This document shows positions 1 to 64,000 of a stretch of 64,000 nucleotides of DNA, in pieces; position 1 is the first letter of the stretch, and every line of letters begins with the position of its first letter. The DNA is taken from the NCBI GenBank assembly GCA_963705305.1, contig OY970067.1, forward strand, positions 5,536,001 to 5,600,000, given 5' to 3'. The notes under the pieces were generated by a model, which did not search any database, was not told the origin of the DNA, and saw nothing but the letters and a program-made list of their open reading frames with translations. The stretch is from an uncultured Methylomirabilota bacterium (GTDB taxonomy: Bacteria > Methylomirabilota > Methylomirabilia > Methylomirabilales > 2-02-FULL-66-22). Both the position numbers and the translations under genes were made by a program.

Positions 1-1053
1 ATGGCGTTTTTGGTCGTGATCTTCATCCGCCTGTTCAACGAGGTGTGGAGCAACACGGCCGTCGTCGGGTCGTATTTCGGCGAGCAGGGTTCGCTTTCCT
101 ATTACGCCGCCGCTTTCATCTTCACCGGCTTCACTCTCCTGTACTGCCTCAAGGGCGGACTGCGCAGCTCCATCTTCACCGACGTGATCCAGTTCTTCCT
201 GTTCGGATTCTTCGTGTTCTTGGTGCTGGGCATGGTGCTTCCGCATAGCGGTTTGAAGCCCATTCTCTCGGCGGGCCGCTTCACCCTGGCGGGCGGAGTG
301 GACTTGCTTCTGGTTGCCCTGCTGCAATGCCTGAGCTACCCCTTCCACGATCCGGTGCTCACCGACCGCGGTTTCCTCACCGAGCGAAAGGCGATGCAGC
401 GGGCGTTCGTGCTGGCCGGCATGGTCGGCTTCGGGTTCATCTTTCTCTTCAGCTGGACCGGGATCTACGTCTACCTGAACGGTCTCCCCTTTTCCGACGA
501 CGCCCCACGCGCGGTCGCGTCCGCATTCGGTTTCGCCTCGCTCTTCAGCATGAATCTCATCATGCTCTCCTCGGCGGGCTCCACCCTGGACTCAACGTTC
601 TCCTCCTTCTCCAAGTGGGGGGCGCTGGATGTGCCCCGGGCCTTTGCCAAAGAGCCGCGGAACCTCCCGCTGGGCCGGGTCATCATGGCCGGCATGGCGA
701 TCCTCGGAAATCTGCCCCTGTTCGCAGGGGCCTCGATCCTGAAGGCCACCACCGTCTCGGGCACCATGGTGATGGGTCTGGCCCCCGTTTTTCTGTTCCA
801 CGCCATGAAGGGGGTGCCCCGCATCTCCTTCCACCTGGCATTCTGGCCGGGCATCTTCCTGGGAACCCTGTACGCTTTTTGGCCGGTCCCGGCCTCCCTG
901 ACTATCGGCGCGGGGACGTACGCCGGCCTGCTGGGAATCAACCTCTACGGCCTGATGTTGTGCACGGCCCTGTACCTGCTGCCCGTGGCGGTCGCTGGAC
1001 TCCTGCCCAGGCGGCTGGCCCCGGACGTCTCGCTCGAGGGGAGCCCGCGATGA
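1..1053 (+). CDS. Sodium:solute symporter family transporter (probably 5'-truncated by the window edge)
   Basis: Multi-TM hydrophobic protein with SSS-like motifs GGLRSSIFTDVIQ and SSAGSTLDSTFSS; stop overlaps the next ATG (ATGA). Confidence 0.85.
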   Translation: MAFLVVIFIRLFNEVWSNTAVVGSYFGEQGSLSYYAAAFIFTGFTLLYCLKGGLRSSIFTDVIQFFLFGFFVFLVLGMVLPHSGLKPILSAGRFTLAGGVDLLLVALLQCLSYPFHDPVLTDRGFLTERKAMQRAFVLAGMVGFGFIFLFSWTGIYVYLNGLPFSDDAPRAVASAFGFASLFSMNLIMLSSAGSTLDSTFSSFSKWGALDVPRAFAKEPRNLPLGRVIMAGMAILGNLPLFAGASILKATTVSGTMVMGLAPVFLFHAMKGVPRISFHLAFWPGIFLGTLYAFWPVPASLTIGAGTYAGLLGINLYGLMLCTALYLLPVAVAGLLPRRLAPDVSLEGSPR

Positions 1054-1907
1054 GCGTCCCCCTGGCCCCGTTCTCCCATCTGGCCAGCCTGTGGATCCAG
1101 GTCACGGGGACGTGGTGCAATCTCCAGTGCACGCACTGTTTCAACGCCAGCGGCCCCCGGGACCCATGGCTCAAGAGCCTGGACGCGGGGACGGTCAAGC
1201 GCTCCATTCAGGAGGCGGAGGAGCTGGGGGTCAAGGAGATCTATTTCACAGGCGGGGAGCCCTTCCTGCACCGGGACATCCTGGAGCTGCTGCAGGCGTC
1301 GCTGGAGGCGGCGCCGACCACGGTCCTGACCAACGGGACCCGGATCACCCCACGGGTGGCCGACGCGCTGGCGGCGATGGCAGAAGAGTCTCCCTACTCC
1401 CTGGAGATCCGGGTGAGCGTGGACGCCATCGACCCCGAGACAAACGACCGGATCCGGGGAAAGGGGGCCCTGGCCAAGGCCGTCCGGGCGATGCGCCTGC
1501 TGGATGCCCGCGGGCTGCTTCCCATCCTCACGGCCACCGAGATCCTCGACCGTACAGATGCCGAGAGAGACGGGATGTACGATCGCTTCCGGGATTTTCT
1601 GCTGGCGCAGGGGATCCGAAAGCCCCGGGTCAAGATCATCCCGGTCTTCCCCATCGGCCGCACGGCCAAAGCCGGCGCCCCCTTGCTCACTGAAGAGATG
1701 CTGCGGGGCTTCGACTTTTCCCTGCTCCAGTGCACGGAGACGCGGGTCGTGGCGGAGGGGGGAGTGTACGCCTGCCCCATCCTGGCCGGACTGAAGGGCG
1801 CCCGGCTCTCGGAGGGCAGCCTGCGGGAGTCGTTCGGTCCCTGCCGCCTTTACCACGCCTCCTGCGCCGTCTGCTACGAGACGGGGATGACCTGCAAGAA
1901 CTTCTGA
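1050..1907 (+). CDS. Radical SAM protein with Cys-rich C-terminus
   Basis: CxxxCxxC (CNLQCTHC), FTGGEP, LTNGT; C-terminal CPIL and CAVCYETGMTC; ATG at 1050 coupled to the upstream stop. Confidence 0.9.
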   Translation: MSVPLAPFSHLASLWIQVTGTWCNLQCTHCFNASGPRDPWLKSLDAGTVKRSIQEAEELGVKEIYFTGGEPFLHRDILELLQASLEAAPTTVLTNGTRITPRVADALAAMAEESPYSLEIRVSVDAIDPETNDRIRGKGALAKAVRAMRLLDARGLLPILTATEILDRTDAERDGMYDRFRDFLLAQGIRKPRVKIIPVFPIGRTAKAGAPLLTEEMLRGFDFSLLQCTETRVVAEGGVYACPILAGLKGARLSEGSLRESFGPCRLYHASCAVCYETGMTCKNF

Positions 1908-1920
1908 GGAGATCGATCGA

Positions 1921-2745
1921 GTGGACGCAGCCTCCGCTGGAATCCAGTCGCACGAGAGCCCCCGCTATCGGCGGATCGCCGTCCTCGGCGGGGTGTACAA
2001 CAACGCACCGGCACTCGAGGCGGCGCTCGCCGATGCCGGACGCCGGGGTGCGGAGGCGATCTTCTGCCTGGGAGACCTGGGAGGATTCGGCCCCCATCCG
2101 GACCGGGTGTTTCCCCTCCTGCGCGACGCGGGCGTCCTGACCATCCAGGGGAACTATGACGCATCGCTGGCCGGCGGCAAGGATGATTGCGGCTGCGGCT
2201 ATACCGATCCGCGCGACAATCGCTTCGCCCGGATCAGCTACGAGTATACCTTCCGCAAGACCTCGGCGGCGCACAAGGCGTGGCTAGGGACGCTGCCGGG
2301 ACAGCGCCGCATCCGGCTGGGCCGGCTGGAGGTCCTCATGTGCCACGGCTCCCCCCGCATGGTGAACGAGTTCCTCTGGGAGTCGGCGACGCCCAACGGC
2401 CTCCTGGCGAAGTTCCTGCGAGACTTCCGGGCTGATGTCATCCTGTGCACCCACACCGGCATCAAGTGGCACCGCGTCCTGGCCGGGAATAAGCATTTGG
2501 TGAACGTGGGGGTCATCGGCCGTCCGGAGAACGACGGGACGACCAATGTGTGGTATGCCCTGCTGACGGCGGAAGATGAGCTCACGGTGGAGTTCATCCC
2601 CGTCCGCTTCGACCACGAGCGGCTGGCCCGGGAGATGGAGCTGGAAGGGCTGCCCGGGGAATTCGTCGAGACCATCCGCACGGGATGGTGGACGACCTGC
2701 ATGGAGATCCTTCCCGCCAAGGAGCGGGCGCGGGGCAAGTACTGA
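1921..2745 (+). CDS. Metallophosphoesterase (calcineurin-like) with CGCGY motif
   Basis: CLGDLGGFGPHP, GNYD, CHGSP, CTHTG, NVGVIG motifs; GTG start after GAGGA. Confidence 0.85.
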   Translation: MDAASAGIQSHESPRYRRIAVLGGVYNNAPALEAALADAGRRGAEAIFCLGDLGGFGPHPDRVFPLLRDAGVLTIQGNYDASLAGGKDDCGCGYTDPRDNRFARISYEYTFRKTSAAHKAWLGTLPGQRRIRLGRLEVLMCHGSPRMVNEFLWESATPNGLLAKFLRDFRADVILCTHTGIKWHRVLAGNKHLVNVGVIGRPENDGTTNVWYALLTAEDELTVEFIPVRFDHERLAREMELEGLPGEFVETIRTGWWTTCMEILPAKERARGKY

Positions 2746-2754
2746 GGGGAGACG

Positions 2755-3561
2755 ATGCGCGCGCTGCGGGAGCCGGCCAACCGGTTGCTGGTTCAACTCT
2801 TCAAGCATGCGCCCCGGCTCGCCTCCGTATGGGCGAGACGGTATCGCGCCGTGGAGGCCGCCGGGATTCCCTGGACCCCCGTACGAAAGCCGCTGGGGCA
2901 GTCAACGGTGGCCCTGCTCACCACGGCCGGTGTCCACCTGCGGAGCCAGGCGCCGTTCGTCATGGACGATCCGGACGGGGACCCGAGCTTCCGGATCATC
3001 CCGGTCGAGGCGGCGAAGGACCAGCTGGTCATCACGCACAAGTACTACGACCATACGGCGGCGGACCGGGACATCAACGTGGTCCTCCCGCTGGACCGGA
3101 TGCGCGAGCTGCAGGCCGCAGGGCGGATCGGCACGCTGGCTCCGTTGGCCTACGGCTTCATGGGGCACATCGACGGCCCGCACCTCCGCACGCTTCTGGA
3201 GGTGTCGGCACCCGAAGTGGCCCGCCGCCTCCGGCAGGACGGGGCGGAGGCGGCGGTTCTCACCCCCGCCTGAGGCCTCTGCAACCAGACCGTGGGTCTG
3301 GTCCAGCGCGCCATCGAGGCGGGGGGCATCCCCACCATCGGGATCAGCCTCCTGAAGGAGATCACCGAGAAGGTCCGGCCGCCGCGGGCCCTGTATCTGC
3401 GATACCCTTTCGGGCATCCCCTGGGAGAGGCGCACCGCCTCGCCCAGCAGCGCGCAATTCTGTTGGCGGCTCTCCATGGGCTGGAGACGATCACCACCCC
3501 CGGAACGATCCTGGAGCCCGGTTTTCGGTGGCGCCGGACGCGTTTCGAGGGAGAGCCGTGA
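2755..3561 (+). CDS. PrdB/GrdB-like selenoprotein B family protein, 268 aa, Sec at UGA 3271-3273
   Basis: ORFs 2755-3273 and 3292-3561 are in the same frame. Read-through gives AAVLTPA-U-GLCNQTVGLVQRAIEAGGIPT (UxxC). N-terminal VALLTTAGV, GDPSFR and DINVVLPLDR motifs match the family. Confidence 0.9.
3284..3302 (+). promoter_or_regulatory. Bacterial SECIS-like hairpin
   Basis: ACCAGACC-GTG-GGTCTGGT perfect stem starting at the 11th nt after the UGA; apical loop begins with G. Confidence 0.75.
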
Positions 3562-3592
3562 GGTTGCCGCTCGTCCGGCCCCGCGGAGGCCT

Positions 3593-4297
3593 ATGATGCC
3601 GAGAATCTCCTCGAACAAAGCGAAGCTCCTCCTCTGGGCGCTGGCGATCGTCGCCGTGCTGGTCCTGGGCCGGGAGGTGAATGCTCCTGTATTGCTCAAG
3701 ACCGCCTTGGACTGGATCCAGGGGCTGGGGGGCTGGGGGGCGGCCATCTTTGTCGTCCTCTACATCGTGGCTACCGTCTGCTTCCTCCCCGGCTCCATTC
3801 TGACCCTGGGCGCCGGCGTGGTGTACGGGGTGGCCCAGGGGGCGATCCTGGTCTCCCTGTCGGCGACCCTGGGGGCTACCGCCGCCTTCTTCGTCGGCCG
3901 CTATGTCGCCAGGGGCTGGGTGGTCGGCCAGATCGAGCGGAGCGCCGCCTTCCGGGCCATTGACGACGCGGTCGGTCGCGAGGGGTGGAAGATCGTAGGG
4001 CTGACCCGCCTCTCCCCGGTCTTTCCATTCAACTTGCTCAACTACGCCTTCGGGGTGACGCGGGTGAGACCGCGGGACTATATCCTGGCGTCCTGGATCG
4101 GCATGATCCCGGGAACGCTCATGTACGTGTACCTGGGCTCCCTCGCGGGCAGCCTGGCCACGCTGGGAGCCGGCCGGCAGGCCCGGACGCCGACCGAGTG
4201 GGCGCTGTACGGAACCGGGCTCGTCGCCACCGTGGCGGTGACGCTGTATGTCACCCGAATCGCTCGAGCGGCGCTGAAAAAGCGAATCGCCGACTGA
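3593..4297 (+). CDS. TVP38/TMEM64 (DedA/SNARE-associated) membrane protein
   Basis: LPGSILTLGAG, RLSPVFPFNLLNYAFG, GMIPGT motifs; GGAGG RBS before ATG 3593. Confidence 0.9.
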   Translation: MMPRISSNKAKLLLWALAIVAVLVLGREVNAPVLLKTALDWIQGLGGWGAAIFVVLYIVATVCFLPGSILTLGAGVVYGVAQGAILVSLSATLGATAAFFVGRYVARGWVVGQIERSAAFRAIDDAVGREGWKIVGLTRLSPVFPFNLLNYAFGVTRVRPRDYILASWIGMIPGTLMYVYLGSLAGSLATLGAGRQARTPTEWALYGTGLVATVAVTLYVTRIARAALKKRIAD

Positions 4298-5853
4298 TGC
4301 GGGAGGGAGATGTCGTGTTGCGGACCCTCGAGCATACCCCGGAAGGATTTGTCCTTGAGCCCTGGGATGAGCACAACCAGGCGCTGCTGCACAACGTCCA
4401 CCCCGCCGACTGGGTCAACCCGGAGCCCGCCGGCCGGTACAACCTGGTGGTGATCGGCGCCGGCACAGCCGGCCTGGTGAGCGCGGTGGGGGCCGCGGGG
4501 CTCGGGGCCAAGGTGGCTCTGGTGGAGCGGGAGCTGATGGGTGGCGACTGCCTGAACGTCGGCTGCGTCCCCTCCAAGGCGCTGATCCGCGCGGCGCGGG
4601 CCTGGGCCGATGTCCGGGACGCCGGGGAGTTCGGGGTGATGGTCCCGCCGGGAGCCCGGGTGGACTTTCCGGCCGTCACAGAGCGGATGCGGCGGCTGCG
4701 GGCGCGAATCAGTCGGACCGACTCGGCCCGGCGGTACCGGGAGCTGGGCGTGGACGTGTTCCTGGGGGCGGGACGTTTCGCCGGACCGGACACGGTCGAG
4801 GTGGCGGACAAGATGCTGCGCTTCCGGAAGGCCGTCATCGCCACGGGGGCCCGGGCCTTCGCACCCCCGATCCCCGGCCTGGCGGAGGCCGGTTACCTGA
4901 CCAACGAGAGCGTGTTTTCCCTGTGCGAGCTGCCCCGTCGTCTCGCAGTCATCGGGGCCGGCCCGATCGGCTGCGAGCTGTCGCAGGTCTTCGCCCGGTT
5001 CGGGAGCCAGGTGTACCTGATCGAGGCCACGCACGGCATTCTGCCCAATGAGGACCGCGATGCGGCGGAGATCGTTTGCCGCTCCCTGCTGCGCGACGGC
5101 ATCACGATCCTGTGCTGCGGCGCCGACCTGAAGGTCGGCAGGGAGCACGGGGGCAAGCGCCTGTCGGTCGACTCCCACGGACAGCATTACGACCTCAGCG
5201 TGGACGAGATCCTGGTCGGCGTGGGGCGACAACCCAACGTCGATGGGCTGAACCTCGAGGCGGTCGGCGTCGCCTTCGACAAGACCGGGGTGACCGTCAC
5301 TGATCGGCTGCGAACGACCAATCCCCGCATCTACGCCGCCGGGGATGTCTGCTCCCGTTATAAGTTCACGCACAACTCGGACTTCCAGGCCCGCATCGTC
5401 ATCCAGAACGCCCTGTTCCTCGGGCGGGCCCGGGCCAGCGCCCTGAAGATCCCGTGGTGCACCTACACCGACCCCGAGATCGCTCACGTCGGCCTCTCCG
5501 AGGACGAGGCCAAAGGGCGCGGACTCCGCGTCCGGACGTTCCTCCAGACCTTCGAGGACGTGGACCGCGCCGTGTTGGACGGGGAAGCGGAAGGATTCGC
5601 CAAGGTGCACGTCCGGGAGGGCACGGACACGATCCTGGGCGCCACCATCGTGGCGCGCCACGCCGGCGAGATGCTCCCGGAGCTTACCCTTGCCATGACC
5701 AGCCGGATCGGCCTGGGCGCGCTGGCCCGGACGATCCATACCTACCCGACCCAGGCCGAGGCGATCCGTAAGCTGGGGGACGCCTACAACCGCACCCGGC
5801 TGACCCCCTTCGTGAAGGGGCTCTTCCGCAGGTGGCTGGCCTGGACGCGGTAG
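4297..5853 (+). CDS. Pyridine nucleotide-disulfide oxidoreductase, mercuric-reductase-like (not true MerA)
   Basis: GAGTAG, GGDCLNVGCVPSK, GAGPIGCE, HTYPT; no C-terminal Cys-Cys pair or N-terminal metal-binding domain. Confidence 0.85.
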   Translation: MREGDVVLRTLEHTPEGFVLEPWDEHNQALLHNVHPADWVNPEPAGRYNLVVIGAGTAGLVSAVGAAGLGAKVALVERELMGGDCLNVGCVPSKALIRAARAWADVRDAGEFGVMVPPGARVDFPAVTERMRRLRARISRTDSARRYRELGVDVFLGAGRFAGPDTVEVADKMLRFRKAVIATGARAFAPPIPGLAEAGYLTNESVFSLCELPRRLAVIGAGPIGCELSQVFARFGSQVYLIEATHGILPNEDRDAAEIVCRSLLRDGITILCCGADLKVGREHGGKRLSVDSHGQHYDLSVDEILVGVGRQPNVDGLNLEAVGVAFDKTGVTVTDRLRTTNPRIYAAGDVCSRYKFTHNSDFQARIVIQNALFLGRARASALKIPWCTYTDPEIAHVGLSEDEAKGRGLRVRTFLQTFEDVDRAVLDGEAEGFAKVHVREGTDTILGATIVARHAGEMLPELTLAMTSRIGLGALARTIHTYPTQAEAIRKLGDAYNRTRLTPFVKGLFRRWLAWTR

Positions 5854-5909
5854 GATCGAGGGCGCGGCGCCGCGCGGAGCCAGGAGGCGCCTGAGGGCGA
5901 GGTGGGAGC

Positions 5910-6644
5910 GTGAGCATACCGATGCTGAGTGTCATCGTCCCCGTCCTGAACGAGGCGGAGAATATCCCCCGGCTGCTCTCGGCCCTCCAAGAGGCATGCC
6001 CGCAGGCCGAGGCGATCGTGGTCGACGGGGGAAGCCAGGACGGGACGCGGGAGGCGGTCCGCCGATTCTCCGGCGTGCGCCTGATCCTGAGCCGGCAGGG
6101 CCGGGCGCACCAGATGAATGCCGGCGCCGCCGAGGCCCGCGGGCGGATCCTGCTCTTTCTCCATGCCGACACCTGGCTTCCCCTCGGCGCCGCCGAGGCC
6201 GTTCAGGAGGCCTGCCGGAACCCATTGGTGGTGGGGGGGCGCTTTGACGTCCGCTTCGACAGTCCGCGGCCGGCCTTCCGTGTCATCGCGGCGTTCATGA
6301 ACATTCGCTCCCGTGTGAGCGGCATCTTCACCGGGGATCAGGCCATCTTCGTCCGGCGCGAGGCCTTCGAGGCGCTGGGCGGCTTTCCCGAGATTCCGCT
6401 GATGGAGGACGTGGAGTTCTCGCGCCGCCTGAAGCGGGCGGGACAACTCGCTTGCCTCCAGGTGGAGGCGACCACGTCCGCCAGGAAGTGGGAGCGGGAG
6501 GGGGTGGGTCGAACCGCCCTCCTGATGTGGAGCCTGCGCCTGCTGCATGCGCTCGGTGTCTCTCCGGAGCGCCTGCACCGCTGGTACTATCCCGACCTCC
6601 GACCGCCCGAGACGACCGAAGGGCCGTCGCCCCCGGGGGGCTGA
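5910..6644 (+). CDS. GT2 glycosyltransferase, TIGR04283-like (rSAM/arsenosugar-associated)
   Basis: SVIVPVLNEA, VDGGSQDGT, GRAHQMNAGA, LFLHADT, GDQAIF, PLMEDV, TSARKW. Confidence 0.85.
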   Translation: MSIPMLSVIVPVLNEAENIPRLLSALQEACPQAEAIVVDGGSQDGTREAVRRFSGVRLILSRQGRAHQMNAGAAEARGRILLFLHADTWLPLGAAEAVQEACRNPLVVGGRFDVRFDSPRPAFRVIAAFMNIRSRVSGIFTGDQAIFVRREAFEALGGFPEIPLMEDVEFSRRLKRAGQLACLQVEATTSARKWEREGVGRTALLMWSLRLLHALGVSPERLHRWYYPDLRPPETTEGPSPPGG

Positions 6645-6787
6645 CGGTTCGGTCGTCCCTGGCTCCCCGCACGCGCCGGGGTCGTCGGACGGTCTTCCGG
6701 TTGGGCTTGACCATGCCGGCTTTTCCGTCTAGGCTACCCGGAAATACCGGGCCATCCGGAAGATTCGAAGCCTGCAGAGGCCTCGCC

Positions 6788-8284
6788 ATGAATCAAGATC
6801 AACAGGCTACCCGCATCGAGAAGCTGACGGCGCTCCTGGACGTCGGCAAAGCTATGGCCTCCGAGCGCAACCTGGACCGGCTCCTCCAGCTGATCATGGA
6901 GGAAGTCACCAAGGTCATGGAGGCGGATCGAAGCTCTCTGTTCCTGGTGGATCCCGAGCGCAACGAGCTCTGGTCCAAGATCGCCCAGGGGCTGGAGGTC
7001 CGCGAGATCCGCATCGAGATCGGAATGGGGATCTCGGGCTATGTCGCTCAGACCGGCAACATCGTCAACATTCCCGACGCCTACGCCGACTCGCGCTTCA
7101 ACCAGGAGATGGACCATCGGACGGGCTATCGGACCCGCACCATCCTCTGCGTCCCCATGCGCAATACCCGGAATGAGGTCATCGGCGTCATCCAGGTGCT
7201 GAACAAGCGGGAGGGCGCCTTCACCGCCGAGGACGAGGAGCTGCTGCTGGCCCTCTCCAGCCAGGCGGCCGTCGCCGTTGAGAATGCCATCCTCTATGAG
7301 GACATCCAGCATCTCTTCGAGGGGTTCATCAAAGCCTCCGTGTACGCCATCGAGTCGCGAGACCCCACCACCTCCGGCCACTCGGAGCGCGTGGCCATCC
7401 TGACGGTGGGCCTGGCGGAGAACGTGGATCGGACGGACTCCGGCCTCTACGCCGGGATCAGCTTCTCGGCCGAGGACATGCGAGAGCTCCGCTACGCCTC
7501 GCTCCTGCACGACTTCGGCAAGGTGGGCGTCCGTGAGCCGGTGCTGGTAAAGGCCAACAAGCTGTACGAGTCCAACCTGGACCTGATCACCAGCCGCTTC
7601 AAGTTCATCAAGAAGGCCCTGGAGAACGAGTTCCTGCAGCGCAAGCTGTCTCTCGCGCTGACGATGGGGCAGGCGGCGAGGGCGGACATCGAAGCCCTGG
7701 ACGAAGAGCTGGCGCGCCGGCTGGCCGAGCTGGACGAAGAGCTGAATCTCATCGTCACCGCCAACACACCGACCATCTTGCCCTCTGTCGGCTTCGAACG
7801 AATTCTGGAGATCGCCGCCAAGAGTTTCGTGGACGGGGACGGCTCGCGGCACCCCTACCTGACCACCCGGGAGGCGGAGAACCTGTCCATCGCCAAGGGC
7901 AGCTTGAATGTCCAGGAGCGCCTGGAGATCGAGTCTCACGTCACCCACAGCTTCCGGTTCCTGCGCCAGATTCCGTGGACGAAGGATCTCCGCCGCATTC
8001 CCACCATCGTGTATGCCCACCACGAGAAACTGACGGGGGTCGGCTACCCCAATAACCTGCGGGGCGATGACATCCCCTTCCAGGCCAAGATGATGACGGT
8101 CTGCGACATCTACGACGCCCTGACTGCCGCCGACCGTCCCTACAAGCGGGCGGTGCCCGCCGAGCACGCGCTGGACATCCTGGGAGCGGAGGTGAAGGAC
8201 GGGCACCTAGACGCAGAGCTGGTCCGCATCTTCACCGAAAGCCGGACCTGGGCTCTCACCGATGGCATGCGGACAGCCAGATAG
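6788..8284 (+). CDS. GAF + HD-GYP cyclic-dinucleotide phosphodiesterase
   Basis: GAF (DHRTGYRTRTILCVP, VLNK), GHSERVA, LLHDFGKVG, HHEKLTGVGYP, DIYDALT, RPYK. Confidence 0.9.
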   Translation: MNQDQQATRIEKLTALLDVGKAMASERNLDRLLQLIMEEVTKVMEADRSSLFLVDPERNELWSKIAQGLEVREIRIEIGMGISGYVAQTGNIVNIPDAYADSRFNQEMDHRTGYRTRTILCVPMRNTRNEVIGVIQVLNKREGAFTAEDEELLLALSSQAAVAVENAILYEDIQHLFEGFIKASVYAIESRDPTTSGHSERVAILTVGLAENVDRTDSGLYAGISFSAEDMRELRYASLLHDFGKVGVREPVLVKANKLYESNLDLITSRFKFIKKALENEFLQRKLSLALTMGQAARADIEALDEELARRLAELDEELNLIVTANTPTILPSVGFERILEIAAKSFVDGDGSRHPYLTTREAENLSIAKGSLNVQERLEIESHVTHSFRFLRQIPWTKDLRRIPTIVYAHHEKLTGVGYPNNLRGDDIPFQAKMMTVCDIYDALTAADRPYKRAVPAEHALDILGAEVKDGHLDAELVRIFTESRTWALTDGMRTAR

Positions 8285-8396
8285 GGGCGTGCGCCCCGGC
8301 CCGCAGGCCGGCTGCCACTCCATCCTGTCCGGACGGAAGCGATCCAGAAAAAGCAAAGGCTGGGAGAGACCCGCAGGGAGAGGGAGCCGACCGCGG

Positions 8397-9056
8397 CTAG
8401 CCGCGCCAGCCGGCGACCTGAACGATCTCGCGCCCGGGGAGCTTCAGGCAGGTGAGCTTGCCGCCGTAGACGCAGCCGGTGTCGATCCCGATGCGGTCCT
8501 CGCCCATCATCACCTGGCGCAGCGGAGTGTGGCCGAACACCACTGGCTTGGGGAAACGGCCGCGGAACTGGAAGAATTCCTGGCGGATCCAGATGAGGTC
8601 GCTCACCTCCTGCTGGGCCAGGGGGACCATGGGCCGGATGCCGGCGTGGACGAAGACGCAGTCGGCCGTCTCGTAGATCGTCCGCAAGCTCCGAAAGAAG
8701 GTGAGGTGCGACTCCGGGATATCGTCCGGGTCGCCGCCGTAGCTTCGCAGGGTGGCCCGGCCGCCGTTGGCGAGGAACAGATCCTCGTTTTCACCCGCCA
8801 GGAAATCCAGCAGCATCCGCTCGTGGTTTCCCATCAGGAAGACGCATACGAACGGGAGCGCCAGGACGTAATCCACCACCTCCCGGGATTGGGGGCCCCG
8901 GTCGATGTAGTCCCCCACGAAGATCAGCCGATCCCGCGGATTCGGTCTGACCTTTTCCACCAGCCGCTGCAACGGCCGGAGGCATCCGTGAATATCGCCG
9001 ATGACGTAAGTCGCCGAGCCGTTCGCGTCGGCGGCCCGCTCCCGGAGCCGGTTCAC
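8397..9056 (-). CDS. PPP-family (PrpA/ApaH-like) metallophosphoesterase
   Basis: GDIHG, GDYIDRG, GNHE, VHAG, FGHTP, IDTGCVYGG. Confidence 0.9.
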   Translation of the reverse strand: MNRLRERAADANGSATYVIGDIHGCLRPLQRLVEKVRPNPRDRLIFVGDYIDRGPQSREVVDYVLALPFVCVFLMGNHERMLLDFLAGENEDLFLANGGRATLRSYGGDPDDIPESHLTFFRSLRTIYETADCVFVHAGIRPMVPLAQQEVSDLIWIRQEFFQFRGRFPKPVVFGHTPLRQVMMGEDRIGIDTGCVYGGKLTCLKLPGREIVQVAGWRG

Positions 9057-9646
9057 CGCGCCACCTCATCCACCGGGCGGCTACCTCCCGGCGGGTCGGC
9101 TGCGGCCGCGGCCTGCTCCCACGCGGCCCAGAGCAAGGCAAGCTTGGTGAGACCGCACGCGATCCGGTCGTCCTGGGCCATCGCGACAGCCTCCCGGAAA
9201 GGAAACTCCCGCCGCTCCAGGGCCTCGTCCTGATCGGGGGGCAGCGGGTCCGGTGACAGATCCTCCGCCACGAAGACGTGGATGATCTCGTCCAGGAAGG
9301 CGTTGTTGGGCCAGAAACCGCCCAGCCGCCGCAGTCGGGCCGCTCGGTAGCCGGCCTCCTCGCGCAGCTCGCGCTGCGCGGCCGCCTCGGCTGCCTCCCC
9401 GGCCGCCACGGCGCCCCCCGGGATCTCCCAAGAGAAATCGTTCGTCACGTGCCGGTACTGTCGGACCAGGAGCACCCGATCCCCGGGAAGAAAGGGCAGG
9501 ATTCCCACGCTGGCGCCGAGGTGGAGGATTGGATACGTCCGCCGGCTGCCGTCCGGCAGCTCCAGGACATCCTCCCGCACCACCACGTGCTCCCGCTGGT
9601 GAAGGATTCGCGATTCCACCCGCCTCCATGCTTTCAGCTCATCCAC
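9053..9646 (-). CDS. NUDIX hydrolase, ADP-ribose pyrophosphatase-like
   Basis: Nudix box GGAVAAGEAAEAAAQRELREEAG; LVRQYR. Confidence 0.9.
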   Translation of the reverse strand: MDELKAWRRVESRILHQREHVVVREDVLELPDGSRRTYPILHLGASVGILPFLPGDRVLLVRQYRHVTNDFSWEIPGGAVAAGEAAEAAAQRELREEAGYRAARLRRLGGFWPNNAFLDEIIHVFVAEDLSPDPLPPDQDEALERREFPFREAVAMAQDDRIACGLTKLALLWAAWEQAAAAADPPGGSRPVDEVAR

Positions 9647-9700
9647 CGCACCCCTCGCCCAATGCCGGCCGGCCCGCTGCCGGCTCCGACGCGTCCCGTC

Positions 9701-10402
9701 TCAGGAGAACAGCGCCAGGGGATCCTCGACCTTCAGGGGATCCTGAACATAGAAGCCCTGCCCGAATTTGGCGCCGACCTGCGCCCCCAGGTAGCTGGCG
9801 AAGGCCTCCAGCCTGGTGGGGAAGTGCCTCGGCCGATCCGGTCGTTCGAACTGCGACTTGTGGTTGGCCAGCGCCTGGATCGCCTGGGGAAACTCGTCGT
9901 CCACCGGCACGATGAAGGTGGGCTTCATGAAAGGGGGCAGAAAGTAGTAGAAGATCTTCTTGACGGCGTGCGCGGCTCCCTCGGCCGGGTACTTCTCCAG
10001 GTGGGCGAAGTTCGTTCCATGGGTGACCACGTGGCCGCAGGTGATGTGATCCGCGTGACCGCGCCCCCGCCCAGGCTCCAGGCCGTAGTAGGGCGCCAGG
10101 ACGATGTCGGGCCGGTACTTCCGCACCAGCGAGGCCACAGCCCTCCGGTTGGCCTGGGAATCCTCCAGGCGCGTATCGCCCATATCGAGGATCTCGAGGG
10201 CGTCCAGCTTGAGGTCGCGAGCGGCTCGTTCGGTCTCCTGGCGTCGGATCTCGGGCGTGCCGCTGCCCATGTCCCCCTCGGTCAGAAGAACCATGCCGGT
10301 CCGGTAGCCTCGATTCTTCATCTTCAACAGGAACGCCCCCGTCCCGATCTCGGCATCATCCGGGTGCGGGCCGAAGGTGAGAAAATGCAGTCGCTCCGTC
10401 AT
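9701..10402 (-). CDS. PIG-L family deacetylase, BshB1-like
   Basis: HPDDAE, LTEGD, HADH motifs. Confidence 0.8.
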   Translation of the reverse strand: MTERLHFLTFGPHPDDAEIGTGAFLLKMKNRGYRTGMVLLTEGDMGSGTPEIRRQETERAARDLKLDALEILDMGDTRLEDSQANRRAVASLVRKYRPDIVLAPYYGLEPGRGRGHADHITCGHVVTHGTNFAHLEKYPAEGAAHAVKKIFYYFLPPFMKPTFIVPVDDEFPQAIQALANHKSQFERPDRPRHFPTRLEAFASYLGAQVGAKFGQGFYVQDPLKVEDPLALFS

Positions 10403-10600
10403 GCCGCATCCTTTCTCCCGATCCACACCATGGACCGGGTCGTCGCAACCTCGTCGCCCGTCTCGAGTCCCTCCCCGGGCCGGTCGTCACCGACGGTTCC
10501 GTTCCCCGCAGCCTGCCGGTCGGGCGCTGAATCCGGCGCCGCCGGGGAGGAAGGCCTGGGAAACACAGATTAGGAGGGCAGGCAGAAAAAGTCAATCCGC

Positions 10601-12072
10601 CTAGACCCGCACGAACTCGCCCAGCATCGGCACCTGCACATCGGGAATCCCCATGGACGTGAGCCGGTCCGCCAGGGGCAGCATCTGCTCCTCTTCCCCG
10701 TGGACCAGCAGAACCTTCCGCAGGCTGCCGCGGCAGCGGCCGACGAAGTCCACGAGATCGTCCCGATCCGCGTGGGCGCTGAAGGCGTCCATCACCACCA
10801 CCTCTGCCTCCAGGGGGTGCGTCACGCCGAAGATGCGCACCTCGGACTGCCGCTCGGCGATCCGCCGCCCCAGGGTATGCTGGGCCTGGTAGCCGATGAT
10901 GAGGACGGTGTTGCGCTGATCCTCGATGCCGTTGCGCAGGTGGTGAACGATGCGTCCGCCCTCGCACATTCCCGAGGCGGCGATGACCATGAGAGGCCCC
11001 TCGCGCTCGTTCAGCGCCTTGGACTCCTCCGCGCTGGCCAGGTAGGTCAGGTCCTCGAATCCGAAGGGGTCGCCGTTCTTGCGCATGAAGGCCAGTGTGT
11101 CCGCGTCGAAGCACTCCGGATGCAGTTTGAATATCTCGGTGATGCGGACGGACAGTGGGCTGTCCACAAGGCCAGTGTGTCCGCGTCGAAGCACTCCGGA
11201 TGCAGTTTGAATATCTCGGTGATGCGGACGGACAGTGGGCTGTCCACATAGATGGGAATCTCCGGGATGGCCTGGCGGAGGGTGAGCCGGTGCAGCGCGT
11301 ACACGAACTCCTGCGTGCGCTCCAGCGAGAAGCTGGGGACCAGGATCTTGCCCTTGCGGGCGGCAGTTCGCTTGACGACCTGCGCCAGCTGCTCCTCCAT
11401 CCCGGTCATGGGCGCATGGAGCCGGTCGCCGTAGGTGCTCTCCAACAGCAGGACGTCCGGCGACTCTGGAATCTCCGGGTCGCGCAGAATGGCCATGTTC
11501 CGCCGCCCCAGATCGCCGCTGAACACCAGACGGAGGTGATCCGGCGCCCAATCGACGTCCAGCTGCACGATGGCCGATCCCAGGACGTGGCCGGCATCCA
11601 GAAAGGTGCAGGCGGCGCCCTGGACGATCGGGGCTGGCCGGTGGTACTCCACCACTTGGAACAGTTTGAGCGCCTCCAGGACATCCGTCTCGTCATACAG
11701 GGGGACCACCGGCTGGTCCAACTGGTCCGCGTACTTCCGGTTCAAGAAATCGGCGTCCGCCTGTTGGATGTGAGCCGCATCCCGCAGCATGACGCTGCAG
11801 AGATCTCGGGTGGCCGGGGTGCAGAGGATGGTCCCGCGGAATCCCTGCTTGACCAGAGTCGGGATGTTCCCGGCATGGTCGATGTGTGCGTGAGAAAGGA
11901 TCATGGCATCCACCTGTCGGGGGTCGAAGGGCAGGTGGCGGTTCCGCTCGCCGGCCTCGCGCCGCCGCCCCTGGTAGAGGCCGCAGTCCAGCAGGACCCG
12001 GCTGTCATGGAATTCGAGCAGGTGCTGCGATCCGGTCACAGTCCGCGCGGCGCCGACGAAGTGGATGCGCAT
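10601..12072 (-). pseudogene. MBL-fold/beta-CASP RNA-processing hydrolase, frameshifted by an 80-bp tandem duplication (about 463 aa if collapsed)
   Basis: SHAHIDHAG, DAGHVLGS, ESTYG in the first frame; SGMCEGGR, GYQA, FSAHAD in the second; junction lies at the duplication. Confidence 0.8.
11088..11247. repeat. Perfect 2 x 80-bp tandem duplication
   Basis: 11088-11167 is identical to 11168-11247 (aaggccagtgtgt...gctgtccac). Confidence 0.95.
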
Positions 12073-12107
12073 CTTCAGCCTCCCCGAAGGGTCAATGGAT
12101 CAATCGC

Positions 12108-13331
12108 TCAAGCGGCCAGTGCAGCGAGGGTCTCGGTGAGGACCTCGGCCCCCCGCAGGATGTCCTCCGGCCTGGCAGATTCGTCGGGATTGTGGCTGAT
12201 CCCCCGCCGGCAGGGGATGAAGATCATCCCCGCAGGAGCCAGCTTTGCCATGTTCATGGCATCGTGTCCGGCGCCGCTGGGCATGCGGCGGTAGGGAATC
12301 TTCAGCCGGCGACAGGCGCCCTCGATCGTTTGGATGATGCCGGAGTCCATGGAAACGGGCCGTTCGGTGGAGAGGACCTCGGCCTGCACCCGCGTACCCT
12401 CCCCCTCGGCGACCCGTCGCGCGGCCGCACGGACGGCCTCCGCGGTCTCGGCCAGGTTGGCCTCATCGATGCCCCGGATGTCCACCCACATCTCCACCCG
12501 GCCCGGCACGACATTCATGGCCCCCGGGTGGACCCGCATCACCCCCACCGTGCCGACGATCCGCCGGTCGGCGCGCTGCCGGGCCTCTTCCTCGACAGCC
12601 AGCACAATTCGGGAGGCGCTGACCAAGGCGTCGTGCCGCTTGCCCATGGGAGTCGTCCCCGAGTGGGCGGCCGTCCCCTCCACCGTCAGCTTGAGGCGGA
12701 TGGGGGCGGCGATCGCCTCCACGACACCGATCGGCACACCCGCCTCTTCCAGCACAGGGCCCTGCTCGATATGGGTTTCCACGAAGGCCTTGAACTCTTG
12801 GGGACGTCGCGCGGCCTCGGGCAGCCTCTCCAGATCCAGGCCGTGCCCGGCCAGCGTCTGCGCCAGCGTCGCCCCGCCCAGATCCTTCACACCACGCCAG
12901 GCGGCCAGATCGGCGGCCCCCGCCACGACCTTGCTGCCCATGGTGGCGACCCCGAAGCGGCTGGACTCCTCCCCCCGGAAGACGATGAACTCGAGGGGAT
13001 GGCCGAGGCGGCCCCGGGCTCTCAGTTCTCGGACCGCCGCCAGCCCGGCGACCACGCCTACCACCCCGTCGAAGTTCCCCCCCTCTGGAACGGTGTCGAG
13101 GTGGGATCCGGTGGCGACGGCCGGGGCGCCGGGCGTCGCGCCCTCCAGGCGCCCGATGAAGTTTCCGAAGGCGTCCGTCCGAACGGCGAGCCCGGCCTCA
13201 CGCATGAGGCCGCCGACGTACTCACAGGCGGCCCACTCCGGCTCGCTGAACACCAGGCGGCTGAAGCCCCGCCCTCCTTTTCCAAAGCGGGCGACGCCCT
13301 CCAACCCCGCGACGATCCAGGTGAGGTCCAT
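12108..13331 (-). CDS. M20 Zn amidohydrolase (allantoate amidohydrolase / N-carbamoyl-L-amino-acid hydrolase family)
   Basis: GSHLDTV, GNFDG, EESSRFG, ETHIEQGPVLE, SGAGHDA, SHNPDE. Confidence 0.9.
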   Translation of the reverse strand: MDLTWIVAGLEGVARFGKGGRGFSRLVFSEPEWAACEYVGGLMREAGLAVRTDAFGNFIGRLEGATPGAPAVATGSHLDTVPEGGNFDGVVGVVAGLAAVRELRARGRLGHPLEFIVFRGEESSRFGVATMGSKVVAGAADLAAWRGVKDLGGATLAQTLAGHGLDLERLPEAARRPQEFKAFVETHIEQGPVLEEAGVPIGVVEAIAAPIRLKLTVEGTAAHSGTTPMGKRHDALVSASRIVLAVEEEARQRADRRIVGTVGVMRVHPGAMNVVPGRVEMWVDIRGIDEANLAETAEAVRAAARRVAEGEGTRVQAEVLSTERPVSMDSGIIQTIEGACRRLKIPYRRMPSGAGHDAMNMAKLAPAGMIFIPCRRGISHNPDESARPEDILRGAEVLTETLAALAA

Positions 13332-13445
13332 GGCCGTTCACTCCTTCCGGCCGGCTGCAACGCGCTTTGCCGCAGCTCCTACCGTGCTATACTTCCCCCG
13401 TTGATTGCCGGCTGCTCTTCACCTTCGCCCCCGACTGGACAGGGC

Positions 13446-14108
13446 ATGGCCCGAACCGTCACCGAGATCAATCGAATCGTCCGGGACCTGACCGCTGCCA
13501 GCCGCGGCTGGAACCCGACGGCCGTCGAGACGGTGGCCAGAGACTCCCGGGATCCGTACCGCATCCTGGTGTCCTGCCTCATCAGCCTGCGGACCAAGGA
13601 CGAGGTGATCGCCGCGGCGGCCGCCCGGCTGTTCCGGCTGGCCCGGACTCCCCGGAGCATGTGCGCCCTGCCGGCGGCCGCCATTGCCCGGGCCATCTAC
13701 CCCGCCGGGTTCTACCGGACCAAGGCCCGCACCATCCGCGGGATCTCCCGCACCCTGATCGTGCGGCACGGCGGGAAGGTACCCGATACCATGGAGGCGC
13801 TCCTAGCCTTGAAGGGTGTCGGCCGAAAGACCGCCAATCTGGTCATCACCGTCGGCTTCGGCAAGCCCGGCATCTGCGTGGATACCCATGTCCATCGCAT
13901 CAGCAATCGGCTCGGCATTGTCGCCACCAGAACGCCCGAGCAGACCGAAGCCGTCCTCCGCCAGGCGCTGCCGCGCCGCCACTGGATCCCGTACAACGAT
14001 CTGCTCGTGGCCTTCGGCCAGAACATCTGCCAGCCGGTTTCCCCCTGGTGCAGTCGCTGCCCCGTCGCCCCCCTCTGTCCCCGAATCGCCGTGGACCGAT
14101 CCCGCTAG
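13446..14108 (+). CDS. nth: Endonuclease III
   Basis: LISLRTKD, HhH LKGVGRKTAN, VDTHVHRI, 4Fe-4S motif C-x6-C-x2-C-x5-C. Confidence 0.92.
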   Translation: MARTVTEINRIVRDLTAASRGWNPTAVETVARDSRDPYRILVSCLISLRTKDEVIAAAAARLFRLARTPRSMCALPAAAIARAIYPAGFYRTKARTIRGISRTLIVRHGGKVPDTMEALLALKGVGRKTANLVITVGFGKPGICVDTHVHRISNRLGIVATRTPEQTEAVLRQALPRRHWIPYNDLLVAFGQNICQPVSPWCSRCPVAPLCPRIAVDRSR

Positions 14109-14148
14109 CCTCGATCCCGGCCCCGCCGTCCCCCCCCGAACAGGCGAA

Positions 14149-14246
14149 GGCCTCCTGCGTGCTCCTCTCCGAGAGGGGTCAACGCGCGGCACACAGGAGG
14201 CCCGCAATATGGGGTGGAGAATATCCAGACTCTGCCGGGTTGTCAA
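14149..14246 (-). ncRNA. Candidate small hairpin RNA with its own sigma70-like promoter
   Basis: Minus strand TTGACA-17nt-TATTCT (14246-14218), then a 14-bp stem (14149-14162/14189-14202) whose one non-Watson-Crick pair is G.U only on the minus strand. Confidence 0.4.
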
Positions 14247-14387
14247 AGCGGATCGCCGGAGGTGTCCATGCGGCAGCACCTTGTGATCTGAACACCCTCT
14301 TCCACACACAGACCACCGGCCGGAAGTCTATCCGGATACCCTGGCGCCGCCTTTCGCGAGCGGACACGCGCCCGCGTCCTACAAGAA

Positions 14388-14414
14388 GGCCCGGCAGGAA
14401 ATTCCTGCCGGGCC
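14388..14414 (-). terminator. Intrinsic terminator of Liv operon 1
   Basis: Perfect stem GGCCCGGCAGGAA/TTCCTGCCGGGCC followed by TTCTTGT on the minus strand. Confidence 0.65.
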
Positions 14415-14465
14415 CTGTGACTTCATCGACCACCGCGCCGGGTCGATCTCGAGGATAGGCGTCTC

Positions 14466-15233
14466 TCAGGCAGGCGCGCCTCGCCCTTCACGCCGGCGCT
14501 GGCGCGCCTCCCGCACATGGGCGTGCGCCCCCAAGTAGTGGGCCTTCATCTCCTCATTGTTGAGCAGGTTGCCGGCCGTATCGCCGAGCATGACCCGGCC
14601 CGTTTCCAGGACGAACCCGCGGTTGGCGATGAGGAGCGCCATACGGGCGTTCTGCTCCACCAGCAGGATGGTGGTGCCCGCCTTGTTGATCGCCTTGATG
14701 ACCTTGAAGACCTCTTGCACCAGGACCGGCGCCAGGCCGAGCGACGGCTCGTCCAGAAGCAGGAGCTTCGCCGCCGACATCAAGCCGCGGCCGATCGCCA
14801 GCATCTGCTGCTGCCCGCCGGACAGCTGCCAGCCCAGGCGGTCTTTGAACTCCTTGAGGATCGGGAACAGGCTGAAGATGCGTTCCAGGTCCCGCTCGAG
14901 ATCGGCTTTGGGCGGATTCTTCCGGGGCGTGGCCCCCAACATCAGGTTGTCGATCACAGACAGGCCGGGGAAGATGTGGCGCCCCTCGGGCACGCAGGCG
15001 ATCCCCGCCTCGGCAATATCCTCGGCCTCCTTGCCGGTGATCTCCTGACCCAGGAACTCGATCCGGCCCTTGGCGGGCGAGAGCAGGCCGGTGATGGTCT
15101 TGATGGTGGTGCTCTTGCCGGCTCCATTGGCGCCCAGCAGGGCCACGATCTCTCCCTGCTTGACGTCCAGCGAGACCCCCTTCAGGGCCTGGATGGCTCC
15201 GTACCAGGTTTCGATCCCTTCGACCTTAAGCAT
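14466..15233 (-). CDS. livF: Branched-chain amino acid-type ABC ATPase (LivF-like)
   Basis: GANGAGKST, LSGGQQQ, LDEPSLGLAP, VEQN. Confidence 0.9.
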   Translation of the reverse strand: MLKVEGIETWYGAIQALKGVSLDVKQGEIVALLGANGAGKSTTIKTITGLLSPAKGRIEFLGQEITGKEAEDIAEAGIACVPEGRHIFPGLSVIDNLMLGATPRKNPPKADLERDLERIFSLFPILKEFKDRLGWQLSGGQQQMLAIGRGLMSAAKLLLLDEPSLGLAPVLVQEVFKVIKAINKAGTTILLVEQNARMALLIANRGFVLETGRVMLGDTAGNLLNNEEMKAHYLGAHAHVREARQRRREGRGAPA

Positions 15234-17058
15234 TGCCCACCTCCGTGCCCAGGTAGGCGTCGATGACCTCCTGGTTCTTCTCGATCTCTTCGGCAGGGCC
15301 CTCGGCGATCTTCCTGCCGAAGTTGATCACGGTGAGGTGGTCGGAGACGTTCATCACCAGACTCATGTCGTGTTCCACCAGCAGGATGGTGATGCCCCGA
15401 TCGCGGATCTGGAAGAGCAGATCCACCAGGGCCTCGGTCTCGGCGGCATTCAGGCCCGCGGCGGGCTCGTCCAGCAGCAAGAGTTTGGGGTCCGAGACGA
15501 GGGCTCGCGCCAGCTCCAGCAGCCGCTGCTGCCCGTAGGGAAGGCTTCTGGCCTCGGCGGATTCCTTCCCTCCCAAACCGACGAACGCCAACGTCTCCAC
15601 GGCCCGCTGTCGCATGGCCGCCTCTTCGTTCCGCTGCGAAGCAGGCCGGAACACGCTGGCCAGCAAGCCCGCGTGCGAGCGGCTGTGCTGGCCGATCAAC
15701 ACGTTCTCCAGGACCGTCAGATCGCCGAACAGCCGGATATTCTGGAAGGTCCGTGCCACGCCATGGGCGGTGATCACATGGGGTTTCCGCCCGGCGACGG
15801 GCGTTCCGTCCAGTGTGATCTCGCCGGCCGTGGGGACATACAGACCGCTCAGCATGTTCAGGATGGTGGTCTTGCCCGAGCCGTTCGGTCCGATGAGCGC
15901 CTGGATCTCCCCGCGGCGGACCGCCATGTCCACGCCGTCCACCGCCTTCAGGCCGCCGAAGTGCTTGGCCAGGCCCCGTACGGACAGGAGGGTCCCGTCG
16001 CCGTTCCCCGCTCCACCTGCAACCGGCGGAAGCGCCCCGGTTGTCGAGCCACCGCCTCCCGCCTCCGTCGCGATTCGGATCGCAGCCGTCCTGCCGGTCC
16101 CCCACCATTCCCGCAGGCGCCGGCTGATCGGGAGGGTCCAGACCAGGCCCGCGATGCCGCTCGGCATGAAGATCATGACGGCCACGATGCCGGCCGCATA
16201 GACCATCATGTAGTAATCCTTGAGGAACCGGAGCACCTCCGGCAGCAGCGTCAGCAGGATCGCCCCCACGACGGAGCCGACGGCGGAGCCGTTGCCGCCC
16301 AGCACGGCCATGGCCAGGAGGACCACCGACTCGTCGAACGAGAACGTGTCGGGGCTGATGTAGTGCGAGCCGCTGTGGGCGAACAGCCATCCCCCGATGC
16401 CTGCGTAGCCCGCCGAAAGGGCAAAGGCCATGATCTTGAAATAGGTGGAGTCCACCCCCGCGGTCTCGGCCGCCATCTCATTGCCCTGGATGGCCATGAA
16501 GGCGCGACCCACGCGGGAGTCCTTCAACCGGATGGATGCCCAGGTGAGGAGGATCAGCGAGACGGCCGCCAGATAAAAGAACGTGCCGGGATCCTTCAGC
16601 TCGACGGCTCCGATCGACGGGGAGGGAATCTTGGCGATGCCGTCCGATCCGCCGGTGAGCCAGATGGCATTGATCAAGACGAGCTGGACGATAATCCCGA
16701 AGCCGATGGTGGCCATGGCCAGATAGTGGCCGGAAAGTTTCAAGGTCGGGATGCCCAACAGCACCCCCACCAGGCTCGCGATGACGAAGGCGGCGACCAT
16801 GCCCGCCCACACGGGCCCCCCGAACCGGGTGGTCAGGATGGCCGAGGTATAGGCCCCCACCCCCCAGAAGGCTGCCTGGGCCAAGGACAGTTGGCCGGCG
16901 TACCCCAGGACGATATTCAGGCCCAGGCACGCCACGGAGAAGCTGATCGCCAAGTTGACCAGATTGAGCCAGTAGCTGCTGCTAATCATCCAGGGAAATG
17001 CCGCCACTCCTACCACCAGGACGGCAAGGATGAGACGCTTGGCCGCTCGGGGATTCAT
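15226..17058 (-). CDS. Fused LivM permease / LivG ATPase
   Basis: GYAGQLSLAQAAFWGVGAY, LSGHYLAMAT; GPNGSGKTT, RTFQN, LDEPAAG, VEHD. Confidence 0.9.
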   Translation of the reverse strand: MNPRAAKRLILAVLVVGVAAFPWMISSSYWLNLVNLAISFSVACLGLNIVLGYAGQLSLAQAAFWGVGAYTSAILTTRFGGPVWAGMVAAFVIASLVGVLLGIPTLKLSGHYLAMATIGFGIIVQLVLINAIWLTGGSDGIAKIPSPSIGAVELKDPGTFFYLAAVSLILLTWASIRLKDSRVGRAFMAIQGNEMAAETAGVDSTYFKIMAFALSAGYAGIGGWLFAHSGSHYISPDTFSFDESVVLLAMAVLGGNGSAVGSVVGAILLTLLPEVLRFLKDYYMMVYAAGIVAVMIFMPSGIAGLVWTLPISRRLREWWGTGRTAAIRIATEAGGGGSTTGALPPVAGGAGNGDGTLLSVRGLAKHFGGLKAVDGVDMAVRRGEIQALIGPNGSGKTTILNMLSGLYVPTAGEITLDGTPVAGRKPHVITAHGVARTFQNIRLFGDLTVLENVLIGQHSRSHAGLLASVFRPASQRNEEAAMRQRAVETLAFVGLGGKESAEARSLPYGQQRLLELARALVSDPKLLLLDEPAAGLNAAETEALVDLLFQIRDRGITILLVEHDMSLVMNVSDHLTVINFGRKIAEGPAEEIEKNQEVIDAYLGTEVGNA

Positions 17059-17070
17059 GGCCGCACCTCC

Positions 17071-17952
17071 CTACGCCTTCTCGGCGATCTTCTCGCCGAA
17101 GAATCCCTGCGGGCGGAAAAGAAGAACGAGAATCAGGAGGATGAAGGCAAAGGCGTCACGGTAGGCGCTGGAAAGATAGTAGGCCCCAAACACCTCGACG
17201 ATACCCAGGAAGATCCCGCCCAGAATGGCGCCGGGGATGCTGCCGAACCCCCCCACGATGGCAGCGCAGAAGGCCTTCAGGCCCAGCATCCCCCCCATCT
17301 CTTTGGTGACATAGAAAATCGGCCCGATCAGGATTCCGGCCGCCGCGCCCAGGACGGAGCTGTAGACAAAGGTGATAACGATCATCCTGGCCACCCGGAT
17401 GCCCAGCAGCCGCGCCGTCTCCTTATCCTGCGCGGTGGCCTGCATCTTCTTCCCCAAGGAGGTCTTCTCAAAGAAGAGGTACTGAAAGACCAGCAGGGCC
17501 ACGGTCGCCAGGATGATGACAATATACTGCGGATCCACGAAGACGCCCGCCAGCTTCAGCACGTCTGGCGGGGTCGGCCGGGTCATGAGCAGCGGCTCGG
17601 CCCCGAAGACGACCTGCGCCGCGTTCCTCAGGAAGATCGACACCCCGATGGTGCTGATCACCACCGGCAGGAAGCTCCGATTCCGCAGGGGATAGTAGGC
17701 GATGCGCTGGAAGACGATGCCGAAGACGGCCATGAAGAGGGCGGTGATCAGGTAGGTCAGGGGAAACGGGATCTTCAGGACGTCCATCAACCACACCGCC
17801 ACGAAGGCGGGGACCATGACGAACTCACCCTGGGCGAAGTTGACGACATACACCGCATTGTAGATGAGGACGAAGCCCAGGGCCACCAGGGCGTAGATGG
17901 ATCCCATGGCCAGTCCCGCGGTCAGCATCTGGAGGTTGGTTGAGAGGTCCAT
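17071..17952 (-). CDS. livH: LivH-like ABC permease
   Basis: GSIYALVALGFVLIY, NFAQGEF, KAFCAAIVGGFGS, RPQGFFG. Confidence 0.9.
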   Translation of the reverse strand: MDLSTNLQMLTAGLAMGSIYALVALGFVLIYNAVYVVNFAQGEFVMVPAFVAVWLMDVLKIPFPLTYLITALFMAVFGIVFQRIAYYPLRNRSFLPVVISTIGVSIFLRNAAQVVFGAEPLLMTRPTPPDVLKLAGVFVDPQYIVIILATVALLVFQYLFFEKTSLGKKMQATAQDKETARLLGIRVARMIVITFVYSSVLGAAAGILIGPIFYVTKEMGGMLGLKAFCAAIVGGFGSIPGAILGGIFLGIVEVFGAYYLSSAYRDAFAFILLILVLLFRPQGFFGEKIAEKA

Positions 17953-17969
17953 TGCCGGGATGCTCCATC

Positions 17970-18008
17970 GGCCGCCCGGTCCCCGGCGATGGCCGGGGCC
18001 GGGCGGCC
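17970..18008 (-). terminator. Stem-loop after the substrate-binding gene (mRNA stabiliser or partial terminator)
   Basis: GGCCGCCCGGTCCCCGGC / GCCGGGGCCGGGCGGCC inverted repeat; an analogous hairpin sits at about 44177-44218 in operon 2. Confidence 0.5.
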
Positions 18009-18036
18009 CCAATCCGGAGATGGAATCGCGAGCGGG

Positions 18037-19188
18037 TTACTTCGCCCCGACGTTGACGATCTTCACCAGCTTCGGCTTCCCCTGCTCGATCTGGACGACA
18101 CTCACCTCGTGCAAGCCGTCTCCGTTGGGAGAGAACGAGAAGGTCCCCAGGACCCCTTTGTAGCCCTGGGTCGCCAGGATGGCCTCCCGGATTTTGGCGC
18201 GGTCCTGCCCGGCTTTCTTGATGGCGTTGACCAGGATGTTCAGCCCATCGTAGGTCCAGGCCGAGGTCGTATCGTAGTCCTCGTGGTACTCCTTCTGGTA
18301 ATCCGCGGCATACCGCCGGTTCACCTCGCTCTGCCCGGGCACGAAGTCGGCGACGGCCATGAGGCCCTCGGCCGCTTCCTTGGACAGGTTCAGGGCGTCC
18401 TTCATCTGGCTGGAGGCAGAACCGATGTACTTGAACGGCGAGCCCAGCTGCCGGTACTGCCGCTGGATGATGGCCACGTCCTCGGGGTTGGTCCCGTAGA
18501 GCACCATGATCTGGGCGCCGGCGTTCTTCAGGGACAGCAGCTGGGCGGTGAAGTCCTTGTCCTTGGTGGTGTACTTCTCGCGCTTCACCACCGTCAGCCC
18601 GACCGCCTTGGCCCCCTGTTCGACCAGGTCGGCCCCGCCGGATCCGAAGGCGTCGGAGTCGTTGAGGATGCCGATCTTGGTGAACTTCGTCTCTTCCTTT
18701 ATGTACTTGACCATGGCCGCGGCGGCGATGGAGTCGTCCGGCCGGACACGGAACAGCCAGGGATTGCCCTGTCTGGTGAGGGTGGCGTTCGTTCCACCGA
18801 TGAACGTCGGCACGCCGTAGTTCTTGATGGCGTCGGACATCGCCAGAACCTGGGTGCTCTTCACGACGCCGATCAGCGCCAGCACTTTCTCCTGCTCTAC
18901 CGCTTTCTGCAGGGCGGCCAGGGCGCCAGGATTGGTGGACTGATTATCCACGATGATCAGGTCGATCTTCGTGCCGTTCACTCCGCCGGCCTCGTTGATC
19001 TGCTTGAGGGCCAACTTGATGGCTTTGATTTGCAGGGCGCCCTCCGCCGCCGACGCGCCGGTGACGGGCGGGGTGAAGCCGATCCGGATCTCGCCGCTTG
19101 CCGCCATGGCCGGCGCGCTCATGAGGAGGCTCGCGAATAAGACCGACAAGAGACCGATGCACTTCCAGCTCTTCAGGGTCAGCATCAT
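18037..19188 (-). CDS. LivJ/K-like ABC substrate-binding protein
   Basis: Signal peptide, EIRIG, INEAGGVNG, WLFRVRPDD, YKGVLGTFSF; GGAGG RBS. Confidence 0.9.
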   Translation of the reverse strand: MMLTLKSWKCIGLLSVLFASLLMSAPAMAASGEIRIGFTPPVTGASAAEGALQIKAIKLALKQINEAGGVNGTKIDLIIVDNQSTNPGALAALQKAVEQEKVLALIGVVKSTQVLAMSDAIKNYGVPTFIGGTNATLTRQGNPWLFRVRPDDSIAAAAMVKYIKEETKFTKIGILNDSDAFGSGGADLVEQGAKAVGLTVVKREKYTTKDKDFTAQLLSLKNAGAQIMVLYGTNPEDVAIIQRQYRQLGSPFKYIGSASSQMKDALNLSKEAAEGLMAVADFVPGQSEVNRRYAADYQKEYHEDYDTTSAWTYDGLNILVNAIKKAGQDRAKIREAILATQGYKGVLGTFSFSPNGDGLHEVSVVQIEQGKPKLVKIVNVGAK

Positions 19189-19462
19189 TTCCTCCCTCTG
19201 TTCCCGCTCGACCGCAAGGACAAATGGATTCCTGGCCCAGGCGTGCCGGAGGCGGTCGACAGCATTCCTGGTATGGCTTTGTCCGGCAAAGCCGTCTAAT
19301 GTTAGACAGAGCAGTGTGGCGGTCAAGGAGCCGACCGAGGCTGTTGCGATGCCGGTCACATCATCCTGAAAAAGGGACAATTCGTTCGATACCGGAGTTT
19401 TCGCTGGATTTTTCGGCCAGAGACGAGACGGTTTTCCCGGAACCGGTCAGTTCGCCGGTATC

Positions 19463-19927
19463 TTACTCTTCGGCCGCGGGCGTGCGCTCGATATCTCCAT
19501 CGTCCTGCTCCTCCAGCACGCGGCCGTGAAGCAGCGAGAAGTGGCGGTACCGCCCCGGCATGTGGGAGCCCACCGAGCCAAGGATGACCACCAGGATCAG
19601 GAGCGGCACCCGCTGGTCCCACCAGATCCCCGCCGCCGCGACGAGCGCCAGCTTGATCCAGACCATGACCCCCATCCCCTGGTAGGCCCACCGGCAGGAG
19701 CGATACAGCTCGAGACCCATGAGGCCCATGCCGCTCGCAATGGTGAGCACCAGCCAGAGGATCAGTCTTTGCGGCGCCACATCGAAGGCGTGGCCGCCCA
19801 GCAAGATGCCCATGGTGCCGAGATGCAGCGTGCGAAGCGCGATGCTGATCGCGCGCTCGCAGGGAAATCGGCGCGGCGCCACCGGGAAGAGGACATCGGA
19901 AATGGTCGCCTTCTTGGCTCTGTCCAT
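19463..19927 (-). CDS. Hypothetical 4-TM membrane protein
   Basis: Hydrophobic helices, RTLHL and SHMPGRYRH motifs; start uncertain. Confidence 0.65.
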   Translation of the reverse strand: MDRAKKATISDVLFPVAPRRFPCERAISIALRTLHLGTMGILLGGHAFDVAPQRLILWLVLTIASGMGLMGLELYRSCRWAYQGMGVMVWIKLALVAAAGIWWDQRVPLLILVVILGSVGSHMPGRYRHFSLLHGRVLEEQDDGDIERTPAAEE

Positions 19928-19995
19928 GCGTATCAGAACCCCCCGACGGGTCGCCGCGAGGAACGCCGCGCGGGAGACGTGTGATGTCGGGCGCC

Positions 19996-20568
19996 TCAGG
20001 CCGGTGGGAACGCGGGGTGGGCCTTGATCCGACGAATCTGTTCGAGATGTTTGGTCTCGTGCGCGCCTTCCAGGGCCAGCCACTGGTAAAAGCCCAGCTC
20101 GCCGAGCTGAAAATGGAAGATCGTTACGTTCCCCACAACCTGTCCATCGGCACGTGCCGTGACCTCCTCCAGACGCTCCCGGCTCTGCTCCAGGCCGACG
20201 AGGAGACGCTCCAGCGGACGGTCGGGGGATGGCTGGACCGAGTCAGGCGCCTGCGCCGGGAGCTTGTAGGCGTCCAGATCGATCTGGTGTAGGGGCGCGG
20301 CCATGGACCCCGGCTCGCCGATCTGTCCCAGCCCGGCCGCCTGCTGCAAGAGGCGCGAAATGGTCCGGGTGATGCTGCGCTCCGCCAGGCACAGGTGATC
20401 CAGGACCTCTCCGATGGACCAGGCGCCGGCCGCGGACCGGAACGCCAGTTGGGCATCGCCCAGGCCTCGGACTTCCACCAGCAGAGCATCCCGGGCCGCT
20501 TGGTTGGCCTGCCAAATGTCCCGGAGGAGCGGCGATACCCACTTCCGAGCTTCGCTGTCGGCCACCAT
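19996..20568 (-). CDS. DinB family protein
   Basis: WSIGEVLDHL, HFQLG, HETKHLEQI. Confidence 0.85.
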   Translation of the reverse strand: MVADSEARKWVSPLLRDIWQANQAARDALLVEVRGLGDAQLAFRSAAGAWSIGEVLDHLCLAERSITRTISRLLQQAAGLGQIGEPGSMAAPLHQIDLDAYKLPAQAPDSVQPSPDRPLERLLVGLEQSRERLEEVTARADGQVVGNVTIFHFQLGELGFYQWLALEGAHETKHLEQIRRIKAHPAFPPA

Positions 20569-20634
20569 GGGTCATTCCCCCGCACATCCGCCCCGGGCCG
20601 GCACCGCCGGCTCGCAGGACTCAAGGGTGGAACG

Positions 20635-21423
20635 CTACCGCTTCCAGTAGCTGAGTAAGCCCCGGTCCACCAGTCCCGGCGCCAGGGCGTTCAGGATCAC
20701 CAGAAACCGCGTCGGAGGGTAGATCAGGACCTCCGGGCGGGGCCTGCGGACGCACCGCAAGATCTTGGCCGCCACCTGCTCGGGCGTATAGATGGGACCG
20801 GTCGGCTTGTACGTCATCGGAGACCGGGCGCCGGCCGTGTCGAAGAACTCGGTGGCAGTCCCCACCGGACAGATGTTGCTCACGTGTATTCCGGCCTCCT
20901 GGAGCTCTACCCGCAGCGCTTCGGAGAGGGCCGACACGGCGAACTTGGTGGCGGCATACATCCCCGCCACCGGGGTCGCCCGCTTGCCCAGGATGGAGGA
21001 GATGTTGATGATGTGGCCGGACCGCTGGCGCCGCATCAGCGGGACCACAGCCTGGATGCCGAAGACCGTCCCCAGCACGTTCACCTCGAGGAGGCGCCGC
21101 ACGTCGGCCTCGGGCATGGACTCCACCGGCCCGAAGTAGCCGACACCGGCGTTGTTCACCAGGATGTCCACCCGGCCGAAGCTCGTCTCCGCCTCTTCCA
21201 CCAGCCGGCGGACCTCCTCGGCGCGGGTCACGTCGGTGCCCCTGGCGCTTGCCTGGCCCCCTGCCTGCCGGATCTCTTCCACCAGGATTTGGAGGCGGTC
21301 CGCGCGCCGGGCTCCCAGGACGACCCGGATGCCGGCCCGGGCAAAGATCCTGGCGGTGGCGCGCCCGATGCCGCTGGATGCGCCGGTGATGACCGCCACC
21401 CTGCCCTTCGGATCCGGGGACAC
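20635..21423 (-). CDS. SDR family oxidoreductase
   Basis: TGASSGIG, NNAG, YAATKF. Confidence 0.9.
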   Translation of the reverse strand: MSPDPKGRVAVITGASSGIGRATARIFARAGIRVVLGARRADRLQILVEEIRQAGGQASARGTDVTRAEEVRRLVEEAETSFGRVDILVNNAGVGYFGPVESMPEADVRRLLEVNVLGTVFGIQAVVPLMRRQRSGHIINISSILGKRATPVAGMYAATKFAVSALSEALRVELQEAGIHVSNICPVGTATEFFDTAGARSPMTYKPTGPIYTPEQVAAKILRCVRRPRPEVLIYPPTRFLVILNALAPGLVDRGLLSYWKR

Positions 21424-21442
21424 GCCGCCCTTCCCGTGCCGG

Positions 21443-21660
21443 TCACACCAGCCGCGCCGCCGCGCGGCCCGCCTGGATCTCCACCAACGCGCCGCTGCCG
21501 CCTCGCCCCAGCGTGCAGTTCACCACCGTCGTCCGTCCGGGGACAGCCACGCCCGGGGACTCATGACAGTGGCCGCACAGCACCACCAGCGGCTGGAGCC
21601 GGTCCACCGCCTCCCGGTGTACCGGGAGCCCGATGTGCCGCCCGCCGCCGCCAGCAGCCG
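21443..21660 (-). pseudogene. C-terminal remnant of an Icc-like metallophosphoesterase
   Basis: Manual translation: GRHIGLPVHREAVDRLQPLVVLCGHCHESPGVAVPGRTTVVNCTLGRGGSGALVEIQAGRAAARLV*; N-terminal motifs missing. Confidence 0.55.
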
Positions 21661-21742
21661 GATGGGCCCTCCGTTTTTCGCCATGCCCCGACCTGTCGCC
21701 GGCGGAGATCCCCCACCGGAACTTCCCGGATGCCCCCCGTCC

Positions 21743-22948
21743 TCAGGCGCCGAACTTGGTCAATCGCTCGGCATGCGCCATGACGATCGGCATCATCTCG
21801 GCGGCCCGCAGGTGGCCAAGGCCCCCGAAGCGGCACTCCCGCTCCGCGAACCGAGGTGCGCCGTCGGGGCGGCACCACTTGGACCAAAGCAGCACTGGCA
21901 CCGGATGCCAGCTGTGGGCCCTGAACATTGCCGGCGTCGAATGGTCCCCCGTCACCACCAGGACATCGGGCTTCAGCGCCAGGAGGCGCGGGAGCGCCCG
22001 GTCCGCCTCCTCGATCACGGCCACCTTTCGATCGAAGCTCCCGTCTTCGCCGAAGCTGTCCGTTTTCTTCACGTGGATGAAGAAGAAATCGAACTGGCTG
22101 TACGCCGCTTCCAGGGCCGCGAATTCGTCGGCCACCGTATCGGCCGTCTTCACCACTTGCATCCCCACCAGCCTGGCCAAGCCCCGGTACATGGGGTAGA
22201 CGGCGATGACGGCGGCCCGCACCCCGTAGGTGTCGGTGAGCTTGGGCAGGCTGGGATGCTTGGAGAAGCCGCGCAACAGCACCATGTTGGCCGGGTGCTC
22301 GGCGGCCAGCACCGCCTTGGCCTCGCCGACGAACCGGTTGGCGACCTCGGCGGCCCGTTGGGCTTTCGGCTCCTCCGCGTGGACGGAATGCGGGGGCTTG
22401 CCGGTCTCCTGGGGATCGGTCTCCGTGAGGCCTTCCTCCAGGCCGTCTCCTCGGAACAGCACCACAAAACGATGCTCGCGCACCGGCCGGACGATCAGCT
22501 CCACGCCGGGGATGCGGATCTGCTCCAGCAGGCCGCTCAAGCGTGCGCAGGTTTCCGTCGGGATCCGGCCGGCGCGACGATCCGTGATCAGCCCCTGGCG
22601 GTCCACGCTGCAGAAATTGCCGCGCGCCGCCAGGTCGCGCTCGGTCAGGTCGAGATCGATGCCGACCGCCTCTAGGACGCCGCGGCCGATCCGGAACTCC
22701 AGTGGATCATACCCGAAAAGTCCGAGGTGCCCCGGCCCGCTGCCGGGGGTGATCCCCGGGCTCACGGGCTCCAAAAAGCCCAGGTTCCCCTGGGACGCCA
22801 GCGCGTCCAGATTGGGGGTGCTGGCCGCCTCCAGCTCTGTCTTGCCGTCGCCGGGGCGGGGAAGTCCGCCCAGGCCGTCCAGCACCAGAAGAACAATCTT
22901 GGTCTGGTTGGGGTGCGCCAGCGCCTTCAGGTCGTGGAGGGATACCAT
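21743..22948 (-). CDS. apgM: 2,3-BPG-independent phosphoglycerate mutase, ApgM type
   Basis: LDGLGG, TPNLD, PGSGPGHLGLFGYDP, DSFGEDG, TGDHSTP, HSWHPVP. Confidence 0.9.
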   Translation of the reverse strand: MVSLHDLKALAHPNQTKIVLLVLDGLGGLPRPGDGKTELEAASTPNLDALASQGNLGFLEPVSPGITPGSGPGHLGLFGYDPLEFRIGRGVLEAVGIDLDLTERDLAARGNFCSVDRQGLITDRRAGRIPTETCARLSGLLEQIRIPGVELIVRPVREHRFVVLFRGDGLEEGLTETDPQETGKPPHSVHAEEPKAQRAAEVANRFVGEAKAVLAAEHPANMVLLRGFSKHPSLPKLTDTYGVRAAVIAVYPMYRGLARLVGMQVVKTADTVADEFAALEAAYSQFDFFFIHVKKTDSFGEDGSFDRKVAVIEEADRALPRLLALKPDVLVVTGDHSTPAMFRAHSWHPVPVLLWSKWCRPDGAPRFAERECRFGGLGHLRAAEMMPIVMAHAERLTKFGA

Positions 22949-23066
22949 GGTGACTCCTTCCGTCGCATCGACACTCGATATTCTCGCGTCGATCGTCATG
23001 ATAACAGCCCTGGCCGGACACCGTCCACCCGGAGGGATTCCCCGTATGGGGAATGTCCGGCAATGC

Positions 23067-23549
23067 CTACCCGATGTCCATGGCCATGATGATGGCGGGC
23101 TCGTCCGGATCCTGGTAGTAGCCTTCGAACCGTCCGCGGATCCGGAAGCCGCTGCGATGGTAGAAGCGGCGGGCGGCCTGGTTGGACGCCCGCACCCGCA
23201 GCCACAACAGCGGCACTCCCTGCCGCCGGCAGTGACGGATGATCCACTCGATCAGGCGTCCCCCGGTCCCCTGCCGGCGACGGCGGGGATCCACGGCGAT
23301 GTTGATGATGTCCATTTCGCCGCGGAGGGCGCTCACCTCCACCCCCGCGTACCCCAGCAGGACGCTCGCCGCGGGATCCTCCGCCACCCACAGGCTCCCC
23401 CTCGTGGGAGAGGCCTGGGCGAAGGCGGCCAGGACGTCCCTGAACGTCTGCAGGGGCCAGGCCTCGACCCCGAAGCACTCGGCCTCCAGGGCGGCGACCT
23501 GCGGGAGATCGTCCAGATGCATCGGTCGGATGCGCAGGGTGGGAGACAC
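23067..23549 (-). CDS. rimI: Ribosomal-protein-alanine N-acetyltransferase
   Basis: IINIAVDP, RRQGTG, LRVRASNQAARRFY, GYYQDPDEPAIIM; start approximate. Confidence 0.8.
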   Translation of the reverse strand: MSPTLRIRPMHLDDLPQVAALEAECFGVEAWPLQTFRDVLAAFAQASPTRGSLWVAEDPAASVLLGYAGVEVSALRGEMDIINIAVDPRRRRQGTGGRLIEWIIRHCRRQGVPLLWLRVRASNQAARRFYHRSGFRIRGRFEGYYQDPDEPAIIMAMDIG

Positions 23550-23559
23550 GTCTTCGGCC

Positions 23560-24612
23560 TCAGAGGGGCCAGGCCACGCCGAATTCGGCGCCGATAGCTC
23601 GGACATCCTCCAGCACTTCCGGGCTGGCCGGAAAACCCTCGGCAAGGAAGGCCTCCCGCCGGCGCCATTCCAACTCGCCCGGCAGGTAGATCTCCTCCAC
23701 CCCCTCCGCCCGGGGACTGGCCTTGATGTCCTGGATCATCCCTTCGACCGCCTGGAAGAACTCGGCCGGAGGGCAGCAGGAGGCAATATCCAGCGCCATA
23801 ATCAGGTGGCCCAACCGCTGCGGCCGGGTCATGTCGAAGATGTCGCCCAGACCGGCGCCGAACGGGACGCCGGCCAGCAGACCGCCCAGGATCCCGATGA
23901 TCACTGCCAGCCCGGATCCCTTGTGCGCGCCGACGGGCATGAGAGACCCCCGCAGGCCCGCGTTAGGGTCGTCGGTCGGGCGGCCCCTGTCGTCCAGCGC
24001 CCAGGTGAGGGGAATCGGCTTCCCCAGACGGGAGGCCAGAATGAGGTTCCCCCGCGCCACCTGGCTGCAGGCCATGTCCAGGATGATGGGCGGCCGCCCT
24101 CCCGCCGGGACCGCCACTGCCAGAGGGTTGTTGCCCAGCTTGGGGGTCGTGCCTCCCCAGGGGGCGATCACCGGGTTGGTAATGCTCATAACGATGCCGA
24201 GCATTTGGTCGGGCAGCGCCATGGCGGCGATGTAGGCCAGAGCCCCCAGATGATTGCTGTGACGGATGGCGCACAGCCCGATCCCCGCTTCCCGTGCGAC
24301 CGCTCGGGCCCGCCGCATCCCTTCCGCCCCGACGACCTGGCCGAAACCGTTGTCCCCATCCAGCACCAGCGTGGCCCCCGTCTTCCGCAGCAGGCGAAAT
24401 TCAGGCTTGGGATTGATGAGGCCGCGCCGGAGGCGGGCAACGTAAATGGGAAATCGCACCAACCCGTGGGTGGAGACGCCGCGCAGATCCGCGTCGATCA
24501 GCGCGTCGGCCACCAGGAGGGCATCCGGCGCCGGAAGCCCCGCCCGCTCGAAGACGTGTCGGCAGAAGTCGCGCATGGCCTCGGCCGGCACCCGGATACG
24601 ATCCTCGTCCAT
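23560..24612 (-). CDS. Ldh_2 family (malate/L-lactate/ureidoglycolate dehydrogenase-like) oxidoreductase
   Basis: ADLRGVSTHG, DGDNGFGQ, SNHLGAL, GNNPLA, HKGSGL, YLPGE. Confidence 0.9.
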   Translation of the reverse strand: MDEDRIRVPAEAMRDFCRHVFERAGLPAPDALLVADALIDADLRGVSTHGLVRFPIYVARLRRGLINPKPEFRLLRKTGATLVLDGDNGFGQVVGAEGMRRARAVAREAGIGLCAIRHSNHLGALAYIAAMALPDQMLGIVMSITNPVIAPWGGTTPKLGNNPLAVAVPAGGRPPIILDMACSQVARGNLILASRLGKPIPLTWALDDRGRPTDDPNAGLRGSLMPVGAHKGSGLAVIIGILGGLLAGVPFGAGLGDIFDMTRPQRLGHLIMALDIASCCPPAEFFQAVEGMIQDIKASPRAEGVEEIYLPGELEWRRREAFLAEGFPASPEVLEDVRAIGAEFGVAWPL

Positions 24613-24641
24613 GCGGTCCCTTTCCTCCCGGCGCCCGCAGT

Positions 24642-26381
24642 TCAGCGAACGATGGGCAGGCTGAAGCGGAAGGTGGAGCCCTTGCCCGGCTCGCTCTCGA
24701 CGATGACGCGGCTGCCGTGGGCCTCGAGGATCTGCTTGACGACCGCCAGGCCGATCCCCACGCCCCCATACTGCCGCGTCGCCGAGTTGTCCACCTGGTA
24801 GAAGCGCTCGAAGATCCTTTCGTGGAGGTCCGGGGGGATGCCCGGACCCGTGTCCCGCACCGCGATCTCCACCATCCGGCCACCTTGGTCGTCCGGCAGC
24901 AGGCCGGCGCGCAACTGGACCGCGCCGCCGACCCGGTTGAACTTGATGGCGTTGTCCACCAGCTGGGCGAGGGCCATTCGGAGCTCCTGGACATCCGCCA
25001 CCACCGGCGGCAGATCGCCGGGAACCTCTATAGTGACGACGAGCTTCCGCTCGCCGATCCGGCCCTCGAAGCCCGCCATGACTTTTTCGAAGAGGGGAGC
25101 GACCGGCACCGTCTCCCGGTGGAGGGCCACCTCGCCTTGGTCCAGGCGCACGAAGGCCAGGAGGCTTTCGATCAGGCCCATGAGCCGTTTCCCCCCTTCG
25201 GCGATGGCCTGGATTCCGCGCTGGCAGGGGGGAGGCAGTTCCCCCAGGCGCCCCGAGAGCAGCATGTCCGTGTAGCCGATGATGGGCGCCAGGGGAGTGC
25301 GGAGCTCGTGCGAGACCGCGTTTAGGAAGTTGGATTTCATGCGGTCGAAGACCTTGAGGTCGGCATAGCTCTTTTGCAGCTCCTCGTACAGCCGGGCGTT
25401 TTCCAGGGCCACGGCCGCCTGGGAGGAGAGCGTGAAGAGCAGCTCCTCGTCCTCGGCGGTGAAGGTCCTCTCCTGCTTGTTCAGGACCTGGAAGACCCCC
25501 AGGATCTCCCCCTGGGGGTTCCGCATCGGCACGCACAGGATGTCCCGCGTCCGGTAGCCGGTGCTCCGGTCCACATCGGGATTGAAGCGGGGGTCCGCAT
25601 ACGCGTCCGGAATCCGCACCGCCCTGCCATTGGTGGCCACGGCGCCCGCGATGCCGCGGGTCAGCGGGATGCGGATCTCCTGCTTCTCCAGTCCTTCCGC
25701 CACCCGCGACCACAGCTCTCCCTTGGCGCGGTCCACCACGAACACCGTGCTGCGCTCCGCTTGAAGCAGGTGCGACGTCGTCTGGGAGATGACGCGCAGG
25801 AGGGCGTCCAGATCCAGCTCCGAGCTGATGGCCGCCCCCACCCGCATGAGCCGGGCCAGCCGGTCCAGATTCTTTCGCAGCCCTTCGGCCGCCTGGGCGT
25901 TGGCCAGGGCGGCGGCCACCTGCAATCCCAAAAGCCTCAGCGCCTCCTCGTCCGCCGGTACGAAGGTGCCGCGCCGCTTGTTCACGAGCTGCAGGATTCC
26001 CAGCACTTTCCCCCGCTGGTCCTGAATAGGAACCGCCAGTGCGTTCCGTGTCTTGTCGCCAGTGACGTCGTCCCCCTTAAGGACGAAGCGGGGATCGGTC
26101 GAGGCGTCGGGCAGGAGAACGGGCCGTCCGCTCGCAGCCACCAGATCGGCGAGCTCCAGCTCCCCGACGGATTGGACCCTCTGGGTCGCGAAGTTCGAGC
26201 CGGCTGGTCGCAGCACCCCGCTCGTGCTGTCCCGTAGGAACAGGGTCCCTCGATCCGCCCCCAGCAGGACACAGGCCTCTCGCGGGATCAGGCCGAGCAG
26301 GCGGTCTAGGTCCCTTTCGCTGTTCGCGGTGTAGGCGATCTCCAGGATAGCGCGCAGCGTTTCGCTCGAGATGTCCGTCAT
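24642..26381 (-). CDS. Tandem-GAF sensor histidine kinase
   Basis: Two GAF domains; SHELRTPL, LVDNAIKF, DTGPGI, GIGLA. Confidence 0.92.
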   Translation of the reverse strand: MTDISSETLRAILEIAYTANSERDLDRLLGLIPREACVLLGADRGTLFLRDSTSGVLRPAGSNFATQRVQSVGELELADLVAASGRPVLLPDASTDPRFVLKGDDVTGDKTRNALAVPIQDQRGKVLGILQLVNKRRGTFVPADEEALRLLGLQVAAALANAQAAEGLRKNLDRLARLMRVGAAISSELDLDALLRVISQTTSHLLQAERSTVFVVDRAKGELWSRVAEGLEKQEIRIPLTRGIAGAVATNGRAVRIPDAYADPRFNPDVDRSTGYRTRDILCVPMRNPQGEILGVFQVLNKQERTFTAEDEELLFTLSSQAAVALENARLYEELQKSYADLKVFDRMKSNFLNAVSHELRTPLAPIIGYTDMLLSGRLGELPPPCQRGIQAIAEGGKRLMGLIESLLAFVRLDQGEVALHRETVPVAPLFEKVMAGFEGRIGERKLVVTIEVPGDLPPVVADVQELRMALAQLVDNAIKFNRVGGAVQLRAGLLPDDQGGRMVEIAVRDTGPGIPPDLHERIFERFYQVDNSATRQYGGVGIGLAVVKQILEAHGSRVIVESEPGKGSTFRFSLPIVR

Positions 26382-26411
26382 AAGCGCTTGGATGCGTCGG
26401 CCGACGCCGGC

Positions 26412-27307
26412 CTACCGGTAGAACTCGGCCCGATCGACGCTCTCTACCTCCACGGTGAGGCGCTCGTTCCCGCGCAGGAGGCCGAGGCGCACGAGGGTTC
26501 CCGCCGGCTGCCTCCACAGCTCCCGATACAGCTCCGACCTGGTGGCGACCTCGCAAGAGTTCACCGCCAGGATCACATCCCCTTCGCGAAGCCCGGCCCG
26601 ATCCGCCGGCGCATTCGGCACCACCCCGATCACCACCACGCCCGTTGCCGCCGGCTCGGGGTACACCCCGACCCAGGCCCGCGGGGGTCGCCCAGGCATC
26701 CGTCCGAACCGCAGCAGGTCGGCTCCGCGCTCCGCGTATAGGTGGATCGGGATCGCCAGGCTCATCCGGCCCATCTGGCCCAGGCTGAGCGACGTGATGC
26801 CCATCAGCCGTCCCCGCAGGTCGAAGAGGGGTCCGCCGCCGAAGCCCGGATTGGCGGCGGAGGTCTGGATGGCGCTCTCCAGCATGTATTCCCAGTAGGC
26901 GTCGAAGGGTCCGAGGTCGGTGACGACACCGCCGCTGGCCCGGCGCTCCGTCGGCCCGGCGCTGGCCAGGATGAACGTCTCCTGGCCCCGGGACAGCCGG
27001 CGCGAATCTCCCATGACGGCGGTCCGCAAATCCGGCGAGGGGATCCGGAGGATCGCCAGCCCCGTCTCGAAATCCTGGGCCGCGACCTTCGCCTCCAGCT
27101 GCCGGCCGTCGGGAAAGGTCGCCTGCACCCGCCGGGCCCCGAGGACGATATAGTTCACCGTCAGCAGGACCCCCCCGCCACCACCACCCCCGAGCCCATC
27201 CGCTCGTCCCCCAGGATCGCCACCGAGGGATGCCCGTCCTGCACCTCGACGTGGAGGGCGGCCGTCAGGGGGACCAGGCCCCGGGCCAAACCGATGTGAG
27301 CATCCAT
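26412..27307 (-). pseudogene. HtrA/S1C-like trypsin + PDZ protein with non-canonical catalytic residues; frameshift at a G7 tract
   Basis: ATG 27307 reads MDAHIG...ERMGSGVVVAGG and shifts at the C7 run 27170-27176 (plus strand) into VLLTVNYIVLGA; ANPGFGGGPL; PDZ PADRAGLREGDVILAVN. Confidence 0.75.
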
Positions 27308-27412
27308 ATCGACAACCGATCAGGTTGACAATGCGGAAGCCGGGCCGTCCGGGCAGCCGCGACGCGGGTCCCCGGTCCCCCGACTACCGAGTCGCCGAAC
27401 TCCCAACGACCG

Positions 27413-28336
27413 TCAGTGACCCTCGTGCTCCAGAAACCGCTCGCCATCGATGGCCGCCATGCAGCCCGAACCCGCCGCCGTGATGGCCTGCCGGTAGACA
27501 TGGTCCTGAACGTCGCCCGCCGCAAATACCCCCGGGACGCTGGTCTTGGTCCCGTCGTGCGTCTTGATGTAGCCGACAGCATCCATCTCCAGGATCCCCC
27601 GGAAGATCTGGGTGTTGGGCGTGTGGCCGATGGCGATGAAGACCCCGTCCACCGGCCGCTCGGTCCTCTCGCCAGTCTTGACATTCCGGAGGCGGACGGC
27701 CGTCACCTTCTGCTGGGCGGGATCCAGGATCTCGTCGATGGTGGAGTTCCAGAGGAAGTCGAGCTTCGGATTCCGGCGGGCCTTGTCCTGCATGATCTTG
27801 GAGGCGCGCAGCTCGTCCCGCCGGTGCACGACCGTCACCTGCGTGGCGAACTTGGTCAAGAAGAGCGCTTCCTCCATGGCGGAGTCGCCGCCGCCCACGA
27901 TGATCACTTGCTGGTCCTGGAAGAAGAACCCGTCGCAGGTGGCGCAGGTGGATACCCCGTGCCCCATCAATTTCCGCTCCGACTCCAGCCCCAGCAGCTT
28001 GGCGGACGCGCCGGTGGCGATGATGAGCGCCCGGCACTGCTCCTCCTGATTGTCGATGGTCACCCGGAACGGACGGCGGTCCAGCATCACCGCGCTGGCG
28101 CCTCCCGTCCGGAACCGGGCCCCGAACCGCTCGGCCTGCCGCCGCATGGCCTTGATGAGGTCCGGCCCCATCAGCCCGTCCGGAAAGCCCGGAAAGTTTT
28201 CCACCACGGTCGTCAGGGTGAGCTGTCCGCCGGCCTCGTGGCCCTCCACCACCAGCGGCTCCAGGTGCGCCCGCGCGGCGTACAGGGCGGCCGTCAGTCC
28301 CGCCGGCCCGGATCCGAGGATGATGATTTGATGCAT
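27413..28336 (-). CDS. trxB: Thioredoxin reductase
   Basis: [44 protein letters not shown]. Confidence 0.95.
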
Positions 28337-28477
28337 ACCCGAAATCCTCCTCCGCCTCCAAGTAGCCGCCGCTATTCCAGCGCGCAATCGCGGCGGCGAA
28401 ACCGCCGTCCAGCTCGTCCATGATGTTCCTGGCGTCCCGCCACGCCGGCCTCCGTGCACCAGTCCCGTTCCGGCCCG

Positions 28478-28507
28478 ACGGTACCAGACCCCGCCCTCGC
28501 CCGTCAA
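28478..28507 (-). promoter_or_regulatory. Putative sigma70 promoter for trxB
   Basis: TTGACG-18nt-TACCGT with extended -10 TG. Confidence 0.4.
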
Positions 28508-28521
28508 GGAGAGTCGCCGGA

Positions 28522-30042
28522 CCCTAATCTCCGGCTAAGCGGTGGCCAGCCGGGCGATCTTGCGCCGCGCCCGGACGAGCAAGGCGTGCTGCAGGGCGCC
28601 CGAGAGCCGCAAGAGCGTCCGTCGGGCATGCGCGACGACCTTCCCGACGGTGTTGAACAGCAGGAACCGGAGACGCTTCGGCCGGGCGGTCCGGAGATCT
28701 CCGGGTAAGGTCAACCGCTTGAGCGCGGTGAGCAGGTTGTAGGTGAGCACGTTCAGCCGGAACCAGGCGGCGTTCGCCCCGAACTTCCCACTGGGCAGCG
28801 CGGCGGCCGCCAGCTCGGTCTTGAGGACGTGATGGGTGTGCTCGATGGTCCCTGCTTTCTCCCGGTGCCACCGGAGGATCGTGAGCCCATCCTCCGGCCG
28901 ATTGGTGACCACGGCGAAGTACTGCACGCTACTCCCGTCGGCGAAGAGGCTCCCCTGGCGTCGCTGGATACGCACCGCGAGGTAGCGGCGAACGCACGGC
29001 CGCGCCTTCCGGTGATCGCCATCCTCGGGGACGTAGGGGACTTCGGCCCAGGCCCGGATCGCCTCGGGCTCCTCCCGCTCGAGCTGCCAGGCGGCCGCGG
29101 GGAGGCGCCGGATCTCGGCCTGGAGCTGCGCGGACATATCGGCGCTAATCGCGTAGGCGATTTTCTTCTCCTCGCACCAGCGGAGGACCTCCGTCTCGTA
29201 GAGGGCGCTGTCGGCCCGCAGGGAGATGCGGTCCACGCCCTGGGGCAAGTTGGCCACCGCCTGTTCGAGGACGCGCACGTTGCCGCACCCGGCGGGCACC
29301 TGGCCATCGCGGAACTGGTCGTGCACGATGACATCGTGCTCGGCCCAGAGGACCACGACGGGCTGGTAGCCCCGGGTCCCGTCGTAGGCCACGGTCGCCG
29401 CGTCCTTGTGGCTCTCGACGAGCGTCGCGTCCACATCCAGGGTGGCCGTCGCCGCCCGGGCCCCGCGCTGGACGCCCGCGACCAGCGTCCGGTTCGCCTG
29501 TCCGAGGCCCGCCAAGGGGGCGGACTCCAGGGGGACCGTGGCCGCGGGCCCGGCCACCCAGAGCGGCCCGTCCTCCACGTGGAAGGCCTCGAGGAAGTCC
29601 CGGACCGTGGTCGCGGCCGGCAGGGGGTAGCCGAGCAGCGTGGCCAGGGCCTGATCCTCCCGGAGCGTCGTGAGGTCCTGGCAGCGGTCCCCGCCGCTCG
29701 TCCACAACGCGACGAGACTCTCCACGAGCTGCGAGGGGGGTAATCCGCGCTGCCGCTGCTTGACCGCAACGTGGGTGTCGACGGCCTGGGCCACCCCGAG
29801 CTGGCGGAACAGCTCGATCACGAGCGGGACCCCGGCCCGGCCCGTGACCAGCGTGGGGTCGATCGCGTCATCGATTCTCGAACGGCAACCGGGGCGAGGT
29901 GTCGGGCATCGCTCTCCTCCTTGTGGTGTTTGCACCCACTGGGTGAAACCAAGCAAGGCCGATGCCAACCCCGCGGGCCGCGCGCACTGCGGGCCGCTGC
30001 GTGATTCGCGATCCCCCTCAACTTCTTAGCCGGAGATTAGGG
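28522..30042 (-). mobile_element. IS1380-family insertion sequence, 1521 bp
   Basis: Perfect 18-bp terminal IRs CCCTAATCTCCGGCTAAG (28522-28539 / 30025-30042); 5-bp TSD CCGGA on both sides. Confidence 0.92.
28535..29909 (-). pseudogene. IS1380-family DDE transposase with a 1-nt frameshift near the N-terminus
   Basis: TLDVDAT, LRADSA, EHTHHVLK, FGANAAW motifs. AAGGAGG RBS + ATG 29909 reads MPDTSPRLPFE, then an extra base near 29875 breaks the frame into IDDAIDP. Confidence 0.8.
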
Positions 30043-30087
30043 CCGGATCGGCGCATCGCCCCCGGAAGAACGATCGGAAAATACCGC

Positions 30088-30116
30088 TTGACACTCCCAG
30101 GGCGGCGGGCTATTCT
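30088..30116 (+). promoter_or_regulatory. sigma70 promoter of the cold-shock gene
   Basis: TTGACA-17nt-TATTCT. Confidence 0.7.
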
Positions 30117-30165
30117 CCCTCCGGTTCGGGCGTCGCATTGCCGTTGGTTGATTCCGCAGGGAAGC

Positions 30166-30206
30166 ACCGCAGGGGCAGCAGACACCGCTCCTGCGGTTTT
30201 TTGTTT
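30166..30206 (+). terminator. Terminator-like hairpin within the csp 5' leader
   Basis: ACCGCAGG...CCTGCGGT followed by TTTTTGTTT. Confidence 0.55.
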
Positions 30207-30267
30207 CTGCGGGGATCTCGCCTCATGGGGAGGCGGGACCTCATTTTACACGAAGGAGGGAGTCGCA

Positions 30268-30474
30268 GTGCGCAGCAAAGGAACGGTGAAGTGGTTCAAC
30301 GATGCAAAGGGATTCGGCTTTATCGAGCGACCGGACGGTGAGGATGTGTTCGTGCACTATTCCGCCATCCAAGCCGATGGCTTCAAGACCCTGAACGAGG
30401 GACAGGCCGTCGAGTTTGACGTCGTGAAGGGTCCCAAGGGCCTTCAGGCGGCCAACGTGACGCGGGCAGTCTGA
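30268..30474 (+). CDS. cspA: Cold-shock protein (CspA family)
   Basis: [38 protein letters not shown] start. Confidence 0.95.
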
Positions 30475-30489
30475 GGCGCATCGTCAACG

Positions 30490-30527
30490 CACAAAGGCCC
30501 CCGGGATGTGTTCCGGGGGCCTTTGTG
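30490..30527. terminator. Bidirectional terminator between convergent csp and tatA
   Basis: CACAAAGGCCCCCGG / CCGGGGGCCTTTGTG 15-bp stem. Confidence 0.75.
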
Positions 30528-30544
30528 TATGTGCCACCCGCGGG

Positions 30545-30814
30545 TCAGGCCGCCTCCGACATCTTCTTGCCGCAGGAGGAGCAGAACACCGCATCCGCCG
30601 GCACGCCCTTGCCGCAGTGGGGACAGAACTTCCCCCCGACTACCTCGCCCCTGGACTCCGGCCGTTCCGGCGCATCCGGCTTGTCCGCGGCCTCCTTGAA
30701 TCCTTTGATCGCCTTGCCCAGCGAACTCCCGATCTCCGGCAGCTTCCCCGCCCCGAACACTAGCAGGGCGATCACCAGAATCACCAGAAGTTCCGGCATC
30801 CCCAGCCCGAACAT
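30545..30814 (-). CDS. tatA: TatA/E translocase subunit with C-terminal zinc ribbon
   Basis: [39 protein letters not shown]...CSSCG. Confidence 0.88.
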
Positions 30815-30915
30815 AGTGCCCCCTTTCGCCACTCTGCGGAAGACCGGCTCCGGCCACCCCGCCTTTGGGTTATGATATCACTTCTGGCCGCCGGCGTGTG
30901 GGGAAATCGCCGGGG

Positions 30916-32073
30916 TCAGAATGTCAGCATCATCTCCCGATAGATTGCCGCCGCCTTCATCACCTGCGTGAGCTCCACGTACTCCTGGCTGGTGTGGGCC
31001 TGCTGGATATGGCCGGGGCCCAAGACCACACACGGGATTCCGGCCCCCGACAGGCACGCGGCATCGGTCCCGAAGGGAACACCGCGGGCGGGATGGTCTC
31101 CGTCCACCCGCCGGACGGCCTGCCGGGCCGCCCGCACGACGGCGGCTTCCAGCGGCGCCTCCATGCTTTCCCCCAGCTCGAACGGCTCGTCGATCACCAC
31201 CCGGAGGTCGGGATCCTCGGCCGCCAGGGTCGACAGCATCGCTTCCAGCTCCGCCCGGACGTCGACCCAGCTTTCGCCGGGCAGCAGCCGCCGGTCCACC
31301 TCGATGCGGCAGCGGTCCGGCACGACATTGACCTGGAGCCCTCCTTCGATCCGTCCCACGCTGAGTGTCGGCGACCCCAGCAGCGGGTGCGAGCGCTGCC
31401 GCAGGCGGGGGGCCAGCCGCTCCTCCAGGCCGCGAATCACGCCGGCCATCTTGACGACGGCGTTGATCCCCGCCGGGGGGTTGGAGCTGTGCGCCGCCCG
31501 TCCCAGGGTGGTCATCCGCCAGCGCGCGATCCCCTTATGGGCCACGACCACATCCAGTCCCGTGGGCTCGCCGACGACCGCGGCGTCTGCCCGGAATCCC
31601 GATGCCACCAGGTGCCTGGCCCCTTCATAGCCGGCCTCCTCCCCCATGGTGAACGCCACCGAGATGGTGGATCGAAGGTCCCTCCGGGAGAGCACGCTCT
31701 GGAGGGCCAGCAGCATGGCCGCGATGGAAGCCTTGGTGTCGCAGGCCCCGCGTCCGAAGAGGCGGTCCCCCTCCGATCGCGGCGTGAAGGGATCGACCTG
31801 CCCATCCGACGGGGCGACCGTGTCCAGGTGGGCCTCGAACAGGAGGTGGCCGCCTCCGCCTCCCCCGGGGAGCCGGGCCACCACGTTGGGTCGCCCCGGC
31901 TGCACCTCGGTGACCGTCGGGACCAGGCCCATGGCGCGGAGCCGCCCTGCCAGGACGTGGGCCAGTTCACCCTCGCCCGGGCCGCCGCCCATCCGCGGGT
32001 TCACGCTGGGGATGCGGACCAGATCGGAGAGCAGCGCTACGGCCTCTTGCCTGTCGATGCATTCGCCGGCCAT
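30916..32073 (-). CDS. M20 deacylase (ArgE/DapE family)
   Basis: EAHLDTV, GRGACDTK, MGEE, VGEPT, AHSS, GTDA, QAHT. Confidence 0.88.
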   Translation of the reverse strand: MAGECIDRQEAVALLSDLVRIPSVNPRMGGGPGEGELAHVLAGRLRAMGLVPTVTEVQPGRPNVVARLPGGGGGGHLLFEAHLDTVAPSDGQVDPFTPRSEGDRLFGRGACDTKASIAAMLLALQSVLSRRDLRSTISVAFTMGEEAGYEGARHLVASGFRADAAVVGEPTGLDVVVAHKGIARWRMTTLGRAAHSSNPPAGINAVVKMAGVIRGLEERLAPRLRQRSHPLLGSPTLSVGRIEGGLQVNVVPDRCRIEVDRRLLPGESWVDVRAELEAMLSTLAAEDPDLRVVIDEPFELGESMEAPLEAAVVRAARQAVRRVDGDHPARGVPFGTDAACLSGAGIPCVVLGPGHIQQAHTSQEYVELTQVMKAAAIYREMMLTF

Positions 32074-32140
32074 GTGCACCCTCGTGCCGGGACGATGAGC
32101 GGTGCCGTCCCCGGGGCCACTTCGCCTCCGGAATCGCCCC

Positions 32141-32872
32141 TCAGGTCAGCCGCTGCCCCCCGTCCACGGTCAGAATCTCACCGGTGATGAAGTCGTTCTC
32201 GACGAGATACACGACGGCCCGGGCGATATCCCCGGGGTCCCCCATGCGGCGCAGCGGGACGCGCCGGATGGCCTGCTCCTCCTCGGCGGATCCGCTCCCC
32301 TCCGGCAGCAGGATCGTCCCCAGGGCCACCGCATTCACCTGGACCGCCGGCGCCAGCGCCTTGGCCAGCCCCCGCGTGAGCGCGATCAGGCCCGCCTTGG
32401 AGACCGAGTACGGCAGGTAATCGGCCCAGATCTTCATCCCCGCAATGTCCGTCAGATTGACGATTTTTCCCCTTCCCTGCTGGCGCATGATCGCCCCGAC
32501 GGCGCGGCACAAGAGGAAGGGCGCTTTCAAGTTGACGCCCAGAAACCGGTCCCAGTCCTCTTCCGCCAGGCTCTCGAAGGGAGTCCGGTAGAAGATGGCC
32601 GCGTTGTTGACCAGGATCTCGATGCGGCCGAACGCCTGCATGGCCGTCTCGACCACGCGCTCCACCTCGCGGGCGGAGGAGAGGTCGGCGCACACCGCCA
32701 CCGGCTTGCCTCCCAGCCGCTTGGCCTGGGCCAGGACCTCGTGGGCCTCGCGCTCGGAGCTCCGGTAGTGGATCGCCAGCTCGGCGCCCCGCTCGGCCAG
32801 GGCCAGCGCGACGGCTCGCCCTACCCGCCGTGCCGCGCCCGTCACCAGCGCGACCTTGCCTTCGATCTCCAT
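32141..32872 (-). CDS. SDR, pteridine reductase (FolM/PTR1)-like
   Basis: TGAARRVG, IHYRSS, NNAAIF, YSVSK. Confidence 0.85.
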   Translation of the reverse strand: MEIEGKVALVTGAARRVGRAVALALAERGAELAIHYRSSEREAHEVLAQAKRLGGKPVAVCADLSSAREVERVVETAMQAFGRIEILVNNAAIFYRTPFESLAEEDWDRFLGVNLKAPFLLCRAVGAIMRQQGRGKIVNLTDIAGMKIWADYLPYSVSKAGLIALTRGLAKALAPAVQVNAVALGTILLPEGSGSAEEEQAIRRVPLRRMGDPGDIARAVVYLVENDFITGEILTVDGGQRLT

Positions 32873-32935
32873 GCCGCTCCTGCCCGTGGGGGGAAGGTCG
32901 CCCGCAAGCCGTCCGCCCCGCCCGTGCTCTTCCGC

Positions 32936-33817
32936 TCAGGACGCGGCGACCCCCCGGACCCGGTCGAGGGCCAGGCGAAGCGTCCGCTCCGCCAGCATCC
33001 CGATGGTCGCGCGGCCAGCGCCCCCCTCCCCGCGACCACCCGCCGACGGGAGCACGGCGTGCTGCGCGACTAGGTCTCCGGCTTCCCGCAGCACGGCCTC
33101 GGTGAGGCGCTGCCCGCCCAGGAATCGTTCCGTCTCCAGCGCGCGCCAGAGCGCGCGGGCGGGGGTCCAGAGGCCCACCCGCGCCCCGCAGCAGGTGGCC
33201 AAGTCCTCCTCCATCACCAGAAAAACCCCCACCCCACAGGGGGCCGGCACGTCGGAGCCGGCGGCTCGAAGGTAGGCGCCGCCGGAGCGGGCCAGTGGCG
33301 CCGGCAGGTGGACATCCACCAGGAATTCCCCGTGCTGGAGGGAGGGGCCGCCGGGTCCGGCGCAGAGCGCCTCCACGCCCAGTTCCGACCAGCCGTGCGG
33401 CCCGAAGACGGCGGCGGATGCCCGCAGGCAGATCAGGGGAAGCAGCACGTCCGCGGCCGGCGGAGCGTTCCCCAGGGTCCCGCCCAGGGTGGCCGGCTCG
33501 GCCGAGCCCAGCCAGCCCGGAGCGCCGGGACCGTCCGCCAGGATGGGATACAGGCGCTGGACCGGAGGAAAGGCGAACACTCCCTCGAACGGCACCGCCG
33601 CGCCGATGCACAGGCCGTTCCGATCGTCGTACTCCAGGCGATTGAGGTCGGGGACCCGCGCTAGGTCGATCACGAGGGAGGTCGTCCCTCCCTCCTCCCG
33701 CACCTCGGCGATGAGATCCGTCCCCCGCACGCGGGGACGCGTGCGGCCGTCCGCCGCCAGCAGCAGCGCGGCCACCTCGTCCAGCGTCTCGGGGGCAAAC
33801 TGCTCGAGTCTCTCCAT
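32936..33817 (-). CDS. CoxM/XdhB-like FAD-binding subunit, divergent
   Basis: PETLDE, GTDL, IGAAV, ATLGG; canonical motifs degenerate. Confidence 0.7.
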   Translation of the reverse strand: MERLEQFAPETLDEVAALLLAADGRTRPRVRGTDLIAEVREEGGTTSLVIDLARVPDLNRLEYDDRNGLCIGAAVPFEGVFAFPPVQRLYPILADGPGAPGWLGSAEPATLGGTLGNAPPAADVLLPLICLRASAAVFGPHGWSELGVEALCAGPGGPSLQHGEFLVDVHLPAPLARSGGAYLRAAGSDVPAPCGVGVFLVMEEDLATCCGARVGLWTPARALWRALETERFLGGQRLTEAVLREAGDLVAQHAVLPSAGGRGEGGAGRATIGMLAERTLRLALDRVRGVAAS

Positions 33818-33836
33818 ACCGGACCCGGTCCCTCTC

Positions 33837-35009
33837 TCAGAGGTGGAATCTCTCATACCACGTTTCGATGAAGAGCGCCAGAAGCGCCGCGCGCTCCCGG
33901 AGGCTGGGCAGCTCTAGCCACTCTTGCGGGCTGTGCATCTGGCTGCCGATCGGCCCCAGGCCGTCCAGTGTGGGAATCAGCTGCGCCGTGCGGTTGCCGT
34001 CGGAGCCTCCCCCGGTGGTGACCCCCTGAACGGTCAATCCCAAGGGAGCGGCGGCCGCCTGGAGGATCGCCAGCATCCGCCGCGTCCCCTCGGTGGTCGG
34101 CCACGGGGGGGTGCCGATGTCCCCGCTCAGGGTGCCGACGGCTCCCGGGACCGAGGACCGCGCGGCAATCCTCCGGAGGGCGCGGGTGATGCGATCCGCC
34201 TCCTCGGTGCTGCGCACCCTCACGTCCACATCGGCCGAGGCGCGGTCGGGGACGACGTTGGACCGCTCGCCTCCCTGGATCACCCCCACGTTCACCGTGG
34301 TGCCGCGGCTGGGGCGGCCCAGGGCCTGGACCGCGCACACCTTGTGGGCCAGCTCCCAGATAGCGTTCACGCCCAGCTCCGGCTGCGAGCCGGCGTGGGC
34401 CTGCTTTCCCTGAACCTCCAGGCGGAAGTGGCCCACGCCCTTCCGGCCGATCACGCACTCCCCGTTGGGGCGGGCCGGCTCCAGGACCACGGCCGCCTCG
34501 TGCCGCCGCGCCGCGTCGGTGATGAGCTGCCGGGACGAGGGAGAGCCTACCTCCTCGTCGGCATTGAGGAGGACGGTAAGACGCAGGCCGCGGAGCACCG
34601 GGGATTCGGTCTCCGCCAGAGCGCGCAGCCCGAAGAGGAGCACCGCCAGCCCGCCCTTCATGTCCACGACTCCCGGGCCGGTCGCCCGCGTTCCCTCGAC
34701 CTGGAAGGGCCGCGACGCCGCGGTCCCGGCCGGATAGACGGTATCCATGTGCCCGAGGCAGAGCAGGGCCCTGGCCGCGCCATCGGGGGCGCGGGTCGCC
34801 ACCAGGTGGTCGCCGTACTCCGGCTGCCGGACCCGCTCCACGCCGTATCCCAGCACCGCATAGGCCTGCGCCAGCCGGTCCGCCACCTGGTTCACACCGG
34901 CCCGGTCGTAAGTTCCGCTGTCCTGGTTGACCAGCTCTTCCAAAAAGGCGACGGCCTCGGTCTCGTGAGCCGAGAGCCATCCCGTGAGTGCCTCCGATCG
35001 CGCGGTCAT
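33837..35009 (-). CDS. M20 glutamate carboxypeptidase (CPG2-like)
   Basis: GHMDTV, GPGVVDMKGG, DEEVGS, AHAG, GGSDGN, DGLGP. Confidence 0.88.
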   Translation of the reverse strand: MTARSEALTGWLSAHETEAVAFLEELVNQDSGTYDRAGVNQVADRLAQAYAVLGYGVERVRQPEYGDHLVATRAPDGAARALLCLGHMDTVYPAGTAASRPFQVEGTRATGPGVVDMKGGLAVLLFGLRALAETESPVLRGLRLTVLLNADEEVGSPSSRQLITDAARRHEAAVVLEPARPNGECVIGRKGVGHFRLEVQGKQAHAGSQPELGVNAIWELAHKVCAVQALGRPSRGTTVNVGVIQGGERSNVVPDRASADVDVRVRSTEEADRITRALRRIAARSSVPGAVGTLSGDIGTPPWPTTEGTRRMLAILQAAAAPLGLTVQGVTTGGGSDGNRTAQLIPTLDGLGPIGSQMHSPQEWLELPSLRERAALLALFIETWYERFHL

Positions 35010-35197
35010 GATCGATGTCCTCCGACCAGCGGGAGAGCGGCCGACTCGCCGGCGTACAGGTGACAGGCCACCTCCTGCCGCTCGCCGAACCGCAGCACGG
35101 CCGGGGCACGGACCAGCCCCCCCGAACCCGCTAGCCATCCGCTGGCCAGGTGGAAATGCTGGGTGAGGCCCTCGACCTCCAGAAGGGGCGCGCCCAT
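35006..35197 (-). pseudogene. Internally deleted OppF/DppF-type ABC ATPase remnant (63 aa)
   Basis: N-terminal PLLEVEGLTQHF...GGLVRA joined directly to C-terminal QEVACHLY; no Walker motifs. Confidence 0.7.
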
Positions 35198-35275
35198 TGG
35201 GGTGAATGTCTCCGGGTGTCCGGGCCGCCGCACCGGCCGCGGACGGGCGTACGCTAGCACGAGGCCCGCGGAGCG

Positions 35276-37558
35276 TCAACGCGGCGGCGATTCGCTGTCC
35301 CATTCGCCTCGCGGCGGGTCCCCGCCTTCCGCCGAGTGAAAGAAGGGGCGGAACTTCTCTGCCAGCTCGACCAGCTTGGCTTTGTAGTACTCCACGTTCT
35401 CGTCGGGCGCCTCGGGACTCCACTCGCTGGCCAGCCGGGCGGCCTCGTGCACCTTGACCCGCTTGGACGTCCCCGTGACATAGTAGGAGATCTGGTCGCC
35501 CGGCTGGTACGGGCGCTTGGCCCGGAGGGCCAGCTCGTACGCCGCCGCCGGGTTGCGCCGGCTGCCGCGGAGCTTGTCCCGATAGGTGTCCAGGGAGTCC
35601 TGGAGCGTCTCCGTCTTCATGAAGGTGCGGACGTTGAAGGCGTGCCGTTCGAAGGCCTCGGCGTAGCGCCGGGTGAGATCCGGAATCTTGTGCGGCTCGC
35701 CCGTCAGGAGAAGGCGGAACATCTCCTCCATCCACTCCCGCTGGAACAGCTCCAGTCCCCGGGACCGCAGGCCCGACCCCTTGATGGAGAGCCGGCCGTC
35801 GTAATCCAGCAGCGCGTAATTCTTCATCTTGTAGCTGAACATGGCCCGGTAGCGGCCGTCCAGCTCCAGGCTGATCCCTTCGGGCAGGATCGTCCCCAGC
35901 TCGCGGAGCAGCCGCTCCTCGTCCTCGGCTGTCTCCACGCCCGGCGGCGCCACGAAGTAGAGGCCGTCCGTATCCGCCTCGACCAGGCGCGCCCCGCGCT
36001 CCTGCAGCCAGGCCATGACGGCCTGGATCAGCTCCCGCCCCTTGGCCGTGACCAGGTTGGCCGCCGCATAGTCGTTGAAGTGTCCCAGCGGGAAGCCGAG
36101 ATAGCCGTAGAAGGAGTTGATGAGGATCTTGAAAGTGATCTGGAGGGCGTCATAGTGGGCGCGGGCCTCCTCCGTCTCCGCCGCCCGCAGGAGCTGCTTG
36201 GCCTCCACCCGGAACCGGCGCAGGTCCGCCAGCAGGCAGCGGAAGACGCCCAGGCTGTCCCGCCGGGGAAAATAGCCGAAGGCCAGCATCACCGAAGGGT
36301 ACAGGGACGTGACGTCGCAGTGGAGAATCCGCCGGGCCACCCCCTGGTAGGCGATCTCGGTGTGGCCGCCCAGCACCTCCTGCGGCGGCTCCGGCGCGGG
36401 AATGGCCCGCCGCTGACGCAGGTACTCCCGGATCGCCAGCGCGTCGATCTTGGTGGCGTTTCCCCGCAGCGCCACGTTCTGGTAGGAGAAGGGGAAGATC
36501 TGGGCCTGGACGAAGTAGCTCTGGCTCAGGATCGCACTGAGGGCCCGGGTTTCGCGCACGTCGTCCAGGGCGTACCGGAACAGCCGCTCCGGATCGTGAT
36601 CGAACGTCCAGGCGATCTTCTCCGGCGGAAGGTAGGTGCGGTCGGGCGCGGCCAGCCCGAAATGCCGGGCGATTTCCTTCAGGCCGAAGCTCTCCAGCTC
36701 CCGCGCGGTCACGTCGTAGTGCTGGGCCAGAATCCAGGTGTCGATGATGTGCCGCCCCTGGATCTCGTATTTCGTGTAGGTGATGGACCGCTCGGCGATC
36801 TGCATCCGCGAGGGGTGCCCCCTGAGCGCCGATCCGTCCCGGCCCAGGGTCAACGCCACCTTGTGCCTTCTGGCCCGCGCGGCGATGTAGTCCAAGTCGA
36901 AGCGGAACAGGTTGTGGCCCTCCAGGACGTCCGGATCCCGCTCCCGCACCAGGCGGACCATCTCCCGCAGCATGGCCGGCTCGTCCAGGACCGCCCCGGA
37001 GATGACGTGCTCCCACCCCGTGCTGTCGGCCAGCGCGATGGCGATGATGCGGTCCTCGGAGCGGGCCGCGTTGGAGAAGTCGTACCCGGCCGCGCAGTAG
37101 GTCTCGATGTCGAGCTGCATCCGGTGCAAGGCTGAGAAGGGCAGCTCGAGGAAATGCGTCTGCCCGGTGAGGAGCAAGTCTTGCTGGATGGGGTCGGAAA
37201 AGAACAGGTAGGGGGCATCGGGGGCCGACTGGGCCCTGCCGCTGGCCCCCTGGAGGTGGGCGCGGGCCTTCAGCGCATCTTCCCATCCCCGAAACAGCAC
37301 CAGGAAGCGATACCACCCCTCACCCGCCAGCTCCTCCACCTCGCAGCCGCCCGACCAGCCGGACAGGAGCTCCGTGCTGGCCAGGAGCAGGAACGGCCGA
37401 AAGGGGCGAACGGAGGAGGTGATGCCGCCGCCCGCGGGGGTCCGGGAGAACACCCGGATCCGATCGTTCCCCTCCAGCTCGAAGGCCAGCAGGCCGGGGG
37501 TCGGATCGTGGCCGAACAACGCGGCGTTGGTATGAAAGGCGGGCGCCTGAAGCGTCAT
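35276..37558 (-). CDS. polB: Family B DNA polymerase with 3'-5' exonuclease domain
   Basis: Exo motifs LDIET, GHNLFRFD, YALDD; polymerase motifs DVTSLYPS, KILINSFYG, ADTDG. Confidence 0.9.
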   Translation of the reverse strand: MTLQAPAFHTNAALFGHDPTPGLLAFELEGNDRIRVFSRTPAGGGITSSVRPFRPFLLLASTELLSGWSGGCEVEELAGEGWYRFLVLFRGWEDALKARAHLQGASGRAQSAPDAPYLFFSDPIQQDLLLTGQTHFLELPFSALHRMQLDIETYCAAGYDFSNAARSEDRIIAIALADSTGWEHVISGAVLDEPAMLREMVRLVRERDPDVLEGHNLFRFDLDYIAARARRHKVALTLGRDGSALRGHPSRMQIAERSITYTKYEIQGRHIIDTWILAQHYDVTARELESFGLKEIARHFGLAAPDRTYLPPEKIAWTFDHDPERLFRYALDDVRETRALSAILSQSYFVQAQIFPFSYQNVALRGNATKIDALAIREYLRQRRAIPAPEPPQEVLGGHTEIAYQGVARRILHCDVTSLYPSVMLAFGYFPRRDSLGVFRCLLADLRRFRVEAKQLLRAAETEEARAHYDALQITFKILINSFYGYLGFPLGHFNDYAAANLVTAKGRELIQAVMAWLQERGARLVEADTDGLYFVAPPGVETAEDEERLLRELGTILPEGISLELDGRYRAMFSYKMKNYALLDYDGRLSIKGSGLRSRGLELFQREWMEEMFRLLLTGEPHKIPDLTRRYAEAFERHAFNVRTFMKTETLQDSLDTYRDKLRGSRRNPAAAYELALRAKRPYQPGDQISYYVTGTSKRVKVHEAARLASEWSPEAPDENVEYYKAKLVELAEKFRPFFHSAEGGDPPRGEWDSESPPR

Positions 37559-37696
37559 GCTACACGGGATCCGTTGCCAGGAGATCTGCGACTCTTCCCC
37601 GGCGGGCGTCCGGGGGCCGACGATGGCGGGCACCCGCTCCGCCCCCGGGTCCATGCCGACCGGACCATCCAGCCTTGGAATTTCGCCCCGACCGGC

Positions 37697-38047
37697 TCAC
37701 GGCTGCGGCGGGGGCTCGGCATCCGGCGCGGCCCGCAGGAGGTCCCGCGCCTCCACCAGGTCGCTCTGGCGGACCAGGATGCGACGGCGGGCCAGCGGGC
37801 CGATGTTGTAGTTGGCATCCACGGCGTACTGGTTCTCCGCCTGCAGGATGCAGGGGATTCCCTCGGACTCCAGCAGTGAGCAGATGATCTCGGCCTCGAC
37901 CAGGCTATACACTTCGACCGCGGTGACAACCGGGTCGTCGGGAACCTCGTCTTCCAGCTCGAAGCTCTTCGCCCAATCCCGGGGGAGCGCCACCGCGCCG
38001 TCTCCTCCCGGCAGCATGCCGTCCACATCCTCACGCCCCATCTCCAC
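37697..38047 (-). CDS. DUF2007-like putative signal-transducing protein
   Basis: EAEIICSLLESEGIP...ILVRQSDLVEARDLL. Confidence 0.7.
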   Translation of the reverse strand: MEMGREDVDGMLPGGDGAVALPRDWAKSFELEDEVPDDPVVTAVEVYSLVEAEIICSLLESEGIPCILQAENQYAVDANYNIGPLARRRILVRQSDLVEARDLLRAAPDAEPPPQP

Positions 38048-38081
38048 ACCCCCTATCGTTCGCCGTCCGGAAGGACCCGTC

Positions 38082-38672
38082 TCACCGGCCCAGAGCGTGC
38101 CGCTCCTCCGTCTGGTCCATCAGGCTCTGGCGCAAGGACCGGGCCACCACACGATAGCTGCCCAGGCTGCCGTCCCGAAGATCCCACTCCAGGGCCAGGT
38201 CCAGGAGGATCCGGGCCTGCTCGCGCTCGCCCCGGCGCAGATGGAACAGCGCCTGACTCAAGCGGCTGGGGCCCGGATACCGCCCCATCAATCCCTGGTA
38301 GATAGCCAGCTCTTTCTCGGATTGCCCGTCCAGGCCGTAGGCCAGACCCAGCCTGAGCGAGCTGCGCAGGTACAGCTGGCTTGCCGGGGGGGTGCGGTCG
38401 CGCGCGGTCCGGAATCCCAGAATGGCGGTCCCGAGTTCCCCATTTTCCTCATCCAGCCAAGCCTGGTAGAATGCGCGCGTGGCCGGATCGGATTCCACCG
38501 CGATCCGGTGCTCCAGTGCGCGAACGCTCTGCTGGTGGTCCCATCGCTCCTGGAGGTACACCCCCAGGCTATTCTGGGGCCAGGTGAGGTACACCACGAC
38601 GCCGACCCCGGCCAGCCCCACGGCTGCCGAGAGAATCAGAACGCTCACGAGTCGCAGGTTCTTGGCCGTCAT
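38082..38672 (-). CDS. Membrane-anchored TPR-like protein
   Basis: N-terminal TM segment followed by helical repeats (LRLGLAY...). Confidence 0.6.
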   Translation of the reverse strand: MTAKNLRLVSVLILSAAVGLAGVGVVVYLTWPQNSLGVYLQERWDHQQSVRALEHRIAVESDPATRAFYQAWLDEENGELGTAILGFRTARDRTPPASQLYLRSSLRLGLAYGLDGQSEKELAIYQGLMGRYPGPSRLSQALFHLRRGEREQARILLDLALEWDLRDGSLGSYRVVARSLRQSLMDQTEERHALGR

Positions 38673-38856
38673 GGCGCCCCCCTGCACTCTCGCGGACAGC
38701 GGGCCCGCTGTCAATATAACATGCCCGCAGGGGGCAGACACGGGAAAAGACGGGGGCGCACGGGCCGAGCAGCCCGGAGCGCCACGGGAGGGATGAATGA
38801 ACGCGCGCTCGTCAGCACAGGATGGGCTCTCGCCGCGGGGGCGCGGCGGAGATATC

Positions 38857-39477
38857 GTGTTTCCCCACATCGAGCAGTACCTGGAGGGTCTGGACGGGAC
38901 GCGGGACGCAGTCTTGGAGGCCATGGAGCGGGAGGCGGCCGAGCGGGATTTTCCGATCGTGGGTCCCCTGGTGGGACGCTTCCTGTCCCTGTTGGCGCAG
39001 AGCATCGGCGCCCTGCGCATCCTCGAATTAGGCTCCGGCTTCGGATATTCCGCCTACTGGTTCGCGCGGGCGCTGCCGGCGCAGGCCGAGCTGATCCTCA
39101 CCGAGGTCTCCGCTCCCAACGCCGAGCAGGCGCGCGAATTCTTTCGCCGGGCGTCTGTCCGCTGCCGGACGGAGTTCCTGGTCGGCGACGCCCTGGAGAT
39201 CATCGACCGACTGCCCGGCGATTTCGACATCATCCTGAACGATGTGGACAAACAGCTGTATCCCGCCGTGTACCACAAGGCGGTGCCCCGCGTCCTGCCC
39301 GGCGGGTACTTCCTGAGTGACAATATGCTCTGGGGCGGCCGGGTTGTGAGCGGCGCAGAGCACCCCACCACCAGGGGCGTGCTGGAGCTGACCCGGCTCC
39401 TGTTTGCCGATCCGAATCTCTACACCATCATCCTCCCCATCCGCGATGGATTGTCCGTCAGTCTGAAGCTGGCCTGA
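38857..39477 (+). CDS. O-methyltransferase (YrrM/COMT-like)
   Basis: ILELGSGFGYS, GDAL, DVDK, DNMLWGG, IRDGL. Confidence 0.88.
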   Translation: MFPHIEQYLEGLDGTRDAVLEAMEREAAERDFPIVGPLVGRFLSLLAQSIGALRILELGSGFGYSAYWFARALPAQAELILTEVSAPNAEQAREFFRRASVRCRTEFLVGDALEIIDRLPGDFDIILNDVDKQLYPAVYHKAVPRVLPGGYFLSDNMLWGGRVVSGAEHPTTRGVLELTRLLFADPNLYTIILPIRDGLSVSLKLA

Positions 39478-39509
39478 CGCAGCTCGAATCTTGGGGCGCT
39501 CCGCCCATT

Positions 39510-40364
39510 TCAACGCGGCGATTCTTGGTGCCTTGGCGGTGGGGGCTGAAGATCCGGGCGGCGGCTGGCGTCGCCGCGATCCGGTCCGAACACGCCGGTC
39601 CGGCCGGCCACCACCGCCATCGCCCGCTGCCAGCTGGAGCGCTCGTGCCCCCACGCTTCGCGGGCAAACCGATAGTCGAATTTCCGGATGAACTCATCCA
39701 GCTCCCCCACCAGCTCCCCCCATCTCGCATTATGCCACGCGCTGAGGCGGGGAAAGTTGGGATGGCTCTTCCCCAGCCAGACCGCGGCATCCATGTGAGG
39801 CAGGCAGAGGCCTTCGGAGTGCGAGAAGGCGTCGCGGAACTCGGGGTGATCGAGGAAGTCCAGGACCGTCCGCAGCGCCCGGCGCTCGCCCCGGACGGCG
39901 GACACGCACAAGGGACATCTGGTCTTCGCGCGCGGCAGGGAGGCCGACCTGGCGAGGCCGAGGCGGGCCGCCAGGCGGGAGGAGAGCTTCCGGCCGGGGC
40001 TTTGCCCCCGGACGGTCCGGTCGCATTCCCCCAGCCACGTGCGCGCCGCCTCCAGCACGCTCCGGTACAGGATCGCCGTTCCCAGGGCAGGGTGCTCGAT
40101 TCGGGCCAGGAGCCACGTGTGCCAGTTGCACAATCCGCCGGACGCCACCAGGCGGGCCCGCATCTCGGGGTCGTTGACCTCCTCCCCTATCAGCTCGTTC
40201 AGGGCTCGGAGCGCTCCGTCCTCCAGGACCGTGCAGACCGGACAGCCGGATTTTCCGCACGCCTCGAGCAGTTGGAAGTATCCGACGAACTTGGACGGGC
40301 GGCCGGGCCGCCGTCCACCCTCTGCCGCTGGCTCGTTTCCCGCCGGAGCGGACCCTCGACCCAT
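39510..40364 (-). CDS. DUF6062-like Cys/His-rich protein
   Basis: CPVC..LCNWH and CPLC..LCLPH repeats; FIRKFDYRF..E..SW. Confidence 0.7.
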   Translation of the reverse strand: MGRGSAPAGNEPAAEGGRRPGRPSKFVGYFQLLEACGKSGCPVCTVLEDGALRALNELIGEEVNDPEMRARLVASGGLCNWHTWLLARIEHPALGTAILYRSVLEAARTWLGECDRTVRGQSPGRKLSSRLAARLGLARSASLPRAKTRCPLCVSAVRGERRALRTVLDFLDHPEFRDAFSHSEGLCLPHMDAAVWLGKSHPNFPRLSAWHNARWGELVGELDEFIRKFDYRFAREAWGHERSSWQRAMAVVAGRTGVFGPDRGDASRRPDLQPPPPRHQESPR

Positions 40365-40752
40365 GTCCTCCTCCCCCGGAGATCGCTAAAACCCCTCCCG
40401 GACTTCCCGGGCGAGGTTGCCACCGCGGCCAACCACTGCCCTTAATTCCTATCCCATCTTTGGCATGCTGCGTCAAGCCGTTCCTCCCGCGCCCGGCTTC
40501 CGCGCGGATTACGGGACGGCCACCTTCCTGACCGGCACGGCTCGACCGCGGAGCACACGAAGTCCGCGATGCAAACCCCCTCGATCCAATGAGCCGTCGC
40601 CGGAAATTGCGGAGGGGACCGGAAGGTCTTGTCCGGGTGTTCCTCTGCGCGCGCGGGGCGTGGCGACCTCTTGCGATTTTTGCGGTTTAGGCGGCGGAGC
40701 GTCCGGAGTGATCTGGCAAGCTCCCCTGGAATGGAGGCGATCGGCGCCGCGG

Positions 40753-41475
40753 CTACTTCGCCTTCGCGCCCCCCAGGTAGGCGTCCCGCACCTGCGGATT
40801 GCGGAGGAGATCCTCCGCCGGCCCCTCCAGGACGATGCGTCCCGTCTCCATGACGTAGCCCCGCTGTGAGACGGAGAGGGCCATGCTGGCGTTCTGCTCT
40901 ACCAAGAGGACGGTGGTGCCTCGAGAGGCGTTGATCTCCTTGATCACGCGGAACATCTCCTGGACCAGGATGGGCGCCAGGCCGAGCGAGGGCTCGTCCA
41001 TCAGCAGCACGTGCGGCCGGGCCATGAGACCGCGCGCGATGGCCAGCATCTGCTGCTGCCCGCCGGAGAGGGTCCAGCCCAGGGCGTGCTTCAGCCGGCC
41101 CAGATCCGGGAAGATATGGAACATCTGACCCATGTCGTCTTCCAACTCCTGCCGGCGCATGGGCCGATTGGACGCGCCCAGGATCAGATTCTCCCGCACC
41201 GTCAGACCGGGAAAGATGCGCCGCCCCTCCGGCACGTGGGAGATGCCGCGCTTGGCAATGGCCTCGGCGGACAGGCGGTGAATGGGACGGCCCTGGAGCA
41301 GAATCTCGCCCCGCAGCGGATGGAGGAGGCCGGAGACCGTGCGGAGCGTCGTGGACTTGCCGGCCCCGTTCGCCCCCAGCAGGCAGACGATCTCTCGCTC
41401 CCGCACCTCCAGGGAGATGCCGCGAAGGGCCGTCACCGCCCCGTAGGCCACGTGGACGTCGTGGATTTCAAACAC
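40753..41475 (-). CDS. livF: LivF-like ABC ATPase (operon 2)
   Basis: GANGAGKST, LSGGQQQ, MDEPSLG. Confidence 0.9.
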   Translation of the reverse strand: MFEIHDVHVAYGAVTALRGISLEVREREIVCLLGANGAGKSTTLRTVSGLLHPLRGEILLQGRPIHRLSAEAIAKRGISHVPEGRRIFPGLTVRENLILGASNRPMRRQELEDDMGQMFHIFPDLGRLKHALGWTLSGGQQQMLAIARGLMARPHVLLMDEPSLGLAPILVQEMFRVIKEINASRGTTVLLVEQNASMALSVSQRGYVMETGRIVLEGPAEDLLRNPQVRDAYLGGAKAK

Positions 41476-43231
41476 CCAGGGCTACCTCCCGGTTGCCGAG
41501 ATAGGCCTCTACGACTGCCCGGTGCCGCAGTACCGCATCCGCGGTCCCCTCGGCGATCTTCTCCCCGAAATTGAGGACCGTGGCTAGCGTGGCGACCTGG
41601 GAGACCAGGGACATGTCGTGTTCCACCAGGACGATGGTGAGTCCCATGTCCTTCAGCCGCGTGAGGAGCTGGATCAGCTCCTGCTTCTCGGTCTGGTTCA
41701 GGCCGGCGCCCGGCTCGTCGAGCAGGAGAAGATCGGGCTCTCCGGCCAGGGCCCGCGCCAGCTCGACAAGCTTCTGGTGGCCGTAGGGCAGGTTCCGGCA
41801 GAGCTCGTTCACCTTGTCCGGCAGCCCCACGAACTCGATCGCCGCCATGGCGCGATCCCGGGTCTCGTGCTCCCGGCTTTTCTCCCGCTGCGCCCCGATC
41901 AGGACATTCTCCCAGACGGTCAGCTCGCGGAAGAGGCGCAAATTCTGAAAGGAGCGGGCCATGCCGTAATGGGCGATGCGGCTGGGACGCAGGCCGACGA
42001 CGTCCTGGCCCAGAAAGTGAATACGTCCGGCCGTGGGCACATACAGGCCGGAGAGCAGGTTGATGATGGTAGTCTTCCCGGAGCCGTTGGGGCCGATGAG
42101 GGCATGGATTTCGCCCTGCCGGACGGTGAAGTCTACCCCATCCACTGCCTTCACTCCGCCGAAGTGCTTGACGAGGTGCTCGACCCGCAGGATCTCCTCG
42201 CCCGCCTTCACGCGGCCGCCCACCTGGAGCGGGCGCCGGGCCGGCGGCAGGACCAGGGGCCGGGCGAAGCGGCGCCCAAATAGCTTCACGTAGCCCCAGA
42301 GGCCCTCGGGCATGAAGACGATCACCAGGATGATGGCGCAGCCGTAGACCACCAGGTAGACCCGCTGAAGGTCGCGCAGCCACTCGGGCAGGAAGGTGAG
42401 CAGGGTGGCGCCCAGGACGCCGCCCAGGGCGGAGTCGCTCCCCCCCACCAGCACCATGGCGAGAAAGGCGACCGCATGTTCAAAGTTGAAGCTGTCCGGG
42501 CTGACGTAGAGGTACCCCGAAGCGTAGATCGCGCCGCCCAGCGCCCCGATGACCGCACTCATGATGAAGGCGATAACCTTCACCCGGCGCGTGTCCACGC
42601 CCAGCGCCTCCGCCGCCAGCTCGTTCTCACGAATGGCCCGCATGGCGCGGCCGAGGGCGGTGTCACGGAGCCACCAGACCAGTCCGGCGACCAGCAGCAG
42701 GGCGGCCAGGGCGAACCAGGCGTACCGCTGCACAGTGTTCAGCGGGACGAGGAACAGCGGCCGCTTGATGTTGCTGATCCCGTCCGGGCCTCCCGTGACC
42801 TCGATCCAGTTGGTGTTGACTAGGGTGTAGATGATCTGGAAGCAGATCGTCACCATGGCCAGGTAGTGACCGCCCAGCTTGAGCGTCGTGCTGCCGAGCA
42901 CCGCCCCCGCCAGGAGAGCGGCCGCCAGGCCCACCAGCAGGGCGACCCACCAGTTCATTCCCCAGCGGGTGGTGCCCAGGGCCACCCCGTAGGCCCCCAG
43001 CCCGTAGAAGGCGGCCTGGGCCAAGGAGATCTGGCCGGCGTACCCCAGCACCACCACCAGGCCGAGCGTCGCGATGCCCCAGGCGGCGCCCAGGACGAGC
43101 AGGTTCGTGGTGTACCGGCTGGTGAAAAGGAGCGGTAGGATCACGACCACGACGGCACCCAGCGCCAGGGCCAGATAGCCCGGCCGGAACCAGGGACGGC
43201 TGCGGGCCTTCTTGCTGTCGGTACCGGTCAT
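41468..43231 (-). CDS. Fused LivM/LivG (operon 2)
   Basis: GYAGQISLAQAAF, GHYLAM; GPNGSGKTT, LDEPGAG. Confidence 0.9.
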   Translation of the reverse strand: MTGTDSKKARSRPWFRPGYLALALGAVVVVILPLLFTSRYTTNLLVLGAAWGIATLGLVVVLGYAGQISLAQAAFYGLGAYGVALGTTRWGMNWWVALLVGLAAALLAGAVLGSTTLKLGGHYLAMVTICFQIIYTLVNTNWIEVTGGPDGISNIKRPLFLVPLNTVQRYAWFALAALLLVAGLVWWLRDTALGRAMRAIRENELAAEALGVDTRRVKVIAFIMSAVIGALGGAIYASGYLYVSPDSFNFEHAVAFLAMVLVGGSDSALGGVLGATLLTFLPEWLRDLQRVYLVVYGCAIILVIVFMPEGLWGYVKLFGRRFARPLVLPPARRPLQVGGRVKAGEEILRVEHLVKHFGGVKAVDGVDFTVRQGEIHALIGPNGSGKTTIINLLSGLYVPTAGRIHFLGQDVVGLRPSRIAHYGMARSFQNLRLFRELTVWENVLIGAQREKSREHETRDRAMAAIEFVGLPDKVNELCRNLPYGHQKLVELARALAGEPDLLLLDEPGAGLNQTEKQELIQLLTRLKDMGLTIVLVEHDMSLVSQVATLATVLNFGEKIAEGTADAVLRHRAVVEAYLGNREVALGV

Positions 43232-44127
43232 GCCTTCTCCGCGACCTTCTCGCCGAAGATGCCCTGCGGCCGCAGCAGGAGAAACAGCATCAGCACCAGG
43301 AAGCTATAGCCGTCCTTGTAGATGGCCGAGATATAGGCGGCGCCGAAGCTTTCGATCACGCCCAGTGCCAGGCCGCCCAGGATGGCCCCCCGCACATCAC
43401 CGAATCCGCCGCAGATGGTGGCCGCGAACGCCTTGAGGCCAAGCATCCCCCCCATTTTGTGCGTCACAAAGAAGATGGGGGCGACCAGGATGCCGCCGAT
43501 CCCGCCCAGGAGGCTGCTGTAGATGAAGGTGAGGGCGATCATCACGGTTGCCGGGATGCCGAGCAGCCTGGCCATATCCTTGTCCTGCGAGGTGGCCTGC
43601 ATCTTCTTGCCCAGGATGGTGTACTCGAAAAAGAGATACTGGAGGCCGACCAGCAACAGCGTGACTATGAGGGTGATCACGTACTGGTAATCGAAGAAGA
43701 TGCCGCCCAGCGTGATGCCGCCGATCCCGTTCACCGTCTCGATCACTGGGCGGACCTTCTCGGGGGTCGGTCCGAAGACGGCCAGCGCCCCGTTCTGCAT
43801 CATGATCTGGGCGCCGATAGTGGCGATGATGACGGGAAGGAAGCTCCGGTTGCGCAGCGGGTAGTACACGGTGAGCTCGAAGATCAGGCCCACCGCCGCC
43901 ATGATGAAGAGCGCCAGCAGGATGGCCGCGAAGTAATTCAGCTTGAGTCCATGCCACAGGGCGAACAGAAAGTAGGCACCCAGCATGGCGAACTCGCCCT
44001 GGGCGAAGTTCACGACGTTGGTCGCCCGGAAGATCATGACGAAGCCCAGGGCGACCAGCGCATAGACGCCCCCGATCGCGAGGCCTGCGAACATGAGCTG
44101 TCCGTTCATGGACAGGCTTTCGAACAT
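43228..44127 (-). CDS. livH: LivH-like permease (operon 2)
   Basis: YALVALGF, NFAQGEF, RPQGIFG. Confidence 0.9.
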   Translation of the reverse strand: MFESLSMNGQLMFAGLAIGGVYALVALGFVMIFRATNVVNFAQGEFAMLGAYFLFALWHGLKLNYFAAILLALFIMAAVGLIFELTVYYPLRNRSFLPVIIATIGAQIMMQNGALAVFGPTPEKVRPVIETVNGIGGITLGGIFFDYQYVITLIVTLLLVGLQYLFFEYTILGKKMQATSQDKDMARLLGIPATVMIALTFIYSSLLGGIGGILVAPIFFVTHKMGGMLGLKAFAATICGGFGDVRGAILGGLALGVIESFGAAYISAIYKDGYSFLVLMLFLLLRPQGIFGEKVAEKA

Positions 44128-44240
44128 ATCCTATCCTCCCCGGGTCCGGGGACTGTCACCTGACTTCATCCGACGCCAGTCCCCACCCATCCCTCCCAAG
44201 AGAGATGGGCGGGGCTGCGTCGCACGTGCTGCCGTCTGCC

Positions 44241-45383
44241 TTAGCGGGGGACGTGCAGGGTCTTGAAGTACTTGATGGCCCCGTTGACGTTCTGCACGAT
44301 GTTGTAGTGGTCCAGGCCGTCGCCATTCTGGTCGAAGTTGTACTCCCCTTCCGCCCCCGGGAACTTCCGGATGCTCAGGATGGCCTTGCGGAGGTTCTCG
44401 GGCTTCAGGTCCGGCGACTGCTTCATCGCCTCGGCGAACACCAGGACCGCGTCATAGCACCAGGCAGCGTACAGATCCGGCTCCTGGCCGTACTTGGCCT
44501 TGTAGGCCTTGGCGAAGGCCATGGAGGTGGGGCTGGCATCCACGCTGAAGTCGGTGACGCCGTAGGTGCCGTAGAGCGAATCCCCGGCCAGGTTCCGGCT
44601 ATCCACGCCGGTGATCGAGGGCGAGCCCACCCACGTCACTTTGACGCCGAGCTGCTTGATCTGGCGGGCGAGCACGCCCAGATCGGTGCCGAACGTCATG
44701 TACGTGGCGAGGCCCGTGGCCCCGGACTTCTTGAGCGCCTCGACCACGCCGGTGAAGTCCTTCTCCTGGTTGTTGTAGCCCTGGTCAAGCACCACCTCGC
44801 CCCCCAGCGCCTTCACGGCCGGCGCCAGCATATCCCGCCCGCCGTTGCCGAAGGCGTCGGAGGCGTGGATGATGGCGATCTTCTTCAGCTTCAGATCGTC
44901 CACCATGAACTTGGCGATGACCTTGGCGCTCATGCCGTCATTCGGGCGGAAGCGGAAGACCCACTGGCTGCCGCTGTGGGTCAGGCCATAGTTGGTCCCG
45001 CCGATCGCCACGGGGATCTTGGCCTCGTTGATCGTGGGCAGCATGGCCTGCACCTGGGTCGAGCGGATGGATCCCAGGATCGCCACGATGTCCTTGTCCT
45101 CCAGGAGCTTTTGCAGGGCCGCCACGGCGCCCGGGTTGGTTGTCTGGTCATCCTCTTCCACCAGGACGAGCTTCCTGCCCTTGACACCCCCCGCAGCATT
45201 GATCTGCTCGACGGCGAGCTCGGCCCCCTGCCTGTGGTACTTGCCGGACTCCGCCGCCTCGCCGGTCATGGGGATGATCTGGCCAATCTTGATCGTCTTC
45301 GCCTGGGCATGAACCAGCGTGAACGAGACAAGAACGAGAGCCACAGCCGCAACCCCCGCGAGCCACCCCCTGTACGTGCTCAT
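44241..45383 (-). CDS. LivJ/K-like substrate-binding protein (operon 2)
   Basis: Signal peptide, IKIG, INAAGGVKG, WVFRFRPND; GGAGG RBS. Confidence 0.9.
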   Translation of the reverse strand: MSTYRGWLAGVAAVALVLVSFTLVHAQAKTIKIGQIIPMTGEAAESGKYHRQGAELAVEQINAAGGVKGRKLVLVEEDDQTTNPGAVAALQKLLEDKDIVAILGSIRSTQVQAMLPTINEAKIPVAIGGTNYGLTHSGSQWVFRFRPNDGMSAKVIAKFMVDDLKLKKIAIIHASDAFGNGGRDMLAPAVKALGGEVVLDQGYNNQEKDFTGVVEALKKSGATGLATYMTFGTDLGVLARQIKQLGVKVTWVGSPSITGVDSRNLAGDSLYGTYGVTDFSVDASPTSMAFAKAYKAKYGQEPDLYAAWCYDAVLVFAEAMKQSPDLKPENLRKAILSIRKFPGAEGEYNFDQNGDGLDHYNIVQNVNGAIKYFKTLHVPR

Positions 45384-45717
45384 GGTCTCCTGTCCTCCAA
45401 TCCCCCTTCCGGGTCCACTGCGTTTGCCGCCGAGCCCCTGACTCGGCATCTAAAAAGGCAGGGCGGGTGTAGGATGAGGCCGGGAAAATGCTCCCCCTGG
45501 ACGGACTAGGCGTGGTGGAAGTTCCGTCATATCGTCTTCGGTGTCAAGGGGAAGATGGGGGACGGCAGGGAAATGTCTCCCTTATGGAACCACTGGCGCG
45601 GACGTCGCGCTCTGCAGGTCCGTCGCCGGTACGCCTGGACCGGCGCCGCCCGGCCTTGGGCGTGCGGTGCGCCCGGAGTATCCCCCCGGCCGAGGCCGGC
45701 GCTTCCTTCCGTGCAGG

Positions 45718-46059
45718 TTAGGGTTTGGTCGGAGACTCTTGGTCGCTTTCTTTCTTGTTCTCCGGTGCCTTTGGAGGTTTGTCCGCTTCCCCCCCCACGA
45801 AGCGATTCCAATCGTCTATCGCGCTCTGGGCGGCCTTCCGGTGAGCCTCGATTGCCTTCTCCTGCTCCTTGACAAATGATTCGAGGCAGGACCGGTACAG
45901 ATCTACGGAGGCCTTATAGCGGTCAAGTTGGGCCTGGGTCACGAAATCCCGCTGCTTCAGCGGAGCAATGCAGTTGTGGGACGGGATATCCGGGCCGCTG
46001 GAGGCGGCAGCGGGTGAAAGCAGGAGAGCAATCAGAATGATTCCACCGACTCCTCGCAT
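45718..46059 (-). CDS. Small secreted hypothetical protein
   Basis: AAGGAGGT RBS, signal peptide, two Cys, helical AIDDWNRFV end. Confidence 0.65.
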   Translation of the reverse strand: MRGVGGIILIALLLSPAAASSGPDIPSHNCIAPLKQRDFVTQAQLDRYKASVDLYRSCLESFVKEQEKAIEAHRKAAQSAIDDWNRFVGGEADKPPKAPENKKESDQESPTKP

Positions 46060-46480
46060 GCGGCCTACCTCCTTCTCCTTCGGACTCTTTTCGTCCCATC
46101 GACTTCGGCTACTCCTCCATGCGGGGGCGTCTGGGCCGTTCCCTCCCGTGCAGCCCAGGTGCCCGATCCGCGAGCCGCAGGGCAGCAGCGTTCGCGATCG
46201 GGCATGCAAGGCGCGTCCGGCAGCCCGTATGCCGCCGGCAGTCGTGGACGCTGGCCGGGACCCCCGTGGCTGTGAGTCTCGACCGGGCCGCCCCTCTGCG
46301 GGAGATACCCCAGAGTGTAGCACACTCACCCCCTTAGGTCCGGAGGGCCCCACGTCCTCCGATGGCAGACTCTCGGAATTCACGGGGAGCCGGATCCGGC
46401 GCTCGGCAGGGGGCCGGGCCGGCTCTTGGCCGCGCACAAACGGGTGGCACCATCGGGCCGTCCGCTTTCGGTCATCGTGA

Positions 46481-46509
46481 TTGACAGCCGGCGGTACCTC
46501 CGATAGGCT
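46481..46509 (+). promoter_or_regulatory. Putative sigma70 promoter of DAHP synthase
   Basis: TTGACA-17nt-TAGGCT. Confidence 0.55.
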
Positions 46510-46590
46510 TCTATTGATCACTCCAAAGGTCGCGGGCCGGGAATCTTCGATCGTGCCAGAGGCACCCTTGCTATCCAGGGCGTTCCCATC

Positions 46591-47667
46591 ATGACAATCG
46601 ACCGCTTGGAAAACATCAACGTCGCCGCCTTCGATCTGATGCCCTCACCCGAGGAGATCCAGGCACGGCACCCGATCACGGAGGCCGCGGCGGCGGCGGT
46701 CCTTGGGGGGCGCGAGACCATTCGCCGCATCCTGGATCGAGCGGACCTTCGGCTCTTCATCATCGTCGGCCCCTGCTCGATCCACGATCTCGCCGCCGGC
46801 TACGACTATGCCCAACGGCTGCGGCACCTTGCCGAACAGGTTCGGGAGACGCTGGTCCTAGTCATGCGGGTCTACTTCGCCAAGCCCCGCACCGCCACCG
46901 GCTGGAAGGGGTTCATCAACGATCCCTACCTCGACGATTCCTTCCGCATCGACGAAGGGATGGAGAAGGCCAGGGCCTTCCTGCTGCAGGTGGCGGCGCT
47001 GGGCCTCCCGATAGCTACGGAGGCCCTCGACTCTATCACCCCGCAATACCTGGGCGATCTCATCGCCTGGACGGCCATCGGGGCCCGTACCGCGGAATCG
47101 CAGACCCACCGCGAGATCGCAAGCGGGCTGTCGACCCCGGTGGGGTTCAAGAACGGCACGGACGGCGACATCCAAGTGGCGATCAACGCGATCCGTGCGG
47201 CCGCCCGGCCCCATAGCTTCCTCGGCCTGAATGCCCACGGGCGATCGACGATCGTCCGGACCCGGGGGAATGCCTACGGCCACCTCGTGCTGCGGGGGGG
47301 CGGGGGGCGGTCAAATTACGATACGGTGAGCATTTCCCTGGTGGAGCGGGCGCTGGCAAGCGCGAGCCTCCCTCGGAACGTCGTCGTCGACTGCTCGCAT
47401 GAGAATTCCTCCAAAGATCCGGAATTGCAGCCGCTGGTGCTCTCCGACTGCGTACACCAAATCCGGGAGGGCAACCGATCCATCGTAGGTCTGATGGTCG
47501 AGAGCAATATCGAAGGGGGCAATCAGCCGATCCCGGCCGACCTGTCGACCCTCAAGTACGGCTGTTCCGTAACCGACCCGTGCGTCGATTGGCCCACCAC
47601 GGACCGCATGCTTCGCAAGGCCTGCCAGGCCCTGCGCAACGTCCTCCCCCATCGCGGAACCCCCTGA
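46591..47667 (+). CDS. aroG: DAHP synthase, class I-alpha (AroF/G/H type)
   Basis: GPCSIHD, KPRT..GWKG, IGART.ESQTHRE, GFKNGT, DCSH.NS, SVTDPC; paralogue type (F/G/H) cannot be resolved. Confidence 0.92.
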   Translation: MTIDRLENINVAAFDLMPSPEEIQARHPITEAAAAAVLGGRETIRRILDRADLRLFIIVGPCSIHDLAAGYDYAQRLRHLAEQVRETLVLVMRVYFAKPRTATGWKGFINDPYLDDSFRIDEGMEKARAFLLQVAALGLPIATEALDSITPQYLGDLIAWTAIGARTAESQTHREIASGLSTPVGFKNGTDGDIQVAINAIRAAARPHSFLGLNAHGRSTIVRTRGNAYGHLVLRGGGGRSNYDTVSISLVERALASASLPRNVVVDCSHENSSKDPELQPLVLSDCVHQIREGNRSIVGLMVESNIEGGNQPIPADLSTLKYGCSVTDPCVDWPTTDRMLRKACQALRNVLPHRGTP

Positions 47668-47743
47668 GCGTTGCCCCCTGCCTTCTGCGAAATCGTCCTG
47701 TTATTGATCATTGTATAAGTAATGGGCCACATGAAAGGGCAAG

Positions 47744-47915
47744 GGGGTCGGGCCGGGGTGCCCTGGAGCGCCGCGCCCGCGGGCGAGCCCGGCCCCGGCC
47801 CGGAGGGCGCCGTCCTGTGGCGGCCGACCCGGGGTAAGGGCGAGCCGGCATCGGGTACCCGCTTGAAGAGTGGGTGCAGGCGCCAGGCGTCGAGAGGGCG
47901 CCCCGGCCTGACCCC
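47744..47915 (+). ncRNA. Structured RNA, 6S (SsrS)-like candidate
   Basis: 21-bp closing stem (47744-47764/47895-47915) with two G.U pairs on +; irregular inner stem; 3' hairpin ACCCGCTTGAAGAGTGGGT; AT-rich TATAAG upstream. Confidence 0.5.
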
Positions 47916-47986
47916 AATCGGTCCGCCACTTTACTTTCGCAAGAATCAGTAGTCAAAAACGTCCCCTATTTCGAGCGCCGGCGACT

Positions 47987-49222
47987 TCATCGGGGCTCCA
48001 GGGAACTGATCCGAGCCAGCTCGGGAAAGAGACGCAGCCAGGCGAGGCTCACGAGAATCGTCCCCACCCCCCCGAGGAGCACGGCGGGCACGGTGCCGAA
48101 CAGGGCGGCCGTCACGCCGGACTCGAACTCCCCGAGTTGGTTCGAGGTCCCGATGAACATCGAGTGCACCGCGCTCACCCGGCCCCGCATCGCGTCGGGG
48201 GTTTCGATCTGAACAAGCGAGTTGCGGATAACCACGCTGATGACGTCCGCAGCCCCGAGGACCGTCAGCGCGCCCAGGGAGAGGCCGAACGAGGTCGAGA
48301 CCGCAAACACGACCGTGGCGAGACCGAAGGTCGCCACGGCGCCGAACATGATTCGCCCAACCCGACGGCGGAGCGGACACCGTGCCAGAACCACCGACGT
48401 GGTCAGCGCCCCGACGGCGGGCGCCGAGCGCAGCAATCCCAAGCCCCAGGGGCCGGTGACCAGAATGTCCCGCGCGTAGATCGGGAGCAGCGCTGTGGCC
48501 CCGCCCAGCAACACGGCGAACAGGTCGAGAGAGATGGCCCCCAAGATCGCCGGCTGGCGGCGGATGAAGGCGATGCCGGCGAACAGCGACCGGACGCTCA
48601 CAGGCTCGTGTGTGGCCGGTGTCCGCTCCATGCGGATGCCAGCCACGAGGAGGCTGGCACCGAAAAACAGGATGCCGGCCGTCGAGTAGACGGTGGTGGA
48701 GCCGGCCGCATACAGCAAACCGCCGAGCGCCGGCCCGAGGATCGAGGCCGTCTGGCCTGCCGACGCCGCCCAGGCGACAGCGCGCGGGATGAGCGCGGGG
48801 GGCACCAGGCCGGGGACCAGCGCCTGCAGGCTCGGCCCCTCGAAGGCCCGGGCCGCGCCCACCACGAAGACAATCGCCAGGAGGCTCTCCCCGCTTAGCC
48901 GCCCGCTGGTGCTCCCGAGGGCCAGCGTGCCGGCCGCCGTCGCCTCCACGAGTTCGCACGCCCGCGCCACCAGGCGGCGGTCGTAGCGGTCGGCCACCTG
49001 GCCCACCACGAGGGTCAGGAGAAACATCGGCAGGAACTGCGCCAGCCCGATCAGCCCGAGGTAAAATGGGCTTCCGGTGAGGGCATACCCCTGCCAGCCG
49101 ACGGCGACCGCCTGCATCTGAAAGGCAATCGTGGTCGCCATGCGCCCGAACCAATAGAAGGCGAACGGCTTCTGGCGCAGGAGCGCGGGCGCTGGAAGCG
49201 GGCGTGGAGATGAGGAGTGCAT
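47987..49222 (-). CDS. MFS transporter (DHA3/EntS-like)
   Basis: GQVADRYDRR, LDLFAVLLGGATALLP, TPDAMRGRV, SNQLGEFESG. Confidence 0.9.
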   Translation of the reverse strand: MHSSSPRPLPAPALLRQKPFAFYWFGRMATTIAFQMQAVAVGWQGYALTGSPFYLGLIGLAQFLPMFLLTLVVGQVADRYDRRLVARACELVEATAAGTLALGSTSGRLSGESLLAIVFVVGAARAFEGPSLQALVPGLVPPALIPRAVAWAASAGQTASILGPALGGLLYAAGSTTVYSTAGILFFGASLLVAGIRMERTPATHEPVSVRSLFAGIAFIRRQPAILGAISLDLFAVLLGGATALLPIYARDILVTGPWGLGLLRSAPAVGALTTSVVLARCPLRRRVGRIMFGAVATFGLATVVFAVSTSFGLSLGALTVLGAADVISVVIRNSLVQIETPDAMRGRVSAVHSMFIGTSNQLGEFESGVTAALFGTVPAVLLGGVGTILVSLAWLRLFPELARISSLEPR

Positions 49223-49433
49223 GGTGGATTGCGACGTGTCCACGGGGTTACCAGTCAATCGCATCCGTCGAGGGCGCTTCAAACGACGGGATGAGCGCCT
49301 GCCGCACCTCCGCCCGACGCTCCCGGGGCGCCGCTGGCATGCCGGCGGGACAGCTCGCGTGCGGCTCCGCAGGGCTTTCGGCTTCCGGAAAGTCAGCGCA
49401 GCAAACAACGCCCCCCGTCTTGTGGCGGGCAGA

Positions 49434-49643
49434 TTATCGCCGCCGGGAGGGCTGCCAGACGTACTCGCTCGCTTTCATGCGGAGGCTGCGCGGGGGGAGA
49501 CACCCGGGGTCGCTTCGCGTCACGATCACCTGGCACCACTCCCCCTCCAGCAAGGCGTGCAGGTAGGTGTGGGTCCCATTCCGCTCGCCACGCCAGCGGG
49601 TCACCCGTCCCACATTGTCGCGTGTGATGACGACGACGTTCAT
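49434..49643 (-). CDS. Small hypothetical protein (69 aa)
   Basis: AGGGG RBS + ATG; protein-like beta-rich sequence; divergent from the riboswitch promoter. Confidence 0.5.
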   Translation of the reverse strand: MNVVVITRDNVGRVTRWRGERNGTHTYLHALLEGEWCQVIVTRSDPGCLPPRSLRMKASEYVWQPSRRR

Positions 49644-49833
49644 GTCCCCTGCAGGTCCACGAAATAAGCCCTCGGCCATCGGAGTTCAGCCTGGGGCCTC
49701 ACCTTCTTGCACCAAGCCGAAGCCTTGGTCGAAGGATACAACAAGAAGGCCTGTGGGACGAGGCTGGAGTTCCACCTCTTCTTTTGTCGACTTGCCGAGG
49801 ACGCCCTGAGCCGAACGGCGCGAGAAGAAGCGC

Positions 49834-49862
49834 TTGACTCGGTTGGATTCATGAAGGAAAAT
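49834..49862 (+). promoter_or_regulatory. Putative sigma70 promoter for riboswitch 1
   Basis: TTGACT-17nt-GAAAAT, 13 nt before the aptamer. Confidence 0.45.
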
Positions 49863-49875
49863 ACACCAAAGAAAT

Positions 49876-49923
49876 GGCGATGGAGTTCGCGGGTCCCCGT
49901 CTGCGCGGGGTGATAACTCCTAC
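49876..49923 (+). promoter_or_regulatory. Fluoride (crcB-motif) riboswitch 1
   Basis: GGCGATGGAGTTCGC...CCCC/GGGG stem...TGATAACTCCTAC; P1 GCGA/TCGC; pseudoknot GGAGT/ACTCC. Confidence 0.88.
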
Positions 49924-49951
49924 TGGCAAAGCCAGTGGGGGTTTTTTATTT
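49917..49951 (+). terminator. Riboswitch 1 expression-platform terminator
   Basis: CTCCTACTGGC-AAA-GCCAGTGGGGG + TTTTTTATTT; 5' arm overlaps the pseudoknot strand. Confidence 0.85.
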
Positions 49952-50111
49952 CGGGGGTTTGACGGCAATTGCCATCGCCTCCCTCCAGACCGCAGGGCGC
50001 GAGGAGGACCGGTGGGCCGTGGCCGCCGGGGGTTCCGCCCCGCCGGACTACCGACCGCCGACTCCGGCCGAGAATCCGACGCCCGTGGACGCCTGAGCCG
50101 GGAGTCGCACT

Positions 50112-50525
50112 GTGCAGCGCAAGCAGCCGACGGTCCGCGATTTGAACAGTCTCGGCGTCCATTTCTACAGCGTCGAGGCCTATGACCTGGCCATCGTTCA
50201 GCTCGAGCAGGCGACCCGCCTGGCGCCGGACGTGGCCTCCATTCACTTCAACCTGGGGGGCGCCTACTACGGGAAGGGGCGTATCGAGGACGCGGAGCGC
50301 GAGTTCCAGGAGGCGCTTGATCTCGACCCCGGCCACGCGCGCGCCCACTGGTTCCACGGCCTCTGCCTGGAGCGGATGGCCCGTCTGGGCGAAGCCCTGG
50401 CGGAATTCCACTGGGTGCGGGAGCATTCGCCGGGGACTCGCGAGGCACGATCCGCTCTCGAGGAGATCCAGGCCATCGCCGCCCTTTCCGGACGGGAAGG
50501 CCGCGGGGCCTCCCTTACCGGATAG
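50112..50525 (+). CDS. TPR protein
   Basis: Three TPR-like repeats (LNSLGV, HFNLGGAY, HWFHGLCL). Confidence 0.85.
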   Translation: MQRKQPTVRDLNSLGVHFYSVEAYDLAIVQLEQATRLAPDVASIHFNLGGAYYGKGRIEDAEREFQEALDLDPGHARAHWFHGLCLERMARLGEALAEFHWVREHSPGTREARSALEEIQAIAALSGREGRGASLTG

Positions 50526-50527
50526 CC

Positions 50528-51109
50528 ATGAAGACGGACACTCCTTCATCTCCGACGACTCTGGAACGGGCCGGGTCCGTCCATCCGGATGGATCCCGGT
50601 TGCCGGCGGGGTCTTCGAGCCCGACCCTGAATTCTGAGAGCGTTTCCGGCGCTCTCAACGCCGCCCAAGTCCGCGCGGTGGCGGCCGCGCTCCGAACGTT
50701 GGAGTACGCACTGGATGAGGTCGAGCGCCTGCTGGCCTCGACCACTTCAGGGGTCACGATCCGCTGGCGAGTCGACCTGACCGTCGAGGAGCACCGCCTC
50801 CTCCGGCAACTCACGGCCCAACTCCGGGGGCGGCTGGCCGTCGCCTGCCTCGACCTGGGAATCGGCGCCGACGAACGGTCTGTTCGAGGCGCGATCCGGG
50901 GAACCCTGGCGGTCCTATGGGCCACACTCGAGGACAGTCGGGCAGTGAGTCTCCGCAGCTACGGTCCGCTTCCGGCCGGGGCGGGCTTGGGCCTGGATGC
51001 GACGATGGCGGCGCTCGCGGCGGACGTTGGCCGGATCCTTCGGATAGTGGAAGGAACGGAAGCAGGAGCGCGGGGCCGAGACCGGGGTGCCGCCGGCGCG
51101 GAGGCCTGA
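50528..51109 (+). CDS. Hypothetical helical protein
   Basis: Coupled ORF; LWATLEDSRAVSLRSYGPL motif. Confidence 0.7.
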   Translation: MKTDTPSSPTTLERAGSVHPDGSRLPAGSSSPTLNSESVSGALNAAQVRAVAAALRTLEYALDEVERLLASTTSGVTIRWRVDLTVEEHRLLRQLTAQLRGRLAVACLDLGIGADERSVRGAIRGTLAVLWATLEDSRAVSLRSYGPLPAGAGLGLDATMAALAADVGRILRIVEGTEAGARGRDRGAAGAEA

Positions 51110-51113
51110 GGAG

Positions 51114-51908
51114 ATGGACTTCGGAACCTTCGACGGCTTCTGGCATAGGCTCGCCCGGACGCGTCTGCACATGCCCGAGGTGTCGGACCTCGAGGCTGTC
51201 CTGGGACAGGCGATGGGCGCGTGGCGAAGCTGCGTGGTTTGCAACCTTCTCTGGGAGCGGGCCTTTGACCTGACCTCGCGCTGGCAGCAGCTCCTCGCTT
51301 CTGACGCCGCCGCCCAGGCGGACTTCCTGTGCGGGCAGACTTGGTGCAACCGGCATGCCTGGTTCTTCAGCCAGATGATGGCCCCGGTGTCCCAGGCGCG
51401 CTTGCAGCGCCGACTGCACGAGGAGGTGGCGGCCCGGATTCGGGAGCACCTCCAGTCCATCCCGGAGCGTCCGATGGGCGGGGACGCCCGCACGATTCTT
51501 GAATCGCTCATCGGCAGGCGTACCTGTCCCCTGTGCGACGACGAGTCCGCCTTGCTGACGCTGGTCCTGGCCGCGATAGTGCGCGGCCTGACCGCGGGAT
51601 CGCTCCGGCCGGCCTTCGCCGCATCCGCCGGCTGCTGTCTCCCCCATCTGGCCGCCCTGCTGTCCCGCGTCGCCCACAGCGACACCGCCCGTTTCCTGTT
51701 GGAGGCGACCCAGGATCGCCTGGCACGGCTGACGGCGGAGTTGGACTACTACCAGGCGGAGAGCGAAAGCCGGCGGCGGCGGTACGAATCGGCCGCCGAC
51801 GCCCCGGCCCGGGCCCTAGCCGCCTGGGCGGGCCTGCGGGACATGGTGCGGGATTGGGAGGGGACACCGACCGAGTCCCGCCCGCAGCCGGAAGGAGTTA
51901 CGCCGTGA
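51114..51908 (+). CDS. DUF6062-like Cys/His-rich protein
   Basis: CVVC..WCNRH and CPLC..CCLPH; same architecture as 39510-40364; GAGGAG RBS. Confidence 0.7.
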   Translation: MDFGTFDGFWHRLARTRLHMPEVSDLEAVLGQAMGAWRSCVVCNLLWERAFDLTSRWQQLLASDAAAQADFLCGQTWCNRHAWFFSQMMAPVSQARLQRRLHEEVAARIREHLQSIPERPMGGDARTILESLIGRRTCPLCDDESALLTLVLAAIVRGLTAGSLRPAFAASAGCCLPHLAALLSRVAHSDTARFLLEATQDRLARLTAELDYYQAESESRRRRYESAADAPARALAAWAGLRDMVRDWEGTPTESRPQPEGVTP

Positions 51909-51990
51909 CCGCTCCGCTCGAACCAAACAGGGGGCGGTGGGCAGCCGACGAAGCCCTCGCTTCCGCTGATGTCCCCCACGGGATGCGACG

Positions 51991-53247
51991 ATGAACGATC
52001 TCAACGGGAAGGCCGCTGTCGTCTCATCGGTTCCGGCCGATGACCGGTGGTTGAATCGCAATGTCGCGGGGATGGGGATCACCAGCCTGCTGAGCGATTG
52101 GGGACACGAGATGGCCACGGCAATCCTCCCCGGGTTTCTGGCCGCCATCGGCGCTCCGGCCGCGGCCCTGGGCGTCATCGAAGGGGTGGCCGACGCCGTG
52201 TCCAGCTTCGTGAAACTCGGCGCCGGATGGTACACGGATCGGATCGGCCACCGGAAGGTCATCTGCGTAGGCGGTTATTTCCTGACGGGGGTCTCGCAGG
52301 CCATCTTTGCGTTTGCATACAGCTGGCCGCTGGTGCTCGCCGGCCGGACCCTCGGCTGGCTCGGTCGGGGCGTCCGCAGCCCTCTGCGGGACGCCATCCT
52401 GGCGGAGTCCGCGTCCGAGGAGGCGCGTGGGAAGGCCTTCGGCTTTCACCGGGCGGGCGACACGCTGGGCGCTGTTATTGGACCTCTCTGCGCCGTGGGG
52501 CTTCTGGCCCTGCTCCAGGGGCACGCCACCGGCGATCCCTCGTCACCCTTTCGTCTGGTATTCCTCCTGACCATCATCCCGGGTGTCGGATCGGCCCTGG
52601 CCTTCGGCACGGCGGTCCGCGAGCGGCGGCGCGCCCCGAACCGCGGGGTCCGGCTCTGGGCTACGATCCGTAGCCTGCCCCGGGCCTATCGGCGCTGGCT
52701 GGCGGGGGTGGGGATCTTCGGCATCGGGGACTTCGCGCACACCCTGATGATCCTGGCGGCCACGGAACTCCTCACCCCGGCGTACGGCGTGGTGGCGGCG
52801 GCCCAGATGGCTGCCCTGTTCTATGTGGTGCGGAATGTCCTGTACGCCGCCGCCTCTTACCCGATCGGCGCCTTGAGCGACCGCCTGGGTCGCCTCGGGA
52901 TCCTGGTGCTCGGGTATGTCGTCGGCTCCCTGACGGCCGCCGGCCTCGTGGCCGCCTTCGCCTTCTCCTGGCGCCACCCCGTCTACCTTCTCGGGCTCTT
53001 CTGCCTGGGCGGAATCTACATCGCGGCCGAGGATGCCCTGGAGGGCGCCATGACCGCCGACTTCGTCCCTGCCGCGGAATGGCGGGGGATCGCGTACGGG
53101 GTGCTGGGGACGGTCAACGGCGTCGGGGACCTGGCGGCCAGCGTGATCGTCGGCGTCCTCTGGACGGCGGTCTCGCCGGTCCTCGCATTCGCCTATGCGG
53201 CGGCGGCAATGGGCGCGGGCGCCCTGGTTGTCGCCCGCCCGTGCTGA
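51991..53247 (+). CDS. MFS transporter
   Basis: SLLSDWGHEM, GVIEG.AD, GRGVRSPLRD, GKAFGFHRAGDTLGA, G.LSDRLGR. Confidence 0.9.
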   Translation: MNDLNGKAAVVSSVPADDRWLNRNVAGMGITSLLSDWGHEMATAILPGFLAAIGAPAAALGVIEGVADAVSSFVKLGAGWYTDRIGHRKVICVGGYFLTGVSQAIFAFAYSWPLVLAGRTLGWLGRGVRSPLRDAILAESASEEARGKAFGFHRAGDTLGAVIGPLCAVGLLALLQGHATGDPSSPFRLVFLLTIIPGVGSALAFGTAVRERRRAPNRGVRLWATIRSLPRAYRRWLAGVGIFGIGDFAHTLMILAATELLTPAYGVVAAAQMAALFYVVRNVLYAAASYPIGALSDRLGRLGILVLGYVVGSLTAAGLVAAFAFSWRHPVYLLGLFCLGGIYIAAEDALEGAMTADFVPAAEWRGIAYGVLGTVNGVGDLAASVIVGVLWTAVSPVLAFAYAAAAMGAGALVVARPC

Positions 53248-53255
53248 GGACTGCG

Positions 53256-54269
53256 ATGCGCCTGGAAAATCTGGCGGCGGGATTGGACGATCTCTCGCGC
53301 AACCGGGAGGCGCTCGCCCTGTTGATCCTGCAGGGCGAACGGGCGGTCCCGGCCCTGGCGCGGATGCTCCTGGGGCCGCCCTCCTCTATCCCGGAGGCGC
53401 GCTGTCTCGCCGCGGAGGGCCTCGGATCGATCGGAGGGGAGGCGGCCGTCAGCGCCCTGATCCGGGTCCTCAGCCTGCACGATCCCCGACGGCTCGACCC
53501 GGTCCTCCGCCTGGCGGAGGAGGCGGTACAGAACCGGGCCGCAGAGCAGCTCGGCAGGATGGGAGACCGGCGGGCCGTCGAGCCGCTGCTGTACGGTCTG
53601 GCACAGGACGGGCTCCGCGAGGCGATGGGCGCGCTGGCCAGGCTCCGGGAGCCGCGGGCCATCCCCCACATCGTTCGGCGCCTGGAAGATCCGTGCGACC
53701 GCGCGGCAGCCGCGGACGCGCTGCTGGCATTCGGCAGCACGGCGGTTCCGGCCCTGACGGCGACACTGACCGAGCAGCACCCCTCTTCCGAGGATGAATC
53801 GCCCATGAGCGCGGAGCGACGCGCCGAGGCCGCACGCCTTCTCGGTACGCTGGGAGCTTCGCAGGCCCTGGAGGCGCTCCGGTCCCGCCTCGATGATCCG
53901 GCTGCGGCTGTCCGGCTCGAGGCCGGCCTCGCACTGGCGGCCCTCACCGGTGGCGACACACCCGATCGGGCGCTGGCGGTCATCGCACAGGGGCTGAACC
54001 ATCCTGGCCCACCGACGGCCCTGCGGTGCATGGACGCAGCTGTCGAGGCCGCCGACCGGAGTATTCCCCATCTCCTTTCTGTCGCTCCACCGAGACGGAC
54101 CGCGGCAGTCGGTCCGCGCCGTCCGGGGGATGATGCGCTCCAGGTGAGCGTGATCGAGACCTTGGAGCGGATCGGCTCGGAAGCAAGCACACGGGCTATC
54201 GAGGAATTCCTTCACGACCGGAGCCCCCTCGTGCGCGAGCGAGCACAGCGGGCGCTGCGGCATCCTTGA
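53256..54269 (+). CDS. HEAT/PBS-lyase repeat protein
   Basis: Repeated AAE.LG..G...AV..L units. Confidence 0.85.
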   Translation: MRLENLAAGLDDLSRNREALALLILQGERAVPALARMLLGPPSSIPEARCLAAEGLGSIGGEAAVSALIRVLSLHDPRRLDPVLRLAEEAVQNRAAEQLGRMGDRRAVEPLLYGLAQDGLREAMGALARLREPRAIPHIVRRLEDPCDRAAAADALLAFGSTAVPALTATLTEQHPSSEDESPMSAERRAEAARLLGTLGASQALEALRSRLDDPAAAVRLEAGLALAALTGGDTPDRALAVIAQGLNHPGPPTALRCMDAAVEAADRSIPHLLSVAPPRRTAAVGPRRPGDDALQVSVIETLERIGSEASTRAIEEFLHDRSPLVRERAQRALRHP

Positions 54270-54287
54270 AGGAGAGATAGGCTCCCC

Positions 54288-55823
54288 ATGGCTTTCCACA
54301 GCATACTCTTCAAACGGGCCGAGGACACGCCAACGCAGGACACAATCCAGCCGCCGGTCTTCTGCGTTGACTTGAATCTTGATCAGATCATAAACGCCGT
54401 CACCGCCGGCAGGCAGGAATACAACCTGAAGCCGTATTTCTACACTCCCTTGAGGCAGAAGGACGCGATTGCCTACCGGCATGAAGTATTCCGGGATCTC
54501 GAAGATCCACACCTGCTCGAGAGCGTCGAGTCGTTCGCCCGGAGCATGCGGGTCATGCGCGACCATCTCGCCCAGGCGGAAAAGCTTTATTACACGTATC
54601 AGAAGGAACGCTGGTTCCTGGAGGCGGTGGAGATCTATTGTGACGCGGTGAACCGCCTGATGCAGGAGCTTGCGCTGGTCGACCTGAAATCGCGAGGTTT
54701 TCTGGGCTTCCGGGATTACCTGGCAACGTACGCCCGGTCCGAGGGTTTTACCGCCCTCCTGGCGGACACGAAACAGCTCCTGGCCGACCTGTCTTCCATC
54801 CGCTACTCTCTGATCATCAAGGGGACGTCCGTCACGGTCTGGAAATACGAATCGGAATCCGACTACAGCGTAGACGTTGAGCGGACCTTCGAAAAATTCA
54901 AGCAGGGGGCACCCAAGGACTACCGGGCGAAATTTTCCAGCTCGCCGCAGATGAATCATGTGGAGGCGGCGATTCTGGATCTGCTCGCCAAGCTGTATCC
55001 CGACATCTTCCGACATCTTGACGTGTACTGCGCGAAGAACGCCGAGTATCTGGACGCAACGCTCGCCACCTTCGACCGTGAAGTGGAGTTCTACCTGGCC
55101 TACCTGGCGCATCGCGGCATCTTCACCCGAGCGGGATTGCCGTTTTGCTACCCGGAAGTCTCCGACTCCTCCAAGGACGTCTATGAGCACGAGGGGTTCG
55201 ATCTGGCGCTGGCCGACAAGCTCGTCAAGGAAAAGGCCTCCGTTGTCTGCAACGACTTCTACCTGAAAGACAAGGAGCGCATCCTCGTCGTCACGGGTCC
55301 GAACCAGGGCGGGAAGACCACTTTCGCCCGCGCCTTCGGCCAGCTGCATTTCCTGGCCAGCATCGGCTGCCCGGTGCCGGGCAGGGAGGCGCAGCTCTTT
55401 TTGTTCGACAGGCTCTTTACCCATTTCGAAAAAGAAGAGGACATCCGAAATCTCCGGGGCAAGATGGAAGATGACCTGATCAGGATTTCCGAGATTCTGG
55501 CCCAGGCAACCTCGAACAGCATCGTCATCCTGAACGAGAGCTTCACGGCGACGACGTTGAGCGATGCGATCTTCTTGAGCACTCGAATCCTGGAACGAAT
55601 CCTCCAGCTCGACCTGCTGTGCGTCTGCGTGACCTTCATCGATGAATTGGCGTCGTTGAGCGAGAAGACCGTCAGCGTGGTCGCGGGGGTCGCGCCCGAC
55701 AATCCGGCAGTGCGGACGTACCGAATCATGCGACGGCCCGCGGACGGCGTGGCGTACGCACTGTCTATCGCCGAGAAGTACCGGCTCACGTACGAGTCCG
55801 TCAAGGAGCGCATCCGGCCATGA
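54288..55823 (+). CDS. MutS-related ATPase (domain V only), copy A
   Basis: TGPNQGGKTT, FTHFEKEED, ILNESF.AT; no mismatch-binding domain I. Confidence 0.88.
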   Translation: MAFHSILFKRAEDTPTQDTIQPPVFCVDLNLDQIINAVTAGRQEYNLKPYFYTPLRQKDAIAYRHEVFRDLEDPHLLESVESFARSMRVMRDHLAQAEKLYYTYQKERWFLEAVEIYCDAVNRLMQELALVDLKSRGFLGFRDYLATYARSEGFTALLADTKQLLADLSSIRYSLIIKGTSVTVWKYESESDYSVDVERTFEKFKQGAPKDYRAKFSSSPQMNHVEAAILDLLAKLYPDIFRHLDVYCAKNAEYLDATLATFDREVEFYLAYLAHRGIFTRAGLPFCYPEVSDSSKDVYEHEGFDLALADKLVKEKASVVCNDFYLKDKERILVVTGPNQGGKTTFARAFGQLHFLASIGCPVPGREAQLFLFDRLFTHFEKEEDIRNLRGKMEDDLIRISEILAQATSNSIVILNESFTATTLSDAIFLSTRILERILQLDLLCVCVTFIDELASLSEKTVSVVAGVAPDNPAVRTYRIMRRPADGVAYALSIAEKYRLTYESVKERIRP

Positions 55824-57322
55824 AGGCGTTTCTCATGTTTCGGGATCGCGATTTCGACCTCCAGGAGGCATTGCCTTGGAACGAGCAGGCCTTGACCCAG
55901 GATCTCGAGCTGGGGACGCTGTTCGATGCCATAGCCTGCCAGGACAAGCTGATCTGGGAGGTGGTCCGAAGGGCCATGCTACGGGGCGTGGAGGACGTGG
56001 ATACCATCCTGTACCGTCAGGATATCCTCAAGGACTGCCTGAACGATCCTTCCGTGGTCCGGACGATGTATGCGATCGCCGGGGAGGCGATTGACGCCGA
56101 GCGGAAGGTGTGGTGGAGCTTTTTCCGAAATTCCCCGTCCGCGCTCCTGCACCGGTCGATCGAGGTCCTGACGCTGCTCGTCCGCGCGCTGAAGCAGCTG
56201 AGAAGTATCGCCGATGCGCACGCCCACACCTGTACTTCCGCCGGCCTGACGCGGTTGTTCAGGATGCTCGCCGCCGAGCTGGAGGACGAGTACTTCGCCC
56301 GCGTGGAGAGCCATCTGGGGGAGCTGAGCTTTCGGGACGGGGCGCTCATCAGCGCGGAATTGGGGCAGGGGAACAAAGGGACCGATTACCGGCTGCGGAA
56401 GCAGCCGGAAAAGAAGAAGCAGACCTGGATGGGGCGACTCTTCGGACCAAAACCGCTCGCCTACACCTATCACATCCCCGAGCGCGACGACAGCGGCCCG
56501 AGGTATCTCTCCGAGCTGCAGGACCGGGGCATCAACCTCGCCGCGAACGCGGTGGGCCAGTCGGCGGATCACATTCTCAGCTTCTTCGCCATGCTGCGCA
56601 CCGAGCTGGCCTTCTACGTCGGCTGTGTGAACTTGCACGAGCACCTGGTCCGATTGGGCCAGCCAACCTGCTTTCCCGTGCCCGTGCCCTCCGGCAAGCG
56701 GAGCCACTCGTACACGGAATTGTACGACGTGTGTCTCGCGCTCAGCATGGGGCGGAGCGTGGTGGGGAATGACGGGACCGCCGACGACAGAGAGCTCGTG
56801 ATGATCACGGGCGCGAACCAGGGCGGAAAATCGACATTTTTGCGGAGCATCGGAATCGCCCAGCTGATGATGCAGTGCGGGCTGTTTGCGCCGGCGGATG
56901 CCTTCTGTGCGAACATCTGCACGGGCCTGTTCACGCACTACAAGCGGGAAGAGGACACGACCATGCAGAGCGGAAAATTCGATGAAGAGCTCAGCCGGAT
57001 GAGCGAGATCGTAGAGCATCTGAGGCCCGACGCCATGCTGTTGTTCAACGAATCGTTCGCGGCGACAAACGAGCGGGAAGGCTCGGAGATCGCCCGGCAG
57101 ATCGTGAGCGCCTTGCTGGAGCGGCGCATCAAGGTCTTCTTCGTGACCCACCTGTACGACCTTGCCCACCGGTTTTTCGCCAAGAGCATGGAGAGCGCCC
57201 TCTTTCTGCGCGCGGAGCGGCAGGCCGACGGAACGCGAACCTTCAAGTTGACCGAGGGCGAGCCGCTCGAGACCAGCCATGGCGAGGACCTGTATGTGCG
57301 CATATTCGGAGGCGCCAATTGA
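55820..57322 (+). CDS. MutS-related ATPase (domain V only), copy B
   Basis: TGANQGGKSTF, FTHYKREED, LFNESFAATN, VTH, SHG; ATGA overlap with copy A. Confidence 0.88.
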   Translation: MKAFLMFRDRDFDLQEALPWNEQALTQDLELGTLFDAIACQDKLIWEVVRRAMLRGVEDVDTILYRQDILKDCLNDPSVVRTMYAIAGEAIDAERKVWWSFFRNSPSALLHRSIEVLTLLVRALKQLRSIADAHAHTCTSAGLTRLFRMLAAELEDEYFARVESHLGELSFRDGALISAELGQGNKGTDYRLRKQPEKKKQTWMGRLFGPKPLAYTYHIPERDDSGPRYLSELQDRGINLAANAVGQSADHILSFFAMLRTELAFYVGCVNLHEHLVRLGQPTCFPVPVPSGKRSHSYTELYDVCLALSMGRSVVGNDGTADDRELVMITGANQGGKSTFLRSIGIAQLMMQCGLFAPADAFCANICTGLFTHYKREEDTTMQSGKFDEELSRMSEIVEHLRPDAMLLFNESFAATNEREGSEIARQIVSALLERRIKVFFVTHLYDLAHRFFAKSMESALFLRAERQADGTRTFKLTEGEPLETSHGEDLYVRIFGGAN

Positions 57323-57427
57323 GCTCGGAAGGGCGCGTATGCGGCCACATGGCTGCGGAATGGTCCACAGGCCGCAGAGGAGCTACGTTGTAGGTCGACG
57401 CGCCGATCGGCACAAGGTGCGACGCGA

Positions 57428-58384
57428 ATGCCCCACATCGGGACGATCACCATGCGGAAAGGAGCCGGTAAGTGTCCGGCGCTCGGCTGGGTCGCCGTCG
57501 CAGCGGGGGGGCTGCTCTTGGCCCTCGTGGCCGCGCAGGGTTCGGGTGGGCAGGCGAGCGGCCGACCCGCAGTGCGCCTGGTGGTGTCTATCCCAACGCC
57601 ACTCGAGGCGGCGATCTTCGGGCTCTTTGGCTTGGCCGCCCTCTTCGTCCTGTGGCTGCTGATGCCCCGACATCTCCGACATGGAAAGAAAGACCCGGAT
57701 GCCATCGAGATGGTCTACGAGAACCCGAAGATCTCGCCCTGGTTCACCGTCGGCATGCTGGTCCTGAGCGCCGCGCCCTTGGCGCTGGTGGGGTATCTCC
57801 TCTGGCGCGGGTGGCCGCCCTTTGAGAAGGGGGTCGCTCGCGTCTCCCTTGCGGCCGGATTTTCCGCTCCCGGGGCTCCCCTCCACCAAGGGAGCGTCGT
57901 GCCATATGCGTCGGAGCCATGGTTCAGCGGCGTGGTCACGGTTCTGGCACTGGTGGTGGGAGCGGGGTGTCTGGCGGCGACCCTCTGGATCCTCTTCGGC
58001 GATCGCCTGATCGGGACGTGGAAAGGCCTGACGCCCCGGACCTCCGAGCCGCTGCTGGAGGCGATCGACGACAGCCTGGAGACCCTCCGACAAGAGTCGG
58101 ATGCCCGCCGGGCGATCATCCGGTGCTATCGGCACTTCGAGCATGCCCTGACCCGACGGGGACTGCCGCGCGATCCCTGGGAAACCCCGACAGAGTTCAT
58201 GCGGAAAGCCTTGGGCCGCCTCCCGCTCCCGCCGGAGATCGTGAAGGGTCTCATCGACCTGTTTCACCTGGCGCGCTTCAGCGATCACCCATTGGGGCCG
58301 AGGGAGCGCAACGTCGCAGTGGACTCGCTGGTGGAAATCCGCACTGCACTGGAAGGGGAGACGGCCCATGCTTCCGCCGTCTGA
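57428..58384 (+). CDS. DUF4129-like membrane protein
   Basis: TM segments followed by DARRAIIRCY..E, ETPTEF, LF.LARFS; start may be 57452. Confidence 0.75.
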   Translation: MPHIGTITMRKGAGKCPALGWVAVAAGGLLLALVAAQGSGGQASGRPAVRLVVSIPTPLEAAIFGLFGLAALFVLWLLMPRHLRHGKKDPDAIEMVYENPKISPWFTVGMLVLSAAPLALVGYLLWRGWPPFEKGVARVSLAAGFSAPGAPLHQGSVVPYASEPWFSGVVTVLALVVGAGCLAATLWILFGDRLIGTWKGLTPRTSEPLLEAIDDSLETLRQESDARRAIIRCYRHFEHALTRRGLPRDPWETPTEFMRKALGRLPLPPEIVKGLIDLFHLARFSDHPLGPRERNVAVDSLVEIRTALEGETAHASAV

Positions 58385-58850
58385 TCCGCGCTGGTGGAGA
58401 TTCTTTCTGGGGTACCTCCTCTTCGCTGGGCTGCTAGCCCTGGCCCTGACGCCCCTCTATTTCTTGGCGGAGCCTACGCACCGACCGCTGGTCGTCCGCC
58501 TTGGCGCCACCCTGCTTGCCGTGAGCGTCTTGGTCCACCTCCGACGGTTCGTCCGGGCGGCGATCACGTCGCAACCCGCCTCGGCCTTCGACCGGGCGCT
58601 CCGGCCGCTGCCGCCCGAGCGCCACATCGCACCTCTCTTCCTGAAGCTCCGGAACGAGCTGCGGTTCAGCAGAGCCGATTTCGGGTACTTCCAGCGAAAC
58701 CTCTGGCCTCGGATCCTCCGTTTGTCGCGGAGGCGGGTCGGGGGCTCCCTGTCAAAGGCGCCTGAGATGCCGCGGGGAGGATTCTTCCGGCGGGGGCCGT
58801 CGCTGGCTGCCTTTCGCCAGCTTATCTCGCAGATCGAGGAGCGTCCATGA
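58368..58850 (+). CDS. Hypothetical membrane protein of the MoxR module
   Basis: Two TM helices; overlaps both neighbours. Confidence 0.7.
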   Translation: MLPPSDPRWWRFFLGYLLFAGLLALALTPLYFLAEPTHRPLVVRLGATLLAVSVLVHLRRFVRAAITSQPASAFDRALRPLPPERHIAPLFLKLRNELRFSRADFGYFQRNLWPRILRLSRRRVGGSLSKAPEMPRGGFFRRGPSLAAFRQLISQIEERP

Positions 58851-59803
58851 AGCTGGAAATGGTGGCCGATCGCTGCCGGGAGATCCTGGCAACTCTCTCC
58901 CGGGTGATCGTCGGCAAGGAGGCGGTACTCCAGCGGATCCTGGCGGGAATCCTGTGCAACGGGCACGTCCTGATCGAGGACTACCCCGGCCTGGCCAAGA
59001 CCCTCATCGCGCAGCTCTTCGCCCAGACGTTGGATCTCGGCTTCAAGCGCATCCAGTTCACCCCGGACCTCTTACCGAGCGACATCACCGGCAGCTTCCT
59101 CTACGACCAGCGTCAGGGGCAATTCGAGTTCCGGCGAGGGCCTATCTTCACGAATCTGCTCCTGGCGGATGAGATTAACCGGGCCACCCCCAAGACGCAG
59201 GCCGCCATGCTGGAGGCGATGCAAGAGGCCCAGGTGACTGTGGAGGGGGAACTCTTCGCTCTGGAGCCGCCATTCCTGGTGATCGCCACCCAGAATCCGA
59301 TCGAGCTGGAGGGGACCTATCCCCTCCCCGAGGCGCAGGTGGACCGGTTCCTCCTGCGACTGGCCGTGGGGTATCCGACCCCTGAGGAGGAGCGGGAGAT
59401 CCTCGTGCGGCGCCGCGAGCGGCGGACGGATGCTGCGTCCGTCCCCCGTGTGATCTCCCGAGCGGAGATCCTGGCCATGCAGGCCGCGCTGGAGGAGGTC
59501 TTCGTGAGTGAGGCCATCGAGCGCTACATCGTGGACCTAGTCCAGGCCACACGGGGCGACGCCCGGGTGGCGCTCGGCGCCTCGCCGCGGGGGGCACTGG
59601 CGCTCCTCAAGCTGGCCCGGGCCGAGGCGGTTCTGGCGCGGCGGAACTTCGTGATCCCGGATGATGTGAAGGGGATGGCGGTCCCAGCTCTGGCCCACCG
59701 GCTCATCCTCAAGCCCGAGCTATGGGTGCGCAAGATCTCGGCGGAGCAAGTCCTCACCGATCTACTGGCAGAGGTACCGGCTCCTGCCACGGAGAGCCGA
59801 TGA
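58847..59803 (+). CDS. MoxR family AAA+ ATPase
   Basis: PGLAKT, RIQFTPDLLPSD, ADEINRA, ATQNPIE.EGTYPLPEAQ.DRF, SPRG. Confidence 0.93.
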   Translation: MKLEMVADRCREILATLSRVIVGKEAVLQRILAGILCNGHVLIEDYPGLAKTLIAQLFAQTLDLGFKRIQFTPDLLPSDITGSFLYDQRQGQFEFRRGPIFTNLLLADEINRATPKTQAAMLEAMQEAQVTVEGELFALEPPFLVIATQNPIELEGTYPLPEAQVDRFLLRLAVGYPTPEEEREILVRRRERRTDAASVPRVISRAEILAMQAALEEVFVSEAIERYIVDLVQATRGDARVALGASPRGALALLKLARAEAVLARRNFVIPDDVKGMAVPALAHRLILKPELWVRKISAEQVLTDLLAEVPAPATESR

Positions 59804-61077
59804 TTAGGCGGATTCCCCCCCTGGCGCTTTCCCTACTCACGCTCTGCGGGGTGACCCTGATCCTTGGCCTTCTTTCCGGCCGGTCAGAGCTGTTCCTGGT
59901 GGCCCTCCCCCTGGTGGCATCCCTCTGCCGAGCAGCCATGGCGACCGAGGTCCCTGAGTACGGCGTGACGCACGAAATCTCGCAGGAGCGGCTCTTCGAG
60001 GGCGATACGCTTCGCGTGACGGTGACCCTCACGGCCCGTTCCCAGACCCCCCTCCTGGAGCTGTGTGAGTCGATTCCCCCCGGGACCGCCCTCGCCGCGG
60101 GGAGCAACCGGGCTCTGTTCAGCCTGCGCCCCGGCCAGCAGGTCCGGTGGAGCTACGGCCTCCGGTGTCTGCGGAGGGGTCGGTTCCAGGTCGGACCCCT
60201 GTATGCGCGGGCCTGGGGATGCTCGGGGCTGGAAACGGCCGAGGGAGAACACGCGGACGCGACCCCGGTGCGAGTTTACCCGCACTCCCTTCCCCTCCGC
60301 GCCCTGCCCCAGCCTCGCCGCACGCAGACCTCGGTGGGAAACTACGTGTCGCCGGTCTTAGGGGAGGGGCTGGAGCCAGGGGAGGTCCGGCCCTTCGCCC
60401 CCGGCGACCGGGTGAAGCACGTGAACTGGCGAGCCTCACTTCGGCTCGGCCGGCTCTACGTCACCCAGTGTCACCAGGAGCGGAACGCCGATGTCGTCCT
60501 GATGCTGGATACGCTCGGGCATGCGGGCCTTTCGCCCAGGAGCAGCCTCGACCTGTGCGCGCGGGCGGCGGCCTCGCTGGCCGGGGCCTACCTGTCGCGG
60601 AAAGACCGGGTGGGCCTCATCGAGTACGGCGGGGTGCTCCGCTGGGTGCGCCCGGGATCGGGGCGGGTCCAGCTCGAGCGGATCCTAGAGGCATTGCTGG
60701 CCGCGGAGGTGATCTTCACTTACGTGGCCAAGGATCTCACCCTGGTGCCGCCGCGGATCCTGCCGCCCCAGGCGCTCGTCCTGGCGCTGAGTCCGCTCCT
60801 GGACGACCGGTTCGTCACGGCGGTGCGGGATCTCGCCGCCCGCGGGTTCGATGTGGTGGTGGTGTGGGTCTCGCCGGTGGCCCTGTCCCGCGAGCTGCTC
60901 TCCGGATCGCTTCTGGACGATCTGGCCTGTCGCCTGTGGACCCTGGAAAGTGAGGAGCAGCTTGCCGCGCTACGCCAAGAGGGCCTCACGATCATCGAGT
61001 GGCACCCCGATCAGCCGCTGGAGCTGGCGCTCAGCCCCTTCGCACGCCATCGTCGGCCGAGGGCGCTGGTAGGATGA
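59800..61077 (+). CDS. DUF58 (vWA-like) protein
   Basis: VRPFAPGD..K.VNWRAS, DRVGL; follows MoxR. Confidence 0.88.
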   Translation: MIRRIPPLALSLLTLCGVTLILGLLSGRSELFLVALPLVASLCRAAMATEVPEYGVTHEISQERLFEGDTLRVTVTLTARSQTPLLELCESIPPGTALAAGSNRALFSLRPGQQVRWSYGLRCLRRGRFQVGPLYARAWGCSGLETAEGEHADATPVRVYPHSLPLRALPQPRRTQTSVGNYVSPVLGEGLEPGEVRPFAPGDRVKHVNWRASLRLGRLYVTQCHQERNADVVLMLDTLGHAGLSPRSSLDLCARAAASLAGAYLSRKDRVGLIEYGGVLRWVRPGSGRVQLERILEALLAAEVIFTYVAKDLTLVPPRILPPQALVLALSPLLDDRFVTAVRDLAARGFDVVVVWVSPVALSRELLSGSLLDDLACRLWTLESEEQLAALRQEGLTIIEWHPDQPLELALSPFARHRRPRALVG

Positions 61078-61610
61078 TTCGATACCTGGGCGGCATCTTG
61101 GTGATGGCCCTTCTAGGGGTCCCGCTTCTGCGGGCGCCCTCCGGGCTGGTCGGCGCCGTGGGAGCGCTGGCGGGTCTATTCTGTATCGGCGGCGTTGTGA
61201 TGCTCTCGATTCCGCTCCTGACGTTCGGTGCGTCGCTGGCACTGACAGAGTACACTCTGGCCCTGTGGCTGGCCGGATCCCCGCCGGATCTCCTCGGCGC
61301 GATTGGCCTCGGTGTGACGCTCTGGCTCCTCTTCGAGGTCACCGGGTTCGCCCAGCGCATCCAGGGTGTCGCCGTGGCTCCGGGGGTGCTCCGCAGGCAG
61401 GCGCGTTCTTGGATCGGGACCGGGATTGCTTTGATTGTCCTCGGCGGCATGGTCGCAATCGCCACAAGTGCCGTGAGGCTTCGGCTTCCCCCATCGGCGT
61501 GTCCGGTCGTGGTTGCGCTCGGCGCCGTGAGCGCTTTTCTCGGTGTGGCGCGCGCCCTGCTGTGCGGCGCAACCCGGTCGGCTCCCGTCCCCTTTGACGA
61601 AGAGCGATGA
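61074..61610 (+). CDS. Hypothetical membrane protein
   Basis: About 6 TM helices; ATGA overlap with DUF58. Confidence 0.7.
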   Translation: MIRYLGGILVMALLGVPLLRAPSGLVGAVGALAGLFCIGGVVMLSIPLLTFGASLALTEYTLALWLAGSPPDLLGAIGLGVTLWLLFEVTGFAQRIQGVAVAPGVLRRQARSWIGTGIALIVLGGMVAIATSAVRLRLPPSACPVVVALGAVSAFLGVARALLCGATRSAPVPFDEER

Positions 61611-61712
61611 CTCGATGTGACATGATTGGATGGGGTTGCATGGGGACGGGGAAGTCGATGCCGGCGGCGTTGAAACGTGTGCAGCAGTGGGTAAATTGGA
61701 TCGCGACCTTCT

Positions 61713-61904
61713 ATCGCGCCAATGGTGCCGGCCGGCCAGCGGGCCTCCCCCTTCGGCGTGTTCACCGCGGATTACGGGCTATCTTGGTTTCTGGAGAGCG
61801 CAGCGATCGGAGTCCTCTACGACATCTCGATACCGGCCACGATTGCATTCTGTGTGACGCTCCAGTGGGCCGCCATTCCGATCTTTGCGTCGGTGCGTCG
61901 TCAG
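61713..61904 (+). pseudogene. C-terminal remnant of a second MFS transporter
   Basis: IAPMVPAGQRASPFGVFTADYGLSWFLESAAIGVLYDISIPATIAFCVTLQWAAIPIF resembles the last MFS helices. Confidence 0.6.
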
Positions 61905-62013
61905 GATAACCGACCGAAAGCCGAGTTATGCTTCAACCTGAGAGACGACGACCGAGACGGCAGGATCGACCGGCACGGTCGCTTCACGCTTCCCAGGACT
62001 CTCCTTCGGAAGT

Positions 62014-62043
62014 TGCGTGGAATGGGTGTGCGTGGAATGGGTG
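62014..62043. repeat. 15-bp tandem direct repeat abutting a -35 box
   Basis: TGCGTGGAATGGGTG x2. Confidence 0.85.
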
Positions 62044-62072
62044 TTGACGGGCTGGCGACATAGTGCTAGATT
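62044..62072 (+). promoter_or_regulatory. sigma70 promoter for riboswitch 2
   Basis: TTGACG-17nt-TAGATT with extended -10 TG; predicted start about 62079 coincides with the aptamer start. Confidence 0.7.
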
Positions 62073-62078
62073 TATTTT

Positions 62079-62125
62079 GGCGACGGAGTCTGCCTAGGCG
62101 CTGATCCGGCGATGATGACTCCTAC
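62079..62125 (+). promoter_or_regulatory. Fluoride (crcB-motif) riboswitch 2
   Basis: GGCGACGGAGTCTGCC...TGATGACTCCTAC; P1 GGCG/TGCC; pseudoknot GGAGTC/GACTCC; competing stem CTCCTACCGGAG/CTTCGGGAGGGG. Confidence 0.82.
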
Positions 62126-62356
62126 CGGAGTGTAGCCAGCTTCGGGAGGGGTTCTCGGATGTTCACGACGCGACTAGCGGCGATCGACCACCCCCCAGAA
62201 CCTCTGTCTTATGTCTTATAGCCCCCCTATCACGATCCCGGGTCTAGAACTATCTTCCGACAAGTTCGGGAGAAGGAGGACCACTCCCTTCTGGCGAGGC
62301 CGCCCCAGCCGCGCTTTCCCTCGTTTGGCACCGTGAGACGGGCGCTCTTTGGACTT

Positions 62357-62904
62357 ATGAAGGGCGGCACAGTTATCGTTGATTGCCTGGCCGAGCGTTG
62401 GCTTAAGGGGAGGGGGGGCCAGCGCTGGGGAAGCCGAGGGGGAGGCTGGATTGAGTCCGGAGATGATCGTGCTCCGCACCTTCAAATGCTGAAGATCGAC
62501 GCGGCCATCTTTTCGCCCGGCTGGAGGAACATCCGGGCGTCCAACTGGAGGTCCTGCGGTCGGCGTTGGTCGAGGCCTGCGCCGGATGGCGGGGCGCGCT
62601 GTTTCTTGGGCGAGGGGTGGAGGAACTCCTTCGCGGCCGGGTTGCCTCTGGGCGCGTGCACGTCATCGCCCCTTTCGAACTGCGGGTCGGACGGATCGAG
62701 CGGCAGGTGAATGTCTCGCGGTCGCGAGCCGAGGAGCGCGTGCGCCGGAGTGACGAGGAGAACGCCTGGTTCTACCGGACATTCTTCGGAATCGATTGGG
62801 GTGACCTACGGCGGCCGGACATCGTGATCGACACGGGGACGGTCTCCGTCGCGGAGGGGACGAGCCTGCTCATGGATGGGCCCATGCTTCGCCAGCCCCG
62901 ATGA
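62357..62904 (+). pseudogene. Cytidylate-kinase-like family protein, frameshifted or decayed
   Basis: C-terminal frame FLGRG...HVIAPFELRV.RI...V..SD.E...FY..FFGIDW.D....DIVIDT; N-terminus in another frame, boundary approximate. Confidence 0.6.
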
Positions 62905-63002
62905 TGTGCCGAGTCGGCCGAGCGACGGACCTCATTTCCCCAGGCGTCTTCCTTTGCGGCGGGCAGAAATCCTCCAGCCCGCAGTACACGAGGTAGAGTG
63001 GA

Positions 63003-64000
63003 ATGACAGCACAATCCCTAGAGGGCCGTCTGCGCGATCTCCTGGCCGCGAAGACACCCGTTTTGCTGGTCGTTTCAGACGATGAGGAGCGAGTTGACGA
63101 GGCGATCCGGACAAGCCTCGCCACCTTGCCTGCGGGAATCGAGGCCTGGTCGTGGACGGTTACCGAGGGCCTGCGGACGAGTCAAACCATCATTCAGGGC
63201 ACCGCGGGTGTCGCAGACGCGCTGAATGCTGCCACCCGGTTGGATCGGTCCGCCGTCTTCTTTTTCAAGGACCTTCATCTCCTGCTGGACAAGCACGACC
63301 CCTGGCTGATCCGCCGGCTAAAGGATCTGGCCGCCTCCTTCCGTGTCCAAGGAAAGGCCCTTGTTTTCCGGTCGCCGAGCATCGTCCTCCCCGACGATCT
63401 GGTCCCCACGGTGGTGGTGGTGGAGGATGCACCCCCGACGCGGACCGAGCTGATGGCTTTGCTCCGGGAATGGAAGGGATCGGCGAAGCAAGATCAGGGG
63501 CCCCCGGCCCCGGATCTTGCCGAGGGCTTCCTTCGAGCTGCCGCGGGCCTCCGACTGTACGAGGTTCGCCGCATCCTGAATCGAGCCCAGCCACAATCAC
63601 CCGGCGCGGAGGATTGGCTTCTCGCCGGACTCGTGGAGGAAAAGGCCCGGTTCGTCAATCGGAGCGGCCTCCTCGAATATGTCCCCTCCGATCTCACCCT
63701 CGAGCGGGTGGGGGGGCTGCAGAACTTCAAGGGGTGGTTGCAGCAGGAGAACACGTCTTCACTGAGGCGGCTCAGCGAGTGGGGCTGAGTCCCCCCCGGG
63801 GCGTTCTCCTAATGGGCATCACGGGCTATGGGAAGAGTGTCGCCATCAAGGCCGCGGCCAGCTTTTGGAAGCTGCCGCTTCTCAGGTTGGACATGACGCG
63901 GCTCTATGGGGGAGAATTTGGCGCGCCGGAAGAGGCTGTCCGCCAGGCCATGCAGCGCGCCGAATCCCTGGCACCGTGCGTCCTGGATGGACGAGATGGA
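63003..64000 (+). pseudogene. Ycf46-like AAA+ ATPase, frameshifted; runs off the window edge
   Basis: FFFKDLH, IRRLKD, SGLLEY, VGGLQNFKGWL; shift near 63745 into PRGVLLMGITGYGKS, LPLLRLD; second shift just before Walker B (PCVL/MDEME). Confidence 0.75.

Follow-up and report, generated by a model that had tools for sequence, protein, structure and literature searches.

The locus at 49834–57322 of the 64-kb window (i.e., the whole stretch of DNA analyzed here) displays a promoter-like site, a crcB-motif aptamer and an overlapping terminator ahead of seven co-oriented genes, all of which had been claimed in a preliminary description and are confirmed here, the aptamer by an RF01734 match and the terminator by a terminator scan. 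Together with four further genes that probably belong to the same unit, its features are:

49834–49862, + strand: promoter-like −35/−10 pair, TTGACT-17-GAAAAT, ending 5 nt before the aptamer match
49867–49929, + strand: fluoride aptamer (crcB motif), matching positions 1–64 of 64 of the full RF01734 model at 26.1 bits
49915–49952, + strand: intrinsic terminator, a 13-bp stem (49915–49943) followed by the U-run TTTTTTATTT
50112–50525, + strand: TPR protein of 137 aa (Pfam TPR_16 and others)
50528–51109, + strand: helical protein, a divergent member of the u157 family (hhalign against the u157 alignment)
51114–51908, + strand: DUF6062 protein, start probable; the long frame opens at 51087
51991–53247, + strand: MFS transporter (MFS_1, 98.7 bits)
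53256–54269, + strand: HEAT-repeat protein of the PBS-lyase type (HEAT_2, 82.3 bits), start probable
54288–55823, + strand: MutS4A-type ATPase with lever, clamp and ATPase (MutS_V; Walker B N-E, 'TH' changed to 'TF')
55820–57322, + strand: MutS4B-type ATPase (MutS_V; Walker B N-E, 'TH' retained), its start overlapping the MutS4A stop
57428–58384, + strand: DUF4129 membrane protein, probable part of the unit
58368–58850, + strand: 160-aa ORF, probable part of the unit
58847–59803, + strand: MoxR AAA+ protein, probable part of the unit
59722–61077, + strand: DUF58 protein, probable part of the unit

The promoter-like site is the sole one in 49400–50400 (shuffled sequences give a mean of 0.0), and one in the same layout precedes each of the four aptamers of the surrounding fluoride island. 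An independent promoter between 49951 and 50112, which had been raised as a possible driver of the genes, was looked for and no promoter-like site was found there on the + strand. In the aptamer, P1 is formed by GCG (49877–49879) with CGC (49888–49890), P2 by CCCCG (49895–49899) with CGGGG (49906–49910), and the pseudoknot by GGAG (49882–49885) with CUCC (49917–49920). The last of these strands lies inside the terminator stem, in agreement with the earlier proposal that the pseudoknot strand falls within the 5′ arm of the terminator. Going by the behavior of this riboswitch class, the terminator would form without fluoride and halt transcription at about 49950, while with fluoride the pseudoknot would sequester the CUCC strand and block the terminator, letting RNA polymerase read through into the genes. 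Such an arrangement fits the transcriptional ON-type fluoride switch predicted for this leader, and overlapping terminators as well as mutS among the associated genes have been described for the crcB motif (PMC2864571).

The match of 26.1 bits lies below the RF01734 gathering score of 34 bits, at which the window yields zero matches; thus, the RF01734 hit called for in the preliminary description is present with the full model and is missing only at the strict cut-off. This low score, the G·G mismatch at the position of the model's fourth P1 pair, the P1–P2 linker of about 4 nt lacking the usual AAC, and the absence of covariation within the genus could together be taken as signs of a degenerate aptamer that no longer works, with the operon being constitutive or otherwise controlled. 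We regard this as highly improbable. Its core nucleotides are retained, as are P2 and the pseudoknot, and the match is significant both in a 451-base search (E = 3.2e-5) and across the whole genome (E = 9.5e-5). Two of the aptamers clustered with it score above the threshold, and the cluster also contains classic fluoride genes, namely enolase, a formate-hydrogenlyase-like complex and a dynamin-like GTPase. Moreover, 12 of 20 other genomes of this genus carry both aptamer and terminator in conserved form, and in all 13 sequences P1 stays at 3 bp, the linker stays short and the aptamer core is invariant; across core nucleotides, pseudoknot and terminator there are only invariant positions or one-sided changes. 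In this set, pair cells are paired at 93.9% in the aptamer (44–61% with the partners slid) and 99.4% in the terminator (31–60% when slid). Neither element has double compensatory changes within the genus, so the within-genus support is one of conservation and not of covariation. The nine orthologs scored with RF01734 are likewise sub-threshold (22.4–33.5 bits), and a custom aptamer model gives the target 47.9 bits, though with the target among its seeds its scores for the target and the orthologs are not independent. In our view the switch is genuine, and the aptamer is a variant form of this lineage, its P1 being 3 bp long and its P1–P2 linker short.

Among the genes behind the switch, the TPR protein has orthologs in genus relatives (62–75% identity) and no matches in the 80 cross-phylum loci described below; it is the sole exception across phyla, as the families of genes 2–5 (u157, DUF6062, MFS and HEAT) recur in fluoride islands elsewhere. 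The second product has no match in Pfam or NCBIfam; it aligns with the unnamed u157 family (found in 14 of 81 loci of the MutS pair) over 140 columns with a probability of 99.5% and E = 2.7e-22. Orthologs of the DUF6062 protein align from Met10 of the long frame, which places its probable start at 51114. The protein's Pfam score of 23 bits falls below the cut-off of 27, and all 30 of its atlas matches are DUF6062 clusters, with a top value of 0.95. Its invariant residues C49, C52, C87, H90 and C147, C150, C184, H187 make up two CxxC…CxxH sites in a model that is all-helical (pLDDT 83.3) and for which no convincing PDB analog was found. It is probably a metal-binding helical protein with two Cys3His sites.

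The MFS transporter belongs to a tightly conserved subfamily, with homologs 61–87% identical across several phylum labels and an invariant WLNRNV near the N-terminus. The adjoining HEAT protein, whose HEAT_2 and HEAT_PBS matches lie in the frame 53079–54269, probably begins at an internal Met after the MFS stop (53256). MFS–HEAT adjacency recurs across loci and 12 of 14 HEAT family members lie downstream of an aptamer, with two homologs (P0198 and P0218) being HEAT–MFS fusions. These fused homologs provide extra evidence for the two acting together, the sole gene combination in the operon with such evidence; the HEAT protein is thus a probable partner of the transporter, which would work with it on the cytoplasmic side.

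As claimed earlier, there is no crcB in the operon, and none was found in a search of the complete genome; among 20 other genomes of the genus, 11 have RF01734 matches and one (G010) has CrcB, read as two adjoining pieces. Given also that none of the four CLCs in the genome adjoins an aptamer, that the MFS protein is the only transporter of the unit and belongs to a strongly constrained subfamily, and that BenE-I, a non-canonical transporter, confers fluoride tolerance on P. putida without crcB (PMC13104614), the MFS–HEAT couple could be seen as a third kind of fluoride exporter that substitutes for CrcB in a nearly CrcB-free lineage. However, this MFS was found in only three of 21 genus genomes and hence cannot serve as a genus-wide replacement, and 10 of the mapped loci hold both CrcB and an MFS protein from the wider cluster. 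Further, a CLC of 469 aa scores about equally against the fluoride-type 6d0j (69.1 bits) and the chloride-type 1kpl (75.2 bits), so that a CLC route is conceivable. Accordingly, we hold the exporter explanation to be very unlikely.

The last two of the seven genes are the MutS4A/MutS4B pair, with membership assigned by the features described in the paper that named them (adjacent genes with a stop/start overlap), where the pair was called unstudied (PMC2190696). The AF2 model of MutS4A (pLDDT 79.3, pTM 0.81) finds MutSβ, the B. subtilis MutS2-collided disome and E. coli MutS as its best Foldseek matches (E of about 1e-13 over about 500–580 columns). Both subunits keep the lever, the clamp and the ABC-type ATPase, with conserved, basic clamp tips, and are devoid of the mismatch-recognition and nuclease domains. 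A MutS domain I is not detectable anywhere in the genome, making a link to mismatch repair unlikely. N416-E417 of MutS4A aligns with the D-E of Msh3; across homologs, this N-E is present in 80 of 80 rows, as is a Phe at the His position of 'TH' (preceded by T in 74 and S in six), while MutS4B shows N in 71, E in 73 and T-H in 73 of 73 rows. Thus, an Asn replaces the Mg-coordinating Asp of Walker B in both subunits, and the catalytic His is present in MutS4B only.

Based on these features, the pair would form an asymmetric heterodimeric MutS-type clamp. We tentatively suggest, at somewhat less than even odds, that it might be a slow ATP-switch clamp on nucleic acid, namely duplex or branched DNA or, as with MutS2, a stalled ribosome; the two grounds for the nucleic-acid reading are the retention of the fold and the basic clamp tips. 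The altered Mg site may suit a cell full of metal–fluoride complexes. A different function is hinted at by the best NCBIfam match of MutS4B, KamC, a model labelled as the reactivase ATPase of lysine 5,6-aminomutase (73.3 bits), and by the neighbors of the pair, of which enolase is the commonest (38 of 81 loci) with phosphoglycerate-mutase-type and pyrophosphatase genes also recurring: the pair might be an ATP-driven protein remodeler or reactivase rescuing fluoride-poisoned metalloenzymes such as enolase and pyrophosphatase. We consider this unlikely, as the KamC score, against a cut-off of 300 and a MutS2 score of 67.5, is indistinguishable from generic MutS_V similarity, and the retained lever and clamp, the latter with conserved basic tips, resemble those of MutS proteins bound to DNA or to ribosomes, the match extending over most of the length.

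In a collection of species genomes, MutS4A homologs 53–80% identical over the full 511 aa are found in more than 10 phyla (447 stretches confirmed). Across the 80 best homologous loci, again from more than 10 phyla, the two genes are adjacent in 78, with the remaining two loci ending about 440 bases or less after MutS4A. At a cut-off of E < 1e-3, at least one aptamer is present in 58 of these loci: in 41 of the 80 one lies no more than 500 nt upstream of MutS4A in the same orientation and in 14 more only farther upstream, while 22 have none. This E < 1e-3 search found no match in the rest of the 64-kb window. In six loci tested with the Rfam model at its gathering score, 17 of 21 custom-model matches were confirmed. 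The pair is present in just two of 21 genus genomes, with 63% identity between them, pointing to mobility; we take it to be a horizontally mobile, translationally coupled pair.

These distributions bear on the earlier claim of a multi-component fluoride-response system that combines transport, scaffold proteins, a Zn protein and paired ATPases, considered here as a single integrated machine whose seven products might also associate physically. The genes are indeed closely packed and co-oriented under one switch, six of the seven families are found repeatedly in fluoride islands, HEAT–MFS fusions are known, and orders of the type MutS4A-MutS4B-HEATzr-HEAT-MFS-AAA16-DUF6062 recur in two loci (L089 and L041). 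However, the components are separable: in many loci, such as L040, L056, L072 and L079, the pair comes with an aptamer of its own and without any further clustered partner. Likewise, genus relatives carry the orthologous aptamer ahead of differently composed units; for instance, that of G009 has TPR, u157, DUF6062 and HEAT with no MutS pair between them, and the pair and this MFS were found only in the two and three genomes noted above, respectively. A survey of gene order bore out the recurrence of the module families, but order and content differ at nearly every locus. An integrated machine therefore appears quite unlikely, and the seven genes look instead like a mosaic of modules, each recurrent behind fluoride aptamers in many phyla except TPR.

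The count of seven co-oriented genes stands; the end of the unit at 57322 probably does not, since the unit seems to continue beyond that point, judging from a crude terminator scan and synteny. On the + strand, the scan found no terminator-like site from 52797, where one lies inside the MFS gene, to 58385; those from there to 61515 are weak or intragenic. In G006 and G009 the same block of DUF4129, 160-aa ORF, MoxR and DUF58 likewise lies downstream on the same strand, and MoxR and DUF58 are each found in seven of the 81 loci of the pair. At a larger scale, all four RF01734 matches of the 5.6 Mb genome fall within 25 kb on one strand, and the genes that follow the sister aptamers include enolase, a formate-hydrogenlyase-like/Mrp-like complex and a dynamin-like GTPase. 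We posit, with a probability of about 0.8, that the genes studied here make up an accessory stress operon induced by fluoride, and that it belongs to a 25-kb fluoride island of four units, each headed by a riboswitch.

The proposal that this is a new system is not upheld, given that the MutS pair was named MutS4A/MutS4B in 2007 (PMC2190696) and that, as had been noted, the mutS association is a reported one whose mechanism is unexplained (Weinberg 2010, PMC2864571). From the sequence comparisons, what does appear novel is the Walker-B Asp to Asn change in both ATPases with loss of the catalytic His in MutS4A, the fusion of a HEAT domain to some homologs of the operon MFS, the two CxxC…CxxH sites in DUF6062, and the occurrence of CrcB in one of the genus's 20 other genomes. 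The locus is a well-formed example of a published, recurring puzzle of fluoride stress, centered on a widespread pair of MutS-like ATPases.

MutS2 acts in ribosome rescue. In its structure on collided B. subtilis ribosomes (PDB 7qv3; among the top fold matches, E = 8.5e-14), it likewise lacks the mismatch-recognition domain and has the same lever-clamp-ATPase architecture. In contrast to MutS2, the pair is without an Smr or KOW region (MutS_V being the only Pfam match), has N-E in place of D-E in Walker B, and would be a heterodimer of two paralogs as opposed to a homodimer. The closest correspondence is with MutS4A/MutS4B of Lin, Nei and Ma (2007; PMC2190696): as there, we find two diverged paralogs with the MutS ATPase as the sole recognized Pfam domain, encoded side by side so that the A stop overlaps the B start, and occurring sporadically in phyla far apart, which suggests transfer. 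Three features are absent from the available part of that account: the association with fluoride, the Asn in Walker B and the missing His of the A subunit. The leader resembles ON-type fluoride riboswitches of RF01734 (PMC2864571, PMC7266159) in its core, P2 and GGAG:CUCC pseudoknot, the sharing of the pseudoknot strand with the terminator, and its position upstream of fluoride-regulon genes; its 26.1 bits, three-pair P1 and approximately 4-nt linker without AAC set it apart from typical members, a departure common to all 12 same-genus orthologs. Finally, unlike in known fluoride-resistance operons, the genome here has neither CrcB nor an aptamer-linked CLC. Nevertheless, its gene families overlap with those of such operons and islands (crcB, eriC-F, enolase, pyrophosphatase, USP, Na+/H+ antiporter and formate-hydrogenlyase-like genes), the E. 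cloacae FRM operon (PMC5533749) being one such system for comparison, and the fluoride-island families seen here also surround the MutS pair in other phyla.

The preliminary description had placed a promoter, a fluoride aptamer and a terminator with the pseudoknot strand in its 5′ arm in the leader of this operon, and we located all of these:

49834–49862, promoter-like pair TTGACT-17 nt-GAAAAT, the sole such site in 49400–50400 (shuffle mean 0.0)
49867–49929, plus strand, fluoride aptamer, full-length match to the RF01734 model at 26.1 bits
49915–49943, terminator, a 13-pair hairpin followed by TTTTTTATTT, with the pseudoknot CUCC in its 5′ arm

The P1 and P2 helices and the loop-to-3′-tail pseudoknot of the aptamer are all present. 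P1 joins GCG (49877–49879) to CGC (49888–49890), giving three of the four pairs of the model with a G·G mismatch as the outer fourth; P2 joins CCCCG (49895–49899) to CGGGG (49906–49910) over 5–6 pairs; and the pseudoknot joins GGAG (49882–49885) to CUCC (49917–49920), being paired in 100% of cells. Of the two stretches of the conserved core, GAUGGxGUUC (P1 loop) reads GAUGGAGUUC here and UGAUxACUCCUAC (3′ side) reads UGAUAACUCCUAC; GAUGGAGUU is contained in the P1 loop and UGAUAACUCCUAC constitutes the 3′ tail. The core columns are invariant or nearly so both in an alignment of 27 aptamers and in 13 sequences from the genus. The 96-nt leader has a folding energy of -39.2 kcal/mol (z = -3.4 versus shuffles). 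Regarding an independent promoter between 49951 and 50112, the plus strand is free of promoter-like sites from the terminator to the first start codon.

The match to RF01734 implied by that proposal was obtained at 26.1 bits with permissive filters (E = 3.2e-5 in a 451-base search and 9.5e-5 across the whole 5.6-Mb genome), but not at the gathering score of 34 bits, a curated cut-off that represents no structural feature and at which Rfam has no match in the whole window. We take the sub-threshold aptamer as real because of its context, its conservation in the genus and its alignment with clear aptamers from other phyla. As to context, every one of the four RF01734 matches in the genome lies on the plus strand within a single 25-kb island, with a promoter-like site a few bases ahead of it. 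The other three aptamers respectively head small ORFs with an AAA ATPase, an enolase with a formate-hydrogenlyase-like/Mrp-like complex, and a dynamin-like GTPase with a Na/Pi cotransporter. As to conservation, a DNA search of 40 relatives recovered the aptamer and terminator stretch in same-genus genomes, from which 12 orthologs were located and aligned; all 13 genus sequences keep the 3-bp P1, the short linker, all core nucleotides, the pseudoknot and the terminator. The pair cells are paired at 93.9% for the aptamer (44–61% when slid) and 99.4% for the terminator, with slid controls overall at 31–61%, and neither element has a double compensatory change within the genus. Nine of the same-genus orthologs score 22.4–33.5 bits by RF01734, all below threshold, and the GAUAAC variant is common among 23 clear aptamers of other phyla in the alignment. 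A covariance model made from the 27 aptamers gives the target 47.9 bits, but the target was among its seeds, and hence this score is not independent. Judging from these sequence comparisons, we estimate a probability of about 0.9 that the aptamer is a working fluoride switch.

The second aptamer of the island also lies in the window, its unit running past the window end:

62044–62131, plus strand, second aptamer unit with its own promoter-like site
62070–62131, plus strand, second aptamer, 24.0 bits, below the cut-off

The AAA ATPase domain downstream of it is split over overlapping frames (3152–4129 and 3906–4499 of the extended locus L009, i.e., window 63152 onward), pointing to a frameshift, a pseudogene or an error in sequencing. 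Beyond the window are two aptamers above threshold, at L009 4587–4649 (genome 5600587) and 14706–14766 (genome 5610706), with 38.6 and 57.4 bits; of this pair, one heads the enolase, whose accompanying complex comprises seven genes, and the other the dynamin-like GTPase, where the cotransporter carries a PhoU domain. Elsewhere in the window, the minus strand encodes a 792-aa DNA polymerase of family B (35276–37654) beside an M20 peptidase; this gene is unrelated to the operon.

Pfam and NCBIfam confirm the labels previously given to the genes behind the leader:

50112–50525, TPR protein
50528–51109, gene 2, no match in either database
51087–51908, DUF6062 protein, weak match
51991–53247, MFS_1 transporter
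53079–54269, HEAT_2/HEAT_PBS protein
54288–55823, MutS_V protein, MutS4A-type (MutSa)
55820–57322, MutS_V protein, MutS4B-type (MutSb)

Since its orthologs align from Met10, the DUF6062 gene probably starts at 51114, and the HEAT gene probably at 53256, the first Met past the MFS stop. Gene 2 belongs to u157, a recurrent unnamed helical family (hhalign probability 99.5%, E = 2.7e-22), and its atlas matches are limited to unnamed clusters (0.90). The DUF6062 protein scores 23.0 bits against PF19538, under the Pfam gathering score of 27, and aligns with family members scoring 45–83 bits that share its architecture; all 30 of its atlas matches are DUF6062 clusters (top score 0.95). Exactly eight residues are invariant in all 19 aligned sequences, C49, C52, C87 and H90 together with C147, C150, C184 and H187, defining a duplicated CxxC...CxxH module and a two-site Cys3His family. 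Its predicted model is all-helical (pLDDT 83.3) and finds nothing in the PDB by Foldseek at E <= 0.001, while the best wide VIA-align match, a cohesin subunit fragment (Z 6.0, rmsd 3.1, 84 residues), lies in a range common for helical models. A stronger second DUF6062 gene (75 bits; 39510–40364, minus strand) is found 10 kb upstream beside a branched-chain amino-acid type ABC transporter, with no aptamer nearby. In fluoride islands, the family has undergone strong expansion: the same-genus locus L103 (G019:C56, 2433–12543) has five paralogs in one riboswitch-headed unit, one of them inside a 612-aa frame, and L037 has four in tandem.

We next consider how far these genes form a unit. A one-genome-per-species scan confirmed 447 stretches with homologs of the pair, of which the best 80 loci, with labels from more than 10 phyla, were used. 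ORFs of at least 90 aa in these and the island were clustered, clusters in at least 5 loci were kept, those mostly overlapping the members of a larger cluster were dropped, and representatives were named by Pfam.

Neighbor families of the MutS pair, as the number of loci out of 81
Enolase, 38
CrcB, 27
MFS cluster (operon MFS included), 25
Dynamin-like GTPase, 24
CBS-DUF190, 19
USP, 17
His_Phos_1, 16
u157, 14
ABC ATPase, 13
Zinc-ribbon-HEAT, 13
Na/H exchanger, 12
DUF6062, 12
HEAT, 12
P-type ATPase, 11
MoxR, 7
DUF58, 7

In a crude test for position downstream of a same-strand aptamer, the counts are 12/14 for HEAT, 12/16 for DUF6062 and 105/156 for MutS4, against 12/28 for CrcB, 18/38 for enolase, 11/26 for the MFS cluster and only 3/15 for u157; the MFS cluster is heterogeneous, its members being 18–53% identical to the operon MFS. 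Gene content shifts within the genus. The unit behind the aptamer ortholog of G019 reads Dyn-DUF6062-NaH-USP-?-Metallophos-TPR-DUF6062-u157-?-DUF6062-DUF6062-DUF6062-MFS(81%)-HEAT(79%), as far as the contig extends. The corresponding unit of G009 reads ?-Metallophos-TPR-DUF6062-u157-DUF6062-HEAT-NUDIX-MFS(31%)-enolase-DUF4129-ORF-MoxR-DUF58, with no MutS pair in between, and the G006 unit also continues into DUF4129-ORF-MoxR-DUF58. MutSa is present in 2 of 21 genus genomes (the source genome and G009), and the two copies are 63% identical, below the identity to homologs from other phyla. From this shifting gene content, the restriction of the pair to two genomes and the divergence of the copies, we infer that the pair is a mobile cassette inserted into a lineage unit. 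The block 57428–61077 is probably on the transcript of the operon: after the terminator-like site inside the MFS gene (52797), the scan found no further one on the plus strand until 58385, and those before 61515 are weak or intragenic only. As separate observations, a recurrent sub-cluster of zinc-ribbon-HEAT, HEAT, (MFS), AAA_16 ATPase, DUF6062, an unnamed 144-aa protein and a HIT hydrolase follows or faces the pair in L089, L041, L018 and L020, and HIT and NUDIX nucleotide hydrolases recur in fluoride islands.

The locus is best described as a genuine, probably fluoride-switched operon, an unexceptional copy of a published module. The suggestion that it represents a new integrated system is not borne out: it is a mosaic of modules, the pair was named in 2007 (PMC2190696), and the association of the fluoride riboswitch with 'mutS', for which no explanation has been given, was published as early as 2010. 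In these sources, mutS is listed among crcB-motif genes and overlapping terminators are noted (Weinberg 2010, PMC2864571), and 'DNA repair proteins' are repeated for the fluoride riboswitch (Sherlock and Breaker 2020, PMC7266159).

The absence of crcB noted in the preliminary description holds for the operon and extends to the genome (98.9% complete, one contig), the CRCB domain (PF02537) having no match in either; as a control, the same search was run on 14 reference genomes and detected it in 11. CrcB occurs in one of 20 same-genus genomes (G010) and in four of five genomes from a second family within the order, while RF01734 matches at E <= 0.001 occur in 11 of the 20 genus genomes. In G010, an aptamer above threshold (54.2 bits) is directly upstream of CrcB (G010:C7:2236-2659), and the CRCB match comes in two adjoining pieces (profile 1–65 and 65–102), as if frameshifted. 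The source genome also has four CLCs, none of which adjoins an aptamer; the shortest CLC (469 aa) scores 69.1 bits against the fluoride-type 6d0j versus 75.2 against the chloride-type 1kpl, and a scan for filter motifs assigned it to neither type.

The MFS protein is a candidate fluoride exporter, and the idea that it substitutes for CrcB across the genus is weakened by its presence in 3 of 21 genomes, a distribution too scattered to account for fluoride export throughout the lineage. Its homologs are 61–87% identical, come from MAGs labeled NC10/Methylomirabilales, Chloroflexota and Bipolaricaulota, and have an invariant WLNRNV along with many invariant Arg and Asp residues. Two of the homologs, P0198 and P0218 (566 aa), have an N-terminal HEAT_2/HEAT_PBS domain (residues 37–121) fused to the MFS domain, with weak similarity to the HEAT protein of gene 5 (E = 0.016). 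Because of these fusions, taken with repeated adjacency, we think that the MFS and HEAT proteins act together. A prediction of their complex scored 0.00 against a mark of 0.32 with controls not run, and is counted neither way.

The pair itself is strongly fluoride-linked. Full-length MutSa homologs (the best 120 of 7996 matches) are 66–80% identical and mostly 511 aa, with source labels including Moorella, Thermoanaerobacteraceae, Syntrophobacteraceae, Chloroflexi and Thermodesulfobacteriota. The two genes of the pair lie side by side in 78 of the 80 loci, and the remaining two loci end about 440 bases or less after MutSa. With the 27-aptamer covariance model, a search of 1.39 Mb in total (the window, L009 and the 80 loci) gave 133 aptamer matches at E < 1e-3, spread over 58 of the loci; the part of the window outside the island gave none. 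In 41 loci, a same-strand aptamer precedes MutSa by no more than 500 nt; a further 14 have one only farther upstream, and 22 have none at this cut-off, which leaves out matches with E of 1e-3 to 1, several of them just upstream of MutSa. RF01734 at its gathering score confirms 17 of 21 matches in six loci tested, including the weakest upstream of MutSa in L058, L062 and L071, and adds one aptamer that the custom cut-off had dropped. In the loci examined here, the pair is behind fluoride aptamers more often than CrcB. A literature search, with subscription journals mostly outside its coverage, returned no functional study of MutS4, the only paper recovered on MutS3/4/5 being that of Lin, Nei and Ma (2007), and none of the matches listed assigns a MutS paralog a role under fluoride.

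MutSa and MutSb are 30% identical, and only their ATPase halves are similar. Modeled with AF2 (pLDDT 79.3, pTM 0.81), MutSa resembles MutSbeta, E. coli MutS and the MutS2-collided disome complex of B. subtilis (E ~1e-13, ~500–580 columns; query-normalized TM 0.5–0.6), with the match beginning at the lever domain; the lever and clamp are therefore retained, with no domain I or II and no nuclease. Both proteins have conserved, basic clamp tips, TFEKFKQGxxK in MutSa and R-K...K-K-Q-x-W in MutSb. In MutSa, Walker A and N-E are each present in 80 of 80 rows, and the 'TH' His position is occupied by Phe in 80 of 80, preceded by T (74) or S (6). MutSb conserves the Walker A Gly and Lys (73/73), the Asn (71/73), the Glu (73/73) and T-H (73/73). 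In E. coli MutS, the D693N substitution disturbs Mg coordination. When MutSa is aligned with Msh3, its N416-E417 falls opposite the Walker-B D-E; PDB 3k0s is titled as the D693N mutant of E. coli MutS. Our preferred reading, based on fold and motifs, is that MutS4A/B may act as a clamp on nucleic acid and that their Mg site is altered.

A mismatch-repair role for the pair is rejected as unlikely, given the absence of MutS domain I (PF01624) from the whole source genome, where the pair aside there is one MutS_V frame (849 aa, at 2730312); the organism may thus be without canonical mismatch recognition. A phage-defense role is likewise rejected, every context being a fluoride island. As a speculative proposal that we regard as improbable in its entirety, MutS4A/B would be a fluoride-adapted clamp ATPase, with MFS/HEAT providing an undescribed fluoride-linked export route in CrcB-less lineages. 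Here, replacement of the Walker-B Asp by an invariant Asn in both subunits, together with the missing catalytic His of MutS4A, would keep the ATP switch from being trapped by ADP-metal-fluoride complexes, and such a clamp could be deployed on DNA or stalled ribosomes while fluoride poisons ordinary P-loop machines. Handles for experiments include the Mg-binding-site change in both ATPases and the division of labor between the subunits, the transporter-HEAT pairing backed by fusions, the two-site Cys3His family, up to five-fold in the fluoride unit of one relative, and a genus with fluoride switches in which CrcB was found in only 1 of 20 other genomes.

Among known MutS proteins, canonical MutS (MutS1) has domain I, which both MutSa and MutSb lack, and MutS2 has a C-terminal Smr nuclease domain, whereas the pair has no Pfam match to Smr and ends shortly past the ATPase domain. 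By contrast, as described by Lin, Nei and Ma (PMC2190696), MutS4A and MutS4B are adjacent genes in which the stop of A overlaps the start of B, with a patchy distribution and no functional study. Like these, MutSa and MutSb have a stop/start overlap, at 55820–55823, and are paralogs with the MutS ATPase domain and without domain I or II, MutS_V being the sole Pfam match in both; the pair hence fits MutS4A/MutS4B in its described features.
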